DNA of 64,000 nt from the IMG/VR virus record IMGVR_UViG_3300022602_000038, positions 32,001 through 96,000 of that record. The stretch is one strand, 5' to 3'. Origin of the DNA: a virus. A program made the translations under genes and the position numbers. This document shows, in pieces, positions 1 to 64,000 of the stretch. Below the pieces are notes generated by a model, which worked only from the letters and a program-made list of their open reading frames with translations, made no database searches and had not been told where the DNA came from. Position 1 is the first letter of the stretch. The number at the start of each line of letters is the position of its first letter.

Positions 1-20
1 AAGAACAACAAACCATTGAT

Positions 21-218
21 ATGAAATGGATGTTAAAGTTTTACGGTTATAAGACCGAAGACAATCTAAAGTTTACAAAGGTAGTGGGTAAGAATATAGC
101 CCGATCGGTTACCTTTCTAGAAGACTTTAAAGTAGCTATTAAGTACTTAAACAAAGAGACCAAGTTTACGTTCTCTGAAACTATGTTAATTGAGGACGGG
201 TTTAATTGGATAGCATAA
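21..218 (+). CDS. hypothetical protein (65 aa)
   Basis: ORF co-oriented and tightly packed with neighbours; no motif recognised. Confidence 0.6.
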   Translation: MKWMLKFYGYKTEDNLKFTKVVGKNIARSVTFLEDFKVAIKYLNKETKFTFSETMLIEDGFNWIA

Positions 219-227
219 AAAAATAAC

Positions 228-416
228 ATGACATTATTAGAAGCGTTTAAGCATGTGCAGTACTTTGCAGATAATTACTATCAAGGTAGTGTAACCAAAG
301 CTGTTGCAGCCCTAGAAGCCTCTCACGAACATATAACAGATGATAGTAAAGAGGCACTAACTCTGTTTAAAGAGTGGCAACAAAGAATGAATAACTGGTT
401 AGAGTATGTAAAATGA
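228..416 (+). CDS. hypothetical protein (62 aa)
   Basis: ORF with A-rich upstream context, 9 nt after previous stop. Confidence 0.65.
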   Translation: MTLLEAFKHVQYFADNYYQGSVTKAVAALEASHEHITDDSKEALTLFKEWQQRMNNWLEYVK

Positions 417-452
417 GACTTAAAGAATAGCTTGATAACACCTTAAGAATAG

Positions 453-460
453 TATAAGTA
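453..460 (+). promoter_or_regulatory. late promoter motif TATAAGTA (T4 TATAAATA variant)
   Basis: 9 nt before ATG 470; same TAA(G/A)TA motif precedes most structural genes. Confidence 0.7.
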
Positions 461-469
461 TTAATATAT

Positions 470-823
470 ATGCGCGACCAATATAAAGTTTTACTAGAAA
501 GATATCAGGAAATGCCTTCTAATGAACCAGAAGAGGAACCAGAAATGGATATGGACGAAGAAGAAGGTAACCATGAACTAATAGTTAGATATGAATTTGT
601 TATGGAAACAGATGATAAGGTGCTTAGTAAGCTTGATAGAATAGCTGCTCAAGTAGGAATAACAGAAGGGTATGATGGTGCTGAAATATATGGAGCTTTT
701 AATCCACCTATGCGTCAGGTGTATTATGTCAGTAAAGATGTCAGGCAATTAGAGAAATTAGCTGATCTTATTGTTTCACAAATACCTGATATAGAGTTTG
801 AAACTTACATACAAGAAGCGTAA
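470..823 (+). CDS. acidic protein with shared N-terminal leader, putative internal head protein
   Basis: starts MRDQYKVLLERYQE, similar to leaders of 830, 1624, 2108, 3252; late promoter upstream. Confidence 0.75.
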   Translation: MRDQYKVLLERYQEMPSNEPEEEPEMDMDEEEGNHELIVRYEFVMETDDKVLSKLDRIAAQVGITEGYDGAEIYGAFNPPMRQVYYVSKDVRQLEKLADLIVSQIPDIEFETYIQEA

Positions 824-829
824 TAAAGT

Positions 830-1189
830 ATGCGCAACCGGTACAAAGTACTAGAAGAGGCATATGATAAAGTAAAAGAGAACAATTGGTGGGAGGAGCT
901 TAAGAAAAAGAACCCTATTTTATATGCCAAGCACAGAGAGAAGTACAAGGCCAAGATGCGCGAGTACAACAAAAAGAGGTTAGATGCAATTAAACCAGAC
1001 AGAAAACCTAAACCAGAAAAGCCATCTGGTTTAGTGCACCCAACAGTGCCAAGAGCAATACAAAGTGCGCAATGGTGGAGGGATTTAAAAGCACAAAACC
1101 CAGAAGAATACGCTAGAAGAAACGCCATAAAGACTCAAAGAGCTAGAGAAAGAAGAGCACAGCTAAAGAACACCAATAAGGCAAGCTAA
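830..1189 (+). CDS. basic protein with LxEAY leader and internal WWxxLKxxNP repeat
   Basis: MRNRYKVLEEAYDKVKE; WWEELKKKNP and WWRDLKAQNP repeats; Lys/Arg rich. Confidence 0.75.
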   Translation: MRNRYKVLEEAYDKVKENNWWEELKKKNPILYAKHREKYKAKMREYNKKRLDAIKPDRKPKPEKPSGLVHPTVPRAIQSAQWWRDLKAQNPEEYARRNAIKTQRARERRAQLKNTNKAS

Positions 1190-1217
1190 AAAAAGGTAAA
1201 AAAAAGGTAATATTTTG

Positions 1218-1246
1218 TTGCCTTTATACCTTAAAGTATGCATAAT
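1218..1246 (+). promoter_or_regulatory. sigma70-like early promoter
   Basis: TTGCCT-17-CATAAT with A-rich UP region. Confidence 0.65.
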
Positions 1247-1293
1247 GTACGTATAATAAAAGAAACAATTACGTTTCATTATTATAATGTTCT

Positions 1294-1554
1294 ATGAAAG
1301 TTAAAAATCATCTATTATCAAAGAAATCTCTACCTATTGATACAACCATACCAGTACGTTATGCCACTCAACTTAAAAACAAGAAAGGTGAATGGTACTT
1401 TCCAGGTGGTACATTAACGCACGATTCAATGAGAAGTGCTAACAAGATACTAAAGGTTTATAGCCTTGGACCTAAATCGTTTAAGGATGCCGTTGGTAAG
1501 ACTGTTAGATTTATTAGATTTGACCCGGTTATTGTTAAAGAAGTAGAGCTATAA
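1294..1554 (+). CDS. hypothetical early protein (86 aa)
   Basis: ORF between promoter 1218 and terminator 1561. Confidence 0.7.
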   Translation: MKVKNHLLSKKSLPIDTTIPVRYATQLKNKKGEWYFPGGTLTHDSMRSANKILKVYSLGPKSFKDAVGKTVRFIRFDPVIVKEVEL

Positions 1555-1560
1555 CATATT

Positions 1561-1595
1561 AAAAGGATATATCTTAATTGGTATATCCTTTTTTT
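1561..1595 (+). terminator. intrinsic terminator
   Basis: AAAAGGATATA/TATATCCTTTT stem followed by T run. Confidence 0.75.
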
Positions 1596-1623
1596 ATTGT
1601 ATTATAATGATAAGTAATGGTAC

Positions 1624-2103
1624 ATGAGGAGTCAATATAAAGTTTTAGCAGAAGCTTATAATAGGGTACTTGAAACAAGTAAGCCTATTACAAAAGAAGA
1701 CACCTCTAATGAGTGGTACAATGATGCAAGAAAGCAGATAGATAGTTCCGACGGAGCCTACGGGTTTTCTTTCTTTAAAACAATAAAGGATTGGCCACAT
1801 CCAGATGAATTTATAAAGTTTTTATGTAAACACATATACGGTGTTAGTGTAGATTATTTTGAAATAGTTACGTATGGTATTGATAAATTCATTACTACGA
1901 TGTTTGGACATGAGGTAGACAGTATTGCAGGGGATATAAGAGATAAGAACCCGCATTTAAGTCATAAAGAGATAAATGATATTTCAGATAAATTAGCGGT
2001 AAAAAAACTAAAAGAATATTATAACCAATTTAAAACTTACCAAAAGGCTCAAGCAGTACTTAAAAAAGGTTCCGAAGAATCCGGAGTAGACATAGACATA
2101 TAA
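1624..2103 (+). CDS. protein with LxEAY leader and C-terminal GVDIDI tail
   Basis: MRSQYKVLAEAYNRVLE...AQAVLKKGSEESGVDIDI; TAAGTA at 1611-1616. Confidence 0.8.
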   Translation: MRSQYKVLAEAYNRVLETSKPITKEDTSNEWYNDARKQIDSSDGAYGFSFFKTIKDWPHPDEFIKFLCKHIYGVSVDYFEIVTYGIDKFITTMFGHEVDSIAGDIRDKNPHLSHKEINDISDKLAVKKLKEYYNQFKTYQKAQAVLKKGSEESGVDIDI

Positions 2104-2107
2104 TAAC

Positions 2108-2560
2108 ATGAGAGACAACACTACCAAACTACTAGAAGAGGCATATAAAAAGGTTCAAGAAAGAGATGGACGTTTAGAGACATGGGTAAAAGGAGATCAA
2201 AATGAACGTAATGAATATAAAAACTACGTTCAAACCAAGTTTAATGGGGATTATAGAAAGGGTGCACAAGCGTGGGCTCAAATGAAGAACAGACCCACGG
2301 ATGATGTCTTTAATGATAAAGCACGTTTAGATGCATTTATGAAAGCAGACTTCGACTTCAACACATTTGATGAACAGGATTGGAACAATTATTGGCTCCT
2401 AGCACAGCACTGCGATAAAAATAGGGAATTTCAAAAGAAAGCACTAGACATTATCGAACAGTATCTTGGCACCGAACACAGTCATTATAAGTACCTTTAC
2501 GATAGATTATCCTTAGCACTGACCGGTAAACAGAAGTACGGCACACAGAATGCAAAATAA
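2108..2560 (+). CDS. DUF6624-like domain protein with LxEAY leader
   Basis: WLLAQHCD..FQ..AL...YLYDR......QKYGTQ motif; leader MRDNTTKLLEEAYKKVQE. Confidence 0.7.
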   Translation: MRDNTTKLLEEAYKKVQERDGRLETWVKGDQNERNEYKNYVQTKFNGDYRKGAQAWAQMKNRPTDDVFNDKARLDAFMKADFDFNTFDEQDWNNYWLLAQHCDKNREFQKKALDIIEQYLGTEHSHYKYLYDRLSLALTGKQKYGTQNAK

Positions 2561-2576
2561 GGACTATATAAGGGGA

Positions 2577-3044
2577 TTATCTTAGTTCACCTTCGTCAGC
2601 ATTATGATCCTTGATCCACTGTAACAGATCATTGCCCTTTAGTACATTATCAATAGTTATAGTTTCTGTGCTTGTGTAGTTGCCCGGTTCAATGCTACCC
2701 ATATTTTGATTAGAGATATGTTTATTAAACTTACCAGCATTTGTATGTATCACTAATAAAGCACCGTGTTTGGATATATCTGCACTAGAAGGGATATAGT
2801 TACCTTTGTTTAATTTTCTTTGTATCTGACTAGACAGTGCACAGTATACCGCTCTTGCCCCTTTTGAATCACTAGCAAACACCGCCGGTATGGCCTCTTT
2901 CTTATAAAGCTCTTGAGTAAACTTTCCTACAGTCGGAGTTAACCCCTGTGCAAGTATTGACGGAACATTATCAATTAGGGTACCGTGATACAGTCTAAGA
3001 CTATCATCAGTTGTATTTTCATAAAAGAAATCTCTAAACGTCAT
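2577..3044 (-). CDS. putative ADP-ribosyltransferase-fold protein (HGT/PARP-KptA-like), likely virion packaged
   Basis: LYHGT..NV.SIL.QGL and downstream VFAS strand; start moved to 3044 (MTFRDFFYE) because TATAAATA lies at 3050-3057 on the minus strand. Confidence 0.6.
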   Translation of the reverse strand: MTFRDFFYENTTDDSLRLYHGTLIDNVPSILAQGLTPTVGKFTQELYKKEAIPAVFASDSKGARAVYCALSSQIQRKLNKGNYIPSSADISKHGALLVIHTNAGKFNKHISNQNMGSIEPGNYTSTETITIDNVLKGNDLLQWIKDHNADEGELR

Positions 3045-3049
3045 TATAG

Positions 3050-3057
3050 TATTTATA
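3050..3057 (-). promoter_or_regulatory. canonical T4-type late promoter TATAAATA
   Basis: exact motif 5 nt upstream of ATG at 3044. Confidence 0.7.
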
Positions 3058-3100
3058 AAAAAGCTTGATATAATGCAATAAGTTACCATAATACGGTGTT

Positions 3101-3250
3101 ATGAGTAACTTTAACTGTGAACAATATGTACTAGATAACTACGGTGAAGAAATAGTAGATATGTTCGTAGAGGAGTATGGTATATATGCTACAACATATC
3201 TATATAGCTTAACACAGGATGAAGTAGATGATGTATTAGCTAAGTACTAA
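3101..3250 (+). CDS. small acidic protein (49 aa), absent from ORF track
   Basis: MSNFNCEQYVLDNYGEEIVDMFVEEYG...LAKY*; TTGATA-16-CATAAT promoter at 3065-3092. Confidence 0.6.
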   Translation: MSNFNCEQYVLDNYGEEIVDMFVEEYGIYATTYLYSLTQDEVDDVLAKY

Positions 3251-3251
3251 T

Positions 3252-4472
3252 ATGAGAGATAGGACTACCATACTACTAGAAGAGGCATATGAAAAGGTTA
3301 AAGAAGCGGCTATACTACCGGATGAATCTAAAGTTGATAAAGTAATGGATATATTGAACAAAGCACAACAGTTAAGACAGCAAGGATATAGTGTAAAAAA
3401 AACAGAACAAAATGCAATAAAAGAGTTGGCACTTCTTAATATAACCATTAAGGATTTGGAAGCGCCTATAGGCGCCGGGATTGTATACAATCCCATCAAT
3501 TTTTATGATACAGGAAGAATAGTAATTAGTAGAGATTTATTTAAAAGGTACATAGACTTGCCCTTTAGTAAAAGTAAGGTCGAGTGTAAACATAGAGAGA
3601 AAGTAATGAGACGATTAATCGGTCACGAATATATTCATCAATTGCAACTTATACGTAAATTAAAAAGGATCCATTCATTAAATAAGCCTGCAGGCATCTA
3701 TGATAATGAAGAAAGGATCAATTCATTAAAAAAGCTTGCAGGCATCTATAATAATGAAGTACGGTATCATAGCCGCCATTTTGATAATAAAGACCCTAAG
3801 TTTTATTATAACAATTATAACGAAATAATGACCTATGCCTATGAAATGGCAAAGAAGATATACGATAAGTTGAATATAGATAAGTACAAAGCAAGGAACT
3901 TTACCAAGGATCAAATTTACAAAGTAGTACAAAGGTTTATGCAAGTAGATAGATTTGCTACAAACAAAATGAGTAAAGAAATTGTTCAGCACCTCACCCC
4001 AGATAATGTAAAACGGTACTACAAGTACATTTACGATTATGTAGGACAGTTGTATGATGGTATATTAAAAGAACCAAACAATAAGGTAAGGGATTCATTA
4101 AACGAAAAGGGTGTTATAGTTAGTGGAAGATTTTATGGTCAAACGATACAAGACTATGTAGAGAGGTTTTTACCTAAGCATTTTAAAGAAAAAAATAAAG
4201 TCAACAAAGAAGAATTATTAGACTTTGTAAAGTATATTCAAGATAATATCTATAAACATATACCAGTTACTCGTACTAAATTCTCCAGTAAAAATGTATT
4301 ACCTTTATTGTATCTAGCAAATAAGATTATACTAAGTAATCCTAATTTAACTTCAAATGCAGTATATAAACAAGTATTAGAGTTCCTTTATAAAGAGTAC
4401 ACCTACCATAAGAAGACACAAGCAGTACTTAAGAAGGGCTCTAAAGAAGCAGGCATTGATATAGATATATAA
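3252..4472 (+). CDS. HExxH zinc metallopeptidase-like protein with LxEAY leader and GIDIDI tail
   Basis: IGHEYIHQLQ plus downstream YYNNYNEIMTYA (candidate third ligand E); leader MRDRTTILLEEAYEKVKE; tail TQAVLKKGSKEAGIDIDI. Confidence 0.7.
   Translation: MRDRTTILLEEAYEKVKEAAILPDESKVDKVMDILNKAQQLRQQGYSVKKTEQNAIKELALLNITIKDLEAPIGAGIVYNPINFYDTGRIVISRDLFKRYIDLPFSKSKVECKHREKVMRRLIGHEYIHQLQLIRKLKRIHSLNKPAGIYDNEERINSLKKLAGIYNNEVRYHSRHFDNKDPKFYYNNYNEIMTYAYEMAKKIYDKLNIDKYKARNFTKDQIYKVVQRFMQVDRFATNKMSKEIVQHLTPDNVKRYYKYIYDYVGQLYDGILKEPNNKVRDSLNEKGVIVSGRFYGQTIQDYVERFLPKHFKEKNKVNKEELLDFVKYIQDNIYKHIPVTRTKFSSKNVLPLLYLANKIILSNPNLTSNAVYKQVLEFLYKEYTYHKKTQAVLKKGSKEAGIDIDI
3665..3760 (+). repeat. in-frame 48-bp tandem duplication
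   Basis: RIHSLNKPAGIYDNEE / RINSLKKLAGIYNNEV. Confidence 0.8.
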
Positions 4473-4505
4473 GTACGTAGTTATTACATCTACTTTAAAA
4501 TCTAT

Positions 4506-4557
4506 ATCCGTTTTGAGAAATTCGAATTTCTAAATCCAGAAGTGCATACAAATTTGG
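4506..4557. repeat. dispersed repeat copy 1 with palindromic core GAAATTCGAATTTC
   Basis: 28 bp at 4517-4544 identical to 8970-8997. Confidence 0.85.
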
Positions 4558-4658
4558 CTCCCTATATAGAGAACACTTATAGCCTATAGAGCACTAACTG
4601 GACTGTGCCCCGGACTATATCAGACGAAGTAGATATCACTAAGCACCTATAAAAGTAA

Positions 4659-4718
4659 ATCCAGTAACGGAAATTTGAATTTTGTAAAACAGAAGTGCAA
4701 CTAATTACGGAAGCACTA
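4659..4718. repeat. dispersed repeat copy 2 (degenerate)
   Basis: ATCCAGTAACGGAAATTTGAATTTTGTAAAACAGAAGTG...GCACTA aligns to the 8943-9018 unit. Confidence 0.65.
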
Positions 4719-4875
4719 TTGGAAATGAAATAGAGAGAAATGGAATACAGGAGAAAAATGTGTGGAGATGAGTGGAGTGTATTAAACTAAGTCTCTCCGC
4801 CAATTTTTTTCAAGCTTTTTTTTGCAAAATTTTGTAATATGGCTTTTTTTATTGCACATTCTAAGGTATGTTTAT

Positions 4876-5244
4876 ATGAATAACACGTGGAGGTATAGTG
4901 TCCCGACTAGGAGTGATTTGCCAATATATGTTTCTTTTGGTGATGTCAACGATTATGATATACGGTTATTTGACAAGGAGGTACCTGCAGGTAAGGTGTT
5001 ATGGGTGCATGCAGATATACCTAAGTTACCGGTCAATAAGGAGCAAACGGTAATAGACTCTAGGTTTCAGGAGCTAGCTAACAGTGATAGTACAACAGAG
5101 TGGTTTGATAACGACTGGTTTGCTGCAGGGTTCCACTATGCTGTAGAGGTGATACATAATGAGGTACAGAAGGTTAGTACTAAGAAATCCACCAAAACAT
5201 CTCCTTTTATTGATCCGGCAATATATTTCAAAAAAGATATATAG
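4876..5244 (+). CDS. hypothetical protein
   Basis: ORF 4822-5244; first ATG at 4876 is the more plausible start. Confidence 0.65.
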   Translation: MNNTWRYSVPTRSDLPIYVSFGDVNDYDIRLFDKEVPAGKVLWVHADIPKLPVNKEQTVIDSRFQELANSDSTTEWFDNDWFAAGFHYAVEVIHNEVQKVSTKKSTKTSPFIDPAIYFKKDI

Positions 5245-5475
5245 CAATTTAATAAGGTGAGTCTATAAAAGAATCCCTTAATCAACTGTATTACATCCCT
5301 TTTATCCCTATTAGAAATAATAATTGGAGTATTCGTATATAAACTTTCTTTATATTGGATTTTTTTGGAGTATAACTTATAAGTTGCTCTAATAGCACCT
5401 GTATAAAATTAATGATGTTAATAGAGAGTGTAAATTTCAATAAATTATTAGATTTATTTGGATTAAAAAAAAGAG

Positions 5476-5504
5476 TTGCCTGTTATTAAAAAATAGCCTA
5501 AAAT
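5476..5504 (+). promoter_or_regulatory. sigma70-like promoter driving candidate ncRNA
   Basis: TTGCCT-17-TAAAAT. Confidence 0.6.
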
Positions 5505-5507
5505 GAA

Positions 5508-5593
5508 GTACTGGGGTGAAAGCGCCGTAATCTGCAGTACCCCAATGGCTAGGCGCTTCTTGGAGGAGGTTCCTTATACGCCAATAATGAGGA
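5508..5593 (+). ncRNA. candidate pseudoknotted small RNA
   Basis: GC-rich island; TGGGGT(5512-17)/ACCCCA(5539-44) crossed with AAGCGCC(5520-26)/GGCGCTT(5552-58); 3' hairpin TCCTTAT/ATGAGGA; begins near the predicted TSS. Confidence 0.5.
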
Positions 5594-5658
5594 TTTAATT
5601 AAAAAGGTCAACTAAAAAAGGGATTATTTAATAAAAAAAAGAGTTGTAATATTACAAA

Positions 5659-5734
5659 AAATCTAGATTATTAATTTTGTATTAGTTATAAAACACTTAT
5701 AATTAAACATTAACAAAATAAACCAAAATAATAA
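5659..5734 (+). repeat. 76-bp perfect direct repeat copy 1 (promoter -10 plus 5' leader cassette)
   Basis: identical to 6294-6369; each ends 1 nt before an ATG and follows an AAAAAGAGTTG -35 region. Confidence 0.92.
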
Positions 5735-5735
5735 T

Positions 5736-5972
5736 ATGAGTAATAATAAAAGAGAAGTTAAATTAATAAATTGTAACTTATTAGATGTTAAAAATAACAA
5801 ACTAATTAAAATGGAGGGGTATGTTAAAATTGTAAATTATGATAATAAAGAGTATTTTGAGGTAAATTTAAGAGATGGGGATTTTAATAATGAGAAGTAT
5901 ATTTTAATAGGAAGTAATGAGAAGTTTAAGATTTTTGGTAAAGATGATGATGGAGGATATTTTGTAATTTAA
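5736..5972 (+). CDS. hypothetical early protein, mostly C-free codons
   Basis: 78-aa ORF directly after repeat copy 1. Confidence 0.7.
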   Translation: MSNNKREVKLINCNLLDVKNNKLIKMEGYVKIVNYDNKEYFEVNLRDGDFNNEKYILIGSNEKFKIFGKDDDGGYFVI

Positions 5973-6268
5973 ATAAATTAAGTAATTTGAATTTTAGTGT
6001 TGATTTAATAATAAAATAATATAGATTAATAATATGAAAAATAATTATAAAATAATTAAATTAAGTGTTGAAGAATTTATAGAAAAATATTATAATAAGT
6101 ATTTAGAAGAAAAATATGAAGATAATTGGATGGATGTAGTTATAGAAGAATTATTAAAAGATAATATTAAAATAGAATTTATAGATTAATAGAAATTAAG
6201 TAGTTTGAATTTTAGTGTTGATTTAAATAATAAAATAAAAAAATAATTAAAAAAAGTTTGTAATAATG
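5803..6268 (+). other. 466-bp tract with no cytosine on the + strand
   Basis: last C at 5802, next C at 6269; many G retained. Confidence 0.92.
6034..6189 (+). CDS. small acidic protein (51 aa) encoded without any C, absent from ORF track
   Basis: MKNNYKIIKLSVEEFIEKYYNKYLEEKYEDNWMDVVIEELLKDNIKIEFID*; GTTGATTT -35-like motif upstream. Confidence 0.6.
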   Translation: MKNNYKIIKLSVEEFIEKYYNKYLEEKYEDNWMDVVIEELLKDNIKIEFID

Positions 6269-6293
6269 CAAAAAAGAGTTGCATTAATAAGAG

Positions 6294-6369
6294 AAATCTA
6301 GATTATTAATTTTGTATTAGTTATAAAACACTTATAATTAAACATTAACAAAATAAACCAAAATAATAA
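6294..6369 (+). repeat. 76-bp perfect direct repeat copy 2
   Basis: identical to 5659-5734. Confidence 0.92.
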
Positions 6370-6370
6370 C

Positions 6371-6631
6371 ATGTCAGTCGAAATACAAAATAAAGTTAGT
6401 CTACCTATTAAAATCGAGAAAGGCATTAAAATGCCTTTCTCTTCTAAAGTAGCCACTCCTACTAAAAAATATAATAACTATAAAAAAATATTTAATAAAA
6501 TGCAAACAGGCGATTCTTTTATAGTAGAGCAAACAAAATTATCTGGCATTTCACAAGCATCTAAAAAATTAAACTTTAACTACATTAGTAGATCTATTAA
6601 CGATCAAGTAGTAAGAGTTTGGAAGGTATAA
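6371..6631 (+). CDS. small putative DNA-binding phage protein
   Basis: IKIEKGI.MP...KY...M..GDSF...VRVW pattern typical of a widespread small phage family. Confidence 0.65.
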   Translation: MSVEIQNKVSLPIKIEKGIKMPFSSKVATPTKKYNNYKKIFNKMQTGDSFIVEQTKLSGISQASKKLNFNYISRSINDQVVRVWKV

Positions 6632-6658
6632 CTAATACAACAATACACAACAAAACTA

Positions 6659-6691
6659 GCTTGCCCTTTTAATTAAGGGCAAGCATTTTTT
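6659..6691 (+). terminator. intrinsic terminator
   Basis: GCTTGCCCTT/AAGGGCAAGC stem plus T run. Confidence 0.8.
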
Positions 6692-6699
6692 ATTTAAAA

Positions 6700-6810
6700 A
6701 TGAAAGCTTTCTTAATTATCTCTACCCTAATCTTATTCGTTATTTTCTGGTTCTTATTAGATATGAACTCTTTATTAGAAGAGTTAGAAGAAGAGGATTT
6801 TTACGAATAA
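6700..6810 (+). CDS. small single-pass membrane peptide (36 aa)
   Basis: MKAFLIISTLILFVIFWFLLD followed by acidic tail. Confidence 0.5.
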   Translation: MKAFLIISTLILFVIFWFLLDMNSLLEELEEEDFYE

Positions 6811-6865
6811 TATAGTTGCAAGGTTTAATAAAAACAGATATATTATAAGAGTAAACTAAAATAAC

Positions 6866-7012
6866 ATGAACAACAAAAATATATTAAATAAAATCAGTAA
6901 AGTAGACGAACTCTTACAAGAATTAAAGGAGTTATATGATGCAGGTAAAATGACAGTAGAGGAAGAAGCTAGTTATGAAAACTTTCTCTATAATTTAAAC
7001 GACACAATTTAA
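6866..7012 (+). CDS. small helical protein (48 aa)
   Basis: MNNKNILNKISKVDELLQELKELYDAGKM...; TTGCAA -35 at 6816. Confidence 0.55.
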   Translation: MNNKNILNKISKVDELLQELKELYDAGKMTVEEEASYENFLYNLNDTI

Positions 7013-7053
7013 AGCTATTAAAATAGTGTTGATTTAATAATATTATATAATAG

Positions 7054-7090
7054 AGGAGATATATATTAGGTTATATATCTCCTATTTTTT
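7054..7090 (+). terminator. intrinsic terminator
   Basis: AGGAGATATATA/TATATATCTCCT stem plus T run. Confidence 0.75.
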
Positions 7091-7235
7091 ATATGCTTCC
7101 AATTATACCTGCCCACACCTCCCCATTATTATAATAAAACTTTCTCATTAAAAGGCAACTTAAAAAGGATTTTATTTTCTTAAAAAAGGATAATATTTTG
7201 TTGACCTTACTAATAATTTAATCCACATTGTTTGT

Positions 7236-7841
7236 ATGAAACGATACCAACAACCAATTGCAGTAGATGGGTGTATGGCTAGTGATTACAATCATCTTAC
7301 ACTCAATATAAAAGGTTTAAAGAAAGAAGAACAACCACCTTTAAACCAGTCAAGCTATTTAGTTTACAATGCAACTGGTGCATATGTAGGGTGGATAGAT
7401 GATAAATCTGTAAAGAAGTACCTTTACAGCTACTTACCTTATCATTATAGCAATTTAACCAAGAGTACAGTAAAGGGATCTAACATTAAACTAGTATGTA
7501 GTAAGTCTACAGGTAAGATAGTATTATTGTTTAAGTCAACTTATATAAATGAAGAGAGTGTATTAGAATTGAATGATAAGGTGGAACTAGCCAATTACTT
7601 TCTTAAACACGAACTCAATAACATTACATTTGACAAGGTTTATGATGGACGTCAGTATCAGATATACTGGACTGATAAGCACAATCTAGCACCACATCTT
7701 ATAAAGGTATTAGATGATAAGTTAGATAAAGTAATGAAAGAGTTCAAGCAAGAAGTTGAACGTTCAATAACAAACATAATCAAAGAAAGAGAAGTAATAA
7801 GGCTTGCCGAACAGGAAACAGGCATTACTATTGACATATGA
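7236..7841 (+). CDS. hypothetical early protein with GITIDI tail
   Basis: TTGACC-17-CACATT at 7201-7229; C-terminus AEQETGITIDI resembles tails of 1624 and 3252. Confidence 0.75.
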   Translation: MKRYQQPIAVDGCMASDYNHLTLNIKGLKKEEQPPLNQSSYLVYNATGAYVGWIDDKSVKKYLYSYLPYHYSNLTKSTVKGSNIKLVCSKSTGKIVLLFKSTYINEESVLELNDKVELANYFLKHELNNITFDKVYDGRQYQIYWTDKHNLAPHLIKVLDDKLDKVMKEFKQEVERSITNIIKEREVIRLAEQETGITIDI

Positions 7842-7964
7842 CATTAGATCAACAACTACAGGCCTTTGTAGAACAGACAAATAAGGACATAGAATATTTT
7901 CAGGAAATAATTAGAAATAATAGTTGCAATTCGGATGAATCCATCCATAATAGATTTGTTAACC

Positions 7965-8237
7965 ATGACAACCACAACAAATACAACAATGAATACTACA
8001 GCTACACAAACAGCTGAAGCTAAGTTAAAACGTGCGACCACAATCGCTACTAACCAAGCAGTTAAGTCTTCTGCAAGAGGTTACACTCTTCCATTAGTTT
8101 TAACATGTACGGTAACAGGAAAGAGTGTTAAGTACACATCAGCAGCATATATTGAAAAATGTATCGACCGTGCTGGTTCACTCGAGAAGTTAATCGCTAC
8201 TTACGTATCGCGTGAGGGCCGTCGTCAATCAAAGTAA
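7965..8237 (+). CDS. basic hypothetical protein (CTVTG motif)
   Basis: promoter TTGCAA-16-CATAAT (7924-7951) places the start at or after 7965. Confidence 0.7.
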   Translation: MTTTTNTTMNTTATQTAEAKLKRATTIATNQAVKSSARGYTLPLVLTCTVTGKSVKYTSAAYIEKCIDRAGSLEKLIATYVSREGRRQSK

Positions 8238-8306
8238 TACAACAATCAACCTATAATACAATAATATAAACTAACTGAGTCCTTAGACTAATACGGATTA
8301 TAAAAA

Positions 8307-8345
8307 AAATAGGGTACCTGTTAATGTGTAGCAGGTACCCTATTT
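8307..8345. terminator. inverted repeat, probable terminator
   Basis: AAATAGGGTACCTG/CAGGTACCCTATTT. Confidence 0.7.
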
Positions 8346-8369
8346 AATTATACCACCAAAGCAGCTAAC

Positions 8370-8570
8370 ATGATAGACCCATACAACACATTAACGGATG
8401 ATATATCACTCTGCTTTAGACAAGTAGCATTAGATTTTAGATTATTAGACATTATTGACAGTTTAGATCAGAAAGACAAAGACCATGTTTTTAATTGGCG
8501 ATACCGTTCAAATCAAAACAAACTCCGTAGTAGGAGAGATAACAGACATCGATTACTCCAAAAAGGGTGA
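8370..8570 (+). CDS. hypothetical protein (66 aa)
   Basis: ORF only. Confidence 0.45.
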   Translation: MIDPYNTLTDDISLCFRQVALDFRLLDIIDSLDQKDKDHVFNWRYRSNQNKLRSRRDNRHRLLQKG

Positions 8571-8641
8571 CCCAGTGTACCTAGTACATTCACAAGGCAA
8601 ACAATATTTAACAGAAGACAAAGACTTAACTTTTATACCAG

Positions 8642-8842
8642 ATGAATACAAAGAATAAGAACAACAATAACATTAGCTTCTTTTTAGGCACTACCATACT
8701 ACTAACTGCTGTTGGGTGTGGTGTAATAATAGGCATAAAATATCTTGCACTAAAGACCTTTTTATCTATATTAATTACATCATCAATGATAGCTCTATTA
8801 AGTACATTCATTACTGATGATGCTGATAGAGATGACATATAA
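8642..8842 (+). CDS. small membrane protein (two hydrophobic segments)
   Basis: ISFFLGTTILLTAVGCGVIIGI and TFLSILITSSMIALLSTFI. Confidence 0.6.
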   Translation: MNTKNKNNNNISFFLGTTILLTAVGCGVIIGIKYLALKTFLSILITSSMIALLSTFITDDADRDDI

Positions 8843-8886
8843 CATTTTACCTAACCTATTGGAGTGGGTTAGGTGGTAAGAACATA

Positions 8887-8934
8887 AGATGGCTCACTAG
8901 ATGGTTTGTTATTATCCATCTAGTGGGCTCATCT
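8887..8934. terminator. long hairpin, possible terminator
   Basis: AGATGGCTCACTAGATGG/CCATCTAGTGGGCTCATCT. Confidence 0.55.
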
Positions 8935-8942
8935 ATTTAATA

Positions 8943-9101
8943 TGACCTACATATATAGATCCGGTATTGGAAATTCGAATTTCTAAATCCAGAAGTGGTA
9001 CCAAATTTGGATGCACTACCCAATTTGACTTATGTATATAGATCCGGTATTAGAAATTCAAATATTAAAATCCAGAAGTGGTACCAAATTCAAATACACT
9101 A
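8943..9101. repeat. dispersed repeat copies 3 and 4 in tandem (76-bp unit, 83-bp period)
   Basis: TATATAGATCCGGTATTRGAAATTC...AAATCCAGAAGTGGTACCAAATT twice (8943-9018, 9026-9101). Confidence 0.88.
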
Positions 9102-9151
9102 TCTGAAACAAATAGCTTGATTAGAGTAATAAACAATATACAAACATATAA

Positions 9152-9382
9152 ATGAAACAACAACCCCTTAACATTAATAGAAAGATACTACTCAATAGCA
9201 TTATACAATTGGCTGAAATAGCTAGCGTATATGAACAAGAGGACATCAGTCAAGTACTCTTTGCTACTGCTGGTACCATTCATGCTAATAGCACCCCACA
9301 ACTAGCCCAACACATCATGCCCTTTGTTAAGAAAGAACTTGATAGAGTAACCTTCCTACAACGCACCACCGATAACAACTAA
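9152..9382 (+). CDS. hypothetical protein (76 aa)
   Basis: ORF; stop overlaps next start (TAATG). Confidence 0.7.
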   Translation: MKQQPLNINRKILLNSIIQLAEIASVYEQEDISQVLFATAGTIHANSTPQLAQHIMPFVKKELDRVTFLQRTTDNN

Positions 9383-9558
9383 TGCTCTATACACTACACT
9401 GGACCAGACCTAATGGCCAGATCATTACCGGCACCATTACCTTTAATGAAGAGGATACATTCTTTGGTATCAAACTCTATAACAATAATAGATGGCTTGC
9501 TACAGCACACCACTCGCTATATGAAGGAGGCTTTTATAGAGTAACACTCCAATCATAA
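9382..9558 (+). CDS. hypothetical protein (58 aa), absent from ORF track
   Basis: MLYTLHWTRPNGQIITGTITF...VTLQS*, coupled to previous stop. Confidence 0.6.
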   Translation: MLYTLHWTRPNGQIITGTITFNEEDTFFGIKLYNNNRWLATAHHSLYEGGFYRVTLQS

Positions 9559-9890
9559 CCAAGTCCCGTTTCTGACTATGGTTTGTTTCCAAACCAGGTT
9601 TTCAAACGGACTTAAGCGCACAAATTAACTTTATATACACAATAGAAAAAAATCAATAAAAAACTGCATGCCAACTTTTTAGCACATCCCCGTAGGCAAA
9701 TTCCCATAGTACGCTTTTCTTCAGTAATCCCGTTTTTTGCGTAACACAAATTTTTTTTCGCGCGAATTTTTTTTTGGCTAAATTACATATATGGGGGTTT
9801 TGGGTAATCCCGTATATACAGTGCGCAGGTATAATAATACATAAAGAGGTAGTTGTTATGGGTGCATGATTACATAAGTATTGGGTACTC

Positions 9891-10268
9891 ATGCAAGCAC
9901 GTTCTATAAAAATATTACAAGAAGCATACGAACAAGTTAACCGGAGTAGAATGCACAGTATCACTAAGCCGGTGATGAACGAGAGAGGCGGCGAACAAGA
10001 AGACGATGATGATATCAACTCGGCAGCTGACGGGGCAACGCTACACATAGCTAAAGCCGGCATATGGTCTGTAGTGAACGGGTTCTTAAGGGGTAATTTA
10101 ACGTTTATTGGTAAGGGTGGTAAAGTTTACACTTTATCTATGGTAGACAAGCTATTGCAATCGGCTACTAATAAGGAGGAATTAAGGCACGTATTTGACT
10201 TATTAGATATGGAGAGGTATATGAGTGGTAAAGCACCGGAACGATTTGACCCATCTAACAACGAATAA
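9891..10268 (+). CDS. protein with LxEAY leader
   Basis: MQARSIKILQEAYEQV; TAAGTA at 9875-9880. Confidence 0.75.
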   Translation: MQARSIKILQEAYEQVNRSRMHSITKPVMNERGGEQEDDDDINSAADGATLHIAKAGIWSVVNGFLRGNLTFIGKGGKVYTLSMVDKLLQSATNKEELRHVFDLLDMERYMSGKAPERFDPSNNE

Positions 10269-10287
10269 CTATAAATTTATATAAGAT

Positions 10288-10322
10288 ATCCCAAACTGAG
10301 AAAAGGTTTGGGATTTTTTTTG
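10288..10322 (+). terminator. intrinsic terminator
   Basis: ATCCCAAAC/GTTTGGGAT plus T run. Confidence 0.75.
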
Positions 10323-10387
10323 CGCGTAATTTTTTAGTTGCTTTTCCCTATATAGGGGTTATTATTATATCCGTATTAATAACAATT

Positions 10388-10756
10388 ATGCATATGTACA
10401 AATCTGAATTTTTCAAGCAACTATACACGGCTTCTCTGCAGACGCTTGCCGGGAAGATGGACACCACACACTCTACAGACAAGTTTACTGTAGCTACTGA
10501 GGCATGGAGGTTGGCACAGATTGCAGAGTTTGTGTATAGTAGGGAGGTGGATAAAACTGATATACAGAAAGATAGGGAACTAAGCGAGAGTATAGCTCAA
10601 TTGAACCGTAGTATGTCTAGTAATAAGCCTGACAGTTATGCTAGTAATAATGAGGCTGTTAAGGAGACGACGGAGAGTAATAAGGTTAACCTATCCGGTT
10701 ATAAGAAGACCATGAATACTATTAACCCGTACCCTTCTAATTACTACGAACTTTAA
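10388..10756 (+). CDS. hypothetical protein (122 aa)
   Basis: TTGCTT-16-TATTAT promoter at 10338-10365. Confidence 0.7.
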   Translation: MHMYKSEFFKQLYTASLQTLAGKMDTTHSTDKFTVATEAWRLAQIAEFVYSREVDKTDIQKDRELSESIAQLNRSMSSNKPDSYASNNEAVKETTESNKVNLSGYKKTMNTINPYPSNYYEL

Positions 10757-10865
10757 CTGGTTTAAAACGGGATATAACGTAGTTATCTAATAAGTTAATA
10801 TTAAGCGTAGCTGGGGGGTGCCTGCGGCGGGAGGATCAAGCTACGCTTGATAAAAGTAACTCTAT

Positions 10866-11672
10866 ATGAATCTATTTAATTTGTTTAAGAAGAAAAGTAA
10901 TAAGGTGAGGTTTATTAACCCAATACCGGGGTTGGCGGCTGCGCATCCTATTATTGAAGCCCAGGACCTAAAACGGGAGTGGATGGAGCGCAATGCCAAG
11001 GACATGGCCTTGCAAAAAGAAATGCTCAAAACATGCCCCATGGATAAGATAAAGGGACTGGTCATGTCCACGGGCTTTATTATACGGTGCCCGGGCATTC
11101 GTACTGTTCAAAATACCGGCTACATCGTGCCCCTACCCTATGATGTGGTGATTGAAACGTACGGGGACGGGGAGAAGTTCAATACCGTGTTCTTTGTACC
11201 GGACAATGCTGCTTATAAAACCTCTATTGATTATCACCCCAAAGAACAGTACCACAATTATATCCCTGTACCGGACAATACTCTTAAAACGTTGATTAAA
11301 ATAGGTACCGGGTGGAACATTGTACCAGATGAAAACTATGTGTGGATGTTTTGCCCGGTGTTACATTCTGGGGAAACACGCTTTACGGTGGCTACCGGCA
11401 TAGTGGATCCTTATCTTGACCCACAAATCAATGCTCAGCTATTCTGGCACGTACTCAAGGGCAGAACCTTTATTAAAGCCGGTACCCCACTACTTCAAAT
11501 AATTCCTTTACCGCGTAACTTTGTACAACCAGAGTTTGAATGCGGTATGGGCAATATAACTGACTTTAATAAATTATTAGGTAACTTTAATGCTAATAAA
11601 GTATCCTCTAATAGAGATTATCGTAAATTAAATGAATCCGGTCAACGTCTTTGGAACGATCCTACTACTTAA
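10866..11672 (+). CDS. DUF6065-like phage protein (dUTPase-like beta-clip fold)
   Basis: RCPGI...GYIVPLPYD...GIVD...IKAGTPLLQIIP pattern, commonly next to phage 2OG oxygenases. Confidence 0.55.
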   Translation: MNLFNLFKKKSNKVRFINPIPGLAAAHPIIEAQDLKREWMERNAKDMALQKEMLKTCPMDKIKGLVMSTGFIIRCPGIRTVQNTGYIVPLPYDVVIETYGDGEKFNTVFFVPDNAAYKTSIDYHPKEQYHNYIPVPDNTLKTLIKIGTGWNIVPDENYVWMFCPVLHSGETRFTVATGIVDPYLDPQINAQLFWHVLKGRTFIKAGTPLLQIIPLPRNFVQPEFECGMGNITDFNKLLGNFNANKVSSNRDYRKLNESGQRLWNDPTT

Positions 11673-12329
11673 ATGAAAATACCAGTCTTTGATACCTTTA
11701 TAGATGTGTTCGAGTTTACTAGAGTTGATGATTACCCTGGTAAAGAGTTTTTTGATTCAAAAGTAGAAGAGCTATTTAACTTACCACAAGTAGTTAACGC
11801 AAAAACTCCTATCACTGAACGCAACGGAAATGCTCTATCTACTATTCATTTATGCAGTGGTAAATTTAGAAAACATATACTGTATTTTTTACAACTAACA
11901 GATCATGTTTTAGGGGTATGGATAATAGAGCAATTAAGAATTGCAGGAATAGATTATAATCTTAGTAGAACCCGAGATGTTACTGCGTATAAGTTTCATC
12001 GGGCATGGGCCAATAGAATGTTTAAAGGTTGTGATGGACAGGCCCACAGACATAAATTACCAGGCGAGGAGAAGCCTGATTTAGTAGCCATTTATTATCA
12101 TCAAGTACCGGATAATAGTGCAGAGTTAATCTTTATTAATGAAAAAGATATGTCTATAGGTGTTGGTAAACATTACTTAGAATATCCAGAAGAACAACGG
12201 TTCCACTTTAAACCAAAAGCCGGAATGCTTGTAGTACATGATCCGCATATAATGCATGCCATTTCTACCCACCAAAGCGATTTACCCCGGACGTGTATTA
12301 TATTTGAACCGGCTTATAAACAGATTTAA
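11673..12329 (+). CDS. 2OG-Fe(II) oxygenase superfamily protein (HxH type)
   Basis: WAN...AHRH...AIYY...F.P..GMLVV....HAI....R..I.F. Confidence 0.75.
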   Translation: MKIPVFDTFIDVFEFTRVDDYPGKEFFDSKVEELFNLPQVVNAKTPITERNGNALSTIHLCSGKFRKHILYFLQLTDHVLGVWIIEQLRIAGIDYNLSRTRDVTAYKFHRAWANRMFKGCDGQAHRHKLPGEEKPDLVAIYYHQVPDNSAELIFINEKDMSIGVGKHYLEYPEEQRFHFKPKAGMLVVHDPHIMHAISTHQSDLPRTCIIFEPAYKQI

Positions 12330-12379
12330 ACGAATCTTAATCTTTATTATTCTATCCGGTGGTATAAATATTTTCTTTC

Positions 12380-13441
12380 ATGGGCGCGCAGCATATACTT
12401 TTTATTTTAAAACGTAGAGAAGATTATAATCCAATGGGTTATAACCCTAAAGGTTTGAGTACCGGACTCTACAATTCAGCTTCTTTTATGGTTAATATGC
12501 TTAATAAAAATGGCATTAAAGCTTCTATGGAAGTAGCCATTGATAATAATTGTATTGATCGGTTAGTTACCTTACACAAACCTACTCACGTTATAATAGA
12601 AGCCTTGTGGGTGGTGCCGCAAAAGTTTGCTGAACTTATTCCTCTACACCCTACTGTAAAGTGGATAGTGCGTTTACATTCTGAAATGCCTTTTATGGCA
12701 GGTGAAGGTATAGCTATGAATTGGTTAGGAGATTACCTTTCCTACTCTAATGTTTCGTTAGGTGTGAATGCACCTCGTATGCATAATGAAGTACAAACAT
12801 ATGCTAAAATAAAGTATAAGTGGACTAAAAAACAAGTAAATGAACGAGTAATTTATTTACCTAACTATTACCCACAAGAGTATTGGGCACCTCGTGGTAT
12901 TATAAAAAAATTACAAGTAGTAGATGTAGGTTGTTTTGGTGCTATTAGACCTTTAAAAAACCATTTAGTACAAGCTTTCGGTGCATTAAAGTTTGCTGAA
13001 AAAATAGGCAAACAGTTACGTTTTCATGTTAATATAGGTCGTACTGAAATGAAAGGTGAACCAGTAATTAATAATATTAAAGGACTGTTTATGCAATTAG
13101 CTGATTCCGGTCACCAGCTTATATGTCATGAGTGGTCAGAAAGAGAACAGTTCTTAGAACTTTGTAGGTCTATGGACATTGGTATGCAATGTAACTTTAG
13201 CGAAACATTTAATATAGTAGGAGCTGATTTAATTAGCCAAGGTGTACCATTAGTTGCTACAAAAGAAGTGCCTTGGTCTAGTTGTATCTTTAATGCAGAT
13301 CCTACAGAGAGTGATGATATATGTAAAGCATTACTAGCATCTTATTATTTTCCTGGTTTAAATGTACGAATTAATCAACGGAATTTGACTAAGTATACTA
13401 ATCAGACTGCTAAGGTCTGGTTCAAACAATTTAAATCATGA
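12380..13441 (+). CDS. GT-B (GT4-like) glycosyltransferase
   Basis: GCFGAIRPLKNH and SETFNIVGADLISQGVPLV donor-binding motif; TATAAATA at 12363-12370. Confidence 0.75.
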   Translation: MGAQHILFILKRREDYNPMGYNPKGLSTGLYNSASFMVNMLNKNGIKASMEVAIDNNCIDRLVTLHKPTHVIIEALWVVPQKFAELIPLHPTVKWIVRLHSEMPFMAGEGIAMNWLGDYLSYSNVSLGVNAPRMHNEVQTYAKIKYKWTKKQVNERVIYLPNYYPQEYWAPRGIIKKLQVVDVGCFGAIRPLKNHLVQAFGALKFAEKIGKQLRFHVNIGRTEMKGEPVINNIKGLFMQLADSGHQLICHEWSEREQFLELCRSMDIGMQCNFSETFNIVGADLISQGVPLVATKEVPWSSCIFNADPTESDDICKALLASYYFPGLNVRINQRNLTKYTNQTAKVWFKQFKS

Positions 13442-13656
13442 AGGCTAATAAACACAAGACCACTAAACACACTGTACATGTATTTACATGGGTAAACGGC
13501 GCGCTAGAACGAGTTACTCACAGACACAACTCGTACAAAGAATCTACAGACTTTGTTAAGCGTTGGCCTTGCCATGTTGCTAAAATATATGACGAAGAAG
13601 GTAACATGGTGTATGAATACAATAAAGAGCCGTTACCACAAGGTGTTTACGCCTAA
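13438..13656 (+). CDS. hypothetical protein (72 aa)
   Basis: ATGA overlap with the GT gene. Confidence 0.65.
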   Translation: MKANKHKTTKHTVHVFTWVNGALERVTHRHNSYKESTDFVKRWPCHVAKIYDEEGNMVYEYNKEPLPQGVYA

Positions 13657-13657
13657 T

Positions 13658-13695
13658 AAAAAAGCCGTAGATTTATTCTACGGCTTTTATTTTTT
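13658..13695. terminator. bidirectional intrinsic terminator
   Basis: AAAAGCCGTAGA/TCTACGGCTTTT between convergent genes. Confidence 0.85.
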
Positions 13696-13822
13696 ATTTA
13701 ATCTTTCGTGTTCGTATCTTTCCAGCATCTGAACGTCGTGCACGGGACTTTTGTCCCATCATACGTCCATATCTAGACATCATCTTATTCGGTGCAATAC
13801 TGTTTTTAGTTTTATATGCCAT
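13694..13822 (-). CDS. basic RSD(K/A)G peptide 3 (42 aa), absent from ORF track
   Basis: MAYKTKNSIAPNKMMSRYGRMMGQKSRARRSDAGKIRTRKIK*; paralogous to 15085-15201. Confidence 0.75.
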   Translation of the reverse strand: MAYKTKNSIAPNKMMSRYGRMMGQKSRARRSDAGKIRTRKIK

Positions 13823-13861
13823 AATTAAATGTTATTAATTGTTAATATTGAGTTTATTGAC

Positions 13862-14443
13862 TTAAAGTCTATCTTTATATTTGTATATATATTTGGTTGG
13901 TAGTAAAGATATATTAAGTAGTACTCTTAAATTGTTTTCAAAAGGAAGTTTACCACTATGCTTAATATCATTATTAAAGTAAACAAGGGTACCTTTTTTA
14001 GGTGATACTGCTTTATATATCTCATTCTTTTCATTAAAGAAAACTGTATCCCCATCACTATCGTTTACATAGTATATAACTGATATTGCTTCTTTAAAAG
14101 GAGTATCTATATGTGGACCGTTAAACCAATCCTTTTCATAGTCTTGTTGAGGGTAAGTAATATTTGCTTTAAATCTTATTATATACATATCTTCATTTAA
14201 TAACGAAGATAATTTTGTAATAATATGCTCAACATGTTCCCATTTAGTAGATATTTTTTTGTTGTAATTTACAAACCCGTGTACAAATTGACTAGTATCT
14301 TTAACCTGATCTGTATGAAATGAAATTTTTTCTGTTGTAAAATTACTGTAGTAATAAGGCACTTTTCTAGAAAAAATTAAGAGGTTTTCTAAAAAATCTT
14401 GTTGTTCTTTTTCTAAAAAGTTTTCTATTACAGTTATTTCCAT
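13862..14443 (-). CDS. 2OG-Fe(II) oxygenase
   Basis: PHID...IYYVNDSDGDTVFF...H...R; paralog of next gene. Confidence 0.85.
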   Translation of the reverse strand: MEITVIENFLEKEQQDFLENLLIFSRKVPYYYSNFTTEKISFHTDQVKDTSQFVHGFVNYNKKISTKWEHVEHIITKLSSLLNEDMYIIRFKANITYPQQDYEKDWFNGPHIDTPFKEAISVIYYVNDSDGDTVFFNEKNEIYKAVSPKKGTLVYFNNDIKHSGKLPFENNLRVLLNISLLPTKYIYKYKDRL

Positions 14444-14461
14444 AATAAACTTACTTTTTTA

Positions 14462-15073
14462 TTAGTATACATTTTTTTCATCAGCTTCTCTTGCTTTAAG
14501 AACTAGATCTATATTTTTATTCCGAGTAATATTAAAATTTATTATTGAACGCATTTTAGTTTCAAAAGGTGGTTGTCCTGTATGAACAATATTGCTATTA
14601 AAATAGCAAATAGATCCTTTTTTAGGGGTTACTGCTTTACATACTTCATCTTTTTCATTAAAGAAAACCGTATCCCCGTCACTATCGTTTACATAATATA
14701 TACAAGCTAATACTTCTTTATAAGGAGAGTCTACATGAGGGTTATGAAAACTGTCTTTATTGTAATTTCGATGCGGATAATTAAAATTCATTTTACATCT
14801 AACTATAAACATTTGTTCATTAAACAATTCACATAATTTATTATAAATAGGTTTCACATCAATCCAAAACGGAGAAACCGCTTTATTGAAGCTCACAAAT
14901 TGATGAACAAATTGTGGAGTATCAATAACTTTATCATTTATAAATTCAGGTCTAGGCGTAGTACCTGGTTGGTAATACACGGGTAAACTTCTAGAATGCA
15001 ATAAAAGTTTTTCAATATGATCTTGCTGTTCTTTTTTAATAAAATCTTCTATTACTACTATTTCGTTTTCCAT
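14462..15073 (-). CDS. 2OG-Fe(II) oxygenase
   Basis: PHVD...IYYVNDSDGDTVFF...HTG...RSIINFN; TAAGTA 5 nt upstream. Confidence 0.85.
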   Translation of the reverse strand: MENEIVVIEDFIKKEQQDHIEKLLLHSRSLPVYYQPGTTPRPEFINDKVIDTPQFVHQFVSFNKAVSPFWIDVKPIYNKLCELFNEQMFIVRCKMNFNYPHRNYNKDSFHNPHVDSPYKEVLACIYYVNDSDGDTVFFNEKDEVCKAVTPKKGSICYFNSNIVHTGQPPFETKMRSIINFNITRNKNIDLVLKAREADEKNVY

Positions 15074-15084
15074 TATAATACTTA

Positions 15085-15201
15085 CTAGCGTTTCTTACCC
15101 TTATCTGATCTTTGTTTTCTGTATTTTGGCAATCCTAGCTTACGCATTGACTTCGCCATTGTACCAGAAATGAGAATACTATTTTTAGGTTTATATGCCA
15201 T
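15085..15201 (-). CDS. basic RSDKG peptide 2 (38 aa), absent from ORF track
   Basis: MAYKPKNSILISGTMAKSMRKLGLPKYRKQRSDKGKKR*. Confidence 0.75.
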   Translation of the reverse strand: MAYKPKNSILISGTMAKSMRKLGLPKYRKQRSDKGKKR

Positions 15202-15202
15202 G

Positions 15203-15340
15203 TTACTTTCTTTTTCTACCTTTATCAGAACGAGTGGCCCGTATTGTTTTAGCAACACCTCCACGAGAGCGGTATTCTGCAGCTTTTGATTTACTAATGT
15301 GACCGTTTGGGATGATCACTCCCCATTTATTAGTTGCCAT
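15203..15340 (-). CDS. basic RSDKG peptide 1 (45 aa), absent from ORF track
   Basis: MATNKWGVIIPNGHISKSKAAEYRSRGGVAKTIRATRSDKGRKRK*. Confidence 0.75.
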   Translation of the reverse strand: MATNKWGVIIPNGHISKSKAAEYRSRGGVAKTIRATRSDKGRKRK

Positions 15341-15343
15341 AAA

Positions 15344-15595
15344 TTAACCCTCAAAATCAATTTGATTAAAGTCGTTTTCAGAATCAGCAACTTTCTTTTC
15401 AAACTTTGCAAACTCAAAACCGTTTGCACATTTCTTTGCTGCATCAAACATTTCACCAGGATTGCTAAATCTACCTTTTGCAATCACTTCATTAACACGA
15501 GAGTATAAACTTGCGTCTTTAAATCTAAGGATCTTACCATTTGGAAAGCTAAGGGCATAACTACCTTTGCTTTTAGTTTTAATAATTTTAGCCAT
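15344..15595 (-). CDS. hypothetical protein (83 aa)
   Basis: first gene of a minus-strand unit with TTGATT...TATAAT promoter upstream. Confidence 0.7.
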   Translation of the reverse strand: MAKIIKTKSKGSYALSFPNGKILRFKDASLYSRVNEVIAKGRFSNPGEMFDAAKKCANGFEFAKFEKKVADSENDFNQIDFEG

Positions 15596-15655
15596 ATTTT
15601 ATGATATATTATTATAGTATATATTTTTAGGAAATCAACGTAAGTATTGGAATAA

Positions 15656-17419
15656 ATGGCAAAAGCTAAAGACCAGACGTTTTACTTAGGCAATAAAAAC
15701 TTACCTGTACCCGAAACAGAGTTTAAATGGACTCCAGAGATGGTAGAGGACCTAGAACGAGCACGCAAGTCCATTTTACATTTTGCTAGGTTTTTCTATA
15801 TTGTTAATCTCGACGAAGGTAAACAACCAATCAAGCTTTACAATTATCAGAAACGTATACTTAAAGCGTTGGTAGAGAATAGGTTCAATGTAGTACTAGC
15901 TTCTAGACAGATTGGTAAAACAACCATATTAACCATATTTGCATTATGGATGATATGCTTTATGGATGATTATAGAGTACTACTAATTGCTAATAAAGAA
16001 GGTACTGCTATTAACATCTTTAAACGTATTAGATTGGCGTATGAAATGTTACCAAATTTTTTAAAACCTGGTGTTGTTAATTATGCTAAAACAGGGTTGG
16101 AATTAGCCAACGGTAGTTCAATTGGTATTAGTACTACAACGTCTGATGCTGCCAGAGGTGAGTCCATTAACTGTCTATTAATTGACGAAGCTGCGTTTAT
16201 TCCTGCTGAGTTTATGAATGACTTTTGGGAATCAGTATTTCCTGTAATTTCGTCTTCTAAGAAATCTAAAATCTTTATGTTATCTACACCTAACGGGGTA
16301 GGTAATTTGTTTTATAACATATATACAGAAGCTGTAAAAGGAGAGAGTGGGTGGCATCAAGAACGTGTAGATTGGTGGGAGGTTCCTGGTAGAGATGAAA
16401 AATGGAAAGAAATGACGATGAAAGCTCTTGGTTCTGCTGAAGCATTTAATCAAGAGTACGGCAACGAATTTAGAGCAGCAGGTGAAAACGCTTTTGATAA
16501 AGAACAGTTTGATGAAATGGAAGCTAATGCTATAGAACCTATTTTAATGGATGATGACGGTACATATCGTATTTTTAAAGACAGACAAGCATTTCATTTC
16601 TATACAATAGGCGTTGATATTGGAGAGGGTATTGGTAGGTCTAACTCTGTTATACAAGTAGTGGATATTACGGATTTAACTAACATAGAACAAGTTGCTG
16701 TATATGCTAATAATAAACTAGACCCTCATAATTTCGCAACAAAACTAGTAGATATAGCTAGAGAGTGGGGGTCTCCTCCTTTATTAGTCGAACGCAATAA
16801 TTGCGGTGCACAAGTAATAGACGCTTTAGTGCATACTCACCATTATGAAAGTATTATAAAGTACACTCCAAGTATGGGTACATTTACTGATAAAATAGAT
16901 AAAGAAAACCGTTTAGGTGTATTCTCCCACACTAACAGTAAATTCAATTCAATGGCTAATTTTAGGTACTGGATGAATGTGTTACGTTGTTTAAAAATAT
17001 ACGATAAACCTACATTACAGGAATTTAAAACCTATATAAGACAAGCAAACGGGGTATGGAAAAAACAATCTGATAGGTATTTAGATGATAGAGTAGAAGC
17101 TTTAATTTGGGCATTATTTGCTTTAGATAGTAAAGTAGTAGAACAATTTTATGAAGTTACTGAAAAAGACGGTACAGGGAAGCCTTTAAAAGTTAAACCA
17201 TATAATTTTGATCCGTATGAGGCTAATGCTCCTAAACTTGATACAGTATATAATAAACTTTCAAACGGTAAAATAAAAGACGAACAAAATATTCGTAACC
17301 CTGCTTTTTTTGCTTCTAAAGGAGAAGACAATAGCGATTTAGAAGACCTAAAAGCACAGGGCTGGAAAGTACCTAACTATGATAGTGCATCAGGTAGGTT
17401 TGGTGGTTTTATAATGTAA
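15656..17419 (+). CDS. terL: terminase large subunit (T4 gp17-like)
   Basis: LYNYQ adenine motif, Walker A SRQIGKTT, Walker B LLIDEAAF, STPNG coupling motif, nuclease GVDIGEG and DDRV. Confidence 0.96.
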   Translation: MAKAKDQTFYLGNKNLPVPETEFKWTPEMVEDLERARKSILHFARFFYIVNLDEGKQPIKLYNYQKRILKALVENRFNVVLASRQIGKTTILTIFALWMICFMDDYRVLLIANKEGTAINIFKRIRLAYEMLPNFLKPGVVNYAKTGLELANGSSIGISTTTSDAARGESINCLLIDEAAFIPAEFMNDFWESVFPVISSSKKSKIFMLSTPNGVGNLFYNIYTEAVKGESGWHQERVDWWEVPGRDEKWKEMTMKALGSAEAFNQEYGNEFRAAGENAFDKEQFDEMEANAIEPILMDDDGTYRIFKDRQAFHFYTIGVDIGEGIGRSNSVIQVVDITDLTNIEQVAVYANNKLDPHNFATKLVDIAREWGSPPLLVERNNCGAQVIDALVHTHHYESIIKYTPSMGTFTDKIDKENRLGVFSHTNSKFNSMANFRYWMNVLRCLKIYDKPTLQEFKTYIRQANGVWKKQSDRYLDDRVEALIWALFALDSKVVEQFYEVTEKDGTGKPLKVKPYNFDPYEANAPKLDTVYNKLSNGKIKDEQNIRNPAFFASKGEDNSDLEDLKAQGWKVPNYDSASGRFGGFIM

Positions 17420-17423
17420 CAAT

Positions 17424-17451
17424 AAAAAAGCCCGTTGTTTCCAACGGGCTT
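17424..17451 (-). terminator. intrinsic terminator
   Basis: AAGCCCGTTG/CAACGGGCTT with A run on the + strand, between convergent genes. Confidence 0.75.
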
Positions 17452-17473
17452 GCAATTGTACTATGTCTAAATC

Positions 17474-18541
17474 TTATCCGAAAAGATCTTCACCGACTTT
17501 TGGCTCTTTGGTAGCACCAGCAGTGAACTTCTTAGTGTTCTGAAGTTTGTTCTTATTACCATGAAGTGCAGATTCATCACCTTCTACTTCTTTTGGTTCT
17601 GGCTCGTTGCGTAACTTACCATCTACTGCTTTACCAGCACCAGTGGTCTTTGCTGCACCTTTTGAACCAACAACAACTGGCTTACTAACTGCATCTGGGT
17701 TACCTTTCTTTAAGGAACCATTAGCTTTAGTAAGAACGTGACCTTCGTCTTCAGCATCTACGTCTTCAGCGATTGTGTCTTCTTCCTCTTCTTCAGTGGA
17801 ACCAGCAATCTCTTGATCTTCGTCGCCGAGATCTCCGTGAGCTGTATCAACTTCTTTATCCTTCTTGAGGAATGCTAAAAGTTTTTCGCAAGCTTCAATA
17901 GCTTCTTCATGCGTGAAGTTTTCTTCTTCACCACCGACTTGATCTTCTGCACCATCAGCTGCTGCATCTGTAGCATCCATTGGTTCATGTTGATCAGTTG
18001 GAAGGGTTGCATCATCTGCTTCATCTTCCATGTTTTCATTGAATGGAGCGCGCTGAATAGCGGCTTCGTAATAGATATCGAATTTTGATTTTGACATAGT
18101 AAACTTTGGTTTGTAATTATATTTATTGTTCTCGTGTACAGAATTCCCTACTTTTTCTTCAGAAGTTGTAAGTTTTGCATTATCCATTTCTTTTTCGTTG
18201 GTTTCAGCATTATCTTCATGTTCTTCTTCTTTCTTCATTGTTGCTTTATCTGAACCAGGATCTTGTAACTTATCAACCTTTTTAAAGTTATTTCCTTTAA
18301 GACCCTCAGGTCCACTCTTTGGACGTAATGGGGATACATCTTTTCCATCTACTTTTTTAGTGCCAGGACCACCACCCATTGCACTACCTGGTTTAACTAA
18401 TTCCTCATTTAAGTAATGGGTAGTATCAGTTAAGAGAACCTCATTTTGATTGTTTTCTACAACCACATTTGAGCGTTCTTCATTGGCAATATCACTGTAT
18501 ATATTACCTAGGTCGGAAAAGTTTTTAATCTTCATTATCAA
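17474..18541 (-). CDS. acidic low-complexity protein, candidate prohead core/internal protein
   Basis: D/E-rich; several hydrophobic-x-E sites (VVE, LNE, VHE, FNE, IAE); TAAATA upstream. Confidence 0.55.
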   Translation of the reverse strand: MIMKIKNFSDLGNIYSDIANEERSNVVVENNQNEVLLTDTTHYLNEELVKPGSAMGGGPGTKKVDGKDVSPLRPKSGPEGLKGNNFKKVDKLQDPGSDKATMKKEEEHEDNAETNEKEMDNAKLTTSEEKVGNSVHENNKYNYKPKFTMSKSKFDIYYEAAIQRAPFNENMEDEADDATLPTDQHEPMDATDAAADGAEDQVGGEEENFTHEEAIEACEKLLAFLKKDKEVDTAHGDLGDEDQEIAGSTEEEEEDTIAEDVDAEDEGHVLTKANGSLKKGNPDAVSKPVVVGSKGAAKTTGAGKAVDGKLRNEPEPKEVEGDESALHGNKNKLQNTKKFTAGATKEPKVGEDLFG

Positions 18542-18592
18542 TATTATTTAGTATATCTATCTTTATTTCTACATATTATAGTAAATATTTCC

Positions 18593-19630
18593 GTGGCTTC
18601 GCCTTATATATCACAATATTGTATAGATACTGGTACTTATGTAGCTCCTGGAACAGTAGGACCAACAGTGAGTGGCGGGTATGAATGTACTGTAGGACCA
18701 ATAAGAGTTTTAGATGTAGCAGACAACGCTTCTCAAATAGCTTTATTTAATAGTTGGTGGAAAGAACAAATTAATATGTTCGGACAGCAAATTAACTATT
18801 ATATTAATGGTTATAACTTATCCGCCCATGATTATTTTTACGGTGAACAGCCTTTAGTACAATATGCTCCACCTATCCCGATGGTAATGGCTATTACTGT
18901 TAGTAATGACAATGCTATATTAAGTAGGTTTGGTTTAGAAGGGCAAGCAGATTTAACAGCATTAATAGCTATAAACACTTTTACATCAACAGTTACTGCA
19001 GTAAGTGGTGCACTTTCAGCAGCCAATTACGAACCGAAATCCGGAGATCTTATTGAGTTATCTGAATACGGATCTACTAGACCGAATGGTAGAAGCGGTC
19101 AGATATATGAAATAACGGAACGTTTGGATCAAAGCGGTAGTGAAGAAGCAAATCAATTGTTAGGGCATTATATATGGACTATAAAAGCTAAACGCTTTGA
19201 TTACAATTACGAAATTAATGCACCTCGTGAAAAGCTTATGGATCAAGTATATGATAATAAGTTTGACGGTACAGTTAATAACTTACCTAAAGTACTTGAA
19301 ACAAAAGTATATACTCAATTTGTTGATAAAGACTCTGAACAGGTATTTGATTACAGAGATAACACGGATGCAAATACAAGTGTATACGGAGATTACGATG
19401 ATCAAAACTCTCTTGTACGTCTTATTGGTGTAACAAATTCGTCTGGTGCTAATACAGGTGCATTAGCTGCTTCCGGTTCATATGTAGTAGCAAACAGTCC
19501 AAGCAACTATATTTCTTCTTCTAACCAAGCTATAAGCATTGCAAATGCAAATCAAACCCAATTAACACTTCTTACTGCTTTACTATCGAGTAATCCTGCT
19601 CTAAGTGCTCTACAAGTGCTATCTATTTAA
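18593..19630 (+). CDS. neck/head-completion protein (T4 gp14-like)
   Basis: EQINMFGQ.I.YY, YGE.P, SRFGL, P..GDLI.L motifs. Confidence 0.7.
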   Translation: MASPYISQYCIDTGTYVAPGTVGPTVSGGYECTVGPIRVLDVADNASQIALFNSWWKEQINMFGQQINYYINGYNLSAHDYFYGEQPLVQYAPPIPMVMAITVSNDNAILSRFGLEGQADLTALIAINTFTSTVTAVSGALSAANYEPKSGDLIELSEYGSTRPNGRSGQIYEITERLDQSGSEEANQLLGHYIWTIKAKRFDYNYEINAPREKLMDQVYDNKFDGTVNNLPKVLETKVYTQFVDKDSEQVFDYRDNTDANTSVYGDYDDQNSLVRLIGVTNSSGANTGALAASGSYVVANSPSNYISSSNQAISIANANQTQLTLLTALLSSNPALSALQVLSI

Positions 19631-19658
19631 TAACCTCTTCTATAAGTATTTAAATTAA

Positions 19659-21677
19659 ATGTCCTCAGATACGCCTAACTATATTTATCCGCACGAGTTA
19701 CCGTCAGCAACTCCGCTACCTTATGATTTAATATATTTAGAACAGCCTAATTCAGACGGCACTTATTCTTCTTATAGTACTTCCCTTTCTGCACTTTCAG
19801 CGGCCGGGTTTGTTGGACCGCAAGGTGTTTCTGGTTATTCCGGTTATTCTGGTTTAGGTCTATCTGGTTATTCTGGTTTTAGTGGTTTTAGTGGTTCCGG
19901 GGTTTCTGGTTATAGTGGTTATAGCGGGCAACCCGGTGCAGGAGCTGCTTCTGGTTATTCCGGTATAAGCGGTTATTCTGGTATTTCTGGTTACTCAAGT
20001 TACTCTGGTTACTCTGGTATTTCAGGCTTTAGCGGTATTAGTGGTTATAGTGGTATAAGCGGTTATTCAGGTATTTCAGGCTTTAGTGGTATTAGTGGTT
20101 ACTCCGGTTATAGTGGTATTTCTGGCTACAGTGGTTATTCAGGCTATAGCGGTATAAGTGGTTACGTTGGTATTTCAGGTTATAGCGGTATTAGTGGCTA
20201 CTCTGGTTATTCTGGCCAGTCAGGTTTTAGTGGTATAAGTGGTTGGTCTGGTTATTCTGGCTGGTCGGGCATTTCTGGTTATTCTGGTACTTCTGGCTAT
20301 AGTGGTTGGAGTGGGTACTCAGGTATTAGCGGTTATTCAGGCTTCTCTGGCTACAGCGGCTACAGCGGTATTTCTGGCTACTCAGGTTATTCTGGTCAAT
20401 CAGGTTTTAGTGGTATTAGTGGTTACAGTGGTACGAGTGGTTATAGTGGTACGAGTGGTTATAGCGGCACAAGCGGGTTTAGCGGTTGGTCCGGTATTTC
20501 AGGTTTCTCTGGAGTAGAACCTACATTTTCAAGTAATATAGTTGTTAATATTTCTGCAGGTTATTTCGGTCAATACTCTAACGGTATGACAATACCGGCA
20601 GCTGGCTTAACACCATCTCAAGTCATATTACTTGCTTGTCAACAACAAATACCTCCAACAGCTAGCATATCTTCTTCTACAACTATAGCATTTAATCAAA
20701 CTTCAATTAGTAACGTAATAAACTTTGGTTATACACTTAATAGTTTAGGAGCTACAGCTTTATCTGGTACATTATATTATAGAAGAAATAGTTCTGGTTC
20801 ATATGCAGTATTATTAAGCGGTACACCAGCAATATCTGCAACAAGTATGTCTTATACTCATACTTTAACAGATACGAATTATAATACTCAAAATTTTCAA
20901 TATCAATATACATTTGTAGATTCTAACAATCAATCTGCTACACCGGTTACAAAAACAATAACCCCTACATCTTATGTCAACCCTACTGTATCGTTGTCGG
21001 TAGTAGCAGCAAGCGGAACAACTTCTCCAGAAACAAACGCTTCAAGAGAATTAGGTAATATAGCTTCTACTATTACCGGTACTATAACTAATAACAATAA
21101 TAGCACATATGTACCATTAAGTGCATATGTACTACAATATAATGTTAATGGTGGTAGTTATACAAACTTAACTTCTGCAATATCAATAGGTCCTGGTACA
21201 TCATCAATGACCTCGTTTACACATAACGCTCCAACGTTAAGTGCTTCTACATCTATTGCATACCGTTTAGCAGTATACGACTCATATCAAAATTACATTT
21301 CAAGTAGTGTCGCGACTGGTACAAACACAGTAAACTTCTACACCTTAGTATGGTATGGACCTACTTCAGTGTTACCGGTCAATACAGCTAATATTAGAGC
21401 TTTACCTAGCAAATCATTTATAAGTGGTTTAGCTAATCCGTTTAACTTAGTAACAGGCACCACATACGACACGTTTACAGTTGCGTTCCCAAGCCCGCAT
21501 ACAATTACTCAAGTAATTGATACTGGTAACTTAAATGCTAATATTACTTCTAGTTATGTATTATCGGCTTGGAGCGTTAACAGTTATAACTTAGTACCTG
21601 TCACGTACAATGTATATACATTGTCTAACGCTACTCCATATTCACCATCGACTACACATCAAATTACGTGGTCTTAA
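19659..21677 (+). CDS. collagen-like (Gly-X-Ser)n fibre protein with C-terminal beta-rich domains
   Basis: GYS/GIS/GFS triplets about 19823-20512. Confidence 0.8.
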   Translation: MSSDTPNYIYPHELPSATPLPYDLIYLEQPNSDGTYSSYSTSLSALSAAGFVGPQGVSGYSGYSGLGLSGYSGFSGFSGSGVSGYSGYSGQPGAGAASGYSGISGYSGISGYSSYSGYSGISGFSGISGYSGISGYSGISGFSGISGYSGYSGISGYSGYSGYSGISGYVGISGYSGISGYSGYSGQSGFSGISGWSGYSGWSGISGYSGTSGYSGWSGYSGISGYSGFSGYSGYSGISGYSGYSGQSGFSGISGYSGTSGYSGTSGYSGTSGFSGWSGISGFSGVEPTFSSNIVVNISAGYFGQYSNGMTIPAAGLTPSQVILLACQQQIPPTASISSSTTIAFNQTSISNVINFGYTLNSLGATALSGTLYYRRNSSGSYAVLLSGTPAISATSMSYTHTLTDTNYNTQNFQYQYTFVDSNNQSATPVTKTITPTSYVNPTVSLSVVAASGTTSPETNASRELGNIASTITGTITNNNNSTYVPLSAYVLQYNVNGGSYTNLTSAISIGPGTSSMTSFTHNAPTLSASTSIAYRLAVYDSYQNYISSSVATGTNTVNFYTLVWYGPTSVLPVNTANIRALPSKSFISGLANPFNLVTGTTYDTFTVAFPSPHTITQVIDTGNLNANITSSYVLSAWSVNSYNLVPVTYNVYTLSNATPYSPSTTHQITWS

Positions 21678-21691
21678 TAAATATTTAAAAA

Positions 21692-23617
21692 ATGTCTTTA
21701 ACAACAGGCCTACAACTTCCATACGGTATACAACCAGTTGACCCACTACCGGTTGATACGTGGTCAGGTCCTTATACAGGCGCAACTGTTACAGCAGCAC
21801 TTTCAGCTGCAAATGCAACTATACCGTCTGGTGTAAGGTTCCAGTCCATGCAAGTACGGCTTATTGTAGCTGGTACACCTTATATATATTGGTACTATGC
21901 AGGTATAGCAGATACTAACTTAGTTTTATTTCCTGGTGTTAATGTACCTAATTTAACTAACGGTTCTTATACTTTTCAATTAAGTGCTACTGCTCTTTCT
22001 GGTGGTGCAATAATATGGCCTGATGGTACTGTACAATATACAGCTGCAACAGGTATATCTGGTTACTCAGGCTATTCAGGTACAAGTGGCTACTCTGGTA
22101 TAAGTGGTTATAGCGGTGTATCTGGTTACTCTGGTATAAGTGGTTATTCTAGCTACTCTGGTTATTCTGGTATCTCAGGATTTTCTGGCATAAGTGGTTA
22201 TAGCGGTTACTCTGGTATAAGCGGCTATAGTGGTTATTCAGGCATTTCAGGCTATTCTGGTACATCAGGTTATTCCGGTTATTCCGGTATATCAGGTTAT
22301 AGTGGGTTATCTGGTTTTAGTGGTATTTCAGGTTACAGCGGTATAAGTGGTTATTCTGGTTATTCCGGCTATAGCGGTATTTCCGGCTACTCAGGTTATT
22401 CTGGTCAGTCAGGTTTTAGTGGTATCTCTGGCTACTCAGGTATAAGTGGCTACTCTGGTTGGTCTGGTATTTCAGGTTATTCAGGCGTATCAGGTTATTC
22501 TGGTATATCTGGTTACAGTGGTTATTCTGGTATTTCCGGTTACTCAGGCATTTCTGGTTATAGTGGTTATTCAGGCATTTCTGGTTATTCAGGCATTTCC
22601 GGGTATAGCGGTATAAGTGGTTACTCCGGTTATAGCGGTATATCTGGCTATAGTGGTTACTCTGGTATATCTGGCTATAGCGGTATTTCAGGTTATTCAG
22701 GTATAAGTGGTTATTCAGGCTATAGTGGTATAAGCGGTTACTCTGGTATCTCTGGTTACAGTGGCTATAGCGGTGTATCAGGTTACTCTGGTATCTCTGG
22801 TTACAGTGGTTACTCAGGCATTAGTGGTTACAGCGGCATCTCTGGTTATAGTGGTATATCTGGTTACAGTGGTTACTCTGGTATTTCAGGTTACTCAGGT
22901 ATATCAGGCTTTAGCGGTATAAGCGGTTACTCTGGTATCTCTGGTTACAGTGGTACATCTATTAATATTTCTAGCCAGGTAATTACATATAGTAATTCAT
23001 TTAGCGCTGGACAAGTAGTACGTTTAGATAATACCGCTGGTAACTGGTATCTTGCAAAAGCAGATAACGCAACAGATGCTGAGTCTACTGGCGTGGTTCA
23101 ATCAGCTACATCTTCAAATTTCTTAATTGTATATGACGGTTTAATTACAGGTTTAACTGGCTTAACGCCAGGAGAATGTTATTATTTAAGTGATGTAACA
23201 GCTGGTGCTACTGTAACATATTCTCCAAGCGCGTACGGCACTGTTTCAAAACCGATTATGCGCGCTATTACTTCTACTACCGCATTAGTAGTTAATGAGC
23301 GTGGTATACAAAACTCTGCAGTTACTTCTTATAGAGTCCCAACAACATCAGTTTCTTTATCAGCATATACTGTACAAGCAAGTGACTATTATGTTGGAGT
23401 AAATTACAACGGATTAGCTTTAATTCAATTACCAGTAGGTATAACCGGTACAACTTATATTATTAAAGACGAGTCTGGTTTGTTAAATGGTACAACAAAT
23501 GCAATTACTGTATCTGCAACAACGCCAAATAGAATAGATGCTTTAACTCAGGCAAACTTAGTTGGACCACATGCATGTCTAACTCTTATATTTAACAATC
23601 AATGGAACTTAACATAA
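21692..23617 (+). CDS. collagen-like (Gly-X-Ser)n fibre protein with cement/decoration-like domain
   Basis: triplet tract about 22052-22957; LAKAD...GVVQ...GL.PG..YYLSD domain shared with 24828 protein. Confidence 0.8.
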   Translation: MSLTTGLQLPYGIQPVDPLPVDTWSGPYTGATVTAALSAANATIPSGVRFQSMQVRLIVAGTPYIYWYYAGIADTNLVLFPGVNVPNLTNGSYTFQLSATALSGGAIIWPDGTVQYTAATGISGYSGYSGTSGYSGISGYSGVSGYSGISGYSSYSGYSGISGFSGISGYSGYSGISGYSGYSGISGYSGTSGYSGYSGISGYSGLSGFSGISGYSGISGYSGYSGYSGISGYSGYSGQSGFSGISGYSGISGYSGWSGISGYSGVSGYSGISGYSGYSGISGYSGISGYSGYSGISGYSGISGYSGISGYSGYSGISGYSGYSGISGYSGISGYSGISGYSGYSGISGYSGISGYSGYSGVSGYSGISGYSGYSGISGYSGISGYSGISGYSGYSGISGYSGISGFSGISGYSGISGYSGTSINISSQVITYSNSFSAGQVVRLDNTAGNWYLAKADNATDAESTGVVQSATSSNFLIVYDGLITGLTGLTPGECYYLSDVTAGATVTYSPSAYGTVSKPIMRAITSTTALVVNERGIQNSAVTSYRVPTTSVSLSAYTVQASDYYVGVNYNGLALIQLPVGITGTTYIIKDESGLLNGTTNAITVSATTPNRIDALTQANLVGPHACLTLIFNNQWNLT

Positions 23618-23618
23618 A

Positions 23619-24818
23619 ATGAGTTATAACTATTTTCAAGAAACATTAGTACCTTCAACAAGTGCCTGGTCTATAGGTACAGTTAGCAGACCATTTAAAG
23701 ATATTTGGTTAGGTTACGGTTCTCTTAATTTAGCTAATGTTAATACAGGAGCATCTGGTATTGCGTTAGATAATACTAATAACATTCTTACATTAGCACA
23801 GGGCAGTGCAGGGTTTCAAATAATAGACCCGTACAGTAATACAATATTTCAAACTACAAGCGCAGGTCAGACTACATTATATACTTCCCAAGCTTCAGCT
23901 GGTACGTTAGGCGCTTTTGCAGTTGTTGGTAGCGGTAACCGTACTACACAAGTAGTAACTAACCCCGGTGTAATGTTTCATGTCACTGGTAACGATAATT
24001 TAAATAATCGTATAATATATGATGCTTTCGGTTCAAGTGGTAGTGTTAATGTATTCCCTCAACTTATTGGACGTAGTGCTAGAGGTTCAGCAACAACCCC
24101 TACAAATGTATTATCTGGAGATGTTCTTTTTAGAATAACAGCAAACGGGTATAATGCTTTAAGCGGCTTTACAAACCCATCTGGTGGTACTAGTAGCCCG
24201 TCAACTATAGAATGCGTAGCTACAGAGCCGTTTAGTGGTTCTTCTGTTGGTACAGAATGGCACATTTATAATGCTACAAAAGGAGATACATCAAATACAA
24301 AAACTCTTGATTTAATCATTAATGATAAAGGTGTAACAGTACCTGTAGCAAGCGCTGGCATTACATTTGGAGACGGATCATTTCAAAATACAGCATTTAA
24401 TGCAGTTTCCGGAACGTGGGTACCGCAATTATCTGCAGCAACAAACGGCACTGGGTTTAAGTATAATATGTCTAGTACTACAGGTAATTATTATAAAACC
24501 GGACGTAGTGTATTTGCAACATTTTCTATAGTTGTTTCATCTACAGACACCGCAAGCGGACAGGTATATTTGACTAATTTACCTTTTCCGGTAGTTAATG
24601 GTAGTGGTGTTTGGGGAACATTAAGCGTGTACCGGTACGGAAATATGTCTACATCTGTATCTCAAATAGAAGGTGGTAATGAAGGTAACGCACAAGACTT
24701 CACTTTATATTATCAAGATACTGGTCCTGGTGCAGGTGGCGTTAACGGTCTTACAGTAGCACAATTTACAAGTACATCCTTCTTATATGGATCTATGACT
24801 TACATCAGTCAAACCTAA
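23619..24818 (+). CDS. tail fibre-like structural protein
   Basis: LVPS....IG....PFKDIWL start, ITFGDGS.Q.TA hinge, GTWVP..G.Y.K.GR.V...LPF fibre tip pattern. Confidence 0.65.
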   Translation: MSYNYFQETLVPSTSAWSIGTVSRPFKDIWLGYGSLNLANVNTGASGIALDNTNNILTLAQGSAGFQIIDPYSNTIFQTTSAGQTTLYTSQASAGTLGAFAVVGSGNRTTQVVTNPGVMFHVTGNDNLNNRIIYDAFGSSGSVNVFPQLIGRSARGSATTPTNVLSGDVLFRITANGYNALSGFTNPSGGTSSPSTIECVATEPFSGSSVGTEWHIYNATKGDTSNTKTLDLIINDKGVTVPVASAGITFGDGSFQNTAFNAVSGTWVPQLSAATNGTGFKYNMSSTTGNYYKTGRSVFATFSIVVSSTDTASGQVYLTNLPFPVVNGSGVWGTLSVYRYGNMSTSVSQIEGGNEGNAQDFTLYYQDTGPGAGGVNGLTVAQFTSTSFLYGSMTYISQT

Positions 24819-24827
24819 GTATAATCA

Positions 24828-27800
24828 ATGAGTAACACTTTCGTATATCAAGCAGTTCAAGGACCAATAGGATTTTCTGGTACATCCGGATATTCTGGTT
24901 TCTCAGGTTTTTCTGGTTACTCAGGTATACCTGCAGTTGGTATAACATATTATTATACTAATAGTGCAGCAGATATAGCAGGCTATGATTACATGGCTAG
25001 TCAACCGGACTACGATCCGGAGGTATATTTTACAGCCACTGCACCAGCTAATTCAAGTATAAATCTATTACAGCAAATAACGCGTGTTTTAGATCCAGAT
25101 CAAACTACTATACCAGCAGGTACTTGGCAGTTTAATACGTATTATGTAACAGCAAGTGGTTCGAACCTATACATTGTTTATTACCTTTACGCTTATCATA
25201 CTGATACTACCTCTACATTATTATTTTCAGCTACAGGTGCAACATTAACCAATACAGTTTACCCACCTGCCCAACAAACAACGCGGTATACTATTAGTGC
25301 GCCTATTAACATTAATATTAATGATAGGTTTAAATTAATAGCAGCAGTATATAACCCTTCATTAACAACAAACTATTCTGTTTCAGCTTATTACGAAGGC
25401 ACTCAGCATTATAGTAATATTGCTACTGGTATATACGAAGGTGCTGTTGGTGCTTCTGGTATATCTGGTTACAGTGGTTATAGTGGAACAAGTGGTTACT
25501 CTGGTATAAGCGGTTATTCTGGTATATCAGGTTATAGTGGATACTCTGGTATATCAGGTTACTCCGGGTACAGCGGTATTTCTGGTTACAGTGGTTACAG
25601 TGGTATCTCAGGGTTTTCCGGTATAAGCGGTTATAGTAGTTATAGTGGTTACTCCGGTATAAGCGGTTATTCTGGTTATAGTGGTATTAGTGGGTACTCA
25701 GGCTATAGCGGTATTAGTGGCTACTCAGGTTATTCTGGTATCTCTGGTTATTCTGGCTATTCAGGTATAAGTGGTTATTCAGGCTATAGTGGTATTAGCG
25801 GCTACTCAGGCATTTCTGGTTATAGTGGTTATAGTGGTATTTCTGGCTATAGTGGGTATTCTGGTATAAGTGGCTATAGTGGTATAAGTGGTTATAGCGG
25901 TATTTCAGGTTACTCTAGCTATAGTGGTTATAGTGGTATTAGCGGTTATTCAGGTTATAGCGGCATTTCAGGCTACAGCGGTTATAGCGGTCAATCAGGC
26001 TTTAGTGGTATAAGTGGTTATTCCGGTATTTCAGGCTACAGCGGTTGGTCAGGTATTTCAGGTTACTCTGGTGCATCTGGTTATTCTGGTACGTCTGGTT
26101 ATTCTGGAGTTTCAGGTTATTCAGGCTATAGCGGTATAAGCGGTTTTAGTGGCTACTCTGGTTACTCTGGTCAATCAGGTTTTAGTGGAACCTCAGGCTA
26201 TTCTGGTTATTCCGGACAATCAGGTTTCAGTGGTTACTCAGGTATTTCCGGTTACTCTAGCTTCAGCGGTTATAGTGGTATATCAGGCTATAGTGGTATT
26301 AGTGGTTATAGTGGCTACTCTGGTATTTCAGGTTACAGCGGTATAAGCGGGTATAGTGGCTACTCAGGCTACTCAGGTATCTCCGGTTACAGTGGTATAA
26401 GTGGTTATTCTGGTTACTCCGGTATTTCTGGCTACTCAAGTTACTCCGGCTACTCTGGTATTTCAGGCTATAGCGGCATTAGTGGTTACTCTGGTATTTC
26501 TGGTTATAGCGGTTACAGTGGTTACAGTGGTATGTCTGGTTATAGCGGTTATTCAGGTATAAGTGGTTTTAGCGGTATATCAGGCTTTAGTGGTATCTCT
26601 GGTTACAGTGGTTACTCAGGCATTTCTGGTTACTCAGGCATATCTGGTTACTCTGGTTATAGCGGTACTTCCGGTTATTCTGGCCAATCAGGTTACTCGG
26701 GCTATAGTGGTTGGTCTGGGTTATCAGGCTACTCTGGTACATCTGGTTATAGCGGTTGGTCAGGTATTTCAGGTTACTCTGGTATAAGCGGTTATAGCGG
26801 TATTTCAGGCTACTCAGGTATATCAGGTTATAGCGGTTACTCTGGTCAATCTGGCTTTAGTGGTCAATCAGGATATTCAGGTTATAGTGGTTGGTCCGGT
26901 ATAAGTGGTTATTCTGGTACATCTGGCTATAGCGGTTTTAGTGGTATAAGTGGTTACTCTGGTATTTCCGGTTACTCCGGTATTAGCGGTTACTCAAGCT
27001 ATTCCGGTTATAGTGGTATATCAGGTTATTCTGGTTACTCAGGTATATCTGGTTACTCCGGTGTTAGTGGTTATTCTGGTTATAGTGGCTCTGGAGTTTC
27101 TGGTTATAGTGGTTGGTCGGGGTATTCCGGTACTGCTGCGCCATTACAACAAACTGTTACAGGTTATTCAAATTCCTTTACAGCTGGTCAAGTAATATAC
27201 AGAACTACAGGCGGTGCTTATGCTTTAGCTAAAGCAAATAATCCAGCTACTACAGATGCAATTGGTGTTGTGCAATACGCTGATTCAAATAACTTTACAT
27301 ATATCATTAACGGTTATATAACCGGTTTAACTGGTATAACAGACGGGGCTGAATATTACCTTTCAGATTCAACCGCCGGTTTAATGACCACTACAGTACC
27401 AACTGCAAGTGGTTCTCTTATTAAACCAATACTAATAGGTGTAGGTACAACAGCTGGTATTGTTGTAGAGTACCCACCAGTTATTATTAGCGGTATTAGT
27501 AATGGCACTAGCGGTTATTACGCAAAGTGGGTCGGTACAAACACAATCAATAACGGTTTAATTACCGATAACGGTTCAACTGTAACAATTTTAGGTAATT
27601 TATCAGCTACTGGTACAATATACGGAGTAGCAAGTGGTGGTTCTAATGCAGCTGCACCAGTGCCTTACTTAAGAGGCCGTCAAACAGCACTACAGGGTAT
27701 GTCATTAAGTGCTACAGTTGCATTTAATACTGCTGATGCAAATCTCGGTCAAGGTTATATTTCTCTTAATACTTCAACAGGTGTTATAACACTATCTGCT

Positions 27801-28856
27801 GGTTATACATATAGTTTAAGAGCAGAAGTACCCGCTGTATCAGCAAACCCAAGCGGTGGTAGTGTTTCGTTTGGTTGGGTTAATACAACTACAGGTACAC
27901 AAATTGGTAGTGTAAGTCCTTTATATGGAACTACAAGTAACGCTGCATATCTAGCTTTTGGCGGGGTAGCACAAGCTGTTATTACACCAGTAACAACTAC
28001 TAACGTAGCTTTACAATTATTATCTACTTCTATAAGCACTATTGGTATTAATGGTAATACAGATTTTAGTACTAATACAAACCCTTGGTTTGAAGTAGAA
28101 GTAGTAGGACTTGGCGGTGTTAGTGGGTATTCTGGTATCTCTGGTTATTCCGGCTACTCCGGTTATTCAGGTACGCCTGTTAAAACAGGTCTTTACTGGA
28201 GTAGTTTAGCAAACGGTAACCCTACTACTACGGGTGGTTCTCTCAGTTCTACTGGTGGGAATACAGTCTACAATAGTAGTAACTATGGTGTACAATTAAC
28301 GCCAGCTACAAGCAGTTATGCTGGTTTCGTTGTATGGAATGCTTCTAGTATAAACTATACAACAGATTTTACAGTACAGGCAAATCTTGCAAGTTTTGGT
28401 GGTTCAGGTGCAGACGGTCCATACCTTTTAATTGGTAGTGCATTAAGTGCTATACCAGGAGGTAACCCTACAGGCTCAACATTTACTGGTTTAAGTGCAA
28501 TCGCAACACATGTACATTTTTATAGTGGTGCAGAACAATTTGAATTATGCTGGAATGGTAACACTAACACGTTAAGTATTCCGTTTAACCCAGCGGGTCA
28601 AAATAGTAGTTCTGGTGGTGTAACAGTATATAATTCATCTGTAACAGCAGTTAGTGCAGCTACGTTCTATACATTAAAGTTAGAATTCAGAACAGTAGGT
28701 AGTAGCCGCTATATGGACTTCTATTTAAATAACAACTTACAAGGTAGTTATAATATAACTGGTTTTAATTTTGGTGGTACATATTGCGCTGTTGGTGCTT
28801 GGACGGGTGGATCTAATTCAATTAACTTTTGTAGAAGTTTCCGTATAGACCAGTAA
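24828..28856 (+). CDS. long collagen-like (Gly-X-Ser)n fibre with terminal L-type lectin/ConA-like domain
   Basis: triplet tract about 25456-27132; terminal VQLTP...G.V.W...DFT...GADG...GAWTGG lectin-like pattern. Confidence 0.8.
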   Translation: MSNTFVYQAVQGPIGFSGTSGYSGFSGFSGYSGIPAVGITYYYTNSAADIAGYDYMASQPDYDPEVYFTATAPANSSINLLQQITRVLDPDQTTIPAGTWQFNTYYVTASGSNLYIVYYLYAYHTDTTSTLLFSATGATLTNTVYPPAQQTTRYTISAPINININDRFKLIAAVYNPSLTTNYSVSAYYEGTQHYSNIATGIYEGAVGASGISGYSGYSGTSGYSGISGYSGISGYSGYSGISGYSGYSGISGYSGYSGISGFSGISGYSSYSGYSGISGYSGYSGISGYSGYSGISGYSGYSGISGYSGYSGISGYSGYSGISGYSGISGYSGYSGISGYSGYSGISGYSGISGYSGISGYSSYSGYSGISGYSGYSGISGYSGYSGQSGFSGISGYSGISGYSGWSGISGYSGASGYSGTSGYSGVSGYSGYSGISGFSGYSGYSGQSGFSGTSGYSGYSGQSGFSGYSGISGYSSFSGYSGISGYSGISGYSGYSGISGYSGISGYSGYSGYSGISGYSGISGYSGYSGISGYSSYSGYSGISGYSGISGYSGISGYSGYSGYSGMSGYSGYSGISGFSGISGFSGISGYSGYSGISGYSGISGYSGYSGTSGYSGQSGYSGYSGWSGLSGYSGTSGYSGWSGISGYSGISGYSGISGYSGISGYSGYSGQSGFSGQSGYSGYSGWSGISGYSGTSGYSGFSGISGYSGISGYSGISGYSSYSGYSGISGYSGYSGISGYSGVSGYSGYSGSGVSGYSGWSGYSGTAAPLQQTVTGYSNSFTAGQVIYRTTGGAYALAKANNPATTDAIGVVQYADSNNFTYIINGYITGLTGITDGAEYYLSDSTAGLMTTTVPTASGSLIKPILIGVGTTAGIVVEYPPVIISGISNGTSGYYAKWVGTNTINNGLITDNGSTVTILGNLSATGTIYGVASGGSNAAAPVPYLRGRQTALQGMSLSATVAFNTADANLGQGYISLNTSTGVITLSAGYTYSLRAEVPAVSANPSGGSVSFGWVNTTTGTQIGSVSPLYGTTSNAAYLAFGGVAQAVITPVTTTNVALQLLSTSISTIGINGNTDFSTNTNPWFEVEVVGLGGVSGYSGISGYSGYSGYSGTPVKTGLYWSSLANGNPTTTGGSLSSTGGNTVYNSSNYGVQLTPATSSYAGFVVWNASSINYTTDFTVQANLASFGGSGADGPYLLIGSALSAIPGGNPTGSTFTGLSAIATHVHFYSGAEQFELCWNGNTNTLSIPFNPAGQNSSSGGVTVYNSSVTAVSAATFYTLKLEFRTVGSSRYMDFYLNNNLQGSYNITGFNFGGTYCAVGAWTGGSNSINFCRSFRIDQ

Positions 28857-28865
28857 AAATAATGT

Positions 28866-29558
28866 ATGTTACTACAAAATATTAGTTTAAATAATGTTGT
28901 GTTATATGAAACAACTAATATAACAGATACTATATTTGGGTCGTTAACTGCAACTAGTTCTATTTCAGCGTATAATGCAGCGTCAGTTAATAGTTGGGTT
29001 CAAGTTACAGGTGGAGAATATGCTAAAGTGCAAACTTTAATAGGCACTGTTACATATGGTATGTCTAATACTCAGTTTCTTGGTGCTCAAACTGGTAATT
29101 CATTTAATGCTACATTCTCTGTAGCTATGTCTTCTAATCCTAGTACTGCATTACCAACTGGAACTTATTTAATAGGTTTCGCTACTAGAAGTGGTGTAAC
29201 AAGTACAGCAGTAGTAGCATTCCCGTTAGTAGGACCATCTTATTTATCTGGTACATATACTAGCGTTGGTAGTGCAAGCTACACTACTCCTGGAACGATT
29301 TCTAATACTTATTTTGTAAGAAAAGCACCAACATCTTCTTTATCTGCTCCAAGTTATATTGCTTATGGCAATTACCCTACAAGTGCAAGTTATGCTTATT
29401 TAGCAACTGGTGCAACAACTTGGCCAAACATGGGTGGTTACGCTACTACAAGCTTTAATACAGATCATACTGCTGCATCTGCAATTGCACCTTTTACAAC
29501 CTACAATTCAAACTTACCGTTCTATCAAATGCTCGGTACAACTACAAAGACTTGGTGA
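28866..29558 (+). CDS. Ser/Thr-rich structural protein
   Basis: ORF within fibre cluster, beta-rich composition. Confidence 0.65.
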   Translation: MLLQNISLNNVVLYETTNITDTIFGSLTATSSISAYNAASVNSWVQVTGGEYAKVQTLIGTVTYGMSNTQFLGAQTGNSFNATFSVAMSSNPSTALPTGTYLIGFATRSGVTSTAVVAFPLVGPSYLSGTYTSVGSASYTTPGTISNTYFVRKAPTSSLSAPSYIAYGNYPTSASYAYLATGATTWPNMGGYATTSFNTDHTAASAIAPFTTYNSNLPFYQMLGTTTKTW

Positions 29559-29589
29559 TAAAATCAATTTTTACTATAAATAATACGTA

Positions 29590-29937
29590 ATGGCCACTCC
29601 TTTTGCATATACATATAATTCAGTAGGTTTCTCTGGTTATTCCGGTTATAGTGGTTATTCTGGTATTTCCGGTTATATTGGTATATCCGGTTATTCTGGA
29701 ACAAGTGGATATAGCGGCATATCAGGGTATTCAGGTATAAGTGGTTATTCCGGTTTAGGTATATCCGGTTATTCCGGTTATAGTGGTATTTCTGGAGCTG
29801 CTGCAGCATCTGGTTATAGCGGATATTCTGGTAGTGCAGGTTCACCTGGAACACCTGGTTCACCTGGAACATCTGGTTATTCTGGTTTTAGTGGTGATTC
29901 ATCTATAGCACTCGTGTATTCAATAGCATTAGGATAA
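29590..29937 (+). CDS. short (Gly-X-Ser)n fibre with C-terminal SIALG motif
   Basis: almost entirely triplets; TATAAATA upstream. Confidence 0.75.
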   Translation: MATPFAYTYNSVGFSGYSGYSGYSGISGYIGISGYSGTSGYSGISGYSGISGYSGLGISGYSGYSGISGAAAASGYSGYSGSAGSPGTPGSPGTSGYSGFSGDSSIALVYSIALG

Positions 29938-29995
29938 AATAATATAAACAAATACCTCATTATACTATTACAATATCGATAAATAATTAAACAGA

Positions 29996-30337
29996 ATGAC
30001 TTCTAATTTTACAGTACAAACATCAAGAAGTATAGGAACAACTTTAACCGCAATTGGTAGTTATACAGTACCTAGTTCAGCGACAGGTGGAGCAACAGTT
30101 ATAGGTTTATCAATTGCAAATACTACTATTGCTCCTGTTAATGCAAATGTTTCTATAAACGATGGAACAAACGATACATATATAATGAAGAACGTAGACC
30201 TACCAAACGGTTCAACATTAGTTGTAATTGGTGGTGAGCAAAAAGTAGTATTATTATCTGGTTATTCAATAAAAGTACAAAGTAGTAACGCTTCAAGTAT
30301 AGACGCAATAATGTCTGTACTGGAACTTGCTAATTAA
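29996..30337 (+). CDS. small beta-sandwich fibre adaptor-like protein
   Basis: YTVPS...VIGLSIAN...K.VL...I.V......D..MSVLE; paralog of 33956. Confidence 0.7.
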   Translation: MTSNFTVQTSRSIGTTLTAIGSYTVPSSATGGATVIGLSIANTTIAPVNANVSINDGTNDTYIMKNVDLPNGSTLVVIGGEQKVVLLSGYSIKVQSSNASSIDAIMSVLELAN

Positions 30338-30354
30338 AATTTTAACAAAACATC

Positions 30355-33300
30355 ATGGGATATCTAGGCTTAAATCCAAATGCAATTTCAGGTTACTCAG
30401 GCGCTTCTGGTTACTCCAGCTTTTCTGGGTACTCAGGCTATTCTGGTTATTCCAGTTTTTCTGGGTTTAGCGGTATCTCAGGTTTTAGCGGTATAAGCGG
30501 TTTCAGCGGTTCAGGTATATCAGGTTATTCAGGTACAAGTGGTTTCAGCGGCACTAGTGGTTATAGCGGTTATAGCGGCATTTCTGGTTATTCAGGTATT
30601 TCTGGTTATTCTAGTTTTTCTGGTTTTAGTGGTATATCAGGCTTTAGCGGTTACTCAGGTATTTCTGGGTACAGTGGTATAAGTGGTTACTCAGGCTATA
30701 GCGGTATAAGCGGGTATTCAGGTATTTCTGGTTGGTCCGGTATTTCTGGTTATAGTGGTATTTCTGGTTATAGTGGTTTTAGCGGTATATCAGGTTACTC
30801 TGGTTATTCCGGTTTTTCTGGTATAAGCGGTTACTCCGGCCAATCAGGCTTTAGTGGTATTTCAGGTTGGTCTGGTTATTCAGGTATAAGCGGTTACTCA
30901 GGCATTTCTGGATATAGTGGTACATCTGGTTACAGTGGTTGGTCCGGTATTTCTGGCTACTCCGGTATAAGTGGTTATTCTAGCTATTCCGGTTATAGTG
31001 GTATAAGTGGTTATAGTGGTATTAGTGGTTTTAGTGGCTTTAGCGGTATATCTGGTTACTCCGGTATTTCAGGTTATAGTGGTATATCAGGTTACAGTGG
31101 TTATTCTGGCATTTCAGGTTATAGTGGTATATCAGGCTATTCAGGTTATAGTGGTTTATCTGGTTATAGCGGTTACTCTGGTCAATCTGGTTTTAGTGGT
31201 ATATCAGGTTACAGTGGTATTTCCGGTTATTCTGGTATTTCTGGTTACTCAAGTTATTCAGGATACTCCGGTATATCTGGTTATAGTGGTTATTCTGGTA
31301 TAAGCGGCTATTCAGGCTACTCTGGTATTTCAGGTTATAGTGGTATTTCTGGTTATAGCGGTTACTCTGGTCAATCAGGCTTTAGTGGTATTTCTGGTTA
31401 TAGCGGCTACTCTGGTTGGTCTGGTATTTCAGGTTACTCTGGTATTTCAGGTTACTCAGGTATAAGTGGTTACTCAGGCATCTCTGGTTATAGTAGCTAT
31501 TCTGGTATTTCAGGTTACTCTGGTATTTCTGGTTACAGTGGTATAAGCGGTTACTCTGGTATTACAGGTGCATCAATTTATGGTAGAACGTACTATCTAC
31601 AAGAGGTAAATAGTGATCAAAACCCAGCTATATATGAAGTAATGTCATTATTTCCTGGTGGCGGTGGTACAACTATCAATGATGATAATATAATAATTAC
31701 CTCGAGTACAGGCTTAACTGCGTTTGGTTGGTATTTAACACCTATTAATGAACCTAGTGTGGTTGAAATACCAGCTGGTTTATGGGAATTTGATTTTTAT
31801 CGTTATGTAACAGGTGGTACAGCTAATTTCGTAGCTAGTGTATATACGTATTCAATGGCTACAAGCGCAACAAGCGCATTTGTATTAAGTGCTGATTCAG
31901 GCCCTGTTTCTGACACAACCTCAACGTATCAAAAGCTAGGCTATGTTACAAGTACAATTACAAGATTAGCTCAAACAGATCGTATTTTATTACAAATTTC
32001 AGCTTATACTTCAAGCTCTTCACCTGTAACAGCTGCATATCAATATAACGGTAGTTCGGTGTATTCAGCATTACGTACTCCAATCGGTCAAGGTGTAAGT
32101 GGTACATCAGGTTATTCTGGTTATAGCGGTTTAGGATTATCAGGTTACTCAGGCATATCTGGTTATAGTGGTATTTCAGGGTACTCCGGTTACAGTGGTA
32201 TAAGTGGTTACTCAGGTATTTCTGGTTACAGTGGTATAAGTGGGTATTCCGGTATATCAGGATATTCAGGTTATAGTGGTTGGTCCGGTATAAGTGGTTA
32301 TTCTGGTATTTCTGGTTACAGCGGTTGGTCAGGTATATCAGGTTACTCTGGTATATCAGGCTATAGTGGCTACTCTGGTATTTCCGGCTACTCCGGTATA
32401 AGCGGTTACTCCGGTTACTCTGGTATTTCAGGATACTCAGGCATATCAGGTTATAGCGGTTATTCTGGTTGGTCTGGCTTAAGTGGTTATTCTGGTACTT
32501 CAGGTTACAGTGGCTACTCTGGTATATCAGGTTATAGCGGTATCAGTGGTTACTCTGGTATTTCTGGTTACTCTAGCTTCAGCGGTTACAGCGGTATTAG
32601 CGGTTATTCAGGCTATAGCGGTTCTGGAGTATCTGGCTATAGTGGTTCTGGAGTATCTGGCTACTCTGGTTTTTCAGGCTATTCTGGTTATTCTGGTACT
32701 AACGGTACAATTGGGTCAAATGGTGCGTCTGGTTACTCTGGTATAAGTGGCTACTCAGGTATTTCTGGATACAGCGGTTATTCAGGTCAATCAGGTTTTA
32801 GTGGTGTTTCAGGTTGGTCTGGTTGGTCCGGTATATCAGGTTACTCCGGTGCTACTGGAGCAACCGGTTCAACTGGAGCAACTGGTACGTCTGGTTACTC
32901 TGGTTATAGTGGTGCAACTGGTTCAAACGGTGCAACCGGTACATCAGGTTATTCCGGTTTCAGTGGCGCTAATGGTTCAACCGGGGCAACTGGTACGTCT
33001 GGTTACTCAGGTTTCAGTGGCGCTAATGGTTCAACCGGGGCAACTGGTACGTCTGGTTACTCAGGTTTTTCAGGTCAGACAGGTGCATCTGGTACTTCTG
33101 GTTGGTCAGGGTTTAGCGGTCCTGGAGCAAACCAATCATTAAACACATCAAATTCTGTCACGTTTGCTGGCATGACCCTTAATGGTAATTTGTATTTACC
33201 TGGTGTGTGGCAAACATTTGCAGACTCTAATAGAGATGCAGGTGCATCTATATATTACCCGAACTCTTATACAAACGCTGTTAGATGGGCTTTCGCAAAT

Positions 33301-33936
33301 GCTAGCACTACAGGTACAGGTGGTAATTATGCCGGGGTTTTAAACTTTCATCCGTGGGACGGTACTACAAGTAGTACCGGTGATGCATCATATCAAATGG
33401 TGTTTGGTAGTACCGCTTCAAACGGTAGTGGTTATCCAAAACTAAACGTAAGAAAAGGTATTGATACAACTTGGAACTCTTGGTATACAATTGCTTTATA
33501 TGGTGTACCTAACAGTGGTAATCTATATGCAGGTGTTTACTACGATAATAGTAATACAGGCTATTATGTACAACCAAGTAGTACTTCAAATATATATAAT
33601 TTAACTGTAAACGGTACAACTAACTTACCTGGCGGTTCATATGTAAATACCAGCGGTGACTTTTTAGCACGTCGTAGTAGTGGTAGTACTGGTGTATATT
33701 ACTTTGTAGATACTAGCCATTATCTATACTGGGATGGTTCTAATTATAATTTACAAGGAGGAAGTTATCTCAGTACATCAGGTGGTTTATATCCAGGTGG
33801 TGCAATATACGATCAAAACGGCTCTGCTGGATCTAATGGACAAGTACTAACTTCTACAGGTTCAAGGGTTTTATGGTCTGCCGGTGGTGGAAGCGCTACT
33901 AAATCCACAGGTATAGCTTTGATTTTTGGTCGTTAA
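30355..33936 (+). CDS. long collagen-like (Gly-X-Ser)n fibre with knob-like distal domains
   Basis: two triplet tracts; central YYL..IPAG.W.F domain shared with 24828; distal YQM.F...VR.G...W..W knob; ends IALIFGR. Confidence 0.8.
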   Translation: MGYLGLNPNAISGYSGASGYSSFSGYSGYSGYSSFSGFSGISGFSGISGFSGSGISGYSGTSGFSGTSGYSGYSGISGYSGISGYSSFSGFSGISGFSGYSGISGYSGISGYSGYSGISGYSGISGWSGISGYSGISGYSGFSGISGYSGYSGFSGISGYSGQSGFSGISGWSGYSGISGYSGISGYSGTSGYSGWSGISGYSGISGYSSYSGYSGISGYSGISGFSGFSGISGYSGISGYSGISGYSGYSGISGYSGISGYSGYSGLSGYSGYSGQSGFSGISGYSGISGYSGISGYSSYSGYSGISGYSGYSGISGYSGYSGISGYSGISGYSGYSGQSGFSGISGYSGYSGWSGISGYSGISGYSGISGYSGISGYSSYSGISGYSGISGYSGISGYSGITGASIYGRTYYLQEVNSDQNPAIYEVMSLFPGGGGTTINDDNIIITSSTGLTAFGWYLTPINEPSVVEIPAGLWEFDFYRYVTGGTANFVASVYTYSMATSATSAFVLSADSGPVSDTTSTYQKLGYVTSTITRLAQTDRILLQISAYTSSSSPVTAAYQYNGSSVYSALRTPIGQGVSGTSGYSGYSGLGLSGYSGISGYSGISGYSGYSGISGYSGISGYSGISGYSGISGYSGYSGWSGISGYSGISGYSGWSGISGYSGISGYSGYSGISGYSGISGYSGYSGISGYSGISGYSGYSGWSGLSGYSGTSGYSGYSGISGYSGISGYSGISGYSSFSGYSGISGYSGYSGSGVSGYSGSGVSGYSGFSGYSGYSGTNGTIGSNGASGYSGISGYSGISGYSGYSGQSGFSGVSGWSGWSGISGYSGATGATGSTGATGTSGYSGYSGATGSNGATGTSGYSGFSGANGSTGATGTSGYSGFSGANGSTGATGTSGYSGFSGQTGASGTSGWSGFSGPGANQSLNTSNSVTFAGMTLNGNLYLPGVWQTFADSNRDAGASIYYPNSYTNAVRWAFANASTTGTGGNYAGVLNFHPWDGTTSSTGDASYQMVFGSTASNGSGYPKLNVRKGIDTTWNSWYTIALYGVPNSGNLYAGVYYDNSNTGYYVQPSSTSNIYNLTVNGTTNLPGGSYVNTSGDFLARRSSGSTGVYYFVDTSHYLYWDGSNYNLQGGSYLSTSGGLYPGGAIYDQNGSAGSNGQVLTSTGSRVLWSAGGGSATKSTGIALIFGR

Positions 33937-33955
33937 ACCATAAATATAATCACAT

Positions 33956-34318
33956 ATGTCAAATCCAAATATTGCAGGCCTAACGTACATATACGGCAAT
34001 ACGGCAGTCACTTCAAGTATTTCAACTTCAGCTCCTGGTTCTAACGTTGCAGGTGCAGTTCCTTCTAACACTGTTTGGAAAGTAGCTTCTGTTACAGCGG
34101 CTAACAAAACAACCTCTACTGTAAATTGTAGCTTAATATTTTATAGATCAAGTACTTCCTACTACATTGCATATCAAATTGCAGTACCTGGTAATGCTTC
34201 TATCGTTCTAGTTGGTAAAGACTCAATGATATATATGAACGAAGGTGATTATTTATATGCTTATGCTTCAACCGGTACAGCAATTGACGTAACTGTATCT
34301 TACGAAGCGATTTCTTAA
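33956..34318 (+). CDS. small beta-sandwich fibre adaptor-like protein
   Basis: MSNPNI...AN...IAVP.NAS...IYM.EGD...VSYE.IS. Confidence 0.7.
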   Translation: MSNPNIAGLTYIYGNTAVTSSISTSAPGSNVAGAVPSNTVWKVASVTAANKTTSTVNCSLIFYRSSTSYYIAYQIAVPGNASIVLVGKDSMIYMNEGDYLYAYASTGTAIDVTVSYEAIS

Positions 34319-34342
34319 TTATACTTAATAATTAATTAAAAA

Positions 34343-35287
34343 ATGATTATTAACGGTCAAATACGTGGTATATATAACATTCCTCAGAGCGGTGGCGGTG
34401 GTACTGCTAAAGGTATATGGGATAATATGGATGTGTATAGAGATAAGAGAAAGGGTATGTGGCCGACACCTTCAGTAACACAAACTGTTACACCTACTGT
34501 AACCCCTCCTCCATATGCTGCTATATATTATGATTCAGGTACATTTACTGTACCAAGTGGTGTTTATTCAATAACATCAGTGGCTGTTGGTGGTGGTGGT
34601 GGTGGTGGAGTTAGAGGTGGTGGTGGAGGTGCAGGCGCGTATAGTCTCGCATATGCTGGTTACTATGGTGTAAACCCTGGTCAAAATATTTCAATAGTAG
34701 TAGGTGGTGGTGGCGGAGGTGCTTTCGTTGCCGGAGATGGAGATAACCACGCTGGTCCAGGTGGTCAGTCTCATGTAAACAATTGGCACACTAGTGGTAA
34801 TGGTGGTGGTCATGGTTATGATGGTGCAAATGGATTTGGTTCAGGTAACGGTGGAGGCGGTGCACATGGCGGTGGAGGCGGTGCAGGTGGGTATTTCGGT
34901 CAAGGCGGACATGGCGGAGACGGTGGAGATGGAGACGGGGTAGGCAATACTGGCGCTGCTGGTTATGACGGAGCGGCTGGTGGCGGTGGCGGCGGTGGTT
35001 CTTCTTATCAAGGTGGTGGTGGTGGTGGTGGTGTAGGCTTAGATGGACATTTAACAGACAGTAATTACACCGGTGGAGCACCTGGCGGTCAAGGCAATGC
35101 TCAACAAGGCTTTGGCGGTGGTGGAGGTGGCAACGGTTCAGACTATGGTAAAGACTGCTGTCCAGGTGGTGGAGGTTCAGGCGGTACAAACGATAGTTTT
35201 ACCGGCGGTGGCGGTGGTGGAGGTGGCGGAGTAAGATTGTTATTTAACTCTTCCGGTAGACCAGCCTATCCAAACGCAAACCCTTAA
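34343..35287 (+). CDS. glycine-rich (polyglycine) adhesin-like protein A
   Basis: N-terminal GIW...WP motif, FTVPSGV..I..VAVGGGGGG, C-terminal GGVRL. Confidence 0.8.
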   Translation: MIINGQIRGIYNIPQSGGGGTAKGIWDNMDVYRDKRKGMWPTPSVTQTVTPTVTPPPYAAIYYDSGTFTVPSGVYSITSVAVGGGGGGGVRGGGGGAGAYSLAYAGYYGVNPGQNISIVVGGGGGGAFVAGDGDNHAGPGGQSHVNNWHTSGNGGGHGYDGANGFGSGNGGGGAHGGGGGAGGYFGQGGHGGDGGDGDGVGNTGAAGYDGAAGGGGGGGSSYQGGGGGGGVGLDGHLTDSNYTGGAPGGQGNAQQGFGGGGGGNGSDYGKDCCPGGGGSGGTNDSFTGGGGGGGGGVRLLFNSSGRPAYPNANP

Positions 35288-35291
35288 ACAA
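34528..35291 (+). repeat. 764-bp near-identical repeat copy 1
   Basis: matches 36300-37063 at offset 1772 with a few substitutions in the 3' part. Confidence 0.92.
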
Positions 35292-35341
35292 TAAAATTTA
35301 ACAATAAAATTTAACAACAAATTAACAATAAATATTAAATT

Positions 35342-36067
35342 ATGGCAACATTTGCATTAGTAGATGATCACAATATAGTACGACAAGTGGTTAAAGTACC
35401 GGACCATCAACAACATAGAGGTCATGAATTTTTGTCTCAAGATCTAGGTATTGTTGGAGGTAAATGGATACAAACTAGTTTTAACACCCACGACGGTAAA
35501 CATTTCTCCTCAACAATTAAAGATCCAAGAACTGGTAATTTTATACCAGATGGTGGTACTCCGATACGGCATACATACGCTTCAATAGGTTTTCATTACG
35601 ATCCAGTTCTAGACATATTTTACCCACCTAAACCCTACCCCTCCTGGGTAAGAAGAGCAAATGGTACTGGTTGGGAACCACCAATACCTATGCCTACCCC
35701 GTCGATAAAGACAACAGGTATTGATCCAGGATGGCTTTGGTCTGAAACAGATCAAACATGGTATAGAGGTACATGGCAAGGTTACTTACATCCATCTCGT
35801 CATCCTATAAAGATGGCACCTACACCGTCTATTACTCCTTCTATAGGTTCCACACCAACTCCAACTTCTTCAAACAACGTAATACCAACACCGTCTCCAA
35901 GTCCTACTATATCTCTTACTCCATCATTCGGTACAACCCCTACTCCTACCCCAACACCATCTTTTACACCTTTTAGTACTCCAACTCCAACTACTACGAT
36001 TGGATTTACGCCAACCCCTAGTGTTACTTTTAGCCCAACACCAACCCCTAGCTTTCCATCGTCTTAA
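35342..36067 (+). CDS. fibre-associated protein with mucin-like Pro/Thr/Ser tail
   Basis: MA.FA.VD..NIV...WIQTS.N...YA.IG..YD...D.F.PPKPYPSW pattern; PTPT-rich C-terminal third. Confidence 0.75.
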   Translation: MATFALVDDHNIVRQVVKVPDHQQHRGHEFLSQDLGIVGGKWIQTSFNTHDGKHFSSTIKDPRTGNFIPDGGTPIRHTYASIGFHYDPVLDIFYPPKPYPSWVRRANGTGWEPPIPMPTPSIKTTGIDPGWLWSETDQTWYRGTWQGYLHPSRHPIKMAPTPSITPSIGSTPTPTSSNNVIPTPSPSPTISLTPSFGTTPTPTPTPSFTPFSTPTPTTTIGFTPTPSVTFSPTPTPSFPSS

Positions 36068-36087
36068 AGTAAGTTTAATTTAATAAA

Positions 36088-37059
36088 ATGCTTAAATACG
36101 GTTCATTTATAGGCAGTACATTTACACCAGTTCTATCAACTGGTGCTGCTGCAGGGTTGTTTTCATTAACTGACGTTTTTTTAAACCGCTCTCAAGGTAT
36201 ATGGCCTAGCCCAACAAAAACAGGTACACCAACTCCAACTGTTACACCAACAACCACACCTTCACCTACTAAAACCCCGCCTGCTTTTTCACAAGTATTT
36301 TATGATTCAGGTACATTTACTGTACCAAGTGGTGTTTATTCAATAACATCAGTGGCTGTTGGTGGTGGTGGTGGTGGTGGAGTTAGAGGTGGTGGTGGAG
36401 GTGCAGGCGCGTATAGTCTCGCATATGCTGGTTACTATGGTGTAAACCCTGGTCAAAATATTTCAATAGTAGTAGGTGGTGGTGGCGGAGGTGCTTTCGT
36501 TGCCGGAGATGGAGATAACCACGCTGGTCCAGGTGGTCAGTCTCATGTAAACAATTGGCACACTAGTGGTAATGGTGGTGGTCATGGTTATGATGGTGCA
36601 AATGGATTTGGTTCAGGTAACGGTGGAGGCGGTGCACATGGCGGTGGAGGCGGTGCAGGTGGGTATTTCGGTCAAGGCGGACATGGCGGAGACGGTGGAG
36701 ATGGAGACGGGGTAGGCAATACTGGCGCTGCTGGTTATGACGGAGCGGCTGGTGGCGGCGGCGGTGGTGGTTCTCCTTATCAAGGCGGCGGCGGTGGTGG
36801 TGGTGTAGGCTTAGATGGACATTTAACAGACAGTAATTACACCGGTGGAGCACCTGGCGGTCAAGGCAATGCTCAACAAGGCTTTGGCGGTGGTGGAGGT
36901 GGCAACGGTTCAGACTACGGTAAAGACTGCTGTCCAGGTGGTGGAGGTTCAGGCGGTTCAAACGATAGTTTTACCGGCGGTGGCGGTGGTGGAGGTGGCG
37001 GAGTAAGATTGTTATTTAATACTACTGGTAGACCAGCCTATCCAAACGCAAACCCTTAA
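36088..37059 (+). CDS. glycine-rich adhesin-like protein B
   Basis: same Gly-rich domain as 34343 with a different N-terminal anchor and PTPT linker. Confidence 0.8.
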   Translation: MLKYGSFIGSTFTPVLSTGAAAGLFSLTDVFLNRSQGIWPSPTKTGTPTPTVTPTTTPSPTKTPPAFSQVFYDSGTFTVPSGVYSITSVAVGGGGGGGVRGGGGGAGAYSLAYAGYYGVNPGQNISIVVGGGGGGAFVAGDGDNHAGPGGQSHVNNWHTSGNGGGHGYDGANGFGSGNGGGGAHGGGGGAGGYFGQGGHGGDGGDGDGVGNTGAAGYDGAAGGGGGGGSPYQGGGGGGGVGLDGHLTDSNYTGGAPGGQGNAQQGFGGGGGGNGSDYGKDCCPGGGGSGGSNDSFTGGGGGGGGGVRLLFNTTGRPAYPNANP

Positions 37060-37063
37060 ACAA
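36300..37063 (+). repeat. 764-bp near-identical repeat copy 2
   Basis: see copy 1. Confidence 0.92.
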
Positions 37064-37065
37064 AA

Positions 37066-37428
37066 TTAATCTAATTTAGTCAAACCAAGTACTGACTTAG
37101 CTATGTATTGAGATAACTGTTCTCTAGAAACAGTATCTCCAGCACCAAGCTTAGTGTGTTTTTTCTGCCACGTTTCTAACTCTTTTTTAAATTTATTTAA
37201 CAGTTCGTTTATTTCTTTTAAAGCTGTTTCTGTTTGAGCTTTAATTTCAGGTGTTTCTGGTTCAAATAAACCAGCTAATTTCCAATCCAAAGCTGTTTTT
37301 GGTTGAGTAGGGTCAATATCACTTTCACTAGCTGTATCTCCTCCACCTGCTTCACTACCAACTCCCGCCCATGATTCGGCAATAACTTTATACTTTGCTT
37401 GTAGATCTTTAATTTGGTCGGTTTTCAT
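37066..37428 (-). CDS. hypothetical protein with leader-like KYKVIAES motif
   Basis: 120-aa ORF; TAAATA upstream on the minus strand. Confidence 0.7.
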   Translation of the reverse strand: MKTDQIKDLQAKYKVIAESWAGVGSEAGGGDTASESDIDPTQPKTALDWKLAGLFEPETPEIKAQTETALKEINELLNKFKKELETWQKKHTKLGAGDTVSREQLSQYIAKSVLGLTKLD

Positions 37429-37470
37429 TTACTATATTATTTACCAGCTTACAGTAAATATTTACATTCT

Positions 37471-38526
37471 ATGGAGCAGTCTGCAAACAATCTAACATAC
37501 GAGTTTCATAAAGAGTTAAATCCTTTAGTATGGGAAAACAAAAAGCTTAAACCTCTAATAAAGGAAAAGCTATTGGAAATAGCAGAAGCCTTTTTAGAAA
37601 CATTAGATATAGATGTAGATGTAGAGGATATAACTCTTACAGGTTCATTAGCTAACTATAACTATACCAAGTATAGTGACTTTGATCTACATATTTTAAC
37701 TGATTATAATGAGTATGATGTAGAAGAGGAACTATTAAAAGATTACTTTAATGCTAAGAAAACTATATGGAACACTACTCGAGACATTACTATAAAAGGT
37801 TATGATGTAGAGGTTTATATACAAGATATGTCCGAACCACATCATTCTACTGGTGTGTATTCTATAAAAAACGATGAATGGATAACAGAACCTAGACCTA
37901 CGAAAGACAAGCAAGATATTGATAAAGACTTGGTTAACAAGAAGATCAAAGCTATGAAAGATCTTATAGATTATGCAATTAGCTCAGATTGTGATGTAGA
38001 ATGTGCTGAAAAAGCTAAAGAAAAGTTTATGGAATTACGCAAAGCAGGGTTAGAAAAAGCTGGTGAATTATCTCCAGAAAACCTTGCATTTAAAGAACTT
38101 AGAAGAACCGGTGATGTTGAAAGAATGGTACAAGGTATATTGGATAAAAAGAGTAAAAAGCTTTCTTTAGACAGCGCTATGCAAAAAGAAAACTTTAAAG
38201 AGTTTATGGGATTAGGAGGTAAAGGTAGTAGAGGCCCCCGTCATTTGAGTCCAACTGCTGGTATGAACAAATTAGGACAAGCAGAAAAGGGTATTGGTAT
38301 GGTAGCTGCTGTACATAAACGTAAAGACTCTATACCAGTACACAACTTAAAGAAAAAACAAACCGGTCAATCACCTATTAGTAATGATCAAGCAATGCAA
38401 CTTATTGCACAATATAATCTTGATATTAATAAGATTAAATCCGGTCACCCACGAGGCCTAAGCAATGGCGGTATGTATTTAGGTTTTAATCCACATACAA
38501 ACACCTTTTATTTGAGTAAGTATTAA
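37471..38526 (+). CDS. Pol-beta superfamily nucleotidyltransferase
   Basis: LTGSLANYNY..YSDFDLH (GS...DxD) and DVEVY; start set to ATG 37471 after TAAATA. Confidence 0.8.
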   Translation: MEQSANNLTYEFHKELNPLVWENKKLKPLIKEKLLEIAEAFLETLDIDVDVEDITLTGSLANYNYTKYSDFDLHILTDYNEYDVEEELLKDYFNAKKTIWNTTRDITIKGYDVEVYIQDMSEPHHSTGVYSIKNDEWITEPRPTKDKQDIDKDLVNKKIKAMKDLIDYAISSDCDVECAEKAKEKFMELRKAGLEKAGELSPENLAFKELRRTGDVERMVQGILDKKSKKLSLDSAMQKENFKEFMGLGGKGSRGPRHLSPTAGMNKLGQAEKGIGMVAAVHKRKDSIPVHNLKKKQTGQSPISNDQAMQLIAQYNLDINKIKSGHPRGLSNGGMYLGFNPHTNTFYLSKY

Positions 38527-38537
38527 ATTAACATTTT

Positions 38538-40070
38538 ATGAAGAGCGTGAACGTTTTACAAATTAAGTACGAATTATCTTATATTACAGAATCTATCAAT
38601 GATTTGTACTTTAATGCATTTGCAGAAGCCTTAGTACCAGGTGTAACACCTGCTGCTCCAGCCCCTGCTGCTGCACCAGCCCCTGCAGCACCGGTTACAA
38701 CAACTCAAACCCCTGCAACAAGTGCTACAACTCAACCAACTGCACCTGCTGCTGGTACAGCTCCTCAACCAGCTCAAGCTACTCCTGCTCAACAACAACA
38801 GCAACAAACCCCTCAAACCCCTCAAGATTTAGAAAAAGCAGTAGAAAAGGATAAAACTCAATTACCTGGCTTAATACAAGCAATTGTTTCTAAACTCAAC
38901 CCTCAAGATAAAGTTGAATTACAGAAAATCGTAGCTCAAAATAACGTGCAAGCTTTAAATGCGTTTATTGCAAAACACGCCCCTGCTACAAAAACTCAAG
39001 AAGAAGCTTACTTAAGCGAACACGTAAAAACGATTCTTAAATATGTAGATACACTTTCTAATAAAGAAGAAGTACGTAAAGGTATACAAGAGTTTGTTGA
39101 ATCAAATGGCAATATAGAGGTACTTAAAAAATATGATCCAAACTTTGAAGAGAATCTTTTAGGTTTATACAGAGAAGGTTATATTAATGAAGGCATATTA
39201 GGAGCTATTGGTTCCGGTTTAAAGAGCGTATGGCAAGGTATTAAGAATTTAGGAAAAGAGGCTCTGCCAGTTTTAGGTAAATACGGTCCTTGGGCTGCAT
39301 TAGGTGCATTAGCTGGTGGACCACTTGGTGCTATGGCAATGCCATTAATTGCAAAAGCTCTCGGTGGTAGCGGTGGTACTGAAGCTAAACCAGGAGAAGA
39401 AAAAGAAAAACCTAAACCAATTGGTAAGATGACTACGGCTGATCTTTCTACTGTAAGTGATGAAAAGTATATTTCATTACCTTTAGTTGCAGCTAAAAAT
39501 AAATTTAAACTTATCGATCTTACTCCAGAGGAAGAAAAAGAAATTGAAAGCGGTGCAATACTTAACGTAACTGATAACAATCAAAATACAGTACAGTTTA
39601 CGTATAAAAACGGTTTATTGTCAGGTATTAAGGTTTCTGGTAATGACACTGCACCAACAGCACCAGCACCTAGCCTAACACCAGCAGTAGCAACTCCTAC
39701 TCCATCTCCTACACCTCCGGTTTTAAAGCCGAAACCATCAGTTAAACCAAAGCCTCGCGCTCCAAAAGTAGCGGTTAAACCAAAACCTACAGCACCAAAG
39801 CCAGTAGCACCAAAAGCTCCTAAAGCAAAACCTGGGGTTATAAATACACCAAGTAAACAATTTACCCCAGCACAAAAACAAAACGCTAAAAAAGAACTAA
39901 GACAGTTAACTCGTATACCAAAAGCAAGAAGAACAACTGATCAAGATAAAAGAATACAAGATTTAAATAAAATTGTAGTAGGGGAAACATTTGTAAGTCT
40001 AGCTGATAAAGTTTTAAACAATCTACGTAACAGTTCTAGTGCTACTCCAATTGAAAGAGCTAATGGATAA
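38538..40070 (+). CDS. Pro/Ala/Lys-rich protein with glycine-zipper segment, probable virion protein
   Basis: APAPAA and PKP tracts, INEGILGAIG, GALAGGPLGA; TAAGTA upstream. Confidence 0.65.
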   Translation: MKSVNVLQIKYELSYITESINDLYFNAFAEALVPGVTPAAPAPAAAPAPAAPVTTTQTPATSATTQPTAPAAGTAPQPAQATPAQQQQQQTPQTPQDLEKAVEKDKTQLPGLIQAIVSKLNPQDKVELQKIVAQNNVQALNAFIAKHAPATKTQEEAYLSEHVKTILKYVDTLSNKEEVRKGIQEFVESNGNIEVLKKYDPNFEENLLGLYREGYINEGILGAIGSGLKSVWQGIKNLGKEALPVLGKYGPWAALGALAGGPLGAMAMPLIAKALGGSGGTEAKPGEEKEKPKPIGKMTTADLSTVSDEKYISLPLVAAKNKFKLIDLTPEEEKEIESGAILNVTDNNQNTVQFTYKNGLLSGIKVSGNDTAPTAPAPSLTPAVATPTPSPTPPVLKPKPSVKPKPRAPKVAVKPKPTAPKPVAPKAPKAKPGVINTPSKQFTPAQKQNAKKELRQLTRIPKARRTTDQDKRIQDLNKIVVGETFVSLADKVLNNLRNSSSATPIERANG

Positions 40071-40073
40071 TGA

Positions 40074-40658
40074 ATGAGTACAGTTGTACAACAATCCATT
40101 CTTAATAAAAATAGGAAAGACAAGTTTTTACTTGTCTTGACGTTACCTTCTATTCTTAAAACAGCTAATAAACCAGATCAAGGTGATCGAGGCAGCAAGT
40201 ACATAAATTTAGATACGTTACAGTATTCAATTTACGGAACTGTAGTACCTGATACAACAGTTGCTGAAATAGATCTAGCTTACGGTGGACAAACAGCTAA
40301 GGTTACTAGTTACACTAGAAGTGCTTACAAAGCTATAACAGTAAACTTTACTGTTGATAATGAGTTTAATAATTGGTGGGTTTTATGGTATTGGTTGAAT
40401 ATTATAAACGACTCTTACACCAGTACATACAACAATGAAGGCTTAGCTGCAACGGATATGTTCACAAACATAGACGATTATCAAACGAACATTACAGTAT
40501 ACGGATTAGATGAGTATAATAACAAAAAAATACAATGGGATTACTCAAAAGCTTTTATTACAAGTTTAGGGGAAATTGGTTATAATTATCGGGAAGGAGA
40601 TCAAATCGAGTCTTCTTTCACTTTTGCATTTAATCAGTTAAGTGTTCAATTACTTTAA
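40074..40658 (+). CDS. tail tube terminator/completion protein (T4 gp3-like)
   Basis: F.VD.E..NW...WL and AF.TSLG.I.Y...F.F tube-fold pattern; directly before sheath. Confidence 0.7.
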   Translation: MSTVVQQSILNKNRKDKFLLVLTLPSILKTANKPDQGDRGSKYINLDTLQYSIYGTVVPDTTVAEIDLAYGGQTAKVTSYTRSAYKAITVNFTVDNEFNNWWVLWYWLNIINDSYTSTYNNEGLAATDMFTNIDDYQTNITVYGLDEYNNKKIQWDYSKAFITSLGEIGYNYREGDQIESSFTFAFNQLSVQLL

Positions 40659-40715
40659 TAAAGTCTGCGTTTTGGGGGCAAAAACTCATAAATAATATTA
40701 GAAACTTTAAACCAT

Positions 40716-43097
40716 ATGGCATCACTACGTACAATTCAATCCCCAGGTGTAGAAATTCGTGAAATTGACCTTTCTACAAGAGCAGTAACACCAGCAGGTA
40801 CTAACGTTTTAGTAACTGGTTTCGCTCCACAAGGTCCAACTTACGAAGTTGTAACACTCGCTTCTTTAAGCGATTTCCAAACCGTATTCGGCACACCAAC
40901 AAACGCTGCAGAACGTTATTTCTACTATTCTGTAAATCAGCTTTTCACAGCTGGTGGTAATCCTACTATTCAAGCTGTTAGATTACCTTACGGTGCAGGT
41001 ACCGGTGCAGGTACGTCAAGCAATTATAGTGCATTAGCATTCCCAGTAGTTGCGGTTCCTTCTAATACTTCAACATATGGTGCAGCTGCTGCAGTCGCGG
41101 GTACAATTCCACTTAGCTCTGCTCAAGGTTATTATCTTGGTGCACCAGCTCTTGTTTCTTTAACAGAAGCTCAATACAATACAATTACTCAAGGCGGTAT
41201 TCCTTGGACAACAACAACCGGTAATGCTGGTTTAAGTAGCTTTATTCTTTCTGGTGCTGGTGTAGTTAACAGTCTTAGTGCTGCTGGTTTAGTTATTGTT
41301 AACTCTTCAAAAGCTACTATCGATGAAATGTTTAACGGTTATTATTTAAACATTGGTGACGGTTATAGCAATAACCCAACATCTGATTATGATGATGTAG
41401 TTCAAATAGAAACAATCACCAGCAACTACTTTGTTGATGGCCAGACAGCAAATCTTTCACCTTACACGACAGTACCTAATACTCGTTTAGGTTTTACATT
41501 AAGCGCAACTTACGTTCAAAACATTGGTAGTATTTCAAGAGATATTGAAAATATTCCAACATTTAACATTGCTGCATCAGGTTATAGCGATAATGTTATC
41601 ATTTCGCTCTTTAAAGTGCGTCCAAGTCCATTCTCACCTGGCGCTACAACGTTATCATACGTATTACAAGAATCTTATACAGGTTCCTTCTACTCTCAAC
41701 GTTTACAGCAAGATCCAAACGGTGGTGTTCCAACATCTCTTTACTTGCCAACATTAGCTGCAAATTCTGCTAACCTAGAAGTACTTGTTAACCCGAATAT
41801 CTCTAGCTTAACAAATTGGTTAGATGCTAATGGTAACTCTACTAAGAGAGTAAGAATTTATAAGCCAAATACGCTTAGCACGATGGCTGCTACTCTCTCA
41901 ACAGATCCAGATTACACTTATTATACAGCAGCCTCTGCTTACCTAAGTGTTGCAGCTGGTACATTCTTACCTGCTAACAGTCTGTTCCCACTTGGTGTAT
42001 TTGCTGATACATTACCATTAATTAGCTCTAAGGCTGTTGGTAACGTTTCTGCTAAATTAAATTACGTATTAGAAAACGTAGCAGCAAATCCAGATCTAGT
42101 ACCAATTGATATTACAGTTGATGCTGGTCTTTCAACGATTTATGCAGGTACTCAAGTACTTGGTACATCTCAATTCGATGATAACGCTATAAGTTCAACA
42201 TTAACTGCGCAAGTTAACGCTCTTACAGCTTCTAACGGTAACCCAGTAAGCAATACATTAATACAGAGCTGGAATACAATTACTTCTCAGTTCTTAAACT
42301 TTGCAACATCTGAACGTAAAGATCATATCTTTATTTCTGACCCATTACGTTATATTTTCGTAACAGGCTCAAGCTTTAAGACGCTTAATGATATTGTAAA
42401 CAATAACTTCTCGCAAAACATTTACTGGCCACTACGTAACTCGTATGCTGGGTTTAATTCAAGCTATGGTGTAGCATATGGTAACTGGGTACAAGCTCAG
42501 GACATCTTTACATCTCAATCAGTTTGGTTACCATTCTCGGGGTATGCAGCAGCAATGATAACAGCTAGCGATAGCAACAATTATCAATGGACAGCTCCTG
42601 CAGGTCTTAACCGCGGTATTATCAACGGTCTTTCAGATCTCGGTGTTAACCCACAACAGAAACAACGGGACTTACTTTACAAGTCCTCAATTAACCCTGT
42701 TGTATACTTCCCAAATCAAGGATATACAGTATTTGGTCAAAAGACTCTATTAACAAACCCAAGCGCATTCGATCGTATTAATGTACGTCGTTTATTCTTG
42801 TTCCTTGAAAAGACAGCTCAAGCAACGTTAAAGTATTTCGTATTTGAACCAAACACTACATTCACTCGTAGTAGAGTAGTTAATACATTAACACCTGTAT
42901 TTGAGTTAGCTAAGAATACACAAGGTCTATATGACTACTTAATCGTATGTAATGAAACTAACAACACTCCAGATGTTATCGATGATAATACACTTGTTGT
43001 TGACATTTACATTAAACCAGTTCGTACTGCAGAGTTTATCTTAGTTAACTTCTACGCTACTAAGACATCTCAAAACTTTACTGAACTACTACAGTAA
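40716..43097 (+). CDS. contractile tail sheath (T4 gp18-like)
   Basis: SPGVEIREIDL start; W.APAGLNRG, INPV, GQKTL, FDRINVRRLF, FEPN, IKP.R.AEFI. Confidence 0.96.
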   Translation: MASLRTIQSPGVEIREIDLSTRAVTPAGTNVLVTGFAPQGPTYEVVTLASLSDFQTVFGTPTNAAERYFYYSVNQLFTAGGNPTIQAVRLPYGAGTGAGTSSNYSALAFPVVAVPSNTSTYGAAAAVAGTIPLSSAQGYYLGAPALVSLTEAQYNTITQGGIPWTTTTGNAGLSSFILSGAGVVNSLSAAGLVIVNSSKATIDEMFNGYYLNIGDGYSNNPTSDYDDVVQIETITSNYFVDGQTANLSPYTTVPNTRLGFTLSATYVQNIGSISRDIENIPTFNIAASGYSDNVIISLFKVRPSPFSPGATTLSYVLQESYTGSFYSQRLQQDPNGGVPTSLYLPTLAANSANLEVLVNPNISSLTNWLDANGNSTKRVRIYKPNTLSTMAATLSTDPDYTYYTAASAYLSVAAGTFLPANSLFPLGVFADTLPLISSKAVGNVSAKLNYVLENVAANPDLVPIDITVDAGLSTIYAGTQVLGTSQFDDNAISSTLTAQVNALTASNGNPVSNTLIQSWNTITSQFLNFATSERKDHIFISDPLRYIFVTGSSFKTLNDIVNNNFSQNIYWPLRNSYAGFNSSYGVAYGNWVQAQDIFTSQSVWLPFSGYAAAMITASDSNNYQWTAPAGLNRGIINGLSDLGVNPQQKQRDLLYKSSINPVVYFPNQGYTVFGQKTLLTNPSAFDRINVRRLFLFLEKTAQATLKYFVFEPNTTFTRSRVVNTLTPVFELAKNTQGLYDYLIVCNETNNTPDVIDDNTLVVDIYIKPVRTAEFILVNFYATKTSQNFTELLQ

Positions 43098-43132
43098 CTC
43101 TTACAACTTTAATAGTAAATATTTAAAACATT

Positions 43133-43669
43133 ATGCCACAGACAATACAAGACTTCTACAGGGTAGCACAACAGCGCGGATTCGCACGTGATTTCATGAT
43201 GAGAGTTCGCTCTATTGGTGAGACATCATTTAACGAAGACGATTTTGTGTATGTTACCACCAAAACTCTTCCAGGGCGCGATATTACTAATCAGGCAGTA
43301 GCTTATATGGGGTTAAGTTTTAATGCTCCTGGTACAGTTAAGTACCCAGGTTCAGAAGGCTGGACTTTAAGATTCCGTGCTGATAGAAATGGTATTATTC
43401 GTCAAAAATTAGAAAACTGGCAAATTAATGAAGTGTTTGATGATTCAACAAGTACTGGAGATTTAAGTCTACGTGGTACTGATAAAGTCATTCAACTTGA
43501 CTTAATTGATGAAAGCCAAAACGTTCTTAATACATACAAGCTATTTGGTGTATACATTCAAAGCATTGCAGAAGTAACAGGTTATGATAATGCTGGTGAT
43601 GGTAAACCATTAGAATTTGATGTAAAATTAGCTTATCAGTATTGGAGACATGAAGCTCAAACATCATAA
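43133..43669 (+). CDS. tail tube protein (T4 gp19-like)
   Basis: follows sheath; LPG...V.YMG...PG...W...W...QLD...Y.L.G..F.V...YQYW. Confidence 0.88.
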   Translation: MPQTIQDFYRVAQQRGFARDFMMRVRSIGETSFNEDDFVYVTTKTLPGRDITNQAVAYMGLSFNAPGTVKYPGSEGWTLRFRADRNGIIRQKLENWQINEVFDDSTSTGDLSLRGTDKVIQLDLIDESQNVLNTYKLFGVYIQSIAEVTGYDNAGDGKPLEFDVKLAYQYWRHEAQTS

Positions 43670-43690
43670 TTAAAGTACTTTAATTATACT

Positions 43691-43718
43691 AAAAGCCCTG
43701 GTAAAACAGGGCTTTTTT
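43691..43718 (+). terminator. intrinsic terminator
   Basis: AAAAGCCCTG/CAGGGCTTTTTT after tube gene. Confidence 0.85.
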
Positions 43719-43743
43719 ATTGTTCGTACATTAAGTATTAATA

Positions 43744-44457
43744 ATGGCCTTAGGTAATGGAATAATAGATTTTTATAAAACAGCAACATCTAAAGGATTT
43801 GCTAGAGCAAATCTATTTAGAGTTAAGCAAATCACCAATCAAGTATTTGATGAGGTTTCTAACGATACTACTGCTAATCTATATCTCTATGTACAGGAAG
43901 GAACAATACCTGCCCGTAATATATCCACTGCTACAGTAGACTTTAAATCGTTTAAGTTCAATATACCAATGGCAGCAAATTACCCAGATTCCGGTGGTGG
44001 TTGGACTGTAACGTTTTTCTGTGATAAAGAGTACATACTAAGAGAAGTTCTGGAAAATTGGTCGGTAGGAACCTTTGATGAGCATTCCGGTGTAGCAGCA
44101 TTACCGAATTGGTGGGACTGTGATGTAGTTTTATCAGTACTAGATAACTCAAGTACGTCTCAAAATAGTTTAGTAGGCTCTGTTTTAAATATATTAGGTA
44201 TTGGTGGAGCAACAAGTGCACCAGGTGGTCAAGACTACTTACAAGAAATAAGAACATACACTCTTAAAGGCGCTTTCCCAACCGCTATTTCAAGTATAGG
44301 TTATAAAATGGCAGATGGTGGTACTATTGCTACTGCGTCTGTTAATGTAGCATTTCAATATGTTATATCAGAAAATTTAAATAGTGGTGGTAGTAGCAAT
44401 ACTAATGAGTTAAATTTATTAACTAACGTAGTACAGCAAGTATTTAACATTCCGTAA
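43744..44457 (+). CDS. tail tube-like paralog
   Basis: I.DFY..A...GFAR motif shared with 43133; Y.L.GAFP. Confidence 0.75.
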   Translation: MALGNGIIDFYKTATSKGFARANLFRVKQITNQVFDEVSNDTTANLYLYVQEGTIPARNISTATVDFKSFKFNIPMAANYPDSGGGWTVTFFCDKEYILREVLENWSVGTFDEHSGVAALPNWWDCDVVLSVLDNSSTSQNSLVGSVLNILGIGGATSAPGGQDYLQEIRTYTLKGAFPTAISSIGYKMADGGTIATASVNVAFQYVISENLNSGGSSNTNELNLLTNVVQQVFNIP

Positions 44458-44459
44458 TT

Positions 44460-45059
44460 ATGGGTCAAATAACAAATCAGACTATTGCAGATTTTTACAG
44501 GCAAGCGCAAAAGGTTGGTTTTGCGCGAGACTTTCAATTTAAAGTAGTGGCGTTTAGAGTAAATGGTATTGAGTTAGGACCAAGAGATTTAGTATTTTTA
44601 AAAACAGCTAGTTTACCTGGTAAAACAATTAATACTGTAACTGCTAACTTCATGGGAGTAGACTTTCAAATACCTGGTACGGTTAAATACGATAACAATA
44701 ATAACTGGCAAGTAACATTCTATTGTACACAAGATTATCATGTAAGAAAGCTTTTAGAGTCGTCAATGTCAGATACGTTTAATATAAGAACGTCTACTGG
44801 TAATATGGAGCCTAGAGATCCTACATTAAATGTTATAAAACTATCCTTAGTAGACGATCAATTAAATGAAATTAGAACATATATACTACACGGCGCTTTT
44901 GTTACTGGTGTAGGAGATATGGGGTTTGATGCTACTAAAGATGGCGGAGTACAAGAGGTTTCAGCTACAATAGCGTATCAGTATTGGACTACAGCTCCAA
45001 GCTCAGATATTTCAGAAATAGAAGATGTAATAAACATAGCAGAATCTTTATTAGGTTAA
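44460..45059 (+). CDS. tail tube-like paralog
   Basis: TIADFY..AQ..GFARDF, LPG, PGTVKY, AYQYW shared with 43133. Confidence 0.8.
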   Translation: MGQITNQTIADFYRQAQKVGFARDFQFKVVAFRVNGIELGPRDLVFLKTASLPGKTINTVTANFMGVDFQIPGTVKYDNNNNWQVTFYCTQDYHVRKLLESSMSDTFNIRTSTGNMEPRDPTLNVIKLSLVDDQLNEIRTYILHGAFVTGVGDMGFDATKDGGVQEVSATIAYQYWTTAPSSDISEIEDVINIAESLLG

Positions 45060-45063
45060 CATT

Positions 45064-45819
45064 ATGGCATATATTATAGGTCCAAACGCTCAAATAGTAC
45101 CGTACGGTTCTTTACAAAATAGGAACGGTATAGGGTCTGACGTACAGTCGTTTTTAAGCTTTTTAAGTTCTCCAGACACTCAAATACCGTTACAGTCTAA
45201 CTTTCTCATAGTATTTGATAGATTACCTGGAGCGTTTCTTAACGGTAATACATTTCCGGCCTCTTTTGAAAATCAGTGGAATATACAAAACACACAAGAC
45301 GCTTTAATACAGGTAATTACATCTAATCAAAACTCACCGTTCGGTGGTTATGCTTGTTTATTTGCACAAGGGTTTTCCTCTCCTACTGAAAATGTAGATA
45401 TAGCTCGTCAAAACGTATTATCTGGACCTTCTGGTGGTTTAATAGGTGGTCTTACTAGTGCGGGTAGAGCGCCTTTTAATAGTTTAGATATAGACTTTTT
45501 AGAAACCAACAGTTCTTTTATAGACTTTGTTATTAGACCGTGGGTAGCGCTGATTGGACATTATGGGTTAATAAATAGAGATCCTAACTCAGCTCAAAAC
45601 GTAAAAGCAGATATTTCAGCAGTATTGTTTGATAAAAATAACAACAACAATATAAGAAAAATATTTTCGTTTAAAGGTTGTGCACCTACAGGAGTAGGTA
45701 CCATAGCACATGTATATGGAGACGATAGAGCATCTACAGCAAATAAAGTATCTTTCCAATACAACACGTACGGTATAAGCTACAGCTCTGGTACTGCTTC
45801 CGGTGGATTGTCTTATTAA
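45064..45819 (+). CDS. baseplate tube-initiator-like protein (T4 gp54-like)
   Basis: position; L.I.FLET...PW...F.GC.P..V...V.F.Y tube-fold pattern. Confidence 0.55.
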   Translation: MAYIIGPNAQIVPYGSLQNRNGIGSDVQSFLSFLSSPDTQIPLQSNFLIVFDRLPGAFLNGNTFPASFENQWNIQNTQDALIQVITSNQNSPFGGYACLFAQGFSSPTENVDIARQNVLSGPSGGLIGGLTSAGRAPFNSLDIDFLETNSSFIDFVIRPWVALIGHYGLINRDPNSAQNVKADISAVLFDKNNNNNIRKIFSFKGCAPTGVGTIAHVYGDDRASTANKVSFQYNTYGISYSSGTASGGLSY

Positions 45820-45857
45820 GTAGATATTTTTACTGGTTATATAAATAAAATATAACT

Positions 45858-46796
45858 ATGGGATTTGTTTATGGAGTTAAACTACCGGGCCTTGATAAAA
45901 AAATATGGGCAAAAGAACTTACATCTAAGTTGTATAGAGATTTAGTTAAATCCCTTTATAACACTGATAGTACAGCGTTTTTACAACATCTTAACTTTAT
46001 AATTGAACACGTTTCTCCCGGGATACTACAAGAAGACCTTAATGTTATAGATAAGGTTATTCTTTTACTTAATATGAGAGCAATTTCTATTAATCCGGAT
46101 CTTAAATTGAAAGCAACTTGCCCTATAACAAAGAAAGAATTTGAAAAAAATATAAAGATAGAAGAAGTATTGAGTAAATTTGAAAACTTTAAATATAATG
46201 GTAATGTTGAATGTGATGGAATAAAGATATCTCACAGCATTATTAAAGCAAAAGACGAATTTAATTTTATAGATATAGATCAAGAAAAGTTATTTTCCTA
46301 CCGTCTTGCGTCTAGTATTGATAGTATTTGTGTTGATAATAAAGATATACTATTTAAAGACCTTTCATTTGAGGAAAGAGTGCAGGTTGTAGAAACGTTA
46401 CCGTTAAACGTAACAACTAAAGTGCAGGAATCTTTAAGCAGTATTGAAGAAGAGTTATCCAAAACAAAGCTACTTTCAATACATTCTCCGTTTGCAAAGG
46501 TATATGTTGTAGATATACCAGTTTCAACTAATGTGGTTGTTTTACTTGAGTTTTGTAAATCAGTCTTTAATGACGATCTAGGCAACTTGTATAGGTTAAA
46601 TTTTAATTTAGTTAATAAAGCAGGTTTTACACCGGAATACGCTGATAGTATACCACCATCAGAACAATTACTTTATTGGATGTATTTTGTACAACAAGCA
46701 CAAAAAGAACAACAAGCGGCAGAAGGCACCTCTAGTAACAATCCGTCATTTAACGGTAGTAAGGTCGGGGTAGAAACACCAAGTGAATTCACTTGA
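45858..46796 (+). CDS. baseplate hub assembly protein (T4 gp26-like)
   Basis: D...LLL.MRAIS....L...CP pattern; C-terminal E...Y segment like gp51. Confidence 0.65.
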   Translation: MGFVYGVKLPGLDKKIWAKELTSKLYRDLVKSLYNTDSTAFLQHLNFIIEHVSPGILQEDLNVIDKVILLLNMRAISINPDLKLKATCPITKKEFEKNIKIEEVLSKFENFKYNGNVECDGIKISHSIIKAKDEFNFIDIDQEKLFSYRLASSIDSICVDNKDILFKDLSFEERVQVVETLPLNVTTKVQESLSSIEEELSKTKLLSIHSPFAKVYVVDIPVSTNVVVLLEFCKSVFNDDLGNLYRLNFNLVNKAGFTPEYADSIPPSEQLLYWMYFVQQAQKEQQAAEGTSSNNPSFNGSKVGVETPSEFT

Positions 46797-46826
46797 AAAC
46801 CAGATTCTTTTAGTAAATCTATATAA

Positions 46827-47636
46827 ATGAGCAGTAATTTTAATAACATTATTTCCGTACTGGATACAATTAATAAGAACGCAACTGTACCAGTATATAT
46901 ACCTAGTTTAAAAAGAGAAGTAAAGTTTAAAAATCTCAACACCGGTCAACAGAAGAACCTTTTAAAAGCAGCAGTTGATAACCCTGTATTTCAAACACGT
47001 TTTACTATTGCCTTGTATAATATTATTGTAGAGAATTGCACTGAGAAAGACATATTAATTTCTTTAACAACTATAGATAGTGCTGCAATTGCTGTACAGC
47101 TTAAGATAGCTGCAAGCGGTGCAACCTACACATTAAATCAAAATGATAAAAAATACAAGATTGACCTTCAATCTGTTGTAGACAAATTTAAGGCTTCTTC
47201 TACTCTTGATCCTGAAACTATTTCAGACACTCCTTTTACTGTACAGGTCGGTATGCCTTTATTTGTAGAACAATACAATCTAGAAAAACAACTTAGAGAA
47301 AAAGATTTAAATGATCAACAAGTTGTAAACACTCAATTAACAGAAACAATTGGTGATGCATTTATTGGGGAAGTATCAAAGTTTATTAAAGAAATTAGTG
47401 TATTTCATGATAATACAGATGAGTCTCTTGGTTATAAGTCTTTACCGTTTACCAAACGACACACTATATTAGAAAAAATTCCTACTACAGTTATTAAGAA
47501 CGTGTTAAATTATATGGAAAAATACGTTTCTATACAGAAGGATATATTAACTGTTACTGGAACGGATATAGATACTGAAGAAACTGTTAGTGATTTGTTA
47601 CTTTCTATTGATACTACCTTGTTTGTTGTTAACTAA
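46827..47636 (+). CDS. baseplate hub assembly protein (second gp26-like)
   Basis: YIPSL..EVKF..L...QQK.LL.A start; D...I...L. Confidence 0.6.
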   Translation: MSSNFNNIISVLDTINKNATVPVYIPSLKREVKFKNLNTGQQKNLLKAAVDNPVFQTRFTIALYNIIVENCTEKDILISLTTIDSAAIAVQLKIAASGATYTLNQNDKKYKIDLQSVVDKFKASSTLDPETISDTPFTVQVGMPLFVEQYNLEKQLREKDLNDQQVVNTQLTETIGDAFIGEVSKFIKEISVFHDNTDESLGYKSLPFTKRHTILEKIPTTVIKNVLNYMEKYVSIQKDILTVTGTDIDTEETVSDLLLSIDTTLFVVN

Positions 47637-47675
47637 TAATACTTAAGAGGTACATCTGGTACCTAAGTATTTAAT

Positions 47676-50381
47676 ATGGCAGATACTAACAAGGATAAAG
47701 GAGTAGCACCAGCTAAGCCTGCAGCTACATCTAAAACAGCTGATGCTGGCCCTATACCTAAAAAGTGGTTAGATAGTATGCTCGCTCAATCTAAGGATTT
47801 ACCGAAAGGTTTAGAAGCAATACAAAAACAGTTATCTACAGGAGATACAAGAGTTGTTAATCAATTAGTGTTGCAAACTGCTGTTTTAAATGATATAGCT
47901 AAAGCTGTTGGTCCGGATCTTAGAAACACTTTACTTGATACTTTTAAATCGTTTAAAAAAGATACTCAAGATAAAGAAGAAGAGAAAACATACAAAGACC
48001 GTAAAAAACAAAAAGATAAAGAAAAAGCTGATGATGAAACTAAATTGGTGAAAGATTTAGGCAATGTTGTGTCTAAAGCTACAAAACAATCTACAGGAGA
48101 TGAAAGTGAAGCTGCTAATAAAGCAGCTTTAGAAGCAAAAATTGCTAATGCAGAAAGCGGTAAAGTTGAAGTAACGCCTACTACTATAGTTGGTATAAAA
48201 AAAGAAGTAGCAGAAGAATTAGGCAAGTCTATTGCTTTAGCTTTAAAAGGAATAAAAACAGATACTGGTGGAGTAGCAGGCTTCTTCACGACAATAGTAA
48301 ATGCAGTAAAATCTCTAGGACCTGCCTTAGCTTCTTTAGGTAAAGGTTTAGGGAACGGGTTTGCCGGTCTAGGTAAAGGTATTGGTGCAGGTATAGCAGG
48401 AGTAGGTAAAGGAATTGGTGGTTTCTTGGCAGGTATTGGGGAAGGATTTAAAATACTAGGACCTGGCTTAAAAGCTTTTGCAAACCCTCAAGCTGCTATA
48501 GGTTTAGGTTTAGTGGTGCTTGCTATAAACGGTTTAGCTTTAGCTTTAAGATTAGCTGCACCTGCAATAGCAGCAGCAATGCCGTTCTTCGTAAAATTAG
48601 CAGAAGTATTAGGTACAGTACTAATGCACGCAATAGATAAGATACCTGATATGATTAAAGCCGTAGGGGTCGCTATTGGAACTGTATTAACTATGGCCGG
48701 GCCTGTAATTATACAACTTACTAAGGTTATAGGTACGTATTTAATTAATGTTATAAAAAATATTGGTACTACTATTGAAAATTTAGTTAAAATAGCAGGT
48801 CCATTTATTGTACAAATTGTTAAAATAGTTAAAGAAGCAGTGGTACAATTAGCGCCTTACGTGGTACAGATAGTTAAAACTGTTAAAGATGCATTTGTAC
48901 AGTTGGCTCCTTTTGCAGTACAAATTATTAAACTGTTTAAAGAAACTGTTGCCATAGTAATGCCGTACATATTAGAATTAGGTAGAGCTATTAAAGATAT
49001 ACTCGTTACAGCTTTAGATCTTTTAAAACCAGTATTACTAGCATTAGTACCTATATTAGACAAAGTAGTAACGTTTTTAGGTACAAACTTAACTGAAGCT
49101 ATAAAATATGTCGGACCAGTACTAAAAGATTTGAGTGAAAGTATAAAGATTGCAGTTGCCGGTTTATCTGACATATTAACTGGAGTAATTACTCTTGCAA
49201 CTCATTTGGTTGACGATATAAAAGATATATTTGTTAAGGGGGTAGATGGTATAACGGATTTAGTACATACAATAGGAGATACAGTACAGGGCTCTATTAA
49301 AGCTATTGGAGATTCTATTGTTAATGTAATTAACACGGTTACTGATAGTATTGTTCGTTTAAGTACAGTAAGTGGAGATAAATTAAAAGAAACAGCAGGT
49401 GGTATAGCAGCAGTTGCTGGTGCTATGGCTTTATTTGCAGGTGGAGCAGTAGCAAGTGGTTTTGGAAACCTTATAGGTGGTTTAGCTTCTAAGATAGGTG
49501 GTCAAAAGCCTCCTTTAGAGCAACTAATAGCTATAGGAGAACAAGCAGATAATTTCACTAAGGTAGCTGATGGACTGAAGCAAGTAAAAGAAAGTATGAT
49601 CTCTTTTAGTGGTCTTAAAGTAGATTTAGATCCTATTAAAAAGTTTGCAGACGTAATAGGTGTACTTAAAGATAAATTATCAAATACGGTAGGTAGCGTA
49701 TTTAGCGGAATTACAAGTAAAGTAACTGGTACTAATCCGTTAGATTTAATAGTTAGTATAGCAGATCACGCTGATAGTATAGATGATGTGGCTGATAGTA
49801 TTAAATCTCTTATTGATAATTTTAACAAGGCAGATGTTGCAAAAATAACTGCTGTAATGGCAGCACTTGCAATGACTCCAACTCAAGCTGCTGTTTTAAC
49901 TCAAACAGCAGCTGCTCCAAGTACTCCTGCTACTCAAACAGCAGCTGCTCCAAGTACTCCTGCTACTCAAACAGCAGCTAGTGTAAGCGGAGCAAGCGAA
50001 AGCGCTACAACTACAACTAGCCAAACAACCAAAGTTAATACCGTAAATGAACAGGTAACTAATCTTAACAAATTATCTACTCAAGCAGCTACACCATCAG
50101 TAGAAGTACCGCAAATGAGAGAAGTTAATGAAAACCTTCAACTTGTAGCAGCTAAACTAGATAGTTTAATAAAATTAACTCAAGTTCAAATCGAAATTGA
50201 AACTAAAGATACAAGAAAAGGAGAAGCAAGTATAGCGTCTACTACAACTAGTACAAATCAAGTTATTTCTAATAGTAATCCTAACATTACTATAAACGGA
50301 GATTCCGGTAATAGAGACATTCCTTACCTAGAACGTAATAAGTATAGACAAACCTTAATGTACACAAGAGGATTATTATAA
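47676..50381 (+). CDS. tape measure protein
   Basis: 901 aa, helical, 11-residue-like periodic hydrophobic repeats, located between hub and baseplate genes. Confidence 0.8.
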   Translation: MADTNKDKGVAPAKPAATSKTADAGPIPKKWLDSMLAQSKDLPKGLEAIQKQLSTGDTRVVNQLVLQTAVLNDIAKAVGPDLRNTLLDTFKSFKKDTQDKEEEKTYKDRKKQKDKEKADDETKLVKDLGNVVSKATKQSTGDESEAANKAALEAKIANAESGKVEVTPTTIVGIKKEVAEELGKSIALALKGIKTDTGGVAGFFTTIVNAVKSLGPALASLGKGLGNGFAGLGKGIGAGIAGVGKGIGGFLAGIGEGFKILGPGLKAFANPQAAIGLGLVVLAINGLALALRLAAPAIAAAMPFFVKLAEVLGTVLMHAIDKIPDMIKAVGVAIGTVLTMAGPVIIQLTKVIGTYLINVIKNIGTTIENLVKIAGPFIVQIVKIVKEAVVQLAPYVVQIVKTVKDAFVQLAPFAVQIIKLFKETVAIVMPYILELGRAIKDILVTALDLLKPVLLALVPILDKVVTFLGTNLTEAIKYVGPVLKDLSESIKIAVAGLSDILTGVITLATHLVDDIKDIFVKGVDGITDLVHTIGDTVQGSIKAIGDSIVNVINTVTDSIVRLSTVSGDKLKETAGGIAAVAGAMALFAGGAVASGFGNLIGGLASKIGGQKPPLEQLIAIGEQADNFTKVADGLKQVKESMISFSGLKVDLDPIKKFADVIGVLKDKLSNTVGSVFSGITSKVTGTNPLDLIVSIADHADSIDDVADSIKSLIDNFNKADVAKITAVMAALAMTPTQAAVLTQTAAAPSTPATQTAAAPSTPATQTAASVSGASESATTTTSQTTKVNTVNEQVTNLNKLSTQAATPSVEVPQMREVNENLQLVAAKLDSLIKLTQVQIEIETKDTRKGEASIASTTTSTNQVISNSNPNITINGDSGNRDIPYLERNKYRQTLMYTRGLL
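49899..49979 (+). repeat. 33-bp perfect tandem repeat (TQTAAAPSTPA)
   Basis: ACTCAAACAGCAGCTGCTCCAAGTACTCCTGCT, about 2.4 copies. Confidence 0.85.
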
Positions 50382-50382
50382 C

Positions 50383-51621
50383 ATGGCCACTCCTTCTATA
50401 CCTAATTACAATCCTATACTATTTCAATGGAACTCTCCAACTAACGATTTAGGTTCTTTTGTATTAGGTCCTGTATCAAATGATAGTTATGATGAAAACG
50501 ATGTTAGCGGTGTAATAGATGTGTTTAACACTTTTGATTGGACTTTGACACCTCCAGATGGTCGCCAACATATACCTAAAGTTATATTAACTGAATATAG
50601 GCAGAATTTATCTAGTGAATTACAAGGTTATTTATATAGCGCGAGAGGTCAATTAACAAATGTACAAGTAGCAGCAGCTGTAGGTGCACCTGCTGGTCAA
50701 GCATTTACTAATAATGCTAGTACAGCTGTAAAAGATGTTACTAATAATAACGCATTAGGAGATATTGCACAAAAAGCTTTAAACACAGCCTCCCAACAGC
50801 TTCAAAAAATTAGTAATTCGGATGCAGTATCAAAGTTACCGGACTGGGCTACAGGACCTTTTTCTCCGTATGATGGTTTATATTCTATAGTACCAACAGG
50901 TTTTAGTTATGTTTTACCGTATTATTCAGACAATGGAACAGTGCAAGTTAGTAATCAATGGGGTGAAGCAGGTAGTGACTTTGTAAATGCAGCTGGTGGT
51001 GTTCTTGGTGGTTTAAAAACAATGTTAGGTGGTGGTAAAGGCGCAGAAGGCGGTACAGACGCAAAAACCTCGGGCGGACCTGGAGTAATAGGTAAATTAG
51101 TTCAAGGCGGTACTCAAGTGTTTAAAAACCTACCTGCTATGGGGTATGCTGCAACTGCTGGTGTATCTGTGGCAGAAAAACCTCAAGCGTATAAAGGTTC
51201 TTCAGCAATGGAAGATGCTGTTGTAGATTTTTATCTATATAATACAACAGATAGCGATGTTACAGCTATACAGAAAAACTGGGAGCTTTGTTACCTGTTA
51301 ACGTATCAAAATTTACCTAACAGAAAGGGTATTAATTTTCTCGATGCCCCTTGCTTGTATGAAGTAAAAATACCAGGTTATAAGTATCTACCTATAGCAA
51401 CTCTATCTAACATATCAGTTACAAATGTAGGTAATGTAAGGTTAATAGATATTACTACCGGCGAAGTTGTCAATAACGGTAATACAACTGGTCCTAAAAT
51501 TAAAATGATTCCTGAAGCGTATCATATAACTTTAACGTTTAAAGGTGTTTTAATTAATAGCCAAAACTTATTTTTGTTTAATGCTGATCCTGAACAATCA
51601 GTTAGTATAAGCGTATCATAA
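50383..51621 (+). CDS. baseplate tube cap-like protein (T4 gp48-like)
   Basis: position after TMP; F.LYNT...LP...P.LY.V.IPG...P....I.LTF. Confidence 0.55.
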   Translation: MATPSIPNYNPILFQWNSPTNDLGSFVLGPVSNDSYDENDVSGVIDVFNTFDWTLTPPDGRQHIPKVILTEYRQNLSSELQGYLYSARGQLTNVQVAAAVGAPAGQAFTNNASTAVKDVTNNNALGDIAQKALNTASQQLQKISNSDAVSKLPDWATGPFSPYDGLYSIVPTGFSYVLPYYSDNGTVQVSNQWGEAGSDFVNAAGGVLGGLKTMLGGGKGAEGGTDAKTSGGPGVIGKLVQGGTQVFKNLPAMGYAATAGVSVAEKPQAYKGSSAMEDAVVDFYLYNTTDSDVTAIQKNWELCYLLTYQNLPNRKGINFLDAPCLYEVKIPGYKYLPIATLSNISVTNVGNVRLIDITTGEVVNNGNTTGPKIKMIPEAYHITLTFKGVLINSQNLFLFNADPEQSVSISVS

Positions 51622-51622
51622 A

Positions 51623-51988
51623 ATGAATCAAACCCCTCAAAAACAAAACGATATTACAGCTTTAACTCCTTTAGAGAGTTTTAGATATGAAAACATTTTT
51701 AATGTATATAAAAATGATAATAACGATTATTTTTATAACATTTTAAGTAAAGTTAATTTTCCAGCTGTTATAGATGAAAGTTATTATGATACATATACTG
51801 TATCTACTAATTCTTCTCCGTATACATTTATATCCTACAGAATTTACGGTACTACATTATTATGGTGGTTAATTTGTGCAGTTAACAATATTAAGAACCC
51901 TGTATTTTTTCCACAACCAAATACTCAATTAAAGTACTTAAAACCAGAATATGTTCGGTTAGTACTTAATCAAATAATCAATTCTTAA
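51623..51988 (+). CDS. baseplate wedge protein (T4 gp53-like, LysM-like)
   Basis: ISYRIYG...LWWLI..VNNI.NP. Confidence 0.8.
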   Translation: MNQTPQKQNDITALTPLESFRYENIFNVYKNDNNDYFYNILSKVNFPAVIDESYYDTYTVSTNSSPYTFISYRIYGTTLLWWLICAVNNIKNPVFFPQPNTQLKYLKPEYVRLVLNQIINS

Positions 51989-53520
51989 TGGCAGCAGAAA
52001 ACATTACAAGTCAGCTAAGAGTTAATGGTCAAACATATAACTTTAATCTATTCCTGTATAATGCACAGGGTATAATGTTTCCTATCAACACAGCTGCTTT
52101 AGTACAGCTTTCTATTGAAGAAGATTCTAGAGAGTGGTTTAAACGTGGCTCTATTATATTAGACAACAAAGAAAATATAATAGAACGTAGACCGAATGAA
52201 TTCGTAAGTGCAGATGCTAATTATAAGTTTCGTAATGATGGTAGAGATATGCTATTAGTATACATTAAACCAGTATATGATAGTCCTACAACAACTATAC
52301 AAGACGATCCATTCCCTTCTGATGGTTGGGAATTACATTACATATTTTCTGTATATGATGTAGAAGATTTACCAGGAGATACACTTTCAAATAAAAAAAT
52401 TAAATTGTATTTGTGGGAATATGATTACCAGCTTTTTGTAGAAACAACTACAAGTGGTTGGTGTACTAACAATGCATTATATAATTTATACCCTGAATTA
52501 AACGGTAAATCTAGTATACTACCAGACTCCCAACGTAAAATACCTACAGGTTTAGCTATAAAAGATCTTATTAGTACAGTTTTAGATGCTAGAAGTAGTA
52601 AGCAAATATTTAGTGATAATTGGGATCCAGGCGCAAGTAATATATTCTATACCCCACCTACTAATAATAACTCTATTGATGATTTAGATTATCTTTTTAA
52701 TAAACACGTAGCAAGTAAAAAATATGGTCAAATAGACGGAGACGTACCTCTATTATATAGAATGAGATACGATAAGAAATGGATACTAACATCTCTTTCA
52801 AGTCAACTTTCTTTAGCTGTAGATAATGGTCAAGCTGGTCCCCTACAATCAGAGCAGTTTTATATAACGTCTACTACACCTACTGGGGTTATTATACCAT
52901 CATTATTTAAAACACCACAATCAAACGGTAAAGATCGTAATTTAAATTTAGGTTATTTAAGTTCTATTAGCAACTATCAATTTGTTGATATGTCCGCTTT
53001 AGATAACACATTTACACTTATTAATCTACCTTGTTCAAGTAATAGTACTACTACAAAACAGTTTAATATAGATGTAGCTGATACTACTATACAAAGCACT
53101 AAAGATTACTTTCAGGCAAACTACGTAAACAAGTTTAGTAATAATAAATCTCCAACAGCCATGCTTTCTTTGAACAAAACTAAAACTCAAAGCTTAGCTT
53201 ATAAACAGCCATATTCTTATAGTTCTACAAAACTAGAAAGATATCCAGATGCTAGGAACAGAATATTAAAATCAGGATTCTTTTTAAATCAATGTATTAA
53301 TTTTACTGTACCTGGTAGTACAGTACGTATGGCAAATACGTTTATAGGGTTGGATCGACGTACAGGTTCAGTAGATGCTGATTTTGATGAGAAACTTCTC
53401 GGTCAATGGTATATAATAAAGGTTACCCATACTTTTACTCAAAATAGTTATACAAATACAATTACCGCTGTGAAACCACATGCGGATAAGAATATACAGA
53501 TACAAGATAATGTACTGTAA
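51988..53520 (+). CDS. baseplate hub protein (T4 gp27-like)
   Basis: L.I.ED....F..G.I start; I.F.VPG...G.W.I.KVTH.F...Y end. Confidence 0.7.
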   Translation: MAAENITSQLRVNGQTYNFNLFLYNAQGIMFPINTAALVQLSIEEDSREWFKRGSIILDNKENIIERRPNEFVSADANYKFRNDGRDMLLVYIKPVYDSPTTTIQDDPFPSDGWELHYIFSVYDVEDLPGDTLSNKKIKLYLWEYDYQLFVETTTSGWCTNNALYNLYPELNGKSSILPDSQRKIPTGLAIKDLISTVLDARSSKQIFSDNWDPGASNIFYTPPTNNNSIDDLDYLFNKHVASKKYGQIDGDVPLLYRMRYDKKWILTSLSSQLSLAVDNGQAGPLQSEQFYITSTTPTGVIIPSLFKTPQSNGKDRNLNLGYLSSISNYQFVDMSALDNTFTLINLPCSSNSTTTKQFNIDVADTTIQSTKDYFQANYVNKFSNNKSPTAMLSLNKTKTQSLAYKQPYSYSSTKLERYPDARNRILKSGFFLNQCINFTVPGSTVRMANTFIGLDRRTGSVDADFDEKLLGQWYIIKVTHTFTQNSYTNTITAVKPHADKNIQIQDNVL

Positions 53521-53549
53521 CAATAATGTTTACTAGGTAAGTATATATA

Positions 53550-54344
53550 ATGGCTAACACAGTAGTCAAAACGTTTGATCTATATAATTCCACTTTCTAT
53601 TGGAATGGATACACGTTAAGTAATGCACTGAGCACTCAATTAAGTGTTACGCAAGCGTATTACGCTACTCAATATAGTTCAAATGTTATAGGTTCTCAAA
53701 TTGACTTTTTTACAGAATTAGCAGGTGTAACAGCTAATAATATAGCGTTTAATTTAAGCGGTATCACTATAGGCAATCTACCCTATCTCTGGAGCAAATA
53801 TTGGTGGGATGAAGCAATGTATTACTCTAATAGTTATGTACTAAGCGCTATAACTACTAGTTTTCCAACTTATTACCAGTCTTTTTCAGAGTCTGTAGGT
53901 TGTTTGTATTATATACAAGACCCTGTAACGGTACCTTATAGTAGTTTAATTAGTTCGCTAATACCCCCGACGGTATCTAATAATATTCAAAGTTTTTATG
54001 CTACTGTAAACAATTTATTTGCTACTAATATAGCAGCTATTGGACCTAAGGGTACTGATACAGCCCCGAATAACAGTAGTCTTATAGCTCCTACATCTGA
54101 TCAATTACGTAGATTTAATTCAAGCGCTAGTTTAGCAAATACTATTAACGGTACATACCCAATATTAAGTATGTTTTTACCTTTTAATAACAATGTAGTG
54201 GGTAATCTTATTACCCCTTATAATTGGTATAGCTTTATGCCTTATGACGATAGTAGTTTAGAATTCGGTTTATTAGTAGACCAGACAAACTCTATTATTT
54301 CTTCTCAAATAACTCTTCCAGTAAGTGCTCTGCAAGTAACATAA
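53550..54344 (+). CDS. hypothetical baseplate-region protein
   Basis: ORF with TAAGTA upstream, between hub and spike. Confidence 0.65.
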   Translation: MANTVVKTFDLYNSTFYWNGYTLSNALSTQLSVTQAYYATQYSSNVIGSQIDFFTELAGVTANNIAFNLSGITIGNLPYLWSKYWWDEAMYYSNSYVLSAITTSFPTYYQSFSESVGCLYYIQDPVTVPYSSLISSLIPPTVSNNIQSFYATVNNLFATNIAAIGPKGTDTAPNNSSLIAPTSDQLRRFNSSASLANTINGTYPILSMFLPFNNNVVGNLITPYNWYSFMPYDDSSLEFGLLVDQTNSIISSQITLPVSALQVT

Positions 54345-54345
54345 T

Positions 54346-56346
54346 ATGCAAACTTTTAATTCAACTTATTTAGGTATAGTAGTACAGAACAACGACCCGG
54401 AGTATCGTGGTAGAGTAAAAGTATGGGTACCGCATATAAACGGGTCTGTATATAACAAATGGGCTCAATTAGGTGCAGATCGTAGTTTTAAATTTCCTGG
54501 TACTAATATAAGTTCAGATTTAAATTTAGTTTTAGATACAGTTAAAGATCAATTACCTTGGGCAGAACAATGTGCTCCAATAGTAGGTGAAAGTGCAACT
54601 GGTTACTATAACGCTTACACTACACAAGCTACTACATCAGATGCTGCTTTTTCATATAGTTTATCAGGTACAAATTTTTCAAATAATTACACTCAATTTA
54701 ATTTAAATAGTGAAGGTATAGGCGAAAAACCTGGTTTTGTATATGAAAAATACGGCACTAAATTAACCGATGCTTTTACAGATACTACTGCGAATAATAC
54801 AAGCATGGTTAATCAAAACGGTGCACAGTATAGGCCGTCTACGTATTCTAATGCTGCTAAAGGTATATTTGCTATACCTAAAGTAGGAGCTCATGTATGG
54901 GTGTTCTTTAGAGACGGCATGCCGGTATACCCTGTCTATATGGGCACTATTTCAAGTCAAGATGATTTTGCAAGTATATTTAACACTCAAGATGGCGCTT
55001 ATCAAGACTACCCTCAAACGTTTGAAAATGTAAACAAAAACCTTAGACAAACTGAAGATGTTAATACCCATACATATCGTAATAAAATGGTTATTAACCA
55101 AAGAGGTGCAGCTATAGAAATTATCAATACTACTGATAGAGAACAGTTTAAAGTGACTCACTTTGCGGGTGGTTTTCTGGAATTTAACAATAAATTTAAC
55201 TCTTTATTTAGTCCTAAAAATTTACAACTTCTTACTCTGAGAGACAAATTTGAAACGATAAGAGGTCATAATAATTTATTTGTAGATAGAAATTTCGATA
55301 ATACTGTACAGGGAGATTACTTGATTAAAACAGGTAATTTAAATACTACCGCGATGCAGAACTGGGTTACTGCTTATACAGCTATAGCCAACTTATTAGC
55401 ATTACCTGAAGGCTCTGCTGGTAAAGATAGTTTAGCCGCAACAATAACAGCTCAAGCTGCTGCCTTAGCTGCTGCTGAAGCAGAACTAGGATTCGGTGGT
55501 AATTATGTTGAAACAGTAACTAAGCATAAATTCCTTAATGTAGGTTTAGTGTTTAATACATTTGCAAGTACTAGGTATAACTTAACTAACAAAACTGTTT
55601 CTCAATACAGAAACGCTACAGGTTCTGGTACAACTTTAACTACAACTACAATACCGGCAATAGAGTATACATTTATAGATGATATGCCTGGTGGTAATCT
55701 AACTCAAACCATAGGTAATAAATACAGTTTATTAGTTGGTTCAGGTGGGGTTGATATTAAAACAACCGGCCCTGTGAACATTGGCGGCACTATAATGGCT
55801 GTAGCAGGTAAACAAGTTAATATAGCATCTACTGATGATACTAATATTGATGGTGGTACTAACTTATCTGTTATAGCAACTTTAATGACTATAAGAACTC
55901 GTAACAGACAACAAGTAGTTATTGATGATAATTTAGGTATTAGTAAAAATGTTATTATTGGAGGTGGTGCTTATGCAAACGGGGAAATGTTCGTACAACA
56001 TATAACAGCTCCTGTTGAATTTCAATTAACAGAAGCTACAAAAATAAGCGATACAACTTATACTATTACAGGGGCTACTATTACAGGTTCTGGTACAGGC
56101 CCTGGTGGATCTTACGTATCTGGAAATACTATTAATATCTCTGGTGGTACATTAGCAATTAATCAAACCCATCAACATTATTATAAGAATATACCATTAA
56201 CAATGCTTGCTAGTAATTCTGCAGTTAGTACAGCCGCAGAAGCTCTTAATGCGGGTAGTTCAGCTTCTACTGCTACAGCGGTATCTGATGGGTATAAATC
56301 CGATCCAAGCGGTCGTACTCCTCCTTCTGATCCACGTACAAATTAA
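54346..56346 (+). CDS. baseplate central spike (gp5/VgrG-like), no lysozyme domain apparent
   Basis: YLGIVVQNNDP..RGRVKV, P.VG..VWVFF..G...PVY.G OB fold; beta-helix repeats; HQH tip. Confidence 0.88.
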   Translation: MQTFNSTYLGIVVQNNDPEYRGRVKVWVPHINGSVYNKWAQLGADRSFKFPGTNISSDLNLVLDTVKDQLPWAEQCAPIVGESATGYYNAYTTQATTSDAAFSYSLSGTNFSNNYTQFNLNSEGIGEKPGFVYEKYGTKLTDAFTDTTANNTSMVNQNGAQYRPSTYSNAAKGIFAIPKVGAHVWVFFRDGMPVYPVYMGTISSQDDFASIFNTQDGAYQDYPQTFENVNKNLRQTEDVNTHTYRNKMVINQRGAAIEIINTTDREQFKVTHFAGGFLEFNNKFNSLFSPKNLQLLTLRDKFETIRGHNNLFVDRNFDNTVQGDYLIKTGNLNTTAMQNWVTAYTAIANLLALPEGSAGKDSLAATITAQAAALAAAEAELGFGGNYVETVTKHKFLNVGLVFNTFASTRYNLTNKTVSQYRNATGSGTTLTTTTIPAIEYTFIDDMPGGNLTQTIGNKYSLLVGSGGVDIKTTGPVNIGGTIMAVAGKQVNIASTDDTNIDGGTNLSVIATLMTIRTRNRQQVVIDDNLGISKNVIIGGGAYANGEMFVQHITAPVEFQLTEATKISDTTYTITGATITGSGTGPGGSYVSGNTINISGGTLAINQTHQHYYKNIPLTMLASNSAVSTAAEALNAGSSASTATAVSDGYKSDPSGRTPPSDPRTN

Positions 56347-56357
56347 GTGGAAAAATA

Positions 56358-56385
56358 TTGACTTTTAAGTAAGTTCTTTTATTAT
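56358..56385 (+). promoter_or_regulatory. composite promoter (sigma70-like plus late motif)
   Basis: TTGACT-16-TATTAT with TAAGTA/TAAGTT inside the spacer. Confidence 0.55.
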
Positions 56386-56391
56386 ATTTTT

Positions 56392-57660
56392 ATGGAAGAA
56401 ACTATATTTGTACAAATAGCAGCTTATAGGGATTCAGAATTAATACCTACAGTAAAAAATTGCTTAGCTCAAGCTGAGCACCCTGAACGTTTACATATAT
56501 CGATCGGGTGGCAACATAGTCCAGATGAAAATGTAGATGAAATTGCTAATCTTGAAAACGTAACTATTGTATCATACCCGCACACAGTTGCAAAAGGACC
56601 GTGCTGGATAAGAAGAGCAATACAAGAGGAATATAAGGACGAAACGTACACCCTACAATTAGATTCTCATCACCGTTTTATAAAAAATTGGGATACGGAA
56701 ATTATTGCAATGTATAAAGGTTTAATTGCAGATGGTGTTAAAAAACCTATTATATCTTCTTATTTGCCAAGTTATGAACCTAAAAATGACCCAGCAAACC
56801 GAACAATAGATATTTGGCAAGTTAATTATGATAGGTTTATACCTGAGGGTCCTATATTTCAACGTCCTTCAACTATTAAAAATTGGGAGACATTAACCAA
56901 ACCAGTACCAGCGCGTACTATTTCTGCTCACTTTTTATTTACACGCGGACAGTGGATTAAAGAAGTGCCATATGATAGTCAATTATATTTTCATGGAGAA
57001 GAAATTACATTAGCTGTAAGATCTTACACACACGGTTACGACTTGTTTCATCCTCATAAAATTATTGCATGGCATCAATATACTAGAGAAGGTCAAAGAA
57101 AGCATTGGGATGATAGTTCAATGTGGAACAATCTCAACATGTATAGTTATGCAAGAGTTAAAATGTTATTAGGTATTGACGGGGTAGATAATAAATTAGC
57201 AAAATTCGAAGAAACAAATACTGGTCTTGGTACGGAAAGAACACTCTCTCAATTTGAAAGATATGCTGGTGTAGAATTTAAAACCCGTAAATTACATAAA
57301 GATACAGTTGCTGAAATTTTACCTCCTATAAATTTTCAAGACGAAGAAACGTTTCAAAAAAACTTATGCTCTGTCTTTAAACATTGTTTAGATGTGTTTA
57401 AACCTGAAGTGCCTTTAAGAGATTATACTTTTTGGGCTATATCATTTCAAGACAGACTCGGTAATGATTTATACCGACAAGATGCTGATTTAGCTGAAAT
57501 TGAACGCGCTATGTTTGAAAATCCAAACGACAAGTTTGCACATATATGGAGAGAGTTCAGTACAAATGAAAGACCTTATAAATGGGTAGTATGGCCATAT
57601 AGTAAATCTAAAGATTGGTTAACTGACAGGATAGAAACAGTTATTAACTATGGTAATTAA
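56392..57660 (+). CDS. GT60/Gnt1-like protein O-GlcNAc transferase
   Basis: TIFVQIAAYRD.EL..T, LQLDSHHRF...WD, FHGEEI....R.YTHGYD.F.P. Confidence 0.82.
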   Translation: MEETIFVQIAAYRDSELIPTVKNCLAQAEHPERLHISIGWQHSPDENVDEIANLENVTIVSYPHTVAKGPCWIRRAIQEEYKDETYTLQLDSHHRFIKNWDTEIIAMYKGLIADGVKKPIISSYLPSYEPKNDPANRTIDIWQVNYDRFIPEGPIFQRPSTIKNWETLTKPVPARTISAHFLFTRGQWIKEVPYDSQLYFHGEEITLAVRSYTHGYDLFHPHKIIAWHQYTREGQRKHWDDSSMWNNLNMYSYARVKMLLGIDGVDNKLAKFEETNTGLGTERTLSQFERYAGVEFKTRKLHKDTVAEILPPINFQDEETFQKNLCSVFKHCLDVFKPEVPLRDYTFWAISFQDRLGNDLYRQDADLAEIERAMFENPNDKFAHIWREFSTNERPYKWVVWPYSKSKDWLTDRIETVINYGN

Positions 57661-57678
57661 TTTTAAAATCTATACATT

Positions 57679-58941
57679 ATGAACAATACAACTACAACTG
57701 ATAACACTATCTTTATACAGATAGCATCTTACAGAGATTCAGAATTAGTACCTACTATAAAGAATTGTATACAGAACTCAAACGCACCAGAAAACTTAAG
57801 GTTTTGTATAGCATGGCAACACGGTCCTGAAGAAAATATCGATGAATTAAAACAATATTCTAATATTAATATTATAGATTTAGATTACATTCACACCAAA
57901 GGTGTATGCTGGGCTCGTAACAAAATACAACAATTATATGCAGGTTACCCTACAAAATACACGCTACAATTAGATTCCCATCATCGCTTTGTAAAAGGTT
58001 GGGATACTCTTTTGATAGGTATGGTTGAACAATTACAGGCAAAAGGATATAAAAAACCTTTACTTACTGCCTATTTACCTAGCTATAACCCTTCAAATGA
58101 TCCTGCTGAAAGAGCAATGTACCCCACTAGAATGGATTTTGATAGGTTTATACCTGAAGGAGCTGTTTTTTTCAGGCCCGCTGTAATTGAAAATTGGGAA
58201 AATTTAACTGAACCTGTACCTGCACGTTGGTATTCTGCGCATTTTTGCTTTACATTGGGGGAATTTTGTACAGAAGTTCAACATGACCCAGAGTATTTGT
58301 TCCATGGAGAAGAAATTAGTATAGCAGCAAGAGCGTATACCCACGGTTACGACTTGTTTCACCCTCATAAAATTATTGCATGGCATGAGTATAGCCGTAG
58401 CTATAGACCTAAACAATGGGATGATAGTCCGACATGGTTTATAGAAAATAGAATTTCTCACTTACGTAACCGTAAGTTTTTTAGTATGGACGGAGAAGTA
58501 AGAGATATAAGCTTTGGTAATTATGATTTCGGTACTGTAAGAACATTACACGACTATGAACAATACGCAGGTATTGATTTTAAAAAGCGTGGGGTACAAG
58601 AATATACAATTAAAAATAAACCAGCCCCTAACCCTAAGGTAGAGGATTGGGATAAATCTATCATTTCTCTTTTTAGACATTGTATTGATATACCTTTTGA
58701 AGCTTTACCAGAACAAGACTATGATTTTTGGTGTATAGCCTTTTCAGATAAAAACGGTCAAGAGATTTATAGAGAAGATGCAGATATAGATGAAATTGAA
58801 AGTATGCGTAAAGATCCTGACATGTATTATAAAATATGGAGACAGTTCATTACCCCTAATCTTCCTGTAAAATGGATAGTCTGGCCTCACACAAAAAGTA
58901 AAGGGTGGGGAGATCCTATTATACAGAATTTAATTCCTTAA
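57679..58941 (+). CDS. GT60/Gnt1-like protein O-GlcNAc transferase (paralog)
   Basis: same motifs; full-length similarity to 56392. Confidence 0.82.
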   Translation: MNNTTTTDNTIFIQIASYRDSELVPTIKNCIQNSNAPENLRFCIAWQHGPEENIDELKQYSNINIIDLDYIHTKGVCWARNKIQQLYAGYPTKYTLQLDSHHRFVKGWDTLLIGMVEQLQAKGYKKPLLTAYLPSYNPSNDPAERAMYPTRMDFDRFIPEGAVFFRPAVIENWENLTEPVPARWYSAHFCFTLGEFCTEVQHDPEYLFHGEEISIAARAYTHGYDLFHPHKIIAWHEYSRSYRPKQWDDSPTWFIENRISHLRNRKFFSMDGEVRDISFGNYDFGTVRTLHDYEQYAGIDFKKRGVQEYTIKNKPAPNPKVEDWDKSIISLFRHCIDIPFEALPEQDYDFWCIAFSDKNGQEIYREDADIDEIESMRKDPDMYYKIWRQFITPNLPVKWIVWPHTKSKGWGDPIIQNLIP

Positions 58942-58944
58942 TAA

Positions 58945-59841
58945 ATGTCAAAAACATTATTTGTTACTAGCTATTACGGTAAACTATGGAGTACGAAATT
59001 CGGTGGTAGATCTGGTAGAGAAGAAAACTACTTAAGATCTTTTGTTTCTCTAGTAAGAATGCCTGCTGATTTTGTAATTTATACTTCTGAAGAAGAAAAA
59101 CCTATAATTGAAAAATTTATAAGTGAGCATATTGTAACTACTAATAGAATTACAATTATTGTTTATAATTTAGAAAATTTCATACATCACGTAAAGATAA
59201 ACAGTATACTTGGCGGGTTTAATAATCTTCAACCGGATAGATGCTTTGAGATACAGTACGGTAAATTGTATTGGTTGGAAAATCATTTAAATGAAGATTA
59301 CGAAACAATTTACTGGGTTGACATAGGACTCTCTCATATAGGTTTATGGCCACAAAAATATACATTCGGACATGACTGGTATACTAAGCAGTTTTATTTC
59401 AATATATTTAACGGAAACTTACTAAACAACCTTAACGATAGTGTAATAAAACAAGATAAAATCTTTACTATTGCTTTAGATCAGACTATAAATAAGGGAT
59501 ACGGCAACGCTGCTGCAAAATACTACACTCATAATAATTCTCATAATATAGGTAAAATACATGTTGTAGGTGGACTATTTGGCGGTACTAAAAGTAGAGT
59601 TAAAGATTTAATTACTAAATTTAAAGAGAAAACTATACAAGTATTATCTGATGATGCTTTATATACAGAAGAACAAATACTATCTATACTTGTTACTAAC
59701 GAGCCTGAACGTTATATAATAGAATTATTTGAAAACTGGTATCATGAAGACAGTAAAGGTTTTGAACACACTCTAACAAAATATAAAAAATCTTTTTATC
59801 AAATTTTTGAAAAATATAATAATGTTTCAAATGCAAAATAA
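58945..59841 (+). CDS. HtrL/YibB (WlaTC)-like glycosyltransferase
   Basis: FVT..Y, K..W, YWVDIG, GGLFGG, TEEQIL. Confidence 0.7.
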   Translation: MSKTLFVTSYYGKLWSTKFGGRSGREENYLRSFVSLVRMPADFVIYTSEEEKPIIEKFISEHIVTTNRITIIVYNLENFIHHVKINSILGGFNNLQPDRCFEIQYGKLYWLENHLNEDYETIYWVDIGLSHIGLWPQKYTFGHDWYTKQFYFNIFNGNLLNNLNDSVIKQDKIFTIALDQTINKGYGNAAAKYYTHNNSHNIGKIHVVGGLFGGTKSRVKDLITKFKEKTIQVLSDDALYTEEQILSILVTNEPERYIIELFENWYHEDSKGFEHTLTKYKKSFYQIFEKYNNVSNAK

Positions 59842-61435
59842 AGAATTTATTGTTTCTATTTATGGCTCTCATAACGCTGCTATAGCTTTTTATTATAAGG
59901 GTAAGATCGACGTTTATGAAGTAGAAAGATATGTAGGGTATAAAAACTCCGGTCTTTCTCAGTACAAGTTTATTTGGCCTACGGATATTTTTATAGATTT
60001 AATTATTAAAGACTATAAACTAAGAAATAATATCAATCAAATACCAGATGTATTATTGTGGAGTAGAACAGACTGTAACCATAATAACACTAAATACATG
60101 TTTCATGAAAATATTGAAACAAAAGAGTGTATACCCGGAGCATTACATCATATGGCGCATGCGAGCGGAACCTTTTACCAATCTACATTTAATAAAGCTT
60201 TAGTTATTTCTTTTGATGGTGGTGGGGAAGATGGGTTTTTTAATATCTACTTTGCAGATAGAGAAACAGGTTGCAGTCTTATAAGCAAAATAGATATAGA
60301 TTTAGGTTTTGCATATATGATTTTAGCACATTACTTAAAAGATATAAACCGAGAAAATTCATTAAGCGATGGCAATTTAATTTACTCAGGAAAATTAATG
60401 GGCTTGACCGGATACGGCAAGTTAAATCCTGATTGGCTACCAGCGTTTAAACAATTTTATTACAGCAAACCTGACGGTAATAATTATACGGAAAAAATTA
60501 AAATCCTAAAGGATGCAATCGGTGTTGATTTTAATGATATATATAGACTGAGTGGTTATACAGCATACAACATAGCAGCTACACATCAACAAGCATTTGA
60601 AGATGTGTTTTTTGAAAAGGTAGATTCAATTATAAATGATTATCCAGATTTACCTATTTGTGTAACAGGTGGTTGTGCACTTAATGTATTGTTAAATACA
60701 AATATAAAGAAAAAATATAACAGGCAAATGTTTGTAGCTTCTAACTCAAATGATTGTGGACAAGCTGCAGGTATGTTATTAGAGTATTTAAAACCACCCA
60801 CCCAAATAGATTTATCTAGAACAGGTACCCCTATATTAGATTATGGTTCTATAGGAGAATACATGTATGAATGTAGTAATAAATGTAAAATTAGCAAAGT
60901 TACAAACAAGGAAGTAATTGAATTACTACAAAAAGGTAAAATAATTGGAGTACTAAGAGGTTTAAGTGAACATGGACCAAGAGCATTAGGTCACAGAAGT
61001 ATTATTTGCGATCCAGGTAAAGAAAACATGAAAGATGTACTGAATCAGAAAGTAAAAAATAGAGAATGGTATAGACCGTTTGCGCCTATTGCATTAGTAG
61101 AAACAGCAAACAATTATTTTGATATAACTGAATATTCACCATATATGTCTTTTGCTTTTGATGTAAGAGAAGAATGGAAAAGCAAATTAAAATCTGTTAC
61201 TCATATAGACGGAACAGCTCGAGTACAAACACTTAAGAGAGAAGATGATGCATGGCTGTATGATTTAATTAAAGATTTTGGTGCAAAATCCGGGTATGAA
61301 GTAATACTAAATACAAGCTTTAATGTAAACGGTAAACCTATATTAACAACTGTTAAAGACGCTTTTAAAGTATTTAATACTACTAAACTTGATTGTCTTA
61401 TTATTGAAGATAATTTAATTGTAAAGAACCAATGA
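59822..61435 (+). CDS. O-carbamoyltransferase (NodU/CmcH/TobZ family)
   Basis: HH.AHA, DGGGE, GKLMGL, GGCALN, E.GPRALG.RSI, RE.YRPFAP, DGTARVQT, LNTSFN; start 59822 or 59831. Confidence 0.92.
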   Translation: MFQMQNKEFIVSIYGSHNAAIAFYYKGKIDVYEVERYVGYKNSGLSQYKFIWPTDIFIDLIIKDYKLRNNINQIPDVLLWSRTDCNHNNTKYMFHENIETKECIPGALHHMAHASGTFYQSTFNKALVISFDGGGEDGFFNIYFADRETGCSLISKIDIDLGFAYMILAHYLKDINRENSLSDGNLIYSGKLMGLTGYGKLNPDWLPAFKQFYYSKPDGNNYTEKIKILKDAIGVDFNDIYRLSGYTAYNIAATHQQAFEDVFFEKVDSIINDYPDLPICVTGGCALNVLLNTNIKKKYNRQMFVASNSNDCGQAAGMLLEYLKPPTQIDLSRTGTPILDYGSIGEYMYECSNKCKISKVTNKEVIELLQKGKIIGVLRGLSEHGPRALGHRSIICDPGKENMKDVLNQKVKNREWYRPFAPIALVETANNYFDITEYSPYMSFAFDVREEWKSKLKSVTHIDGTARVQTLKREDDAWLYDLIKDFGAKSGYEVILNTSFNVNGKPILTTVKDAFKVFNTTKLDCLIIEDNLIVKNQ

Positions 61436-63213
61436 ACAAAAGTCAAAGAATGTACACTAATGATCCAATAACGGTAAACACGCCTACCGTTGCGGGTACA
61501 AAAACTGTAAAAGTAGATGTTACTAATACTACCAGTGAAAATTTAACTGTAGTTACTGGTATTTGGGATCTTAAGAGAGACCAAGCTGGAGACGGATTTA
61601 AAAGACCATTTGAACATTATATAACTAATTTTATATCTCTTTTAAAGACAAATGTAAAAATGTATATTTACATTGAAAAGAAATACGAAAGTCTTGTATG
61701 GAAATATAGAACCCCGCATAATACTTCAGTTCGTATTAAAGAAGTAGAAGAATTTAAAACAAACTTTAGTTTTTATGAAGATGTACAAAAAATACGTCTA
61801 AGTGAAAAATGGAGAAAACAAGCAGATTGGTTAGGTCAAAGCACACAAGCTACATTAGAGTATTATAACCCTATGGTTATGTCAAAAATGTTTATGTTGC
61901 ATGACGCTGTTTGTGCAAATCCGTTTAATACTGATTACTATATATGGTTAGATGGGGGTATTACTAACACGGTACATGAAGGTTATTTTACACATGATAA
62001 AATACTAGATAAATTAGAACCTTGCTTAAGAAGTTTTTTATTCGTTTCTTTTCCTTACACTGGCAATACTGAGATACACGGGTTTGAAAGAACTGGTATG
62101 AACACTTTTGCTAAAGCAAAATCCGTTGATTATGTATGTAGAGGTGGCTTGTTTGGTGGCCATAAAGATATAATTCGAAAGGCTAATAATACATATTATC
62201 ATTTGCTTAATGCAACTTTGAAGCAAGGATACATGGGCACAGAAGAAAGTATTTTTACTATCATGGCTTATTTACAGCCAGATATATACAATCGTTTTGT
62301 AATACAAGATAACGGGTTGATAAATTATTTTGCAGAAGCACTTAAAAACAATGATGTACAATTGGTAGTATCTGCTAAACCTAAAGTTAAACCCGTATTT
62401 TTAGATAAAATAAAAACCGCATTATACGTTATTACATTTAACTCTCCAAAACAGTTTGAAACGTTAGTTGAGAGTTATCTTAAACAACCTAATTTTATTA
62501 GAGGTACTGTAAATTATCTACTAGATAACAGTACTGATGCTAGCACTACCCCTGCTTATGCAGCTCTATGTGAAAAGTACGGCTTTGAGCATATAAAGAA
62601 AGATAACTTAGGTATATGTGGAGGTAGACAGTTCATAGCAGAGCATTTTGATAAAACAGAATGGGATTATTACATTTTTCTTGAAGATGATATGCTTTTA
62701 AAGAACTCCGATGCAAAGCCTTGTGATAACGGTTTTGTAAGTTATGTACCAGATTTATATGTAAAAGCTATTAAAATAATTGCTGGTTATGATTATGATT
62801 TTTTAAAATTTAGTTATACTGAATTTTACGGAAACAATGGCACCCAATGGGCATGGTATAATGTACCTCAAGAAGTAAGAGAAAAAAACTGGCCAGATCA
62901 ATGTACATTACCACCTGAAGGTACAGATCCAAATTCGCCTCGTACACTATTTAAGAATATAAACAGTATGGAAGGGTTAGCTTGGGCAGATGGAGAAATC
63001 TATTACTGTAATTGGCCTCAGATTGTATCTAAAAAAGGTAATAAAAAAATGTTTTTAGAAACTAACTGGACGTATTACTATGAACAGACATGGATGTCTC
63101 ATATGTACCAACTTACATTAAAAAATGAATTAAAAGGTGCAGTATTATTAGCTTCCCTTATTAATCATGATAGGTTTGAACATTATGACGGCTCTTTAAG
63201 AAAAGAAACGTAA
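61432..63213 (+). CDS. bifunctional glycosyltransferase: HtrL/YibB-like plus GT-A domain
   Basis: TVVTGIWD, YIWLDGG, GGLFGG, GTEESI; second domain LLDNS...NLG..GGRQ...YIFLEDD. Confidence 0.75.
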   Translation: MNKSQRMYTNDPITVNTPTVAGTKTVKVDVTNTTSENLTVVTGIWDLKRDQAGDGFKRPFEHYITNFISLLKTNVKMYIYIEKKYESLVWKYRTPHNTSVRIKEVEEFKTNFSFYEDVQKIRLSEKWRKQADWLGQSTQATLEYYNPMVMSKMFMLHDAVCANPFNTDYYIWLDGGITNTVHEGYFTHDKILDKLEPCLRSFLFVSFPYTGNTEIHGFERTGMNTFAKAKSVDYVCRGGLFGGHKDIIRKANNTYYHLLNATLKQGYMGTEESIFTIMAYLQPDIYNRFVIQDNGLINYFAEALKNNDVQLVVSAKPKVKPVFLDKIKTALYVITFNSPKQFETLVESYLKQPNFIRGTVNYLLDNSTDASTTPAYAALCEKYGFEHIKKDNLGICGGRQFIAEHFDKTEWDYYIFLEDDMLLKNSDAKPCDNGFVSYVPDLYVKAIKIIAGYDYDFLKFSYTEFYGNNGTQWAWYNVPQEVREKNWPDQCTLPPEGTDPNSPRTLFKNINSMEGLAWADGEIYYCNWPQIVSKKGNKKMFLETNWTYYYEQTWMSHMYQLTLKNELKGAVLLASLINHDRFEHYDGSLRKET

Positions 63214-63214
63214 T

Positions 63215-63244
63215 AAAAAAAGCCTCGCATTAGCGAGGCTTTTT
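63215..63244. terminator. bidirectional intrinsic terminator
   Basis: AAAAAGCCTCGC/GCGAGGCTTTTT between convergent genes. Confidence 0.85.
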
Positions 63245-63367
63245 AGTTTTATTATCTATTTTTACAACAGGTTGTGGTTTGTTCTTTTTGAAAATCTCAT
63301 CCCACCTATCACAGTACTCTGAGTACGGTACCGCTAGTGGTCTTGGTTTACTACCTTTACCAGACAT
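63230..63367 (-). CDS. small conserved phage peptide (GKGSKPRP...WD.IF type, 45 aa), absent from ORF track
   Basis: MSGKGSKPRPLAVPYSEYCDRWDEIFKKNKPQPVVKIDNKTKKPR*. Confidence 0.7.
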   Translation of the reverse strand: MSGKGSKPRPLAVPYSEYCDRWDEIFKKNKPQPVVKIDNKTKKPR

Positions 63368-63370
63368 AAT

Positions 63371-63850
63371 TTAACTCCTTGGTAAATTGTTATTTGTTGT
63401 TACAACGTAAACAGGCTCTTTAGTTTTAATACTAACATTATACGGTTTAAAGAACTTATTGCCTACATTTGCAATTGCTTGCCCGATAGAAGATACAGGA
63501 TATTTTTGTCCTTTCTTAGAAGCATTAAAGTTGTATGCACCTTTCTTAATAGACTCTAATACTTCAGTAACATCATCATCTTCTGGTATTTGTACAACCC
63601 ACCCTACTAAGTCTTTAGTAATAATTCCCTCTTTATCAGATACAAGAATTACGTATTGTTTCTTTACTTTAGGAGCACCATCATCTTCTGTTTCTGGTGT
63701 TTCTTTAGTTGTTTCTGGGGATGTTTCATCTATTGTTAATGTAGCTTCATCTAAAGCTGCTAACACTTTTTTAACAATAGCTTCGTCTCGAACAATTTGT
63801 TCAAGAGCCTGTTTAACGGTATCAAGTTGGACGTACTCTTCTTTGCTCAT
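63371..63850 (-). CDS. hypothetical protein (159 aa)
   Basis: ORF with TTGATT...TATTAT promoter upstream on the minus strand. Confidence 0.75.
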   Translation of the reverse strand: MSKEEYVQLDTVKQALEQIVRDEAIVKKVLAALDEATLTIDETSPETTKETPETEDDGAPKVKKQYVILVSDKEGIITKDLVGWVVQIPEDDDVTEVLESIKKGAYNFNASKKGQKYPVSSIGQAIANVGNKFFKPYNVSIKTKEPVYVVTTNNNLPRS

Positions 63851-64000
63851 ATTGTTAATATAATATCACATTATTTTAAATAATCAAGTATAAGTTGGAT
63901 TTGTTAAAATGTATTAAAGACCCTAAGATAACCTAAAGTAATATTAAATACCCTTAAAAATCCCAATATAATCTTAGTTTGTTGTAGTAATACTATAGTA

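Follow-up and report, generated by a model that had tools for sequence, protein, structure and literature searches.

The window, a stretch of 64,000 nucleotides covering positions 32,001 to 96,000 of the IMG/VR virus record IMGVR_UViG_3300022602_000038, contains a series of plus-strand genes whose products begin with the same short peptide, hereafter the leader. Several of these genes are preceded by a TAAGTA hexamer, and some end in a second conserved peptide, the C-terminal tag. The features are as follows:

455..460, plus strand: TAAGTA late-promoter-like motif, 15 nt 5' of the gene at 470
470..823, plus strand: leader gene of 117 aa with an acidic cargo (pI 4.1); leader in codons 1-17 (470-520)
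830..1189, plus strand: leader gene of 119 aa with a basic cargo (pI 10.6), starting 7 nt past the 470 gene; leader at 830-880
1611..1616, plus strand: TAAGTA motif, 13 nt 5' of the gene at 1624
1624..2103, plus strand: single-module protein of 159 aa with an N-terminal leader (1624-1674) and a C-terminal tag (2053-2100)
2108..2560, plus strand: leader gene of 150 aa, starting 4 nt past the 1624 gene; leader at 2108-2161
3241..3246, plus strand: TAAGTA motif, 11 nt 5' of the gene at 3252 and within the end of a 49-aa ORF (3101-3250)
3252..4472, plus strand: leader gene of 406 aa with a leader (3252-3305), an H-E-x-x-H motif and a C-terminal tag (4422-4469)
7236..7841, plus strand: protein of 201 aa with a degenerate C-terminal tag (7791-7838) and without a leader
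9875..9880, plus strand: TAAGTA motif, 16 nt 5' of the gene at 9891
9891..10268, plus strand: leader gene of 125 aa; leader at 9891-9944

The preliminary description had reported six plus-strand ORFs with a shared N-terminal leader (at 470, 830, 1624, 2108, 3252 and 9891), and their coordinates and quoted N-termini were all confirmed. The minus-strand gene at 37428, offered there as a weaker version of the leader, scored 0.3 bits with a leader HMM and is not a member. Searches of Pfam and PHROGs with the six carriers and the genes beside them, and with ten carriers of related phages, returned nothing above threshold. The 3252 protein, there labelled 'peptidase', is at most a candidate for one, on its H-E-x-x-H motif and on weak metallopeptidase leads in a protein atlas, while the label 'DUF6624-like' for the 2108 protein was unsupported, as that protein had no Pfam or PHROGs match above threshold and the protein atlas gave nothing. 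A minus-strand ORF beside the leader genes (2577-3089) lacks the leader and has a weak PARP-like match.

The leader is conserved over approximately 17 residues and has the core [L/I]-x-E-x-Y, in which the Leu is residue 8 and the Glu residue 10. Across an alignment of nine leader sequences, M1, L8, E10 and Y12 were invariant, and conservation continues beyond the Glu through an A-Y-x-x-V-x-E half. Several leaders have K, Q, R or V, none of them small, directly after the Glu. The leader is predicted to form an amphipathic helix with the conserved Y5, L8, Y12 and V15 on one face. It is also more conserved than the cargo, from which it is separated by a disordered or insertion-prone linker. The sole homologue of the 3252 protein (P0002), for example, is 48% identical overall compared with ~78% in the leader, and P0037, the orthologue of the 9891 protein, has the same leader followed immediately by a 40-aa insertion. 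The metagenome orthologue of the 2108 protein (P0013) likewise retains the leader. In an AlphaFold2 model of the 1624 module (pLDDT 74), the leader is predicted to be helical at residues 4-17, residues 19-24 disordered and the body helical. At the nucleotide level, copies of the leader are only 68-71% identical to one another, and invariant residues are encoded differently between copies (Arg by CGC, AGG or AGA, Leu by TTA or CTA, Tyr by TAT or TAC, and Glu by GAA or GAG). The residues are therefore fixed despite synonymous codon changes and low DNA identity, indicating conservation at the peptide level. Synonymous variation also ruled out the leader as a DNA-level repeat.

We assessed the spread of the leader with HMMs, an approach proposed in the preliminary description, and further carriers were found both in the record and in its relatives. 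With an HMM of 18 leader positions run against all six frames of the 140-kb phage record, scores of at least 13 bits occurred solely at ORF starts, and at least five further carriers were detected beyond the six, giving at least 11 carriers. A second-round HMM was run against related phage DNA totalling 1.7 Mb, or 1.29 million residues in six frames, at a cut-off of at least 7 bits and gave 73 matches, a count that takes in the 19 sequences used for training and 27 orthologues from a single family; 69 of the 73 were N-terminal (67 by script and two by eye). The 65 usable carriers fell into 34 unrelated cargo clusters (31 singletons), with cargos of up to 1027 aa. The most widespread carrier is a 137-aa family (AlphaFold2 model, pLDDT 78) that is highly conserved and located amid genes for replication and tRNAs. 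This phage and its closest relative have 81 of 178 proteins in common, at a median identity of 63%, and the leader peptide is conserved between phages whose other proteins are ~37-63% identical; none of the cargo-region genes had a homologue in the four relatives. Against 50,697 phage records, neither the region of the leader genes (megablast) nor the 137-aa family (tblastn, cultured phages) gave a match. Foldseek searches of the PDB with the 1624-module and 137-aa-family models returned no significant match, and a degenerate DNA pattern of the leader had no exact match in viral contigs besides its own record.

The leader genes had been described as following a late motif or sitting directly behind a gene that does, and this held throughout: TAAGTA lies 11-16 nt 5' of the genes at 470, 1624, 3252 and 9891, and the genes at 830 and 2108 begin 4-7 nt after a motif-bearing leader gene. 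More broadly, TAA(A/G)TA was found at -8 to -32 in all nine heads of leader- or tag-encoding transcription units, compared with 51 of 172 other genes, 17 of 31 structural genes, 4 of 32 replication genes and 3% of random windows. A hexamer of this class also stands before the genes for the terminase, sheath, tube, tape measure and baseplate, and leader genes of the relatives likewise carry TAA(A/G)TA upstream. The leader genes share the promoter-like, late-type motif of the structural genes. The hexamer was not present upstream of the tag-only gene at 7236.

The system is larger than first described, as it includes the C-terminal tag and a set of polyproteins upstream of the window. The tag (K-K-G-S-x-E-A-G-I-D-I-D-I) occurs on several leader carriers, and many proteins bear both tags. 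Three genes located just upstream of the window encode polyproteins with 18 modules in total (three to eight per polyprotein, 117-190 aa each), to which the 1624 protein is homologous; several of the modules are true paralogues. Within these polyproteins the tag recurs internally 15 times and is always followed by E-E, such that all 15 junctions read I-D-I, E-E and then one of the small residues A, S, N or G, creating an I-E-E site, while at every gene end bearing the tag the stop codon directly follows I-D-I. Another phage encodes these modules as separate genes, with the stop codon of each tag overlapping the start codon of the next leader, and further tandem-module examples with tag junctions were found in other metagenomes. 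Tag DNA copies are 84% identical, with 74% of the nucleotide differences at third codon positions, and tag boundaries appear to have served as points of module exchange. Other explanations of the junction, namely a 2A-like skipping site, an intein or a RiPP precursor, were rejected on inspection against the generally known motifs of each, which were absent; the modules are 117-190 aa long.

The phage is a member of the T4 superfamily, judging from a terminase ~36% identical to those of the T4 superfamily, a gp19-like tube and T4 baseplate domains. Peptidase_S77, Gp23 and Portal_T4 were absent from its own 140-kb record, which is ~65% complete and has no portal, protease, scaffold or capsid gene; the head genes and protease were therefore studied in, and inferred from, relatives. 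All four relatives encode a Peptidase_S77 (gp21) protease adjoining a gp22-like scaffold and a gp23 capsid protein gene. The proteases share 30-34% identity with T4 gp21 and retain the His and Ser blocks, and the capsid proteins are at most 35% identical to the closest cultured one. Aligned to the cut site of T4 gp23 (L-T-E), three of the four capsid proteins have L-E-E, L-T-E and L-N-E, and the other has no L at P3. Three of the proteases begin with L-V-E (compare LIE-9 in T4 gp21), and that of the closest relative has no N-terminal L-x-E.

Internal head proteins are a phage's first strike, and those of T4 include a restriction-enzyme inhibitor and an enzyme that modifies host RNA polymerase. 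The capsid targeting sequence (CTS) found on T4's internal proteins is reportedly the subject of a 1996 study by Mullaney and Black. The T4 internal proteins IPI, IPII and IPIII and their CTS have since been reviewed (PMC9026906, PMC3012670): residues 8 and 10 of the CTS govern processing and residues 4 and 7 targeting, and gp21 cuts after L/I-X-E (PMC9026906). In NC_000866, the propeptides of IPII, IPIII and gp24 each span 10 residues, with I/L in position 8 and E in position 10, and that of gp24 ends in L-R-E. The leader resembles these in length and key positions, with ~4-5 of 11 residues identical over a stretch too short for homology statistics. As in T4, a short peptide directly after the Met, with L/I at 8 and Glu at 10, stands on unrelated small acidic or basic proteins in a lineage with a gp21-family protease, and the cargo set is hypervariable with the tag alone conserved, as reported for T-even internal proteins (PMC3012670). 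In Alt, gp21 cuts near the N- as well as the C-terminus (PMC9026906), which sets a precedent for tagging both ends, although no sequence similarity of the carriers to the bodies of Alt or gp24 was found. The leader differs from the T4 CTS in being conserved over ~17 residues rather than 10, in its invariant Tyr at the second position past the Glu and in a possible further V-x-E site. T4 has three internal proteins plus Alt, whereas at least 11 carriers occur here in 65% of one genome, their cargos are up to 1027 aa and often also C-terminally tagged, and they are known from sequence alone.

Other phages offer partial parallels. The inner-body and ejection paralogues of phiKZ, 201phi2-1 and SPN3US form large, variable head-internal sets cut after Glu by a gp21-related protease and share identical N-terminal stretches containing cleavage motifs (PMC5694885). 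However, their propeptides are mostly >100 residues with S/A/G-x-E sites, whereas the leader has ~17 residues with L/I at P3; theirs are paralogous families and ours unrelated cargos; and tandem polyproteins with a repeated junction tag are not described in that study (PMC5694885). The marks of a phiKZ-type inner body (a long propeptide, S/A/G-x-E sites and pfam12699-type paralogues) were not found among the carriers, and no cargo had a Pfam match. In P1, a phage that is not T4-type, no more than 30 N-terminal residues of DarB suffice to load a heterologous protein into the head, and the cargo counters restriction (PMC9024508). The Dar proteins differ from the leader carriers in having no consensus tag common to them (PMC9024508).

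The preliminary description interpreted the leader as a portable tag that loads variable effectors into the head for delivery to the host. The T4-CTS-like layout, the proteases and L-x-E capsid sites of the relatives, the late-type motif and the unrelated cargos agree with its core idea, a portable T4-CTS-like tag on unrelated late proteins, and the leader probably marks proteins packed into the phage head; packaging, cleavage and delivery were proposed by analogy. On balance, we favor the explanation that the leader serves as the N-terminal propeptide in an internal head protein system of T4 type, here expanded and partly fused. Under this proposal the ~17-residue amphipathic helix, the first 10-12 residues of which end in [L/I]-x-E, would, by analogy with the T4 CTS, dock nascent cargo onto the scaffold core during prohead building; the gp21-family prohead protease would cut after the Glu, splitting the docking helix and freeing the cargo within the head, and the cargo would exit with the DNA at infection. 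The lineage would place the leader, behind the late-type TAA(A/G)TA, on many unrelated, fast-changing small proteins, with the C-terminal tag marking a subset. Because every internal tag is followed by E-E and so forms an I-E-E site, one leader could load three to eight fused modules, which the same protease may later separate. A more elaborate version is less probable: an N-terminal dock-and-cut helix and a C-terminal tag may flank interchangeable modules, encoded as separate, translationally coupled genes or as polyproteins of three to eight that the prohead protease would cut inside the head. Several observations count against the propeptide explanation. The invariant Tyr just beyond the Glu and the A-Y-x-x-V-x-E half find no explanation in the T4 model; [L/I]-x-E is a short motif that chance alone often produces; and the 137-aa family, conserved and set amid replication and tRNA genes, does not resemble a hypervariable internal protein. 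Further such points are the non-small residue after the Glu in several leaders, the missing late motif at 7236, the site gaps in two relatives and the lack of head and protease genes in the 140-kb record.

It is unlikely, but deserving of some weight, that the leader and C-terminal tag are the conserved termini of fast-evolving late non-virion proteins that bind one common partner (a phage chaperone, a host target or each other), with neither capsid targeting nor cleavage. The single conserved face of the predicted helix, the conservation of Y12 and the A-Y-x-x-V half beyond the needs of a gp21 site, and the many proteins bearing both tags, several of whose modules are true paralogues, would all suit such binding, which however leaves unexplained the match of residues 8-10 to the L/I-x-E register of T4 propeptides, the I-E-E and small residue at every fused junction, the disordered, insertion-tolerant linkers and the presence of the tag on 34 otherwise unrelated cargo groups. 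We consider it rather improbable that the leader is a protease-removed propeptide serving a purpose other than the loading of ejected effectors, either keeping cargo inactive until head maturation or marking structural or scaffold-like core proteins that, as with T4 gp67 and gp68, are degraded and expelled, in which case no cargo would reach the host. Cargo turnover between relatives and the hyperplastic gene clusters fit accessory proteins better than assembly parts, and some cargos reach 1027 aa or, in one case, carry a putative Zn-peptidase motif, even if the 137-aa family shows the conservation of a core gene and the acidic carriers resemble the acidic gp67; cleavage at L/I-x-E also affects gp22, gp67 and gp68 of the T4 core, little of which stays in the head (PMC9026906).

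A nucleic-acid origin of the shared 5' ends, with the peptide likeness a by-product of a translation-initiation or regulatory sequence or of a recombination cassette moving with its promoter, appears very improbable. Promoter motif and leader always occur together, and the 84% identity of tag DNA copies and the apparent exchange of modules at tag boundaries would fit such a cassette; yet the key leader residues are held through synonymous codons, the tag differences concentrate at third codon positions, and the peptide persists across divergent phages.

To our knowledge, internal head proteins are normally found only through virion proteomics of cultured phages. If the propeptide explanation is correct, a recognizable tag would allow candidate injected proteins to be listed directly from metagenomes. 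Here these would comprise 34 cargo families of a deep, uncultured T4-superfamily branch; none has an assigned function, and they are natural candidates for anti-defence factors. We know of no described counterpart in T4-type phages of the polyprotein form with its second tag, which suggests a way of loading several proteins at fixed ratios. Should the two-tag version also hold, one leader would load a fixed-ratio effector cocktail, and sequence by itself would reveal the proteome that uncultured phages package and inject. Another use that could be tried for the tag is as a protein-loading signal in phages of non-enterobacterial hosts.

The preliminary description had reported that six otherwise unrelated proteins (ORFs at window positions 470, 830, 1624, 2108, 3252, and 9891) begin with a similar leader, and the coordinates and quoted starts of all six were correct. 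When these ORFs were aligned with three further leader-bearing proteins ("carriers") from the same record, M1, L8, E10, and Y12 were invariant. Position 5 of the leader is aromatic, positions 7-8 are hydrophobic, and Glu occupies position 10 (11-12 in longer variants). AlphaFold2 models predict that the leader folds as a helix of its own, with a disordered linker behind it. That the shared 5' ends represent a nucleic-acid element is very improbable: leader DNA is just 68-71% identical between copies and the fixed residues are encoded by differing codons, and conservation is therefore at the level of the peptide. A leader HMM scan of the record in all six frames gave scores of at least 13 bits exclusively at ORF starts. 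The leader HMM also added carriers outside the window (genome coordinates), with a weaker one listed last:

20672, protein of 1027 aa
27565, protein of 448 aa
30347, protein of 489 aa, GTG start
100804, protein of 137 aa
103574, minus strand, protein of 104 aa
5196, weaker carrier

The minus-strand gene at 37428, previously taken for a weaker version of the leader, scored 0.3 bits and was not a match.

Homologues of the N-termini were recovered from public metagenomes by profile search, and the 137-aa carrier belongs to a well conserved family, through which 65 related viral loci were reached. Four large relatives were read whole: G001 (226 kb, complete), G002, G003, and G004. G004 is the nearest by shared content (81/178 proteins in common with this phage, median identity 63%), with 37-47 common proteins at 37-40% identity in each of the others. 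No cultured phage was close, the capsid protein being at most 35% identical to any among 50,697 records. A second-round leader HMM (cut-off of at least 7 bits), applied to 1.7 Mb comprising five records and 61 loci, produced 73 matches, 69 of them N-terminal. Once the first 20 residues had been trimmed, BLASTP placed the 65 usable carriers in 34 clusters, with 31 singletons, and none of ten carriers from relatives had a Pfam match. Orthologue pairs show that the leader is under tighter constraint than the body: identity between P0002 and the 3252 protein is ~78% in the leader and 48% overall, and the 9891 orthologue retains the leader with a 40-residue insertion immediately after it. Two small leader proteins (G001 140006, minus strand; G003 155288, plus strand) have cargos opening with a Cys-rich C-x-C-x-C stretch, and these may be zinc-binding peptides.

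As for the cargos in the window, the suggested peptidase at 3252 has an H-E-x-x-H motif that is kept in its sole homologue, and weak leads to SprT/ImmA-type zinc peptidases leave the assignment putative; no support was found for describing the 2108 protein as DUF6624-like. Amid the leader genes, a minus-strand ORF (2577-3089) has a weak PARP/ADP-ribosyltransferase-like match (E 0.005, under the Pfam cut-off) that recalls T4 Alt, although this ORF lacks both leader and late motif. Elsewhere, the 50-nt stretches that precede genes 5736 and 6371 (5686-5735 and 6321-6370) are identical save for the last base, so both belong to a direct repeat, which also accounts for the common C-terminal sequence of minus-strand ORFs 5663-5800 and 6298-6456.

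The window covers bases 32001-96000 of the record (140,720 bp, viral metagenome, estimated 65% complete, ~34% G+C). The record encodes a large terminase ~36% identical to T4-superfamily terminases, along with a contractile sheath, gp19-like tube proteins, T4-type baseplate domains, a tape-measure protein, and collagen-like fibres. Three tube-like paralogues (178, 237, and 199 aa) with similar N-termini lie in a row behind the sheath gene (window 43133-45059), and a fourth gp19-like gene occupies 40074-40658. All four relatives carry a Peptidase_S77 (T4 gp21) protease gene adjoining gp22-like scaffold and gp23 capsid genes, in T4 order; these proteases are 30-34% identical to T4 gp21 with His and Ser blocks kept, and three have an N-terminal L-V-E (compare LIE-9 in T4 gp21). 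Cleavage by gp21 follows L/I-X-E, and the capsid targeting sequence is residues 1-10 of IPIII, with residues 4 and 7 serving targeting and 8 and 10 processing (PMC9026906). Among the T4 genes (NC_000866), IPII and IPIII have a 10-residue N-terminal peptide ending I-A-E with Ala next, gp24 one of 10 residues ending L-R-E, and IPI one of 19 residues ending I-T-E; Glu thus stands at residue 10 in IPII, IPIII, and gp24 as in the leader. The gp23 maturation site L-T-E aligned with L-E-E (G001), L-T-E (G003), and L-N-E (G004), and differed in G002.

A second conserved element, a C-terminal tag of ~13-30 residues ending I-D-I, is common to the 1624 and 3252 proteins and ends genes at genome 20130, 20672, 23752, and 30347; the 7236 gene ends in a degenerate version. 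The tag also recurs within polyproteins:

three polyprotein genes (1027, 1188, and 489 aa) with 18 modules, in a region that ends shortly before the window, genome 20130-31816 (window -11870 to -184)

There it repeats every 117-190 residues, giving 7, 8, and 3 modules, respectively. After each internal tag (15/15) comes E-E plus one of A, S, N, or G, so the junction reads I-E-E, again an L/I-x-E site, and gene ends have a stop immediately past I-D-I in every case. At two junctions the leader's A-Y-x-x-V reappears in the residues that follow. Identity between module bodies is ~20%, the tag is nearly invariant, and 74% of its nucleotide differences fall at third codon positions. Stop and start codons of the polyprotein genes overlap (translational coupling), and some modules recur between genes (e.g., residues 155-347 of 23752 match residues 295-489 of 30347 at 66% identity). 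Directly upstream of this operon, a gene for a MoxR-like AAA ATPase is paired with one for a putative metallopeptidase (DUF2201/VWA; pair at genome 15960-19310, window -16040 to -12690). Among 1.84 billion representative proteins, a profile search recovered just 22 relatives, including further polyproteins and eight single-module proteins with both leader and tag. In another phage fragment, G006 (L116, 80-3273), eight leader genes stand in tandem, with overlapping stop and start codons between each gene and the next, and most end in a tag variant (L-D-I); the arrays thus seem to come in two versions of one design, fused and unfused.

The proposed association of leader genes with a late-type motif was borne out, TAA(G/A)TA preceding 9/9 leader/tag transcription-unit heads at -8 to -32. 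It also precedes leader genes of relatives and, at a distance of 11-27 nt, genes for the terminase, fibre, sheath, tube, tape measure, and baseplate. Rates were 51/172 for other genes, 17/31 for structural genes, 4/32 for replication genes, and 3% for random windows (Fisher p ~1e-4 with eight scored heads, a motif association distinct from expression). Leaderless genes across the window (e.g., 3101, 9152, 10866) have a recurrent (A)GCTTGA(Y) box ~17 nt ahead of a TATAAT-like hexamer, probably an early or middle promoter class, and a Shine-Dalgarno sequence is generally missing at start codons window-wide.

Several observations count against a T4-type role for the leader. Searches of the 140 kb of this record turned up neither a portal gene nor one for a prohead protease or a gp23-type capsid protein, the head module presumably lying in the missing part of the genome. 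A T4-type role leaves the conserved Tyr and the leader's second half unaccounted for, and it is unlikely, but conceivable, that the leader is a helix binding a common partner without packaging. Moreover, the residue after Glu is not small in some leaders, and one carrier family is conserved in the manner of a core gene; that the leader is a propeptide on assembly proteins never delivered to the host is a still more doubtful alternative. T-even internal proteins are a diverse set in which the targeting sequence alone is conserved (PMC3012670), with >30 variants cited (PMC2839356), and the principle of a conserved tag on variable cargo is therefore already known. The best reading of these sequences, and on balance a probable one, is that the leader would be a T4-type capsid-targeting and processing tag, here expanded and partly fused into polyproteins.

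Follow-up and report, generated by a model that had tools for sequence, protein, structure and literature searches.

Why do phage proteins whose bodies are unrelated end in the same few residues? The stretch of DNA analysed here (the window; 64,000 nucleotides, positions 32,001 to 96,000 of IMG/VR record IMGVR_UViG_3300022602_000038) encodes two such proteins near its start. A preliminary description had proposed that their common tail, reported also on a third protein, is a portable C-terminal docking signal. The window lies within a 140.7-kb contig, about 65% complete, whose source is an uncultured T4-like myophage. The T4-like parts of this phage include the sheath, terminase, UvsX, UvsY, gp32, clamp and helicases, and the right end of the contig carries genes for replication, lysis and queuosine. 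We find that the shared tail is an end-mark, carried by each module in a set of phage proteins and polyproteins, and that the proteins bearing it are probably taken up by the virus head and cleaved into separate parts.

Two unrelated proteins and a marginal third share a C-terminal element

Gene E (positions 1624-2103, plus strand) encodes a single module of 159 aa with an N-terminal leader and a C-terminal tag, and matches the tag profile at E = 2.8e-17. Its 28-residue C-terminal element (2017-2100, plus strand) consists of a helix part and the core KKGSEESGVDIDI (2062-2100), followed directly by the stop codon. Gene F (3252-4472, plus strand) encodes a basic protein of 406 aa (pI 9.6) that is likewise one module with leader and tag (profile E = 9.4e-18), and its 28-residue element (4386-4469, plus strand) closes with the core KKGSKEAGIDIDI at 4431-4469, again just before the stop. 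The third protein, from gene G (7236-7841, plus strand; 201 aa), ends in ...ETGITIDI (tail at 7794-7838). All three C-termini read exactly as first quoted, and the match between E and F goes far beyond chance; the membership of G, however, is only marginal. G scores E = 0.3 (8 bits) against the tag profile, which makes it the best real ORF outside the family, with an alignment that reaches its exact C-terminus. About 0.003 ORFs ending in G[IV]xIDI would be expected by chance, as estimated from residue frequencies. Homologues of G (76-79% identical) retain GVTIDI, which adds little because their entire C-terminal third is conserved. G lacks an N-leader, as the preliminary description had stated, and also lacks the TAAGTA motif discussed below. 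The sigma-70-type promoter that had been assigned to it fails a consensus scan, and the region shows no enrichment in sites of this type (51, against 46.6 in shuffles).

The bodies of these proteins had been called unrelated and, indeed, neither BLASTP nor HHalign detects any similarity between E, F and G. The best HHalign probability for F against any other family is 7.6%, and E has only a 26-residue motif in common with the B6 module family (60% probability). Neither a Pfam nor a PHROG family was found for gene E, and the sole homologue of F is a partial protein, P0013, with 48% identity.

The tag closes every module of a set of polyproteins

A six-frame scan of the whole genome gives the tag consensus KKGS[EK]E[AS]G[IVM][DE]IDI, with 21 copies in six late-type genes, two of which (E and F) lie in the window and four (A to D) just upstream of it. 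The scan recovers the motif at the ends of seven ORFs. Of the 21 copies, 15 are internal, which the preliminary description had missed. Each internal copy is followed by EE and a new module of 115-190 aa, and the residue after the joint EE is A, N, S or G in all fifteen cases. The six terminal copies all halt precisely at IDI-stop, never at IDIE or IDIEE. In the four upstream genes the modules are strung together as polyproteins, with chains of 3, 7 and 8 modules and the tag at each module end (the three-module polyprotein D is 489 aa long); E and F stand alone. The tail is thus not in essence a free C-terminal signal, since most copies act as linkers between one module and the next.

This element is rare. 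Run over 1702 six-frame segments of the genome, a profile built from the 21 copies gives E <= 4e-16 for the six genes; searched against 1.84 billion representative proteins, it finds 11 clusters only, 6 of which are this genome's own. DNA patterns for the three tag variants described below give 0, 0 and 1 matches in IMG/VR, and the lone match (L042) was discarded as an unrelated high-GC baseplate contig. Searching the tag alignment against metagenome contigs yields one contig of 3.8 kb (L030), at whose edge stands a true ...KGTEEAGMEIDI-stop, and which offers no useful context. Polyprotein C has no relative among the viral contigs searched, and among cultured phages neither megablast of the region nor tblastn of polyprotein C gives a match. 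With the 40-residue tag as query, tblastn against cultured phages returns only E >= 3, and we rejected the best match as chance because it sits mid-protein in a ClpP-like protease of Flavobacterium phages.

The module bodies fall into at least ten families without detectable similarity and are mostly acidic, with pI 4.5-6. B, C and D have no Pfam match at or above the curated cut-off and no informative PHROG match, and Pfam, PHROGs, PDB sequence search and the Atlas are all uninformative about what the bodies do. None of the modules tested matched a solved structure or a viral model. An AF2 model of module C5 (pLDDT 74, pTM 0.67) is a helical bundle in which the conserved helix part of the tag is predicted to form the last helix, and this model has no match in the PDB or BFVD. 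Its pLDDT falls below 50 in the final 6 and the first 21 residues, and low values at both ends would place the joint in a flexible stretch of about 30 residues. The tag is best explained as a two-part element, a helix of about 15 residues followed by an exposed KKGSxEAG[IVM][DE]IDI strand. As an origin of the joint itself, 2A-like skipping, a frameshift or an intein was considered and rejected, with no matching motif or slippery sequence visible.

Genome-specific variants retain one feature at the joint

Three variants of the tag occur (the slash marks the joint): ...IDI/EE, ...GEWDM[TSA]GL/EE and ...GWDLSALD/E, the latter two private to two relatives. The variant is uniform inside each protein, and homologous modules bear the variant of their own genome. 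The sole feature common to all three is hydrophobic-[E/D]-E at the joint. This I/L-x-E-type site reads I-E-E at 15 of 15 joints, L-E-E and L-D-E at the variant joints, and is also present at the ends of the leaders. Its retention in all variants fits cleavage after Glu at I/L-x-E, as performed by T4 gp21, which cuts Alt at ITE-6 and LTE-619 (PMC5694885). A phiKZ-type cut within the tag, at S-x-E/A, was rejected, as Glu is missing from that position in variants 2 and 3.

The variants also bear on docking through a free C-terminus, in which the tag would be read by a hub through PDZ-like beta-strand addition, by a protease adaptor as a degron, or by an ejection gate, with the internal copies either uncut spacers or freed by a cut at IDI/EE. 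All terminal copies stop right after IDI, and the terminal tags are under purifying selection. The PDZ class II motif is a hydrophobic-x-hydrophobic C-terminal ligand, which I-D-I-COOH would suit, and the last 6 residues are flexible by prediction. However, the signal is not confined to the C-terminus, and the ends of the variant tails, ...TGL and ...SALD, show that a hydrophobic free carboxylate is not a constant feature; the last residue differs in kind between variants (I, L or D). A search of the contig for a PDZ_2 domain finds none, and no known phage head protease cuts ahead of Glu when P1 is I, L or D. Nor does an ssrA-like role agree with the phage's own tmRNA, whose tag ends in the unrelated ...ALAAA; the tmRNA was rejected on the same ground as a source of the C-terminal tag. 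Taken together, these points make docking by a free end distinctly improbable.

Selection acts on the peptide

The 13-residue cores of E and F have 10 identical residues but only 3 identical codons. The seven synonymous differences among ten shared residues argue for selection on the peptide, in agreement with the preliminary description, which had already pointed to synonymous differences between the tails. Across all 210 pairs of copies, shared residues use the same codon at a frequency of 0.67, where codon usage predicts 0.50, and this excess is due mostly to the internal copies. Exact DNA runs among the internal copies have a median of 14 nt and a maximum of 40 nt, which suggests that their uniformity reflects in part recent duplication or gene conversion. 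For the final Ile, 20 of the 21 copies use ATA, a preference that stands out since ATA and ATT are otherwise used equally. Identity to the consensus is 0.85 for terminal and 0.90 for internal tags, and E and F are saturated at synonymous sites. That E and F keep the peptide despite this saturation indicates that what is maintained is not DNA homology.

Some of these patterns would also be expected if ancestry or cassette mechanics alone were at work, with all modules derived from one helical bundle in which the last helix and the tail change slowly, or with the tag as a recombination boundary for module shuffling, and in either case no address or docking function. The long exact DNA runs and the ATA preference are consistent with such mechanics, as is the gain and loss of modules at the joints: among relatives, whole modules are dropped, added or moved there, and P0002, P0005 and P0008 each comprise a different selection of the modules found in genes B and C, so that modules act as independent units. 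Common ancestry is further suggested by the helix part, which is modelled with confidence as an integral helix of the module fold, and by a short N-terminal motif with which HHalign weakly joins five families, E among them (47-60% probability). On the other hand, F (406 aa and basic) and several other families show no relation to the rest, and E and F retain the peptide at saturation. Moreover, homologous modules elsewhere bear their own genome's variant, and such uniformity would need a co-ordinated replacement on all modules that is hard to explain without a common reader. We therefore consider ancestry or cassette mechanics alone unlikely.

N-leaders, and an upstream motif in common with structural genes

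Most tag genes begin with an N-leader of consensus M-R-x-x-Y-K-x-L-x-E which, judged by its sequence, appears to be a T4-type capsid targeting leader. The form M/V-R-x-x-Y/T-K/T-x-L-x-E is found in B, D, E and F, with D starting at GTG, like P0001. The leader of E, MRSQYKVLAE/AYNRVLE (1624-1674, plus strand), has L at residue 8 and E at residue 10, in line with the positions of the T4 capsid targeting sequence (CTS), and that of F, MRDRTTILLEE/AYEKVKE (3252-3305, plus strand), is kept in P0013. The leaders thus show the features of T4-type targeting sequences, namely a length of about 10 residues, I/L at 8 and Glu at 10. In the T4 IPIII targeting sequence it is residues 8 and 10 that govern processing (PMC9026906), and leaders with L8 and E10 match these positions. 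Gene C carries a degenerate leader in which the Glu is missing, and the N-terminus of gene A is MLTFKQFTE; all six strong tag genes have the leader at their start, intact or degenerate.

At least six proteins have the leader and no tail. These include, all on the plus strand, two genes that precede E (470-823, 117 aa; 830-1189, 119 aa), one that starts 4 nt past the stop codon of E (2108-2560, 150 aa) and one with TAAGTA before it (9891-10268, 125 aa). A portable tail that combines with an N-leader in a modular design, as first envisaged, is borne out by the unrelated bodies and by these leader-only proteins. The independent assortment of the two tags is not, since that claim leans mainly on the gene at 7236, the weakest member, and the six strong genes all have the leader or its degenerate form.

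The sequence TAAGTA lies 7 nt ahead of the start of E (1611-1616, plus strand) and 5 nt ahead of that of F (3241-3246, plus strand), as a putative late-type element that these genes have in common with structural genes. It is found 5-20 nt upstream of the starts of terminase, fibre, tube and baseplate genes, and likewise of the tag and leader genes, and precedes just two minus-strand genes. This distribution suggests that TAAGTA may be a late promoter.

A proposed route into the head

We infer that the tag gives each module of a capsid-loaded cargo its address and its cut mark, a reading to which we give about an even chance. Tag proteins would be made late, alongside the structural proteins, and the leader would bring them into the prohead. 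A T4-type head protease would then cut after the Glu of (I/L)-[E/D]-E, at the leader end and at each tag-EE joint, and the freed modules, small and mostly acidic, would stay inside the head and accompany the DNA into the cell. The 13 conserved residues before the joint would most likely serve to dock every module to a common partner from the phage, either the protease itself or the scaffold core. These residues are kept on last and stand-alone modules, after which there is nothing to cut, and so appear to be more than a cutting site. Their retention on terminal modules and their change as a set between genomes make docking the most likely role, and leave room for a partner encoded by the phage. 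More doubtful is a version in which the tag provides a second address, C-terminal and independent of the N-leader, with one phage receptor (scaffold core, protease exosite or portal) for all modules, re-keyed in each lineage as a lock-and-key pair.

Several points count against cutting as the whole account. The motif (I/L)xE is short and arises by chance in any protein, and 13-28 conserved residues are more than a plain cutting site would need; gp21 has been described as having very few determinants (PMC9026906). Terminal copies, which have no Glu after them and are uncuttable by the proposed rule, are conserved in a way that requires the added assumption of docking. The head module, moreover, is entirely absent from the contig, and homologues of gp21 (a prohead protease of the Peptidase_S77 family), gp23 and gp20 (Pfam PF03420, PF07068 and PF07230) were found neither on it nor on five terminase-related contigs. 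A mapped 140-kb relative (G001) has leader proteins and lacks both the tag and the head module. Since the contig is about 65% complete and its head genes are not seen, a head protease is assumed for this phage.

The same architecture could be served by another enzyme or at another time, with a phage metallopeptidase or a ClpP-type protease cutting the joints, possibly only after injection. F, which bears both tags, contains HEYIH (an HExxH motif; residues 125-129, positions 3624-3638, plus strand), a candidate zincin metallopeptidase site that is invariant between F and P0013, and weak Atlas leads connect F to SprT, DUF6782 and ImmA zincins. Directly upstream of the cluster lies a gene with DUF2201_N metallopeptidase (E = 1.7e-21) and VWA domains (genome positions 15960-17807), followed by a MoxR-like AAA ATPase and then the tag genes, and zincin processing has been proposed for polyvalent proteins (Iyer et al., 2017; PMC5512222). 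However, the Atlas scores are under the level that excludes chance, a single HExxH is frequent by chance, and the AF2 model of F is poor (pLDDT 48) and unusable for judging HEYIH. The only HExxH lies in F, a separate protein, and not within the polyproteins. As for ClpP, a gene at genome positions 107117-107680 matches CLP_protease at E = 3.7e-28, with weaker matches to head-maturation-protease PHROGs, but it sits amid minus-strand non-structural genes and has no TAAGTA motif. The Glu at the cut position, kept in all variants, is a hallmark of gp21-type proteases and not of zincins, and we regard cutting by a different enzyme as improbable.

Relation to known systems

Among the closest parallels to the cargo proposed here are the internal proteins of T4, which enter the host together with its DNA. 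IPI, IPII, IPIII and Alt, like the tag proteins, are otherwise unrelated proteins with a short N-leader that has a hydrophobic residue at 8 and Glu at 10; their cutting sites take the I/L-x-E form of the putative sites here, and their genes likewise form a variable cluster in a phage of the T4 type. In Alt, a C-terminal propeptide is removed as well, at LTE-619 (PMC5694885, PMC9026906). The T4 internal proteins are single, whereas here chains of 3-8 modules occur, and T4 has no conserved C-terminal tag on every cargo, whereas here one is repeated on each module. A terminal tag here, with no Glu after it, would remain on the protein. The modules are mostly acidic, which counts against equating them with T4 internal proteins, as IPII and IPIII are basic, and the protease, scaffold and capsid genes of this phage are not seen.

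Polyvalent proteins also resemble the polyproteins in being long, with many independent domains that are reshuffled between relatives. They are predicted to travel inside the head, to be delivered together with the DNA and to be freed by proteolysis (Iyer, Burroughs, Anand, de Souza and Aravind, 2017; PMC5512222). With 3, 7 and 8 modules, the polyproteins fall within the range of 2-15 independent domains per polypeptide that characterises the class; Pfam and PHROG searches find neither the known conflict domains nor an embedded zincin in B, C and D. Polyvalent domains are recognisable enzymes with zincin hubs, whereas for the modules no Pfam match reaches the cut-off and no PHROG match is informative. 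The word 'linker' is absent from the main text of PMC5512222, so a repeated conserved tag between domains is not described there.

Many inner-body and ejection proteins of the giant phages phiKZ, 201phi2-1 and SPN3US are cut after Glu by gp21-related proteases at a three-residue motif, often more than once per protein, and they form paralogous families with conserved N-terminal propeptides (PMC5694885). Their motif is S/A/G-x-E or A-x-E with few other determinants and, unlike the phage studied here, these phages have no tag of 13-28 residues, no module chains with identical joints and no tag at a true C-terminus. Outside phages, the encapsulin cargo-loading peptide is a short, conserved and flexible C-terminal address that brings unrelated cargo inside an HK97-fold shell. 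Encapsulin peptides, however, act at the protein end and not at a joint between modules or a cutting site, and have no sequence similarity to the tag.

Implications for phage cargo delivery

To our knowledge, the T4 capsid targeting sequence is the only well-understood means by which a phage addresses arbitrary proteins to its head for delivery, and it already serves as a tool. The present case points to a three-part grammar, with one leader per polypeptide, one end-mark per module and one cutting site per joint, in which related phages differ by wholesale replacement of the end-mark. Were the end-mark to dock modules to the protease or to the scaffold, this would explain how a T4-type protease chooses among many I/L-x-E sites, a choice that T4 reviewers have called an open puzzle (PMC9026906). 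Such docking would also account for a quickly changeable kit of small injected proteins, which are probably anti-defence factors. A two-ended, genome-private code of this kind, if true, would load, cut and deliver swappable proteins, and could be used to load chosen proteins into phage heads.

Tagged modules in six genes

A looser scan combined with splitting of the proteins locates 21 copies of the tag [KN]KGS[EK]E[AS]G[IVM][DE]IDI in six genes, designated A to F. Genes A (genome 20130-20675, one module), B (20672-23755, seven modules), C (23752-27318, eight modules) and D (30347-31816, three modules; with a GTG start codon, like database protein P0001) lie upstream of the window, while E (genome 33624-34103, window 1624-2103) and F (genome 35252-36472, window 3252-4472) carry one module each. 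At all fifteen internal copies the tag is followed by EE and then one of A, N, S or G, and another module (115-190 residues) comes next. The six terminal copies are directly followed by a stop codon, which in three cases overlaps or abuts the ATG of the next gene (ATATGA or ATATAATG).

The three C-termini quoted in the preliminary description are exact in the sequence, and a search of all six frames of the genome for its C-terminal motif returns seven ORF ends. Against a profile covering the final 40 residues of all 21 copies, genes A-F score E <= 4e-16, which upholds the shared tail for E and F; the third gene proposed to carry it, G (window 7236-7841), scores E = 0.3 with an alignment that ends exactly at its C-terminus, and is thus a marginal member. 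We further note a weak PHROG match, to phrog_1457 (lysis inhibition accessory protein), extending across the tag-EE boundary (the joint) into the beginning of the C2/D3 module family, at two sites in stretch L001 of this genome (L001:11752-15315, residues 160-219, E = 3.5e-7; L001:18248-19813, residues 333-369, E = 0.006).

Portability and evolution of the tag

BLAST sorts the modules of this genome and the five related proteins, once trimmed of their last 30 residues, into 17 families. Five of these, E among them, are weakly linked by HHalign through an N-terminal motif of 25-45 residues (47-60% probability), and F and G have no HHalign match to other families (top probabilities 7.6% and 4.6%, respectively). 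The tails of E and F agree at 10 of 13 core residues and share codons at only 3 of those 10, confirming the synonymous divergence reported earlier for stand-alone tails. Together, the unrelated bodies and the codon divergence support a portable tag within a modular design. Terminal and internal tags are equally well conserved (identity to consensus 0.85 and 0.90, respectively). Internal copies are closer to one another at the DNA level, with exact runs of up to 40 nt, indicating that their uniformity stems partly from recent duplication or conversion; taking every pair of copies, residues held in common use the same codon at a frequency of 0.67, versus 0.50 expected. The last isoleucine of the tag is ATA in 20 of 21 copies (window 2098-2100 in E, 4467-4469 in F) and the isoleucine two residues before it is ATT in 18 of 21, while genome-wide use of the two codons is near equal (ATA 0.45, ATT 0.47). 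This bias at the joint is conservation at the DNA level beyond what selection on the peptide alone explains.

The tag is rare. Among 1.84 billion representative proteins, the profile finds 11 clusters, and this genome itself accounts for six. The same tag occurs in P0003, P0005 and P0008, and in P0002 (recovered by word-indexed search); these four proteins hold differing subsets of B and C modules, and module absences or moves among them fall exactly at joints. P0004, with modules homologous to C3, C6/C7, B3/D2 and B6, carries a different tag, ...NKGTQATNGEWDM[TSA]GL, in six of six copies, with EE after the internal ones and ...TGL at the C-terminus. A third tag, ...KKGSQQTGWDLSALD|EAKG, is found in P0012, which ends ...SALD. 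These variants indicate that the tag tracks the genome rather than the module family. The possibility that the tag simply reflects shared ancestry of the modules or a recombination boundary is weakened by this genome-by-genome replacement, as well as by synonymous change in E and F that has reached saturation. All that the three joint variants have in common is hydrophobic-[E/D]-E and, after it, a small residue. Separately, a 3.8-kb metagenome contig opens with a true tag end, ...RKGTEEAGMEIDI-stop (L030:3-68); the remaining sequence is bacterial in appearance, encoding an AAA ATPase as well as a SIMPL-like protein, and the contig may represent another host-range context or a chimera.

The same comparisons bear on the earlier proposal of a terminal docking signal. 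That the tag is a docking peptide acting at a free C-terminus is weakened by the internal position of most copies, by the differing kinds of residue in which the variant tails end, and by a search of the contig for a PDZ-type domain that found none. Rather than a purely terminal signal, the tag marks the end of each module and is probably a cut mark.

Leader and probable late-type motif

Proteins B, D, E and F begin with a leader, M/V-R-x-x-Y/T-K/T-x-L-x-E-x-Y, which also occurs without the tail on at least six further proteins (window 470, 830, 2108 and 9891; genome 27565 and 100804). Its Leu and Glu are residues 8 and 10. In the capsid targeting sequence of T4 IPIII, residues 8 and 10 govern processing, and residues 4 and 7 targeting (PMC9026906). 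Two module families open with EEAYQxVxSE, a repeat of the leader's latter half, which makes the end of the leader and the joint appear to be one and the same site.

TAAGTA lies 5-20 nt upstream of many plus-strand starts. Among these are A, D, E, F, several genes with the leader alone, and the terminase, fibre, tube, tape-measure-sized and baseplate genes (sites include window 1611, 3241, 15641, 19643, 24816, 38517, 43732, 47664 and 53538); only two minus-strand genes are preceded by it. It is probably the late-type element of this lineage, replacing the TATAAATA of T4. G has neither leader nor TAAGTA, and the sigma-70-type promoter previously assigned to it fails a consensus scan. A separate element, [G/T]AATATTTTGTTG[A/C]C, found upstream of an 86-aa gene at window 1294 (1206-1230) and of G (7173-7200), could represent a class of early or middle promoter in this phage.

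The joint and its candidate cutters

An AF2 model of module C5, computed with four paralogues, is usable (pLDDT 74, pTM 0.67) and shows a bundle of helices; the conserved stretch ...EYKNxxKTQAVYKKGS... forms the last of them (residues 125-144), and the fold has no match in PDB or BFVD. Its pLDDT falls below 50 over the first 21 and last six residues, which places the joint in a flexible segment, some 30 residues long, that separates one folded module from the next.

The source record (IMG/VR, 140,720 bp, 34% G+C, linear, about 65% complete by CheckV), of which the window covers bases 32001-96000, is from a distant T4-like myophage. Its tail sheath is 32-42% identical to gp18 of T4-like cyanophages, a pelagiphage and enterobacterial phages, its large terminase is T4-type, and it encodes UvsX, UvsY, a gp32-like SSB, a clamp and two replicative helicases; it has no DNA-level match to cultured phages. 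Portal, protease, scaffold and capsid genes are absent from the contig, at about 65% completeness, and from five related contigs, so that a head protease as the cutter is an assumption drawn from the T4-like character of the phage. T4 gp21 and its giant-phage relatives all cleave after Glu, and Alt is cut at ITE-6 and, on the C-terminal side, at LTE-619 (PMC5694885).

Other proteins encoded on the contig are candidate cutters of the joint. F has a HEYIH motif, kept in its only homologue, and weak zincin leads from Atlas; its AF2 model is unusable (pLDDT 48). A DUF2201_N putative metallopeptidase-VWA protein (615 aa) and a MoxR-like AAA ATPase (495 aa) are encoded directly upstream of A (L001:3960-7307, genome 15960-19310) and may work as a pair on the polyproteins, in processing or as chaperones. 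A ClpP-family protease (stretch L003:11117-11680, minus; genome 107117-107680; Pfam CLP_protease, E = 3.7e-28) has non-structural neighbours and lacks TAAGTA.

Three further loci were noted. Within the tag/leader cluster, a 170-aa gene on the opposite strand (window 2577-3089, minus) has an LYHGT...GL motif and a weak, below-cut-off match to Pfam PARP (PARP-type ADP-ribosyltransferase; E = 0.0049). A 179-aa protein with an endolysin-like domain (L038:5110-5649, minus; genome 139110-139649; phrog_938, E = 7.6e-19) has TAAGTA upstream, and its N-terminus ends ...FNMILNE|A, an I/L-x-E site resembling that of the leader; the protein may be a wall hydrolase carried in the virion. A tmRNA (L003:4377-4759, minus; genome 100377-100759; Rfam RF00023, 68.8 bits), missed by ARAGORN, has a tag frame ending ...SFALAAA-stop; this is a conventional ssrA-type degron with no relation to the IDI tail.

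A proposed tagged cargo system

The 13 residues preceding the joint amount to more than a place to cut: terminal and stand-alone modules keep them despite lacking the Glu and having nothing to release, and they are swapped as a set between lineages that retain homologous bodies. As judged from sequence, this points to one common reader of the tag in each phage, for which the protease or scaffold core would be the simplest candidates. Two known systems come closest in function and logic: the internal proteins of T4, which carry a targeting sequence, and the polyvalent proteins described by Iyer et al. 2017 (PMC5512222). Unlike either, the proteins described here carry a long, conserved, genome-private tag on each module, also at true C-termini; such a tag is undescribed in the literature searched, although absence there is not proof of absence. 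The anatomy of the tag and its evolutionary pattern are observed directly; loading, cutting, docking and delivery are inferred from them. The best-supported reading, to which we assign about an even chance, takes the tail to be an end-mark carried by each module of a T4-style cargo system. In this scheme, the leader would bring the polypeptide into the prohead, where the head protease would cleave after Glu at the leader end and at every tag-EE joint, and the freed modules would remain in the head, to be delivered with the DNA.

What the first reader, a model, noticed from the sequence alone, without database searches (positions are those of the whole stretch)
5803..6268. 466 consecutive bases without a single cytosine on the + strand, yet still coding
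Seen: no C from 5803 to 6268 while G is plentiful. The tract spans most of one ORF, all of a second and the spacers, so those segments lack Ala, Pro, Thr, Gln and His. It lies downstream of a promoter and between the two 76-bp repeats. AT richness alone does not explain a one-base, one-strand loss. Known: T4 origins are promoter-driven persistent R-loops, and ssDNA cytosine deaminates rapidly. Inference A: the displaced non-template strand of an R-loop origin, or an exposed genome end, has been deaminated to exhaustion. Inference B: selection for transcripts that need no CTP (evading CTP depletion, ddhCTP or C-specific RNases) or for a G-free template strand.
Basis: partly seen in the sequence, partly recalled or inferred. 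Interest (0 to 1): 0.85.

Follow-up and report, generated by a model that had tools for sequence, protein, structure and literature searches.

The report
Phage early genes written without cytosine
The 466-base cytosine-free stretch is real: it is a two-gene piece of a swappable set of small phage genes that lake phages keep free of the letter C on the coding strand over tracts of up to 2.6 kb; selection maintains this, I found no published description, and the reason is still open.

Summary
Observation confirmed. Window 5803-6268 has no C; the next longest C-free run in the 140.7-kb record is 67 nt.

It is not an origin and not a deamination scar. It is two small-gene cassettes (78 and 51 codons, each with a conserved promoter-like spacer) from a pool shared by related freshwater T4-like phages.

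- In relatives the cassettes form arrays with 2,520 nt (+ strand genes) and 1,111 nt (- strand genes) lacking C on the sense strand. C returns 11-14 nt after the last stop codon.
- I found 20 unrelated protein families, with 673 NNT codons against 0 NNC.
- pN/pS is about 0.2-0.5. A/G synonymous sites are polymorphic (45/297); T/C sites are not (2/304).
- The same gene families also exist in ordinary, C-containing form.
- A lake contig lacks the whole block, through recombination at the 76-bp repeat.

The phage carries the DpdA3/DpdN/QueF set. In Flavobacterium phage immuto that set replaces every G with formyl-preQ1, so the islands' template strand would carry no modified base.

Selection against sense-strand C is well supported. 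Its cause is unresolved: C as a liability in the message (about 0.3), a template free of modified G (about 0.3), or CTP-free synthesis (about 0.1).

I found no published description. This scan has noted the same phenomenon on other DNA.

The parts
5610..5738 (+). Copy 1 of a 129-nt promoter/leader repeat. It contains 9 C, has an identical 76-bp core at 5659-5734, and carries TTG...TAATTTTG. It drives ORF1 in this phage.
   Evidence: a lake contig recombined across this core
5736..5972 (+). ORF1, 78 codons. An orphan all-beta-looking protein lacking A, P, T, Q and H. It has three synonymous C at 5777, 5798 and 5802 and none afterwards.
5803..6268 (+). The cytosine-free tract (466 nt; A219, T169, G78).
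5967..6032 (+). Cassette spacer unit, copy 1 (TAAGTA..TTTAGTGTTGATTT..A/T..ATG). It is promoter-like, C-free, has no stable stem-loop and no Shine-Dalgarno sequence.
6034..6189 (+). ORF2, 51 codons, 0 C. Its family also exists with ordinary C (L076 847-1005; G000 29475-29663).
6185..6250 (+). Cassette spacer unit, copy 2. It runs into repeat copy 2. In lake metagenomes its word depth is about 200 times that of the flanks.
6245..6373 (+). Copy 2 of the 129-nt promoter/leader repeat (10 C). It drives the ordinary 86-codon gene 6371-6631.
6659..6684 (.). The first intrinsic terminator downstream of the block (bidirectional hairpin GCTTGCCC/GGGCAAGC). The same stem sequence bounds the arrays in relatives.
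6866..7012 (+). 48-codon gene with ordinary C (16 of 147). It is a homologue (57% aa) of a family that is strictly C-free in five related contigs.
7016..7078 (+). The second-longest C-free run of the window. It holds a third partial copy of the cassette unit (7024-7054) and the 5' arm of terminator 7054-7083.

Best explanation
SHOWN. The tract is two cassettes (promoter-like spacer plus small gene) from a mobile pool of at least 20 small-gene families. Related lake phages carry this pool as head-to-tail arrays. Purifying selection keeps the sense strand of these transcription units free of C, from the A/T-only array promoter region to about 11-14 nt past the last stop codon. In this phage the block sits between two copies of a promoter/leader repeat and is present or absent among close relatives.

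INFERRED (my commitment, only narrowly ahead of the rivals). Single-stranded C in the message is a per-nucleotide liability in the infected cell. The likely agents are endoribonucleases whose sites need a C (toxin-antitoxin and abortive-infection interferases of the MazF, ChpB or MqsR kind, or HEPN nucleases), with Rho loading on YC dinucleotides as a secondary contributor. Deleting the letter makes these accessory early-type messages (probably take-over or counter-defence genes) blind to all such activities in any host that the cassettes move into. C is allowed again only where it is not transcribed (some -35 hexamers) or is base-paired or lies past the coding region (terminator stems).
For: - Strand logic. 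In L005 the + strand has 0 C over 2,520 nt (nine + genes). After a 150-nt terminator region it has 0 G over 1,111 nt (five - genes). Other contigs show 2,604, 2,934 (with 1 C), 2,447 and 2,407 nt.
- Nucleotide level, not tRNA level. With one representative of each of the 20 families, there are 673 NNT codons and 0 NNC, log10 P = -83.7.
- Real genes. pN/pS is 0.17-0.48 in 7 of 8 families, and third codon positions vary most.
- Ongoing exclusion. 45 of 297 two-fold A/G columns are polymorphic against 2 of 304 T/C columns (Fisher p = 1e-12). Four-fold sites vary among A, G and T but never show C.
- A discrete class. In G000 the two ORFs have 0-1.3% C; every other ORF has at least 10.3%.
- The same families exist in C-free and ordinary forms, with chemically conservative non-C replacements.
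- Mobility. The cassettes' word depth in lake runs is 10-200 times that of the flanks, and one contig lacks the block through recombination at the repeat.
- C inside arrays is confined to -35 hexamers (TTGCCT, TTGACT), terminator stems, and a few sites in leaky lineages.
- Precedent (own knowledge). ACA-less mRNAs survive MazF. Excess C over G drives Rho termination (PMC13323073).
Against: - No C-directed nuclease, toxin or host was identified, and the host genome is unknown.
- No expression data exist: timing and transcript ends are inferred from sequence only.
- Rho alone predicts low C, not zero C, because ordinary genes here already have G > C.
- The base preceding the few tolerated C (mostly A) is what this genome's general codon bias predicts, so there is no independent sign of YC-specific or motif-specific avoidance.
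- In this window, transcripts of the block must run on into C-containing sequence before the first terminator at 6659.
- ORF1 is led by a C-containing leader.
- In what I tested, the trait occurs only in the clade that carries the formyl-preQ1 gene set. That fits the template-strand rival equally well.
Confidence: 0.32

Rival explanations
1. Template strand free of the phage's own modified base. Virion DNA of this clade has every G replaced by 7-(formylamino)methyl-7-deazaguanine. A sense strand without C gives a template strand without that bulky base. Host RNA polymerase can then read these genes at full speed from the incoming DNA, or can still read them while a host enzyme attacks modified G, before anything else is expressed.
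For: - G000 encodes the operon polB, a DpdA3 homologue (50.7% identity to immuto 'DNA guanine transglycosylase', 42% to CP220), a 76-aa ORF, a formyltransferase (PF00551), a P-loop kinase and QueF, in the same order as in immuto. It also encodes QueD.
- G001, which carries an island of at least 776 nt, has QueC, QueD and an 88%-identical DpdA.
- In immuto the dG peak is gone and fdPreQ1 replaces it; DpdA3 phages are completely modified (PMC10516641).
- Bulky 7-substituted deazaG nearly abolishes transcription by E. coli and B. subtilis RNAP in vitro, while plain 7-deazaG is tolerated (PMC4838386). This fits the absence of islands in phiST (plain dDG).
- Among the genomes I scanned, long C-free tracts occur only in this clade.
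Against: - All other early genes, including replication and modification genes, have ordinary template G and must be read from the same DNA.
- The block is dispensable.
- Cultured immuto, with proven fdPreQ1, has only one nearly C-free gene out of about 240.
- CP220 (amido-deazaG, fully replaced) and MA9V-3 have none.
- The in vitro block was at the promoter, not in elongation. Yet array promoters keep G in the -35 hexamer, and some have template-strand G there (TTGACT, TTGCCT).
- The association rests on one clade, so it is not phylogenetically independent.
- Notes of this scan report C-free early genes in other virus lineages (not checked by me).
Confidence: 0.28
2. Synthesis without CTP. 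The messages can be completed when CTP is scarce (it is the least abundant NTP, for example in starved lake hosts) or when C-analogue chain terminators such as viperin-made ddhCTP are present. Each C would be a pause or a stop.
For: - The effect is per-site with no threshold, which fits zero rather than low C.
- Each cassette has its own promoter, so each gene can be made as a C-free primary transcript.
- The first C comes just after the last stop codon.
Against: - A T4-like phage uses host RNAP, which must itself cope with the same pools to make host RNA.
- No CTP-depleting defence is known to me.
- RNAP stalled 11-14 nt past the stop codon would still cover that codon.
- Lineages with 5-7 C per gene persist across samples.
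- Nothing in the sequences points to viperin.
Confidence: 0.1
3. DNA-level cytosine loss on the exposed non-template strand. Either the C have simply mutated away through transcription-coupled deamination or R-loops, or selection removes targets of a host single-strand DNA cytosine deaminase.
For: The bias follows the non-template strand in both orientations and stops at transcription-unit ends. Viruses attacked by APOBEC show comparable strand-specific motif depletion (own knowledge).
Against: - Replacements are not of the C-to-T type (Thr to Ser, Ala to Gly, Gln to Glu; E, K, N and D gain, while V, I, L and F do not).
- Adjacent early genes keep 10-15% C.
- A T-to-C allele at 5891 makes up 83% of the depth in one lake run, and six C are shared by contigs from three samples, so C is not erased quickly.
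- C survives in terminator stems.
- The block is dispensable, so it is not an origin.
Confidence: 0.08
4. Keeping G and C on separate strands to abolish structure or sites. This would give an unstructured message for Shine-Dalgarno-less translation in a Bacteroidota host, or DNA free of every palindromic G/C-containing restriction site.
For: - The tract's RNA folds at -46.5 kcal/mol against -102.1 for an ordinary neighbour of the same length.
- Only 2 of 104 long ORFs have an SD-like motif.
- A C-free strand cannot hold any G/C-containing palindrome.
Against: - Both aims are met long before C reaches zero.
- Structure matters mainly near start codons.
- Always C, never G, is the letter removed from the sense strand in 20 families and both orientations.
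- 0.5-3.6 kb without sites cannot protect a genome of more than 140 kb.
Confidence: 0.07

Closest known systems
PeSL (promoter-early stem-loop) mobile regulatory cassettes of T4-type phages (Arbiol et al. 2010, PMC2839356; Comeau et al. 2014, PMC4122927)
   Same: A conserved intergenic unit of about 62 nt, with a sigma70-like promoter, precedes each small orphan gene in a hyperplastic region. Gene order and content differ between close relatives. Indels arise by recombination at repeated units.
   Different: There is no stem-loop or terminator part. PeSL cassettes are not reported to lack a nucleotide. Here the unit and its genes are C-free.
Rho-avoiding purine bias of sense strands (Dierksheide et al. 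2026, PMC13323073)
   Same: G over C, and purine richness (64%), on the sense strand. Selection acts on nucleotide content, not on the protein.
   Different: That is a quantitative, genome-wide bias. Here one letter is excluded absolutely in a discrete gene class, while other genes of the same phage are ordinary. T is not reduced (36%).
Toxin-site-free messages: engineered ACA-less mRNAs that survive MazF (single-protein-production system; own knowledge)
   Same: The message is made immune to a sequence-specific endoribonuclease by synonymous and conservative recoding.
   Different: A whole letter is removed, not a 3-nt site. This case is natural, and no cognate nuclease is known.
Synthetic G-less / C-less cassettes for in vitro transcription (own knowledge; see also the hits)
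   Same: A transcription unit that can be completed without one NTP, and that stops at the first occurrence of the missing letter.
   Different: Those are laboratory constructs that do not code for protein. These are natural protein-coding genes under purifying selection.
[quoted passage not shown] 2023, PMC10516641)
   Same: The same gene set, in the same order, is present in this phage.
   Different: The paper describes the chemistry and protection from restriction. It says nothing on gene composition or transcription (0 occurrences of 'transcription').
T4 R-loop origins oriF/oriG (own knowledge)
   Same: A promoter upstream, with G over C on the non-template strand.
   Different: The tract is coding, mobile and dispensable. 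In relatives it is present in both orientations and extends to 3.6 kb.

Membership tests
PeSL-type mobile early cassettes | A conserved intergenic motif carrying an early sigma70-type promoter in front of each small ORF | tested here: met
   The unit is repeated at 5967-6032 and 6185-6250, and six or more times per array in L005, L033 and L029, with TTGATT-17-TATATT. Promoter activity was not measured.
PeSL-type mobile early cassettes | A stem-loop (terminator-like) component in the motif | tested here: not met
   The units fold at only -4.4 to -6.6 kcal/mol, with z-scores of +1.07 to -0.59.
PeSL-type mobile early cassettes | Mediates insertion, deletion or shuffling of small genes between close relatives | tested here: met
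   A contig in run X3 joins 5658 to 6294. Array content differs among L003, L007, L008, L009, L076 and L077.
R-loop replication origin (T4 oriF/oriG type) | A fixed, conserved, non-dispensable locus | tested here: not met
   The block is absent from a near-identical lake variant. In relatives the island has variable gene content.
R-loop replication origin (T4 oriF/oriG type) | A persistent RNA-DNA hybrid downstream of a promoter | not testable with these tools
   This needs S9.6 DRIP or non-denaturing bisulfite mapping.
DpdA3/DpdN formyl-preQ1 DNA modification system | A DpdA3-family DNA guanine transglycosylase | tested here: met
   A 268-aa ORF next to polB is 50.7% identical over 100% of its length to immuto DpdA (E = 8e-78) and 42% identical to the CP220 protein. 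It does not reach Pfam TGT.
DpdA3/DpdN formyl-preQ1 DNA modification system | preQ1 synthesis genes (FolE, QueD, QueE, QueC, QueF) and the DpdN formyltransferase | tested here: inconclusive
   QueF (98.7 and 62.9 bits), a formyltransferase (27.5 bits) and QueD were found in G000. QueC was not found in G000, whose record is only 65% complete, but is present in relative G001. QueE and FolE were not searched.
DpdA3/DpdN formyl-preQ1 DNA modification system | fdPreQ1 actually replaces dG in virion DNA | not testable with these tools
   This needs LC-MS of phage DNA. It has been shown only for immuto (PMC10516641).
Rho-avoidance composition | No excess of C over G; a purine-rich sense strand | tested here: met
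   C = 0, G = 17%, purines 64%.
Rho-avoidance composition | Expression depends on Rho when C is reintroduced | not testable with these tools
   This needs reporter assays with and without Rho inhibition in the host.
Nuclease-site-free messages (MazF-resistant type) | Absence of the toxin's recognition site in the message | tested here: met
   This is trivially true for every site that contains C, over 5803-6268.
Nuclease-site-free messages (MazF-resistant type) | A cognate C-requiring endoribonuclease active in the infected host | not tested
   The host is unknown. It is inferred to be Bacteroidota only from the lack of SD motifs and the nearest DpdA3.

The most novel reading that the evidence does not exclude
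A natural three-letter gene dialect. A mobile pool of at least 20 early-type gene families, using a 15-amino-acid alphabet, is written without C because the phage replaces all its G with a bulky base. On this reading only genes whose template strand lacks G can be read at once from the incoming genome, or can still be read while the host attacks the modified base. That would be the first case of a DNA hypermodification dictating the sequence of genes.
Probability: 0.28. Interest if true: 0.9.

Novelty: categorically new. Interest (0 to 1): 0.78.

Why it matters
Complete exclusion of one nucleotide from natural, selected, protein-coding transcription units is not a described phenomenon in the literature I could search. 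It implies a strong base-specific hazard at the start of phage infection, acting on the RNA, on its synthesis or on the template. That hazard is either an unknown host activity or a cost of the phage's own DNA hypermodification.

It also yields three practical things:
- a simple sequence signature for finding first-expressed or counter-defence genes in uncultured phages;
- natural proteins built from 15 amino acids;
- a cultured entry point for experiments: Flavobacterium phage immuto gp143 on Flavobacterium sp. LMO8.

Tried and rejected
- Chance or AT-richness: rejected.
- Assembly or consensus artefact: rejected. The cassettes occur in independent assemblies and in four lake runs.
- tRNA or amino-acid level cause: rejected, because NNC codons, which the same tRNAs read, are absent.
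- Non-coding tract: rejected (pN/pS).
- Known families for the proteins: none. Pfam and PHROGs gave nothing for ORF1, ORF2 and 10 island families. An HMM search of 1.84 billion representatives found only ORF1's own cluster. The AlphaFold model was poor (pLDDT 58.6), so I ran no fold search.
- DNA similarity to cultured phages: none.
- IMG/VR relatives of the 201-aa neighbour: none.
- Rfam and tRNA scans: nothing in the window.
- 'Cassette transferred between unrelated phages': I considered this after and dropped it. G001 shares core genes at 60-88% aa identity and the locus is syntenic.
- 'G replacement always brings islands': rejected. phiST, CP220 and MA9V-3 have no run beyond expectation.
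- crAss001: longest C-free run 76 nt and no QueC. I could not fetch the prototype crAssphage record.
- YC-specific avoidance among the few tolerated C: inconclusive. The counts match the genome's own codon bias.
- Expression: no RNA holder was listed among the sequencing runs.
- Literature: searches for cytosine-free or C-less phage genes found no description.
- Complex prediction was not used, since there is no binding claim.

Full report
**1. The observation**

Window 5803-6268 contains 219 A, 169 T, 78 G and no C. The window is bases 32001-96000 of a 140,720-bp viral record. In the whole record the next longest C-free run is 67 nt, and no other base shows anything similar. With the C content of the flanks (12.9%), the probability of one such run is about 1e-28.

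The tract covers codons 23-78 of ORF1 (5736-5972, 78 aa), all of ORF2 (6034-6189, 51 aa) and two copies of a 66-nt spacer. It lies between two copies of a 129-nt promoter/leader repeat that share an identical 76-bp core. ORF1 has three C in its first 67 nt.

**2. What the genome is**

It is a distant T4-like myovirus. Terminase, sheath, tape measure and collagen-like fibres were found, and the nearest sheath proteins are 34-39% identical (Pelagibacter and cyanophage myoviruses).

Shine-Dalgarno-like motifs precede only 2 of 104 long ORFs. This points to a Bacteroidota-type host; that is an inference.

Downstream of polB lies an operon: a 268-aa ORF, a 76-aa ORF, a formyltransferase, a P-loop kinase and QueF. 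[quoted passage not shown] QueD is present too. In immuto all dG is replaced by formyl-preQ1, and DpdA3 phages are completely modified (PMC10516641). So this phage probably has no ordinary G in its virion DNA (inferred, not shown).

**3. The tract is a fragment of something much larger**

ORF1 has 74 metagenomic homologues at 77% identity or more. Their contigs, and contigs found through the spacer motif, carry arrays of small genes, each preceded by the same unit of about 62 nt.

Contig L005 (4,257 nt) shows the full architecture:
- an A/T-only promoter region;
- nine + strand genes with no C over 2,520 nt;
- a 150-nt terminator region that has both C and G;
- five - strand genes with no G on the + strand over 1,111 nt;
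- another A/T-only region.

The missing letter therefore follows the sense strand. The first C appears 14 nt (+ array) or 11 nt (- array) after the last stop codon.

Other contigs have runs of 2,604, 2,407 and 2,217 nt, and one of 2,934 nt with a single C. Only eight distinct C occur in roughly 30 kb of (partly redundant) island sequence.

G001, a 76-kb IMG/VR contig that ends in such an island, is a true relative of this phage. Its polB is 82% and its DpdA 88% identical at the amino-acid level, the island locus is syntenic, and it encodes QueC and QueD.

**4. Selection, not chance and not decay**

The island ORFs fall into 20 unrelated families of 47-104 aa. None matches Pfam or PHROGs, and ORF1 has no distant relatives among 1.84 billion representative proteins.

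- Codon use. Taking one gene per family, there are 673 NNT codons and no NNC. The phage's ordinary genes use 9-35% NNC for the same codon pairs (log10 P = -83.7). Because NNT and NNC are read by the same tRNAs, the constraint is on the nucleotide.
- Coding. pN/pS is 0.17-0.48 in seven of eight families.
- Ongoing exclusion. Among variants, 45 of 297 two-fold A/G sites are polymorphic but only 2 of 304 T/C sites are (p = 1e-12). Four-fold sites vary among A, G and T only.
- A discrete class. In this genome the per-gene C content is bimodal: 0 and 1.3% for the two cassette genes, and 10.3% or more for all 171 others.

**5. Against a mutational origin**

The same families exist in both dialects.
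- The 48-codon gene at window 6866-7012 has 16 C, while its homologues in five contigs have none. There, Thr (ACA) corresponds to Ser (AGT), Ala (GCT) to Gly (GGT), and AAC to AAT.
- An ORF2 homologue with 11 C (L076) differs from the C-free form by changes of Thr to Ile, Ser or Asn and of Gln to Glu.

Overall, the missing A, P, T, Q and H are made up by E, K, N and D. They are not made up by the V, I, L, F and Y that C-to-T change would produce.

C alleles also persist. T>C at 5891 (AAT to AAC) makes up 83% of the depth in one lake run. A lineage of ORF1 with six C is found in three samples.

These facts, the ordinary neighbours, and the fact that the block is dispensable argue against 'deaminated to exhaustion' and against an origin.

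**6. The block in this phage**

In four lake metagenomes the cassette sequences have word depths of hundreds to thousands, against 7-25 for the flanks. They are therefore shared by far more abundant phages.

One contig joins 5658 to 6294 and is otherwise identical. That variant lacks one repeat copy and both cassette genes, as expected from recombination across the 76-bp core.

The three C of ORF1 are T in the abundant variants. There is no terminator before 6659. So in this phage the block's transcripts run on into ordinary sequence, and ORF1 has a C-containing leader. The window thus holds a passenger fragment of a trait whose home is the arrays of its relatives.

**7. Why no C?**

Sequence alone does not decide this. 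I favour mechanisms in which every single C counts. Threshold effects such as Rho loading, overall structure or palindromic sites are satisfied long before C reaches zero, and ordinary genes here already have G > C.

*(a) C in the message is the hazard* (C-requiring endoribonucleases, with Rho as a contributor). This reading is general, and it fits three things: C is tolerated only in untranscribed -35 hexamers and in paired terminator stems; the gene content is accessory and mobile; and other virus lineages are noted by this scan to have similar genes (unchecked). No nuclease or host is known, however, and the context of the tolerated C gives no independent support.

*(b) The template strand is kept free of formyl-preQ1.*
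- For: the gene set is present; bulky 7-substituted deazaG blocks bacterial RNAP in vitro while plain deazaG does not (PMC4838386); and among the genomes I scanned, only this clade has islands.
- Against: all other genes of the phage have template G; immuto has only one nearly C-free gene (gp143); CP220 and MA9V-3 have none; the in vitro effect was at promoters; and the association is a single clade.

*(c) CTP-free or terminator-proof synthesis, (d) protection of the non-template strand, and (e) structure or site avoidance* are less likely, for the reasons given under the rival explanations.

My odds are: (a) 0.32, (b) 0.28, (c) 0.10, (d) 0.08, (e) 0.07, something else 0.15.

**8. Comparison with what is known, and novelty**

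The cassette architecture resembles the PeSL cassettes of T4-type phages (PMC2839356, PMC4122927) but lacks their stem-loop. The composition resembles an extreme form of Rho-avoiding purine bias (PMC13323073), but it is absolute and confined to one gene class. The logic resembles ACA-less MazF-proof messages and laboratory C-less cassettes.

Full-text searches found no description of natural cytosine-free genes. Earlier notes of this scan report the same phenomenon on other DNA, several of them in relatives of immuto. I used them as leads. On this DNA I checked the gene set, the immuto gene, the PeSL comparison and the Rho paper myself.

**9. Verdict**

Reading A is not supported. Reading B is supported in general form only. 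The tract is a small piece of a striking and apparently undescribed trait that is maintained by selection, and its mechanism can be tested with a cultured relative.

Noticed in passing
window 5476-5598: A promoter-like TTGCCT-17-TAAAAT is followed by an 85-nt G+C-rich island with apparent nested or pseudoknot-like complementarity, which overlaps a 31-codon ORF. There is no Rfam match, and its folding energy is no better than that of shuffles (z = -0.36).
   Followed up: partly
window 5610-5738 and 6245-6373: The same promoter/leader (identical 76-bp core, with a TAATTTTG motif like the Bacteroidota -7 element) is fused to two unrelated genes. A lake variant has a single copy, with the block between the copies missing.
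   Followed up: yes
G000:C1:118807-124470 (beyond the window; L036 5808-11471): An operon of polB, DpdA3-like, a 76-aa ORF, a formyltransferase, a P-loop kinase and QueF, in the same order as the fdPreQ1 cluster of Flavobacterium phage immuto. QueD lies at 140125-140514, at the end of the record. The record is rated 65% complete.
   Followed up: yes
whole G000; for example upstream of the ORFs starting at window 15656, 19659, 24828 and 47676: TAAGTA lies 11-16 nt upstream of the ATG of about 15 structural genes (terminase, fibres, tape measure). This is a candidate late-promoter motif. TAAGTA also opens each C-free cassette spacer, but there it is about 55 nt from the next ATG.
   Followed up: partly
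whole G000: Only 2 of 104 ORFs of 150 aa or more have a Shine-Dalgarno-like motif. Among synonymous pairs, C-ending codons after T are rare (TTC 18%, ATC 14%, GTC 9%) compared with those after A (AAC 35%, TAC 33%).
   Followed up: partly
L005 2906-2960; L008 1632-1670: Three GTGTTCAAA-like repeats sit beside the array terminators, in a G+C-rich segment of about 140 nt that splits the GCTTGCCC/GGCAAGC terminator stem in L005. This could be a small inserted element or a protein-binding site.
   Followed up: no
L077 1494-1796; L078 1055-1357: An HNH_2 endonuclease gene with ordinary C content sits directly at the edge of a C-free array. It may be a homing endonuclease taking part in cassette exchange.
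   Followed up: no
NC_055915.1 68018-69576 (L053): In cultured phage immuto 2-6A, gp143 (68330-68686) is almost C-free (runs of 99, 90 and 158 nt), and its small neighbours are C-poor (4-8%). This offers a laboratory handle on the trait.
   Followed up: partly
L076 2078-2600; L079 764-1695: Genes at array edges are intermediate (1-7 C), and the first spacers there use TTGCCT -35 hexamers, while the inner genes have 0 C. This could reflect recombinant junctions or a position effect.
   Followed up: partly
G000:C1:29475-29663 (before the window): A 62-codon paralogue of ORF2 (38% aa identity) with ordinary C (11%), within the region of late-type genes.
   Followed up: no
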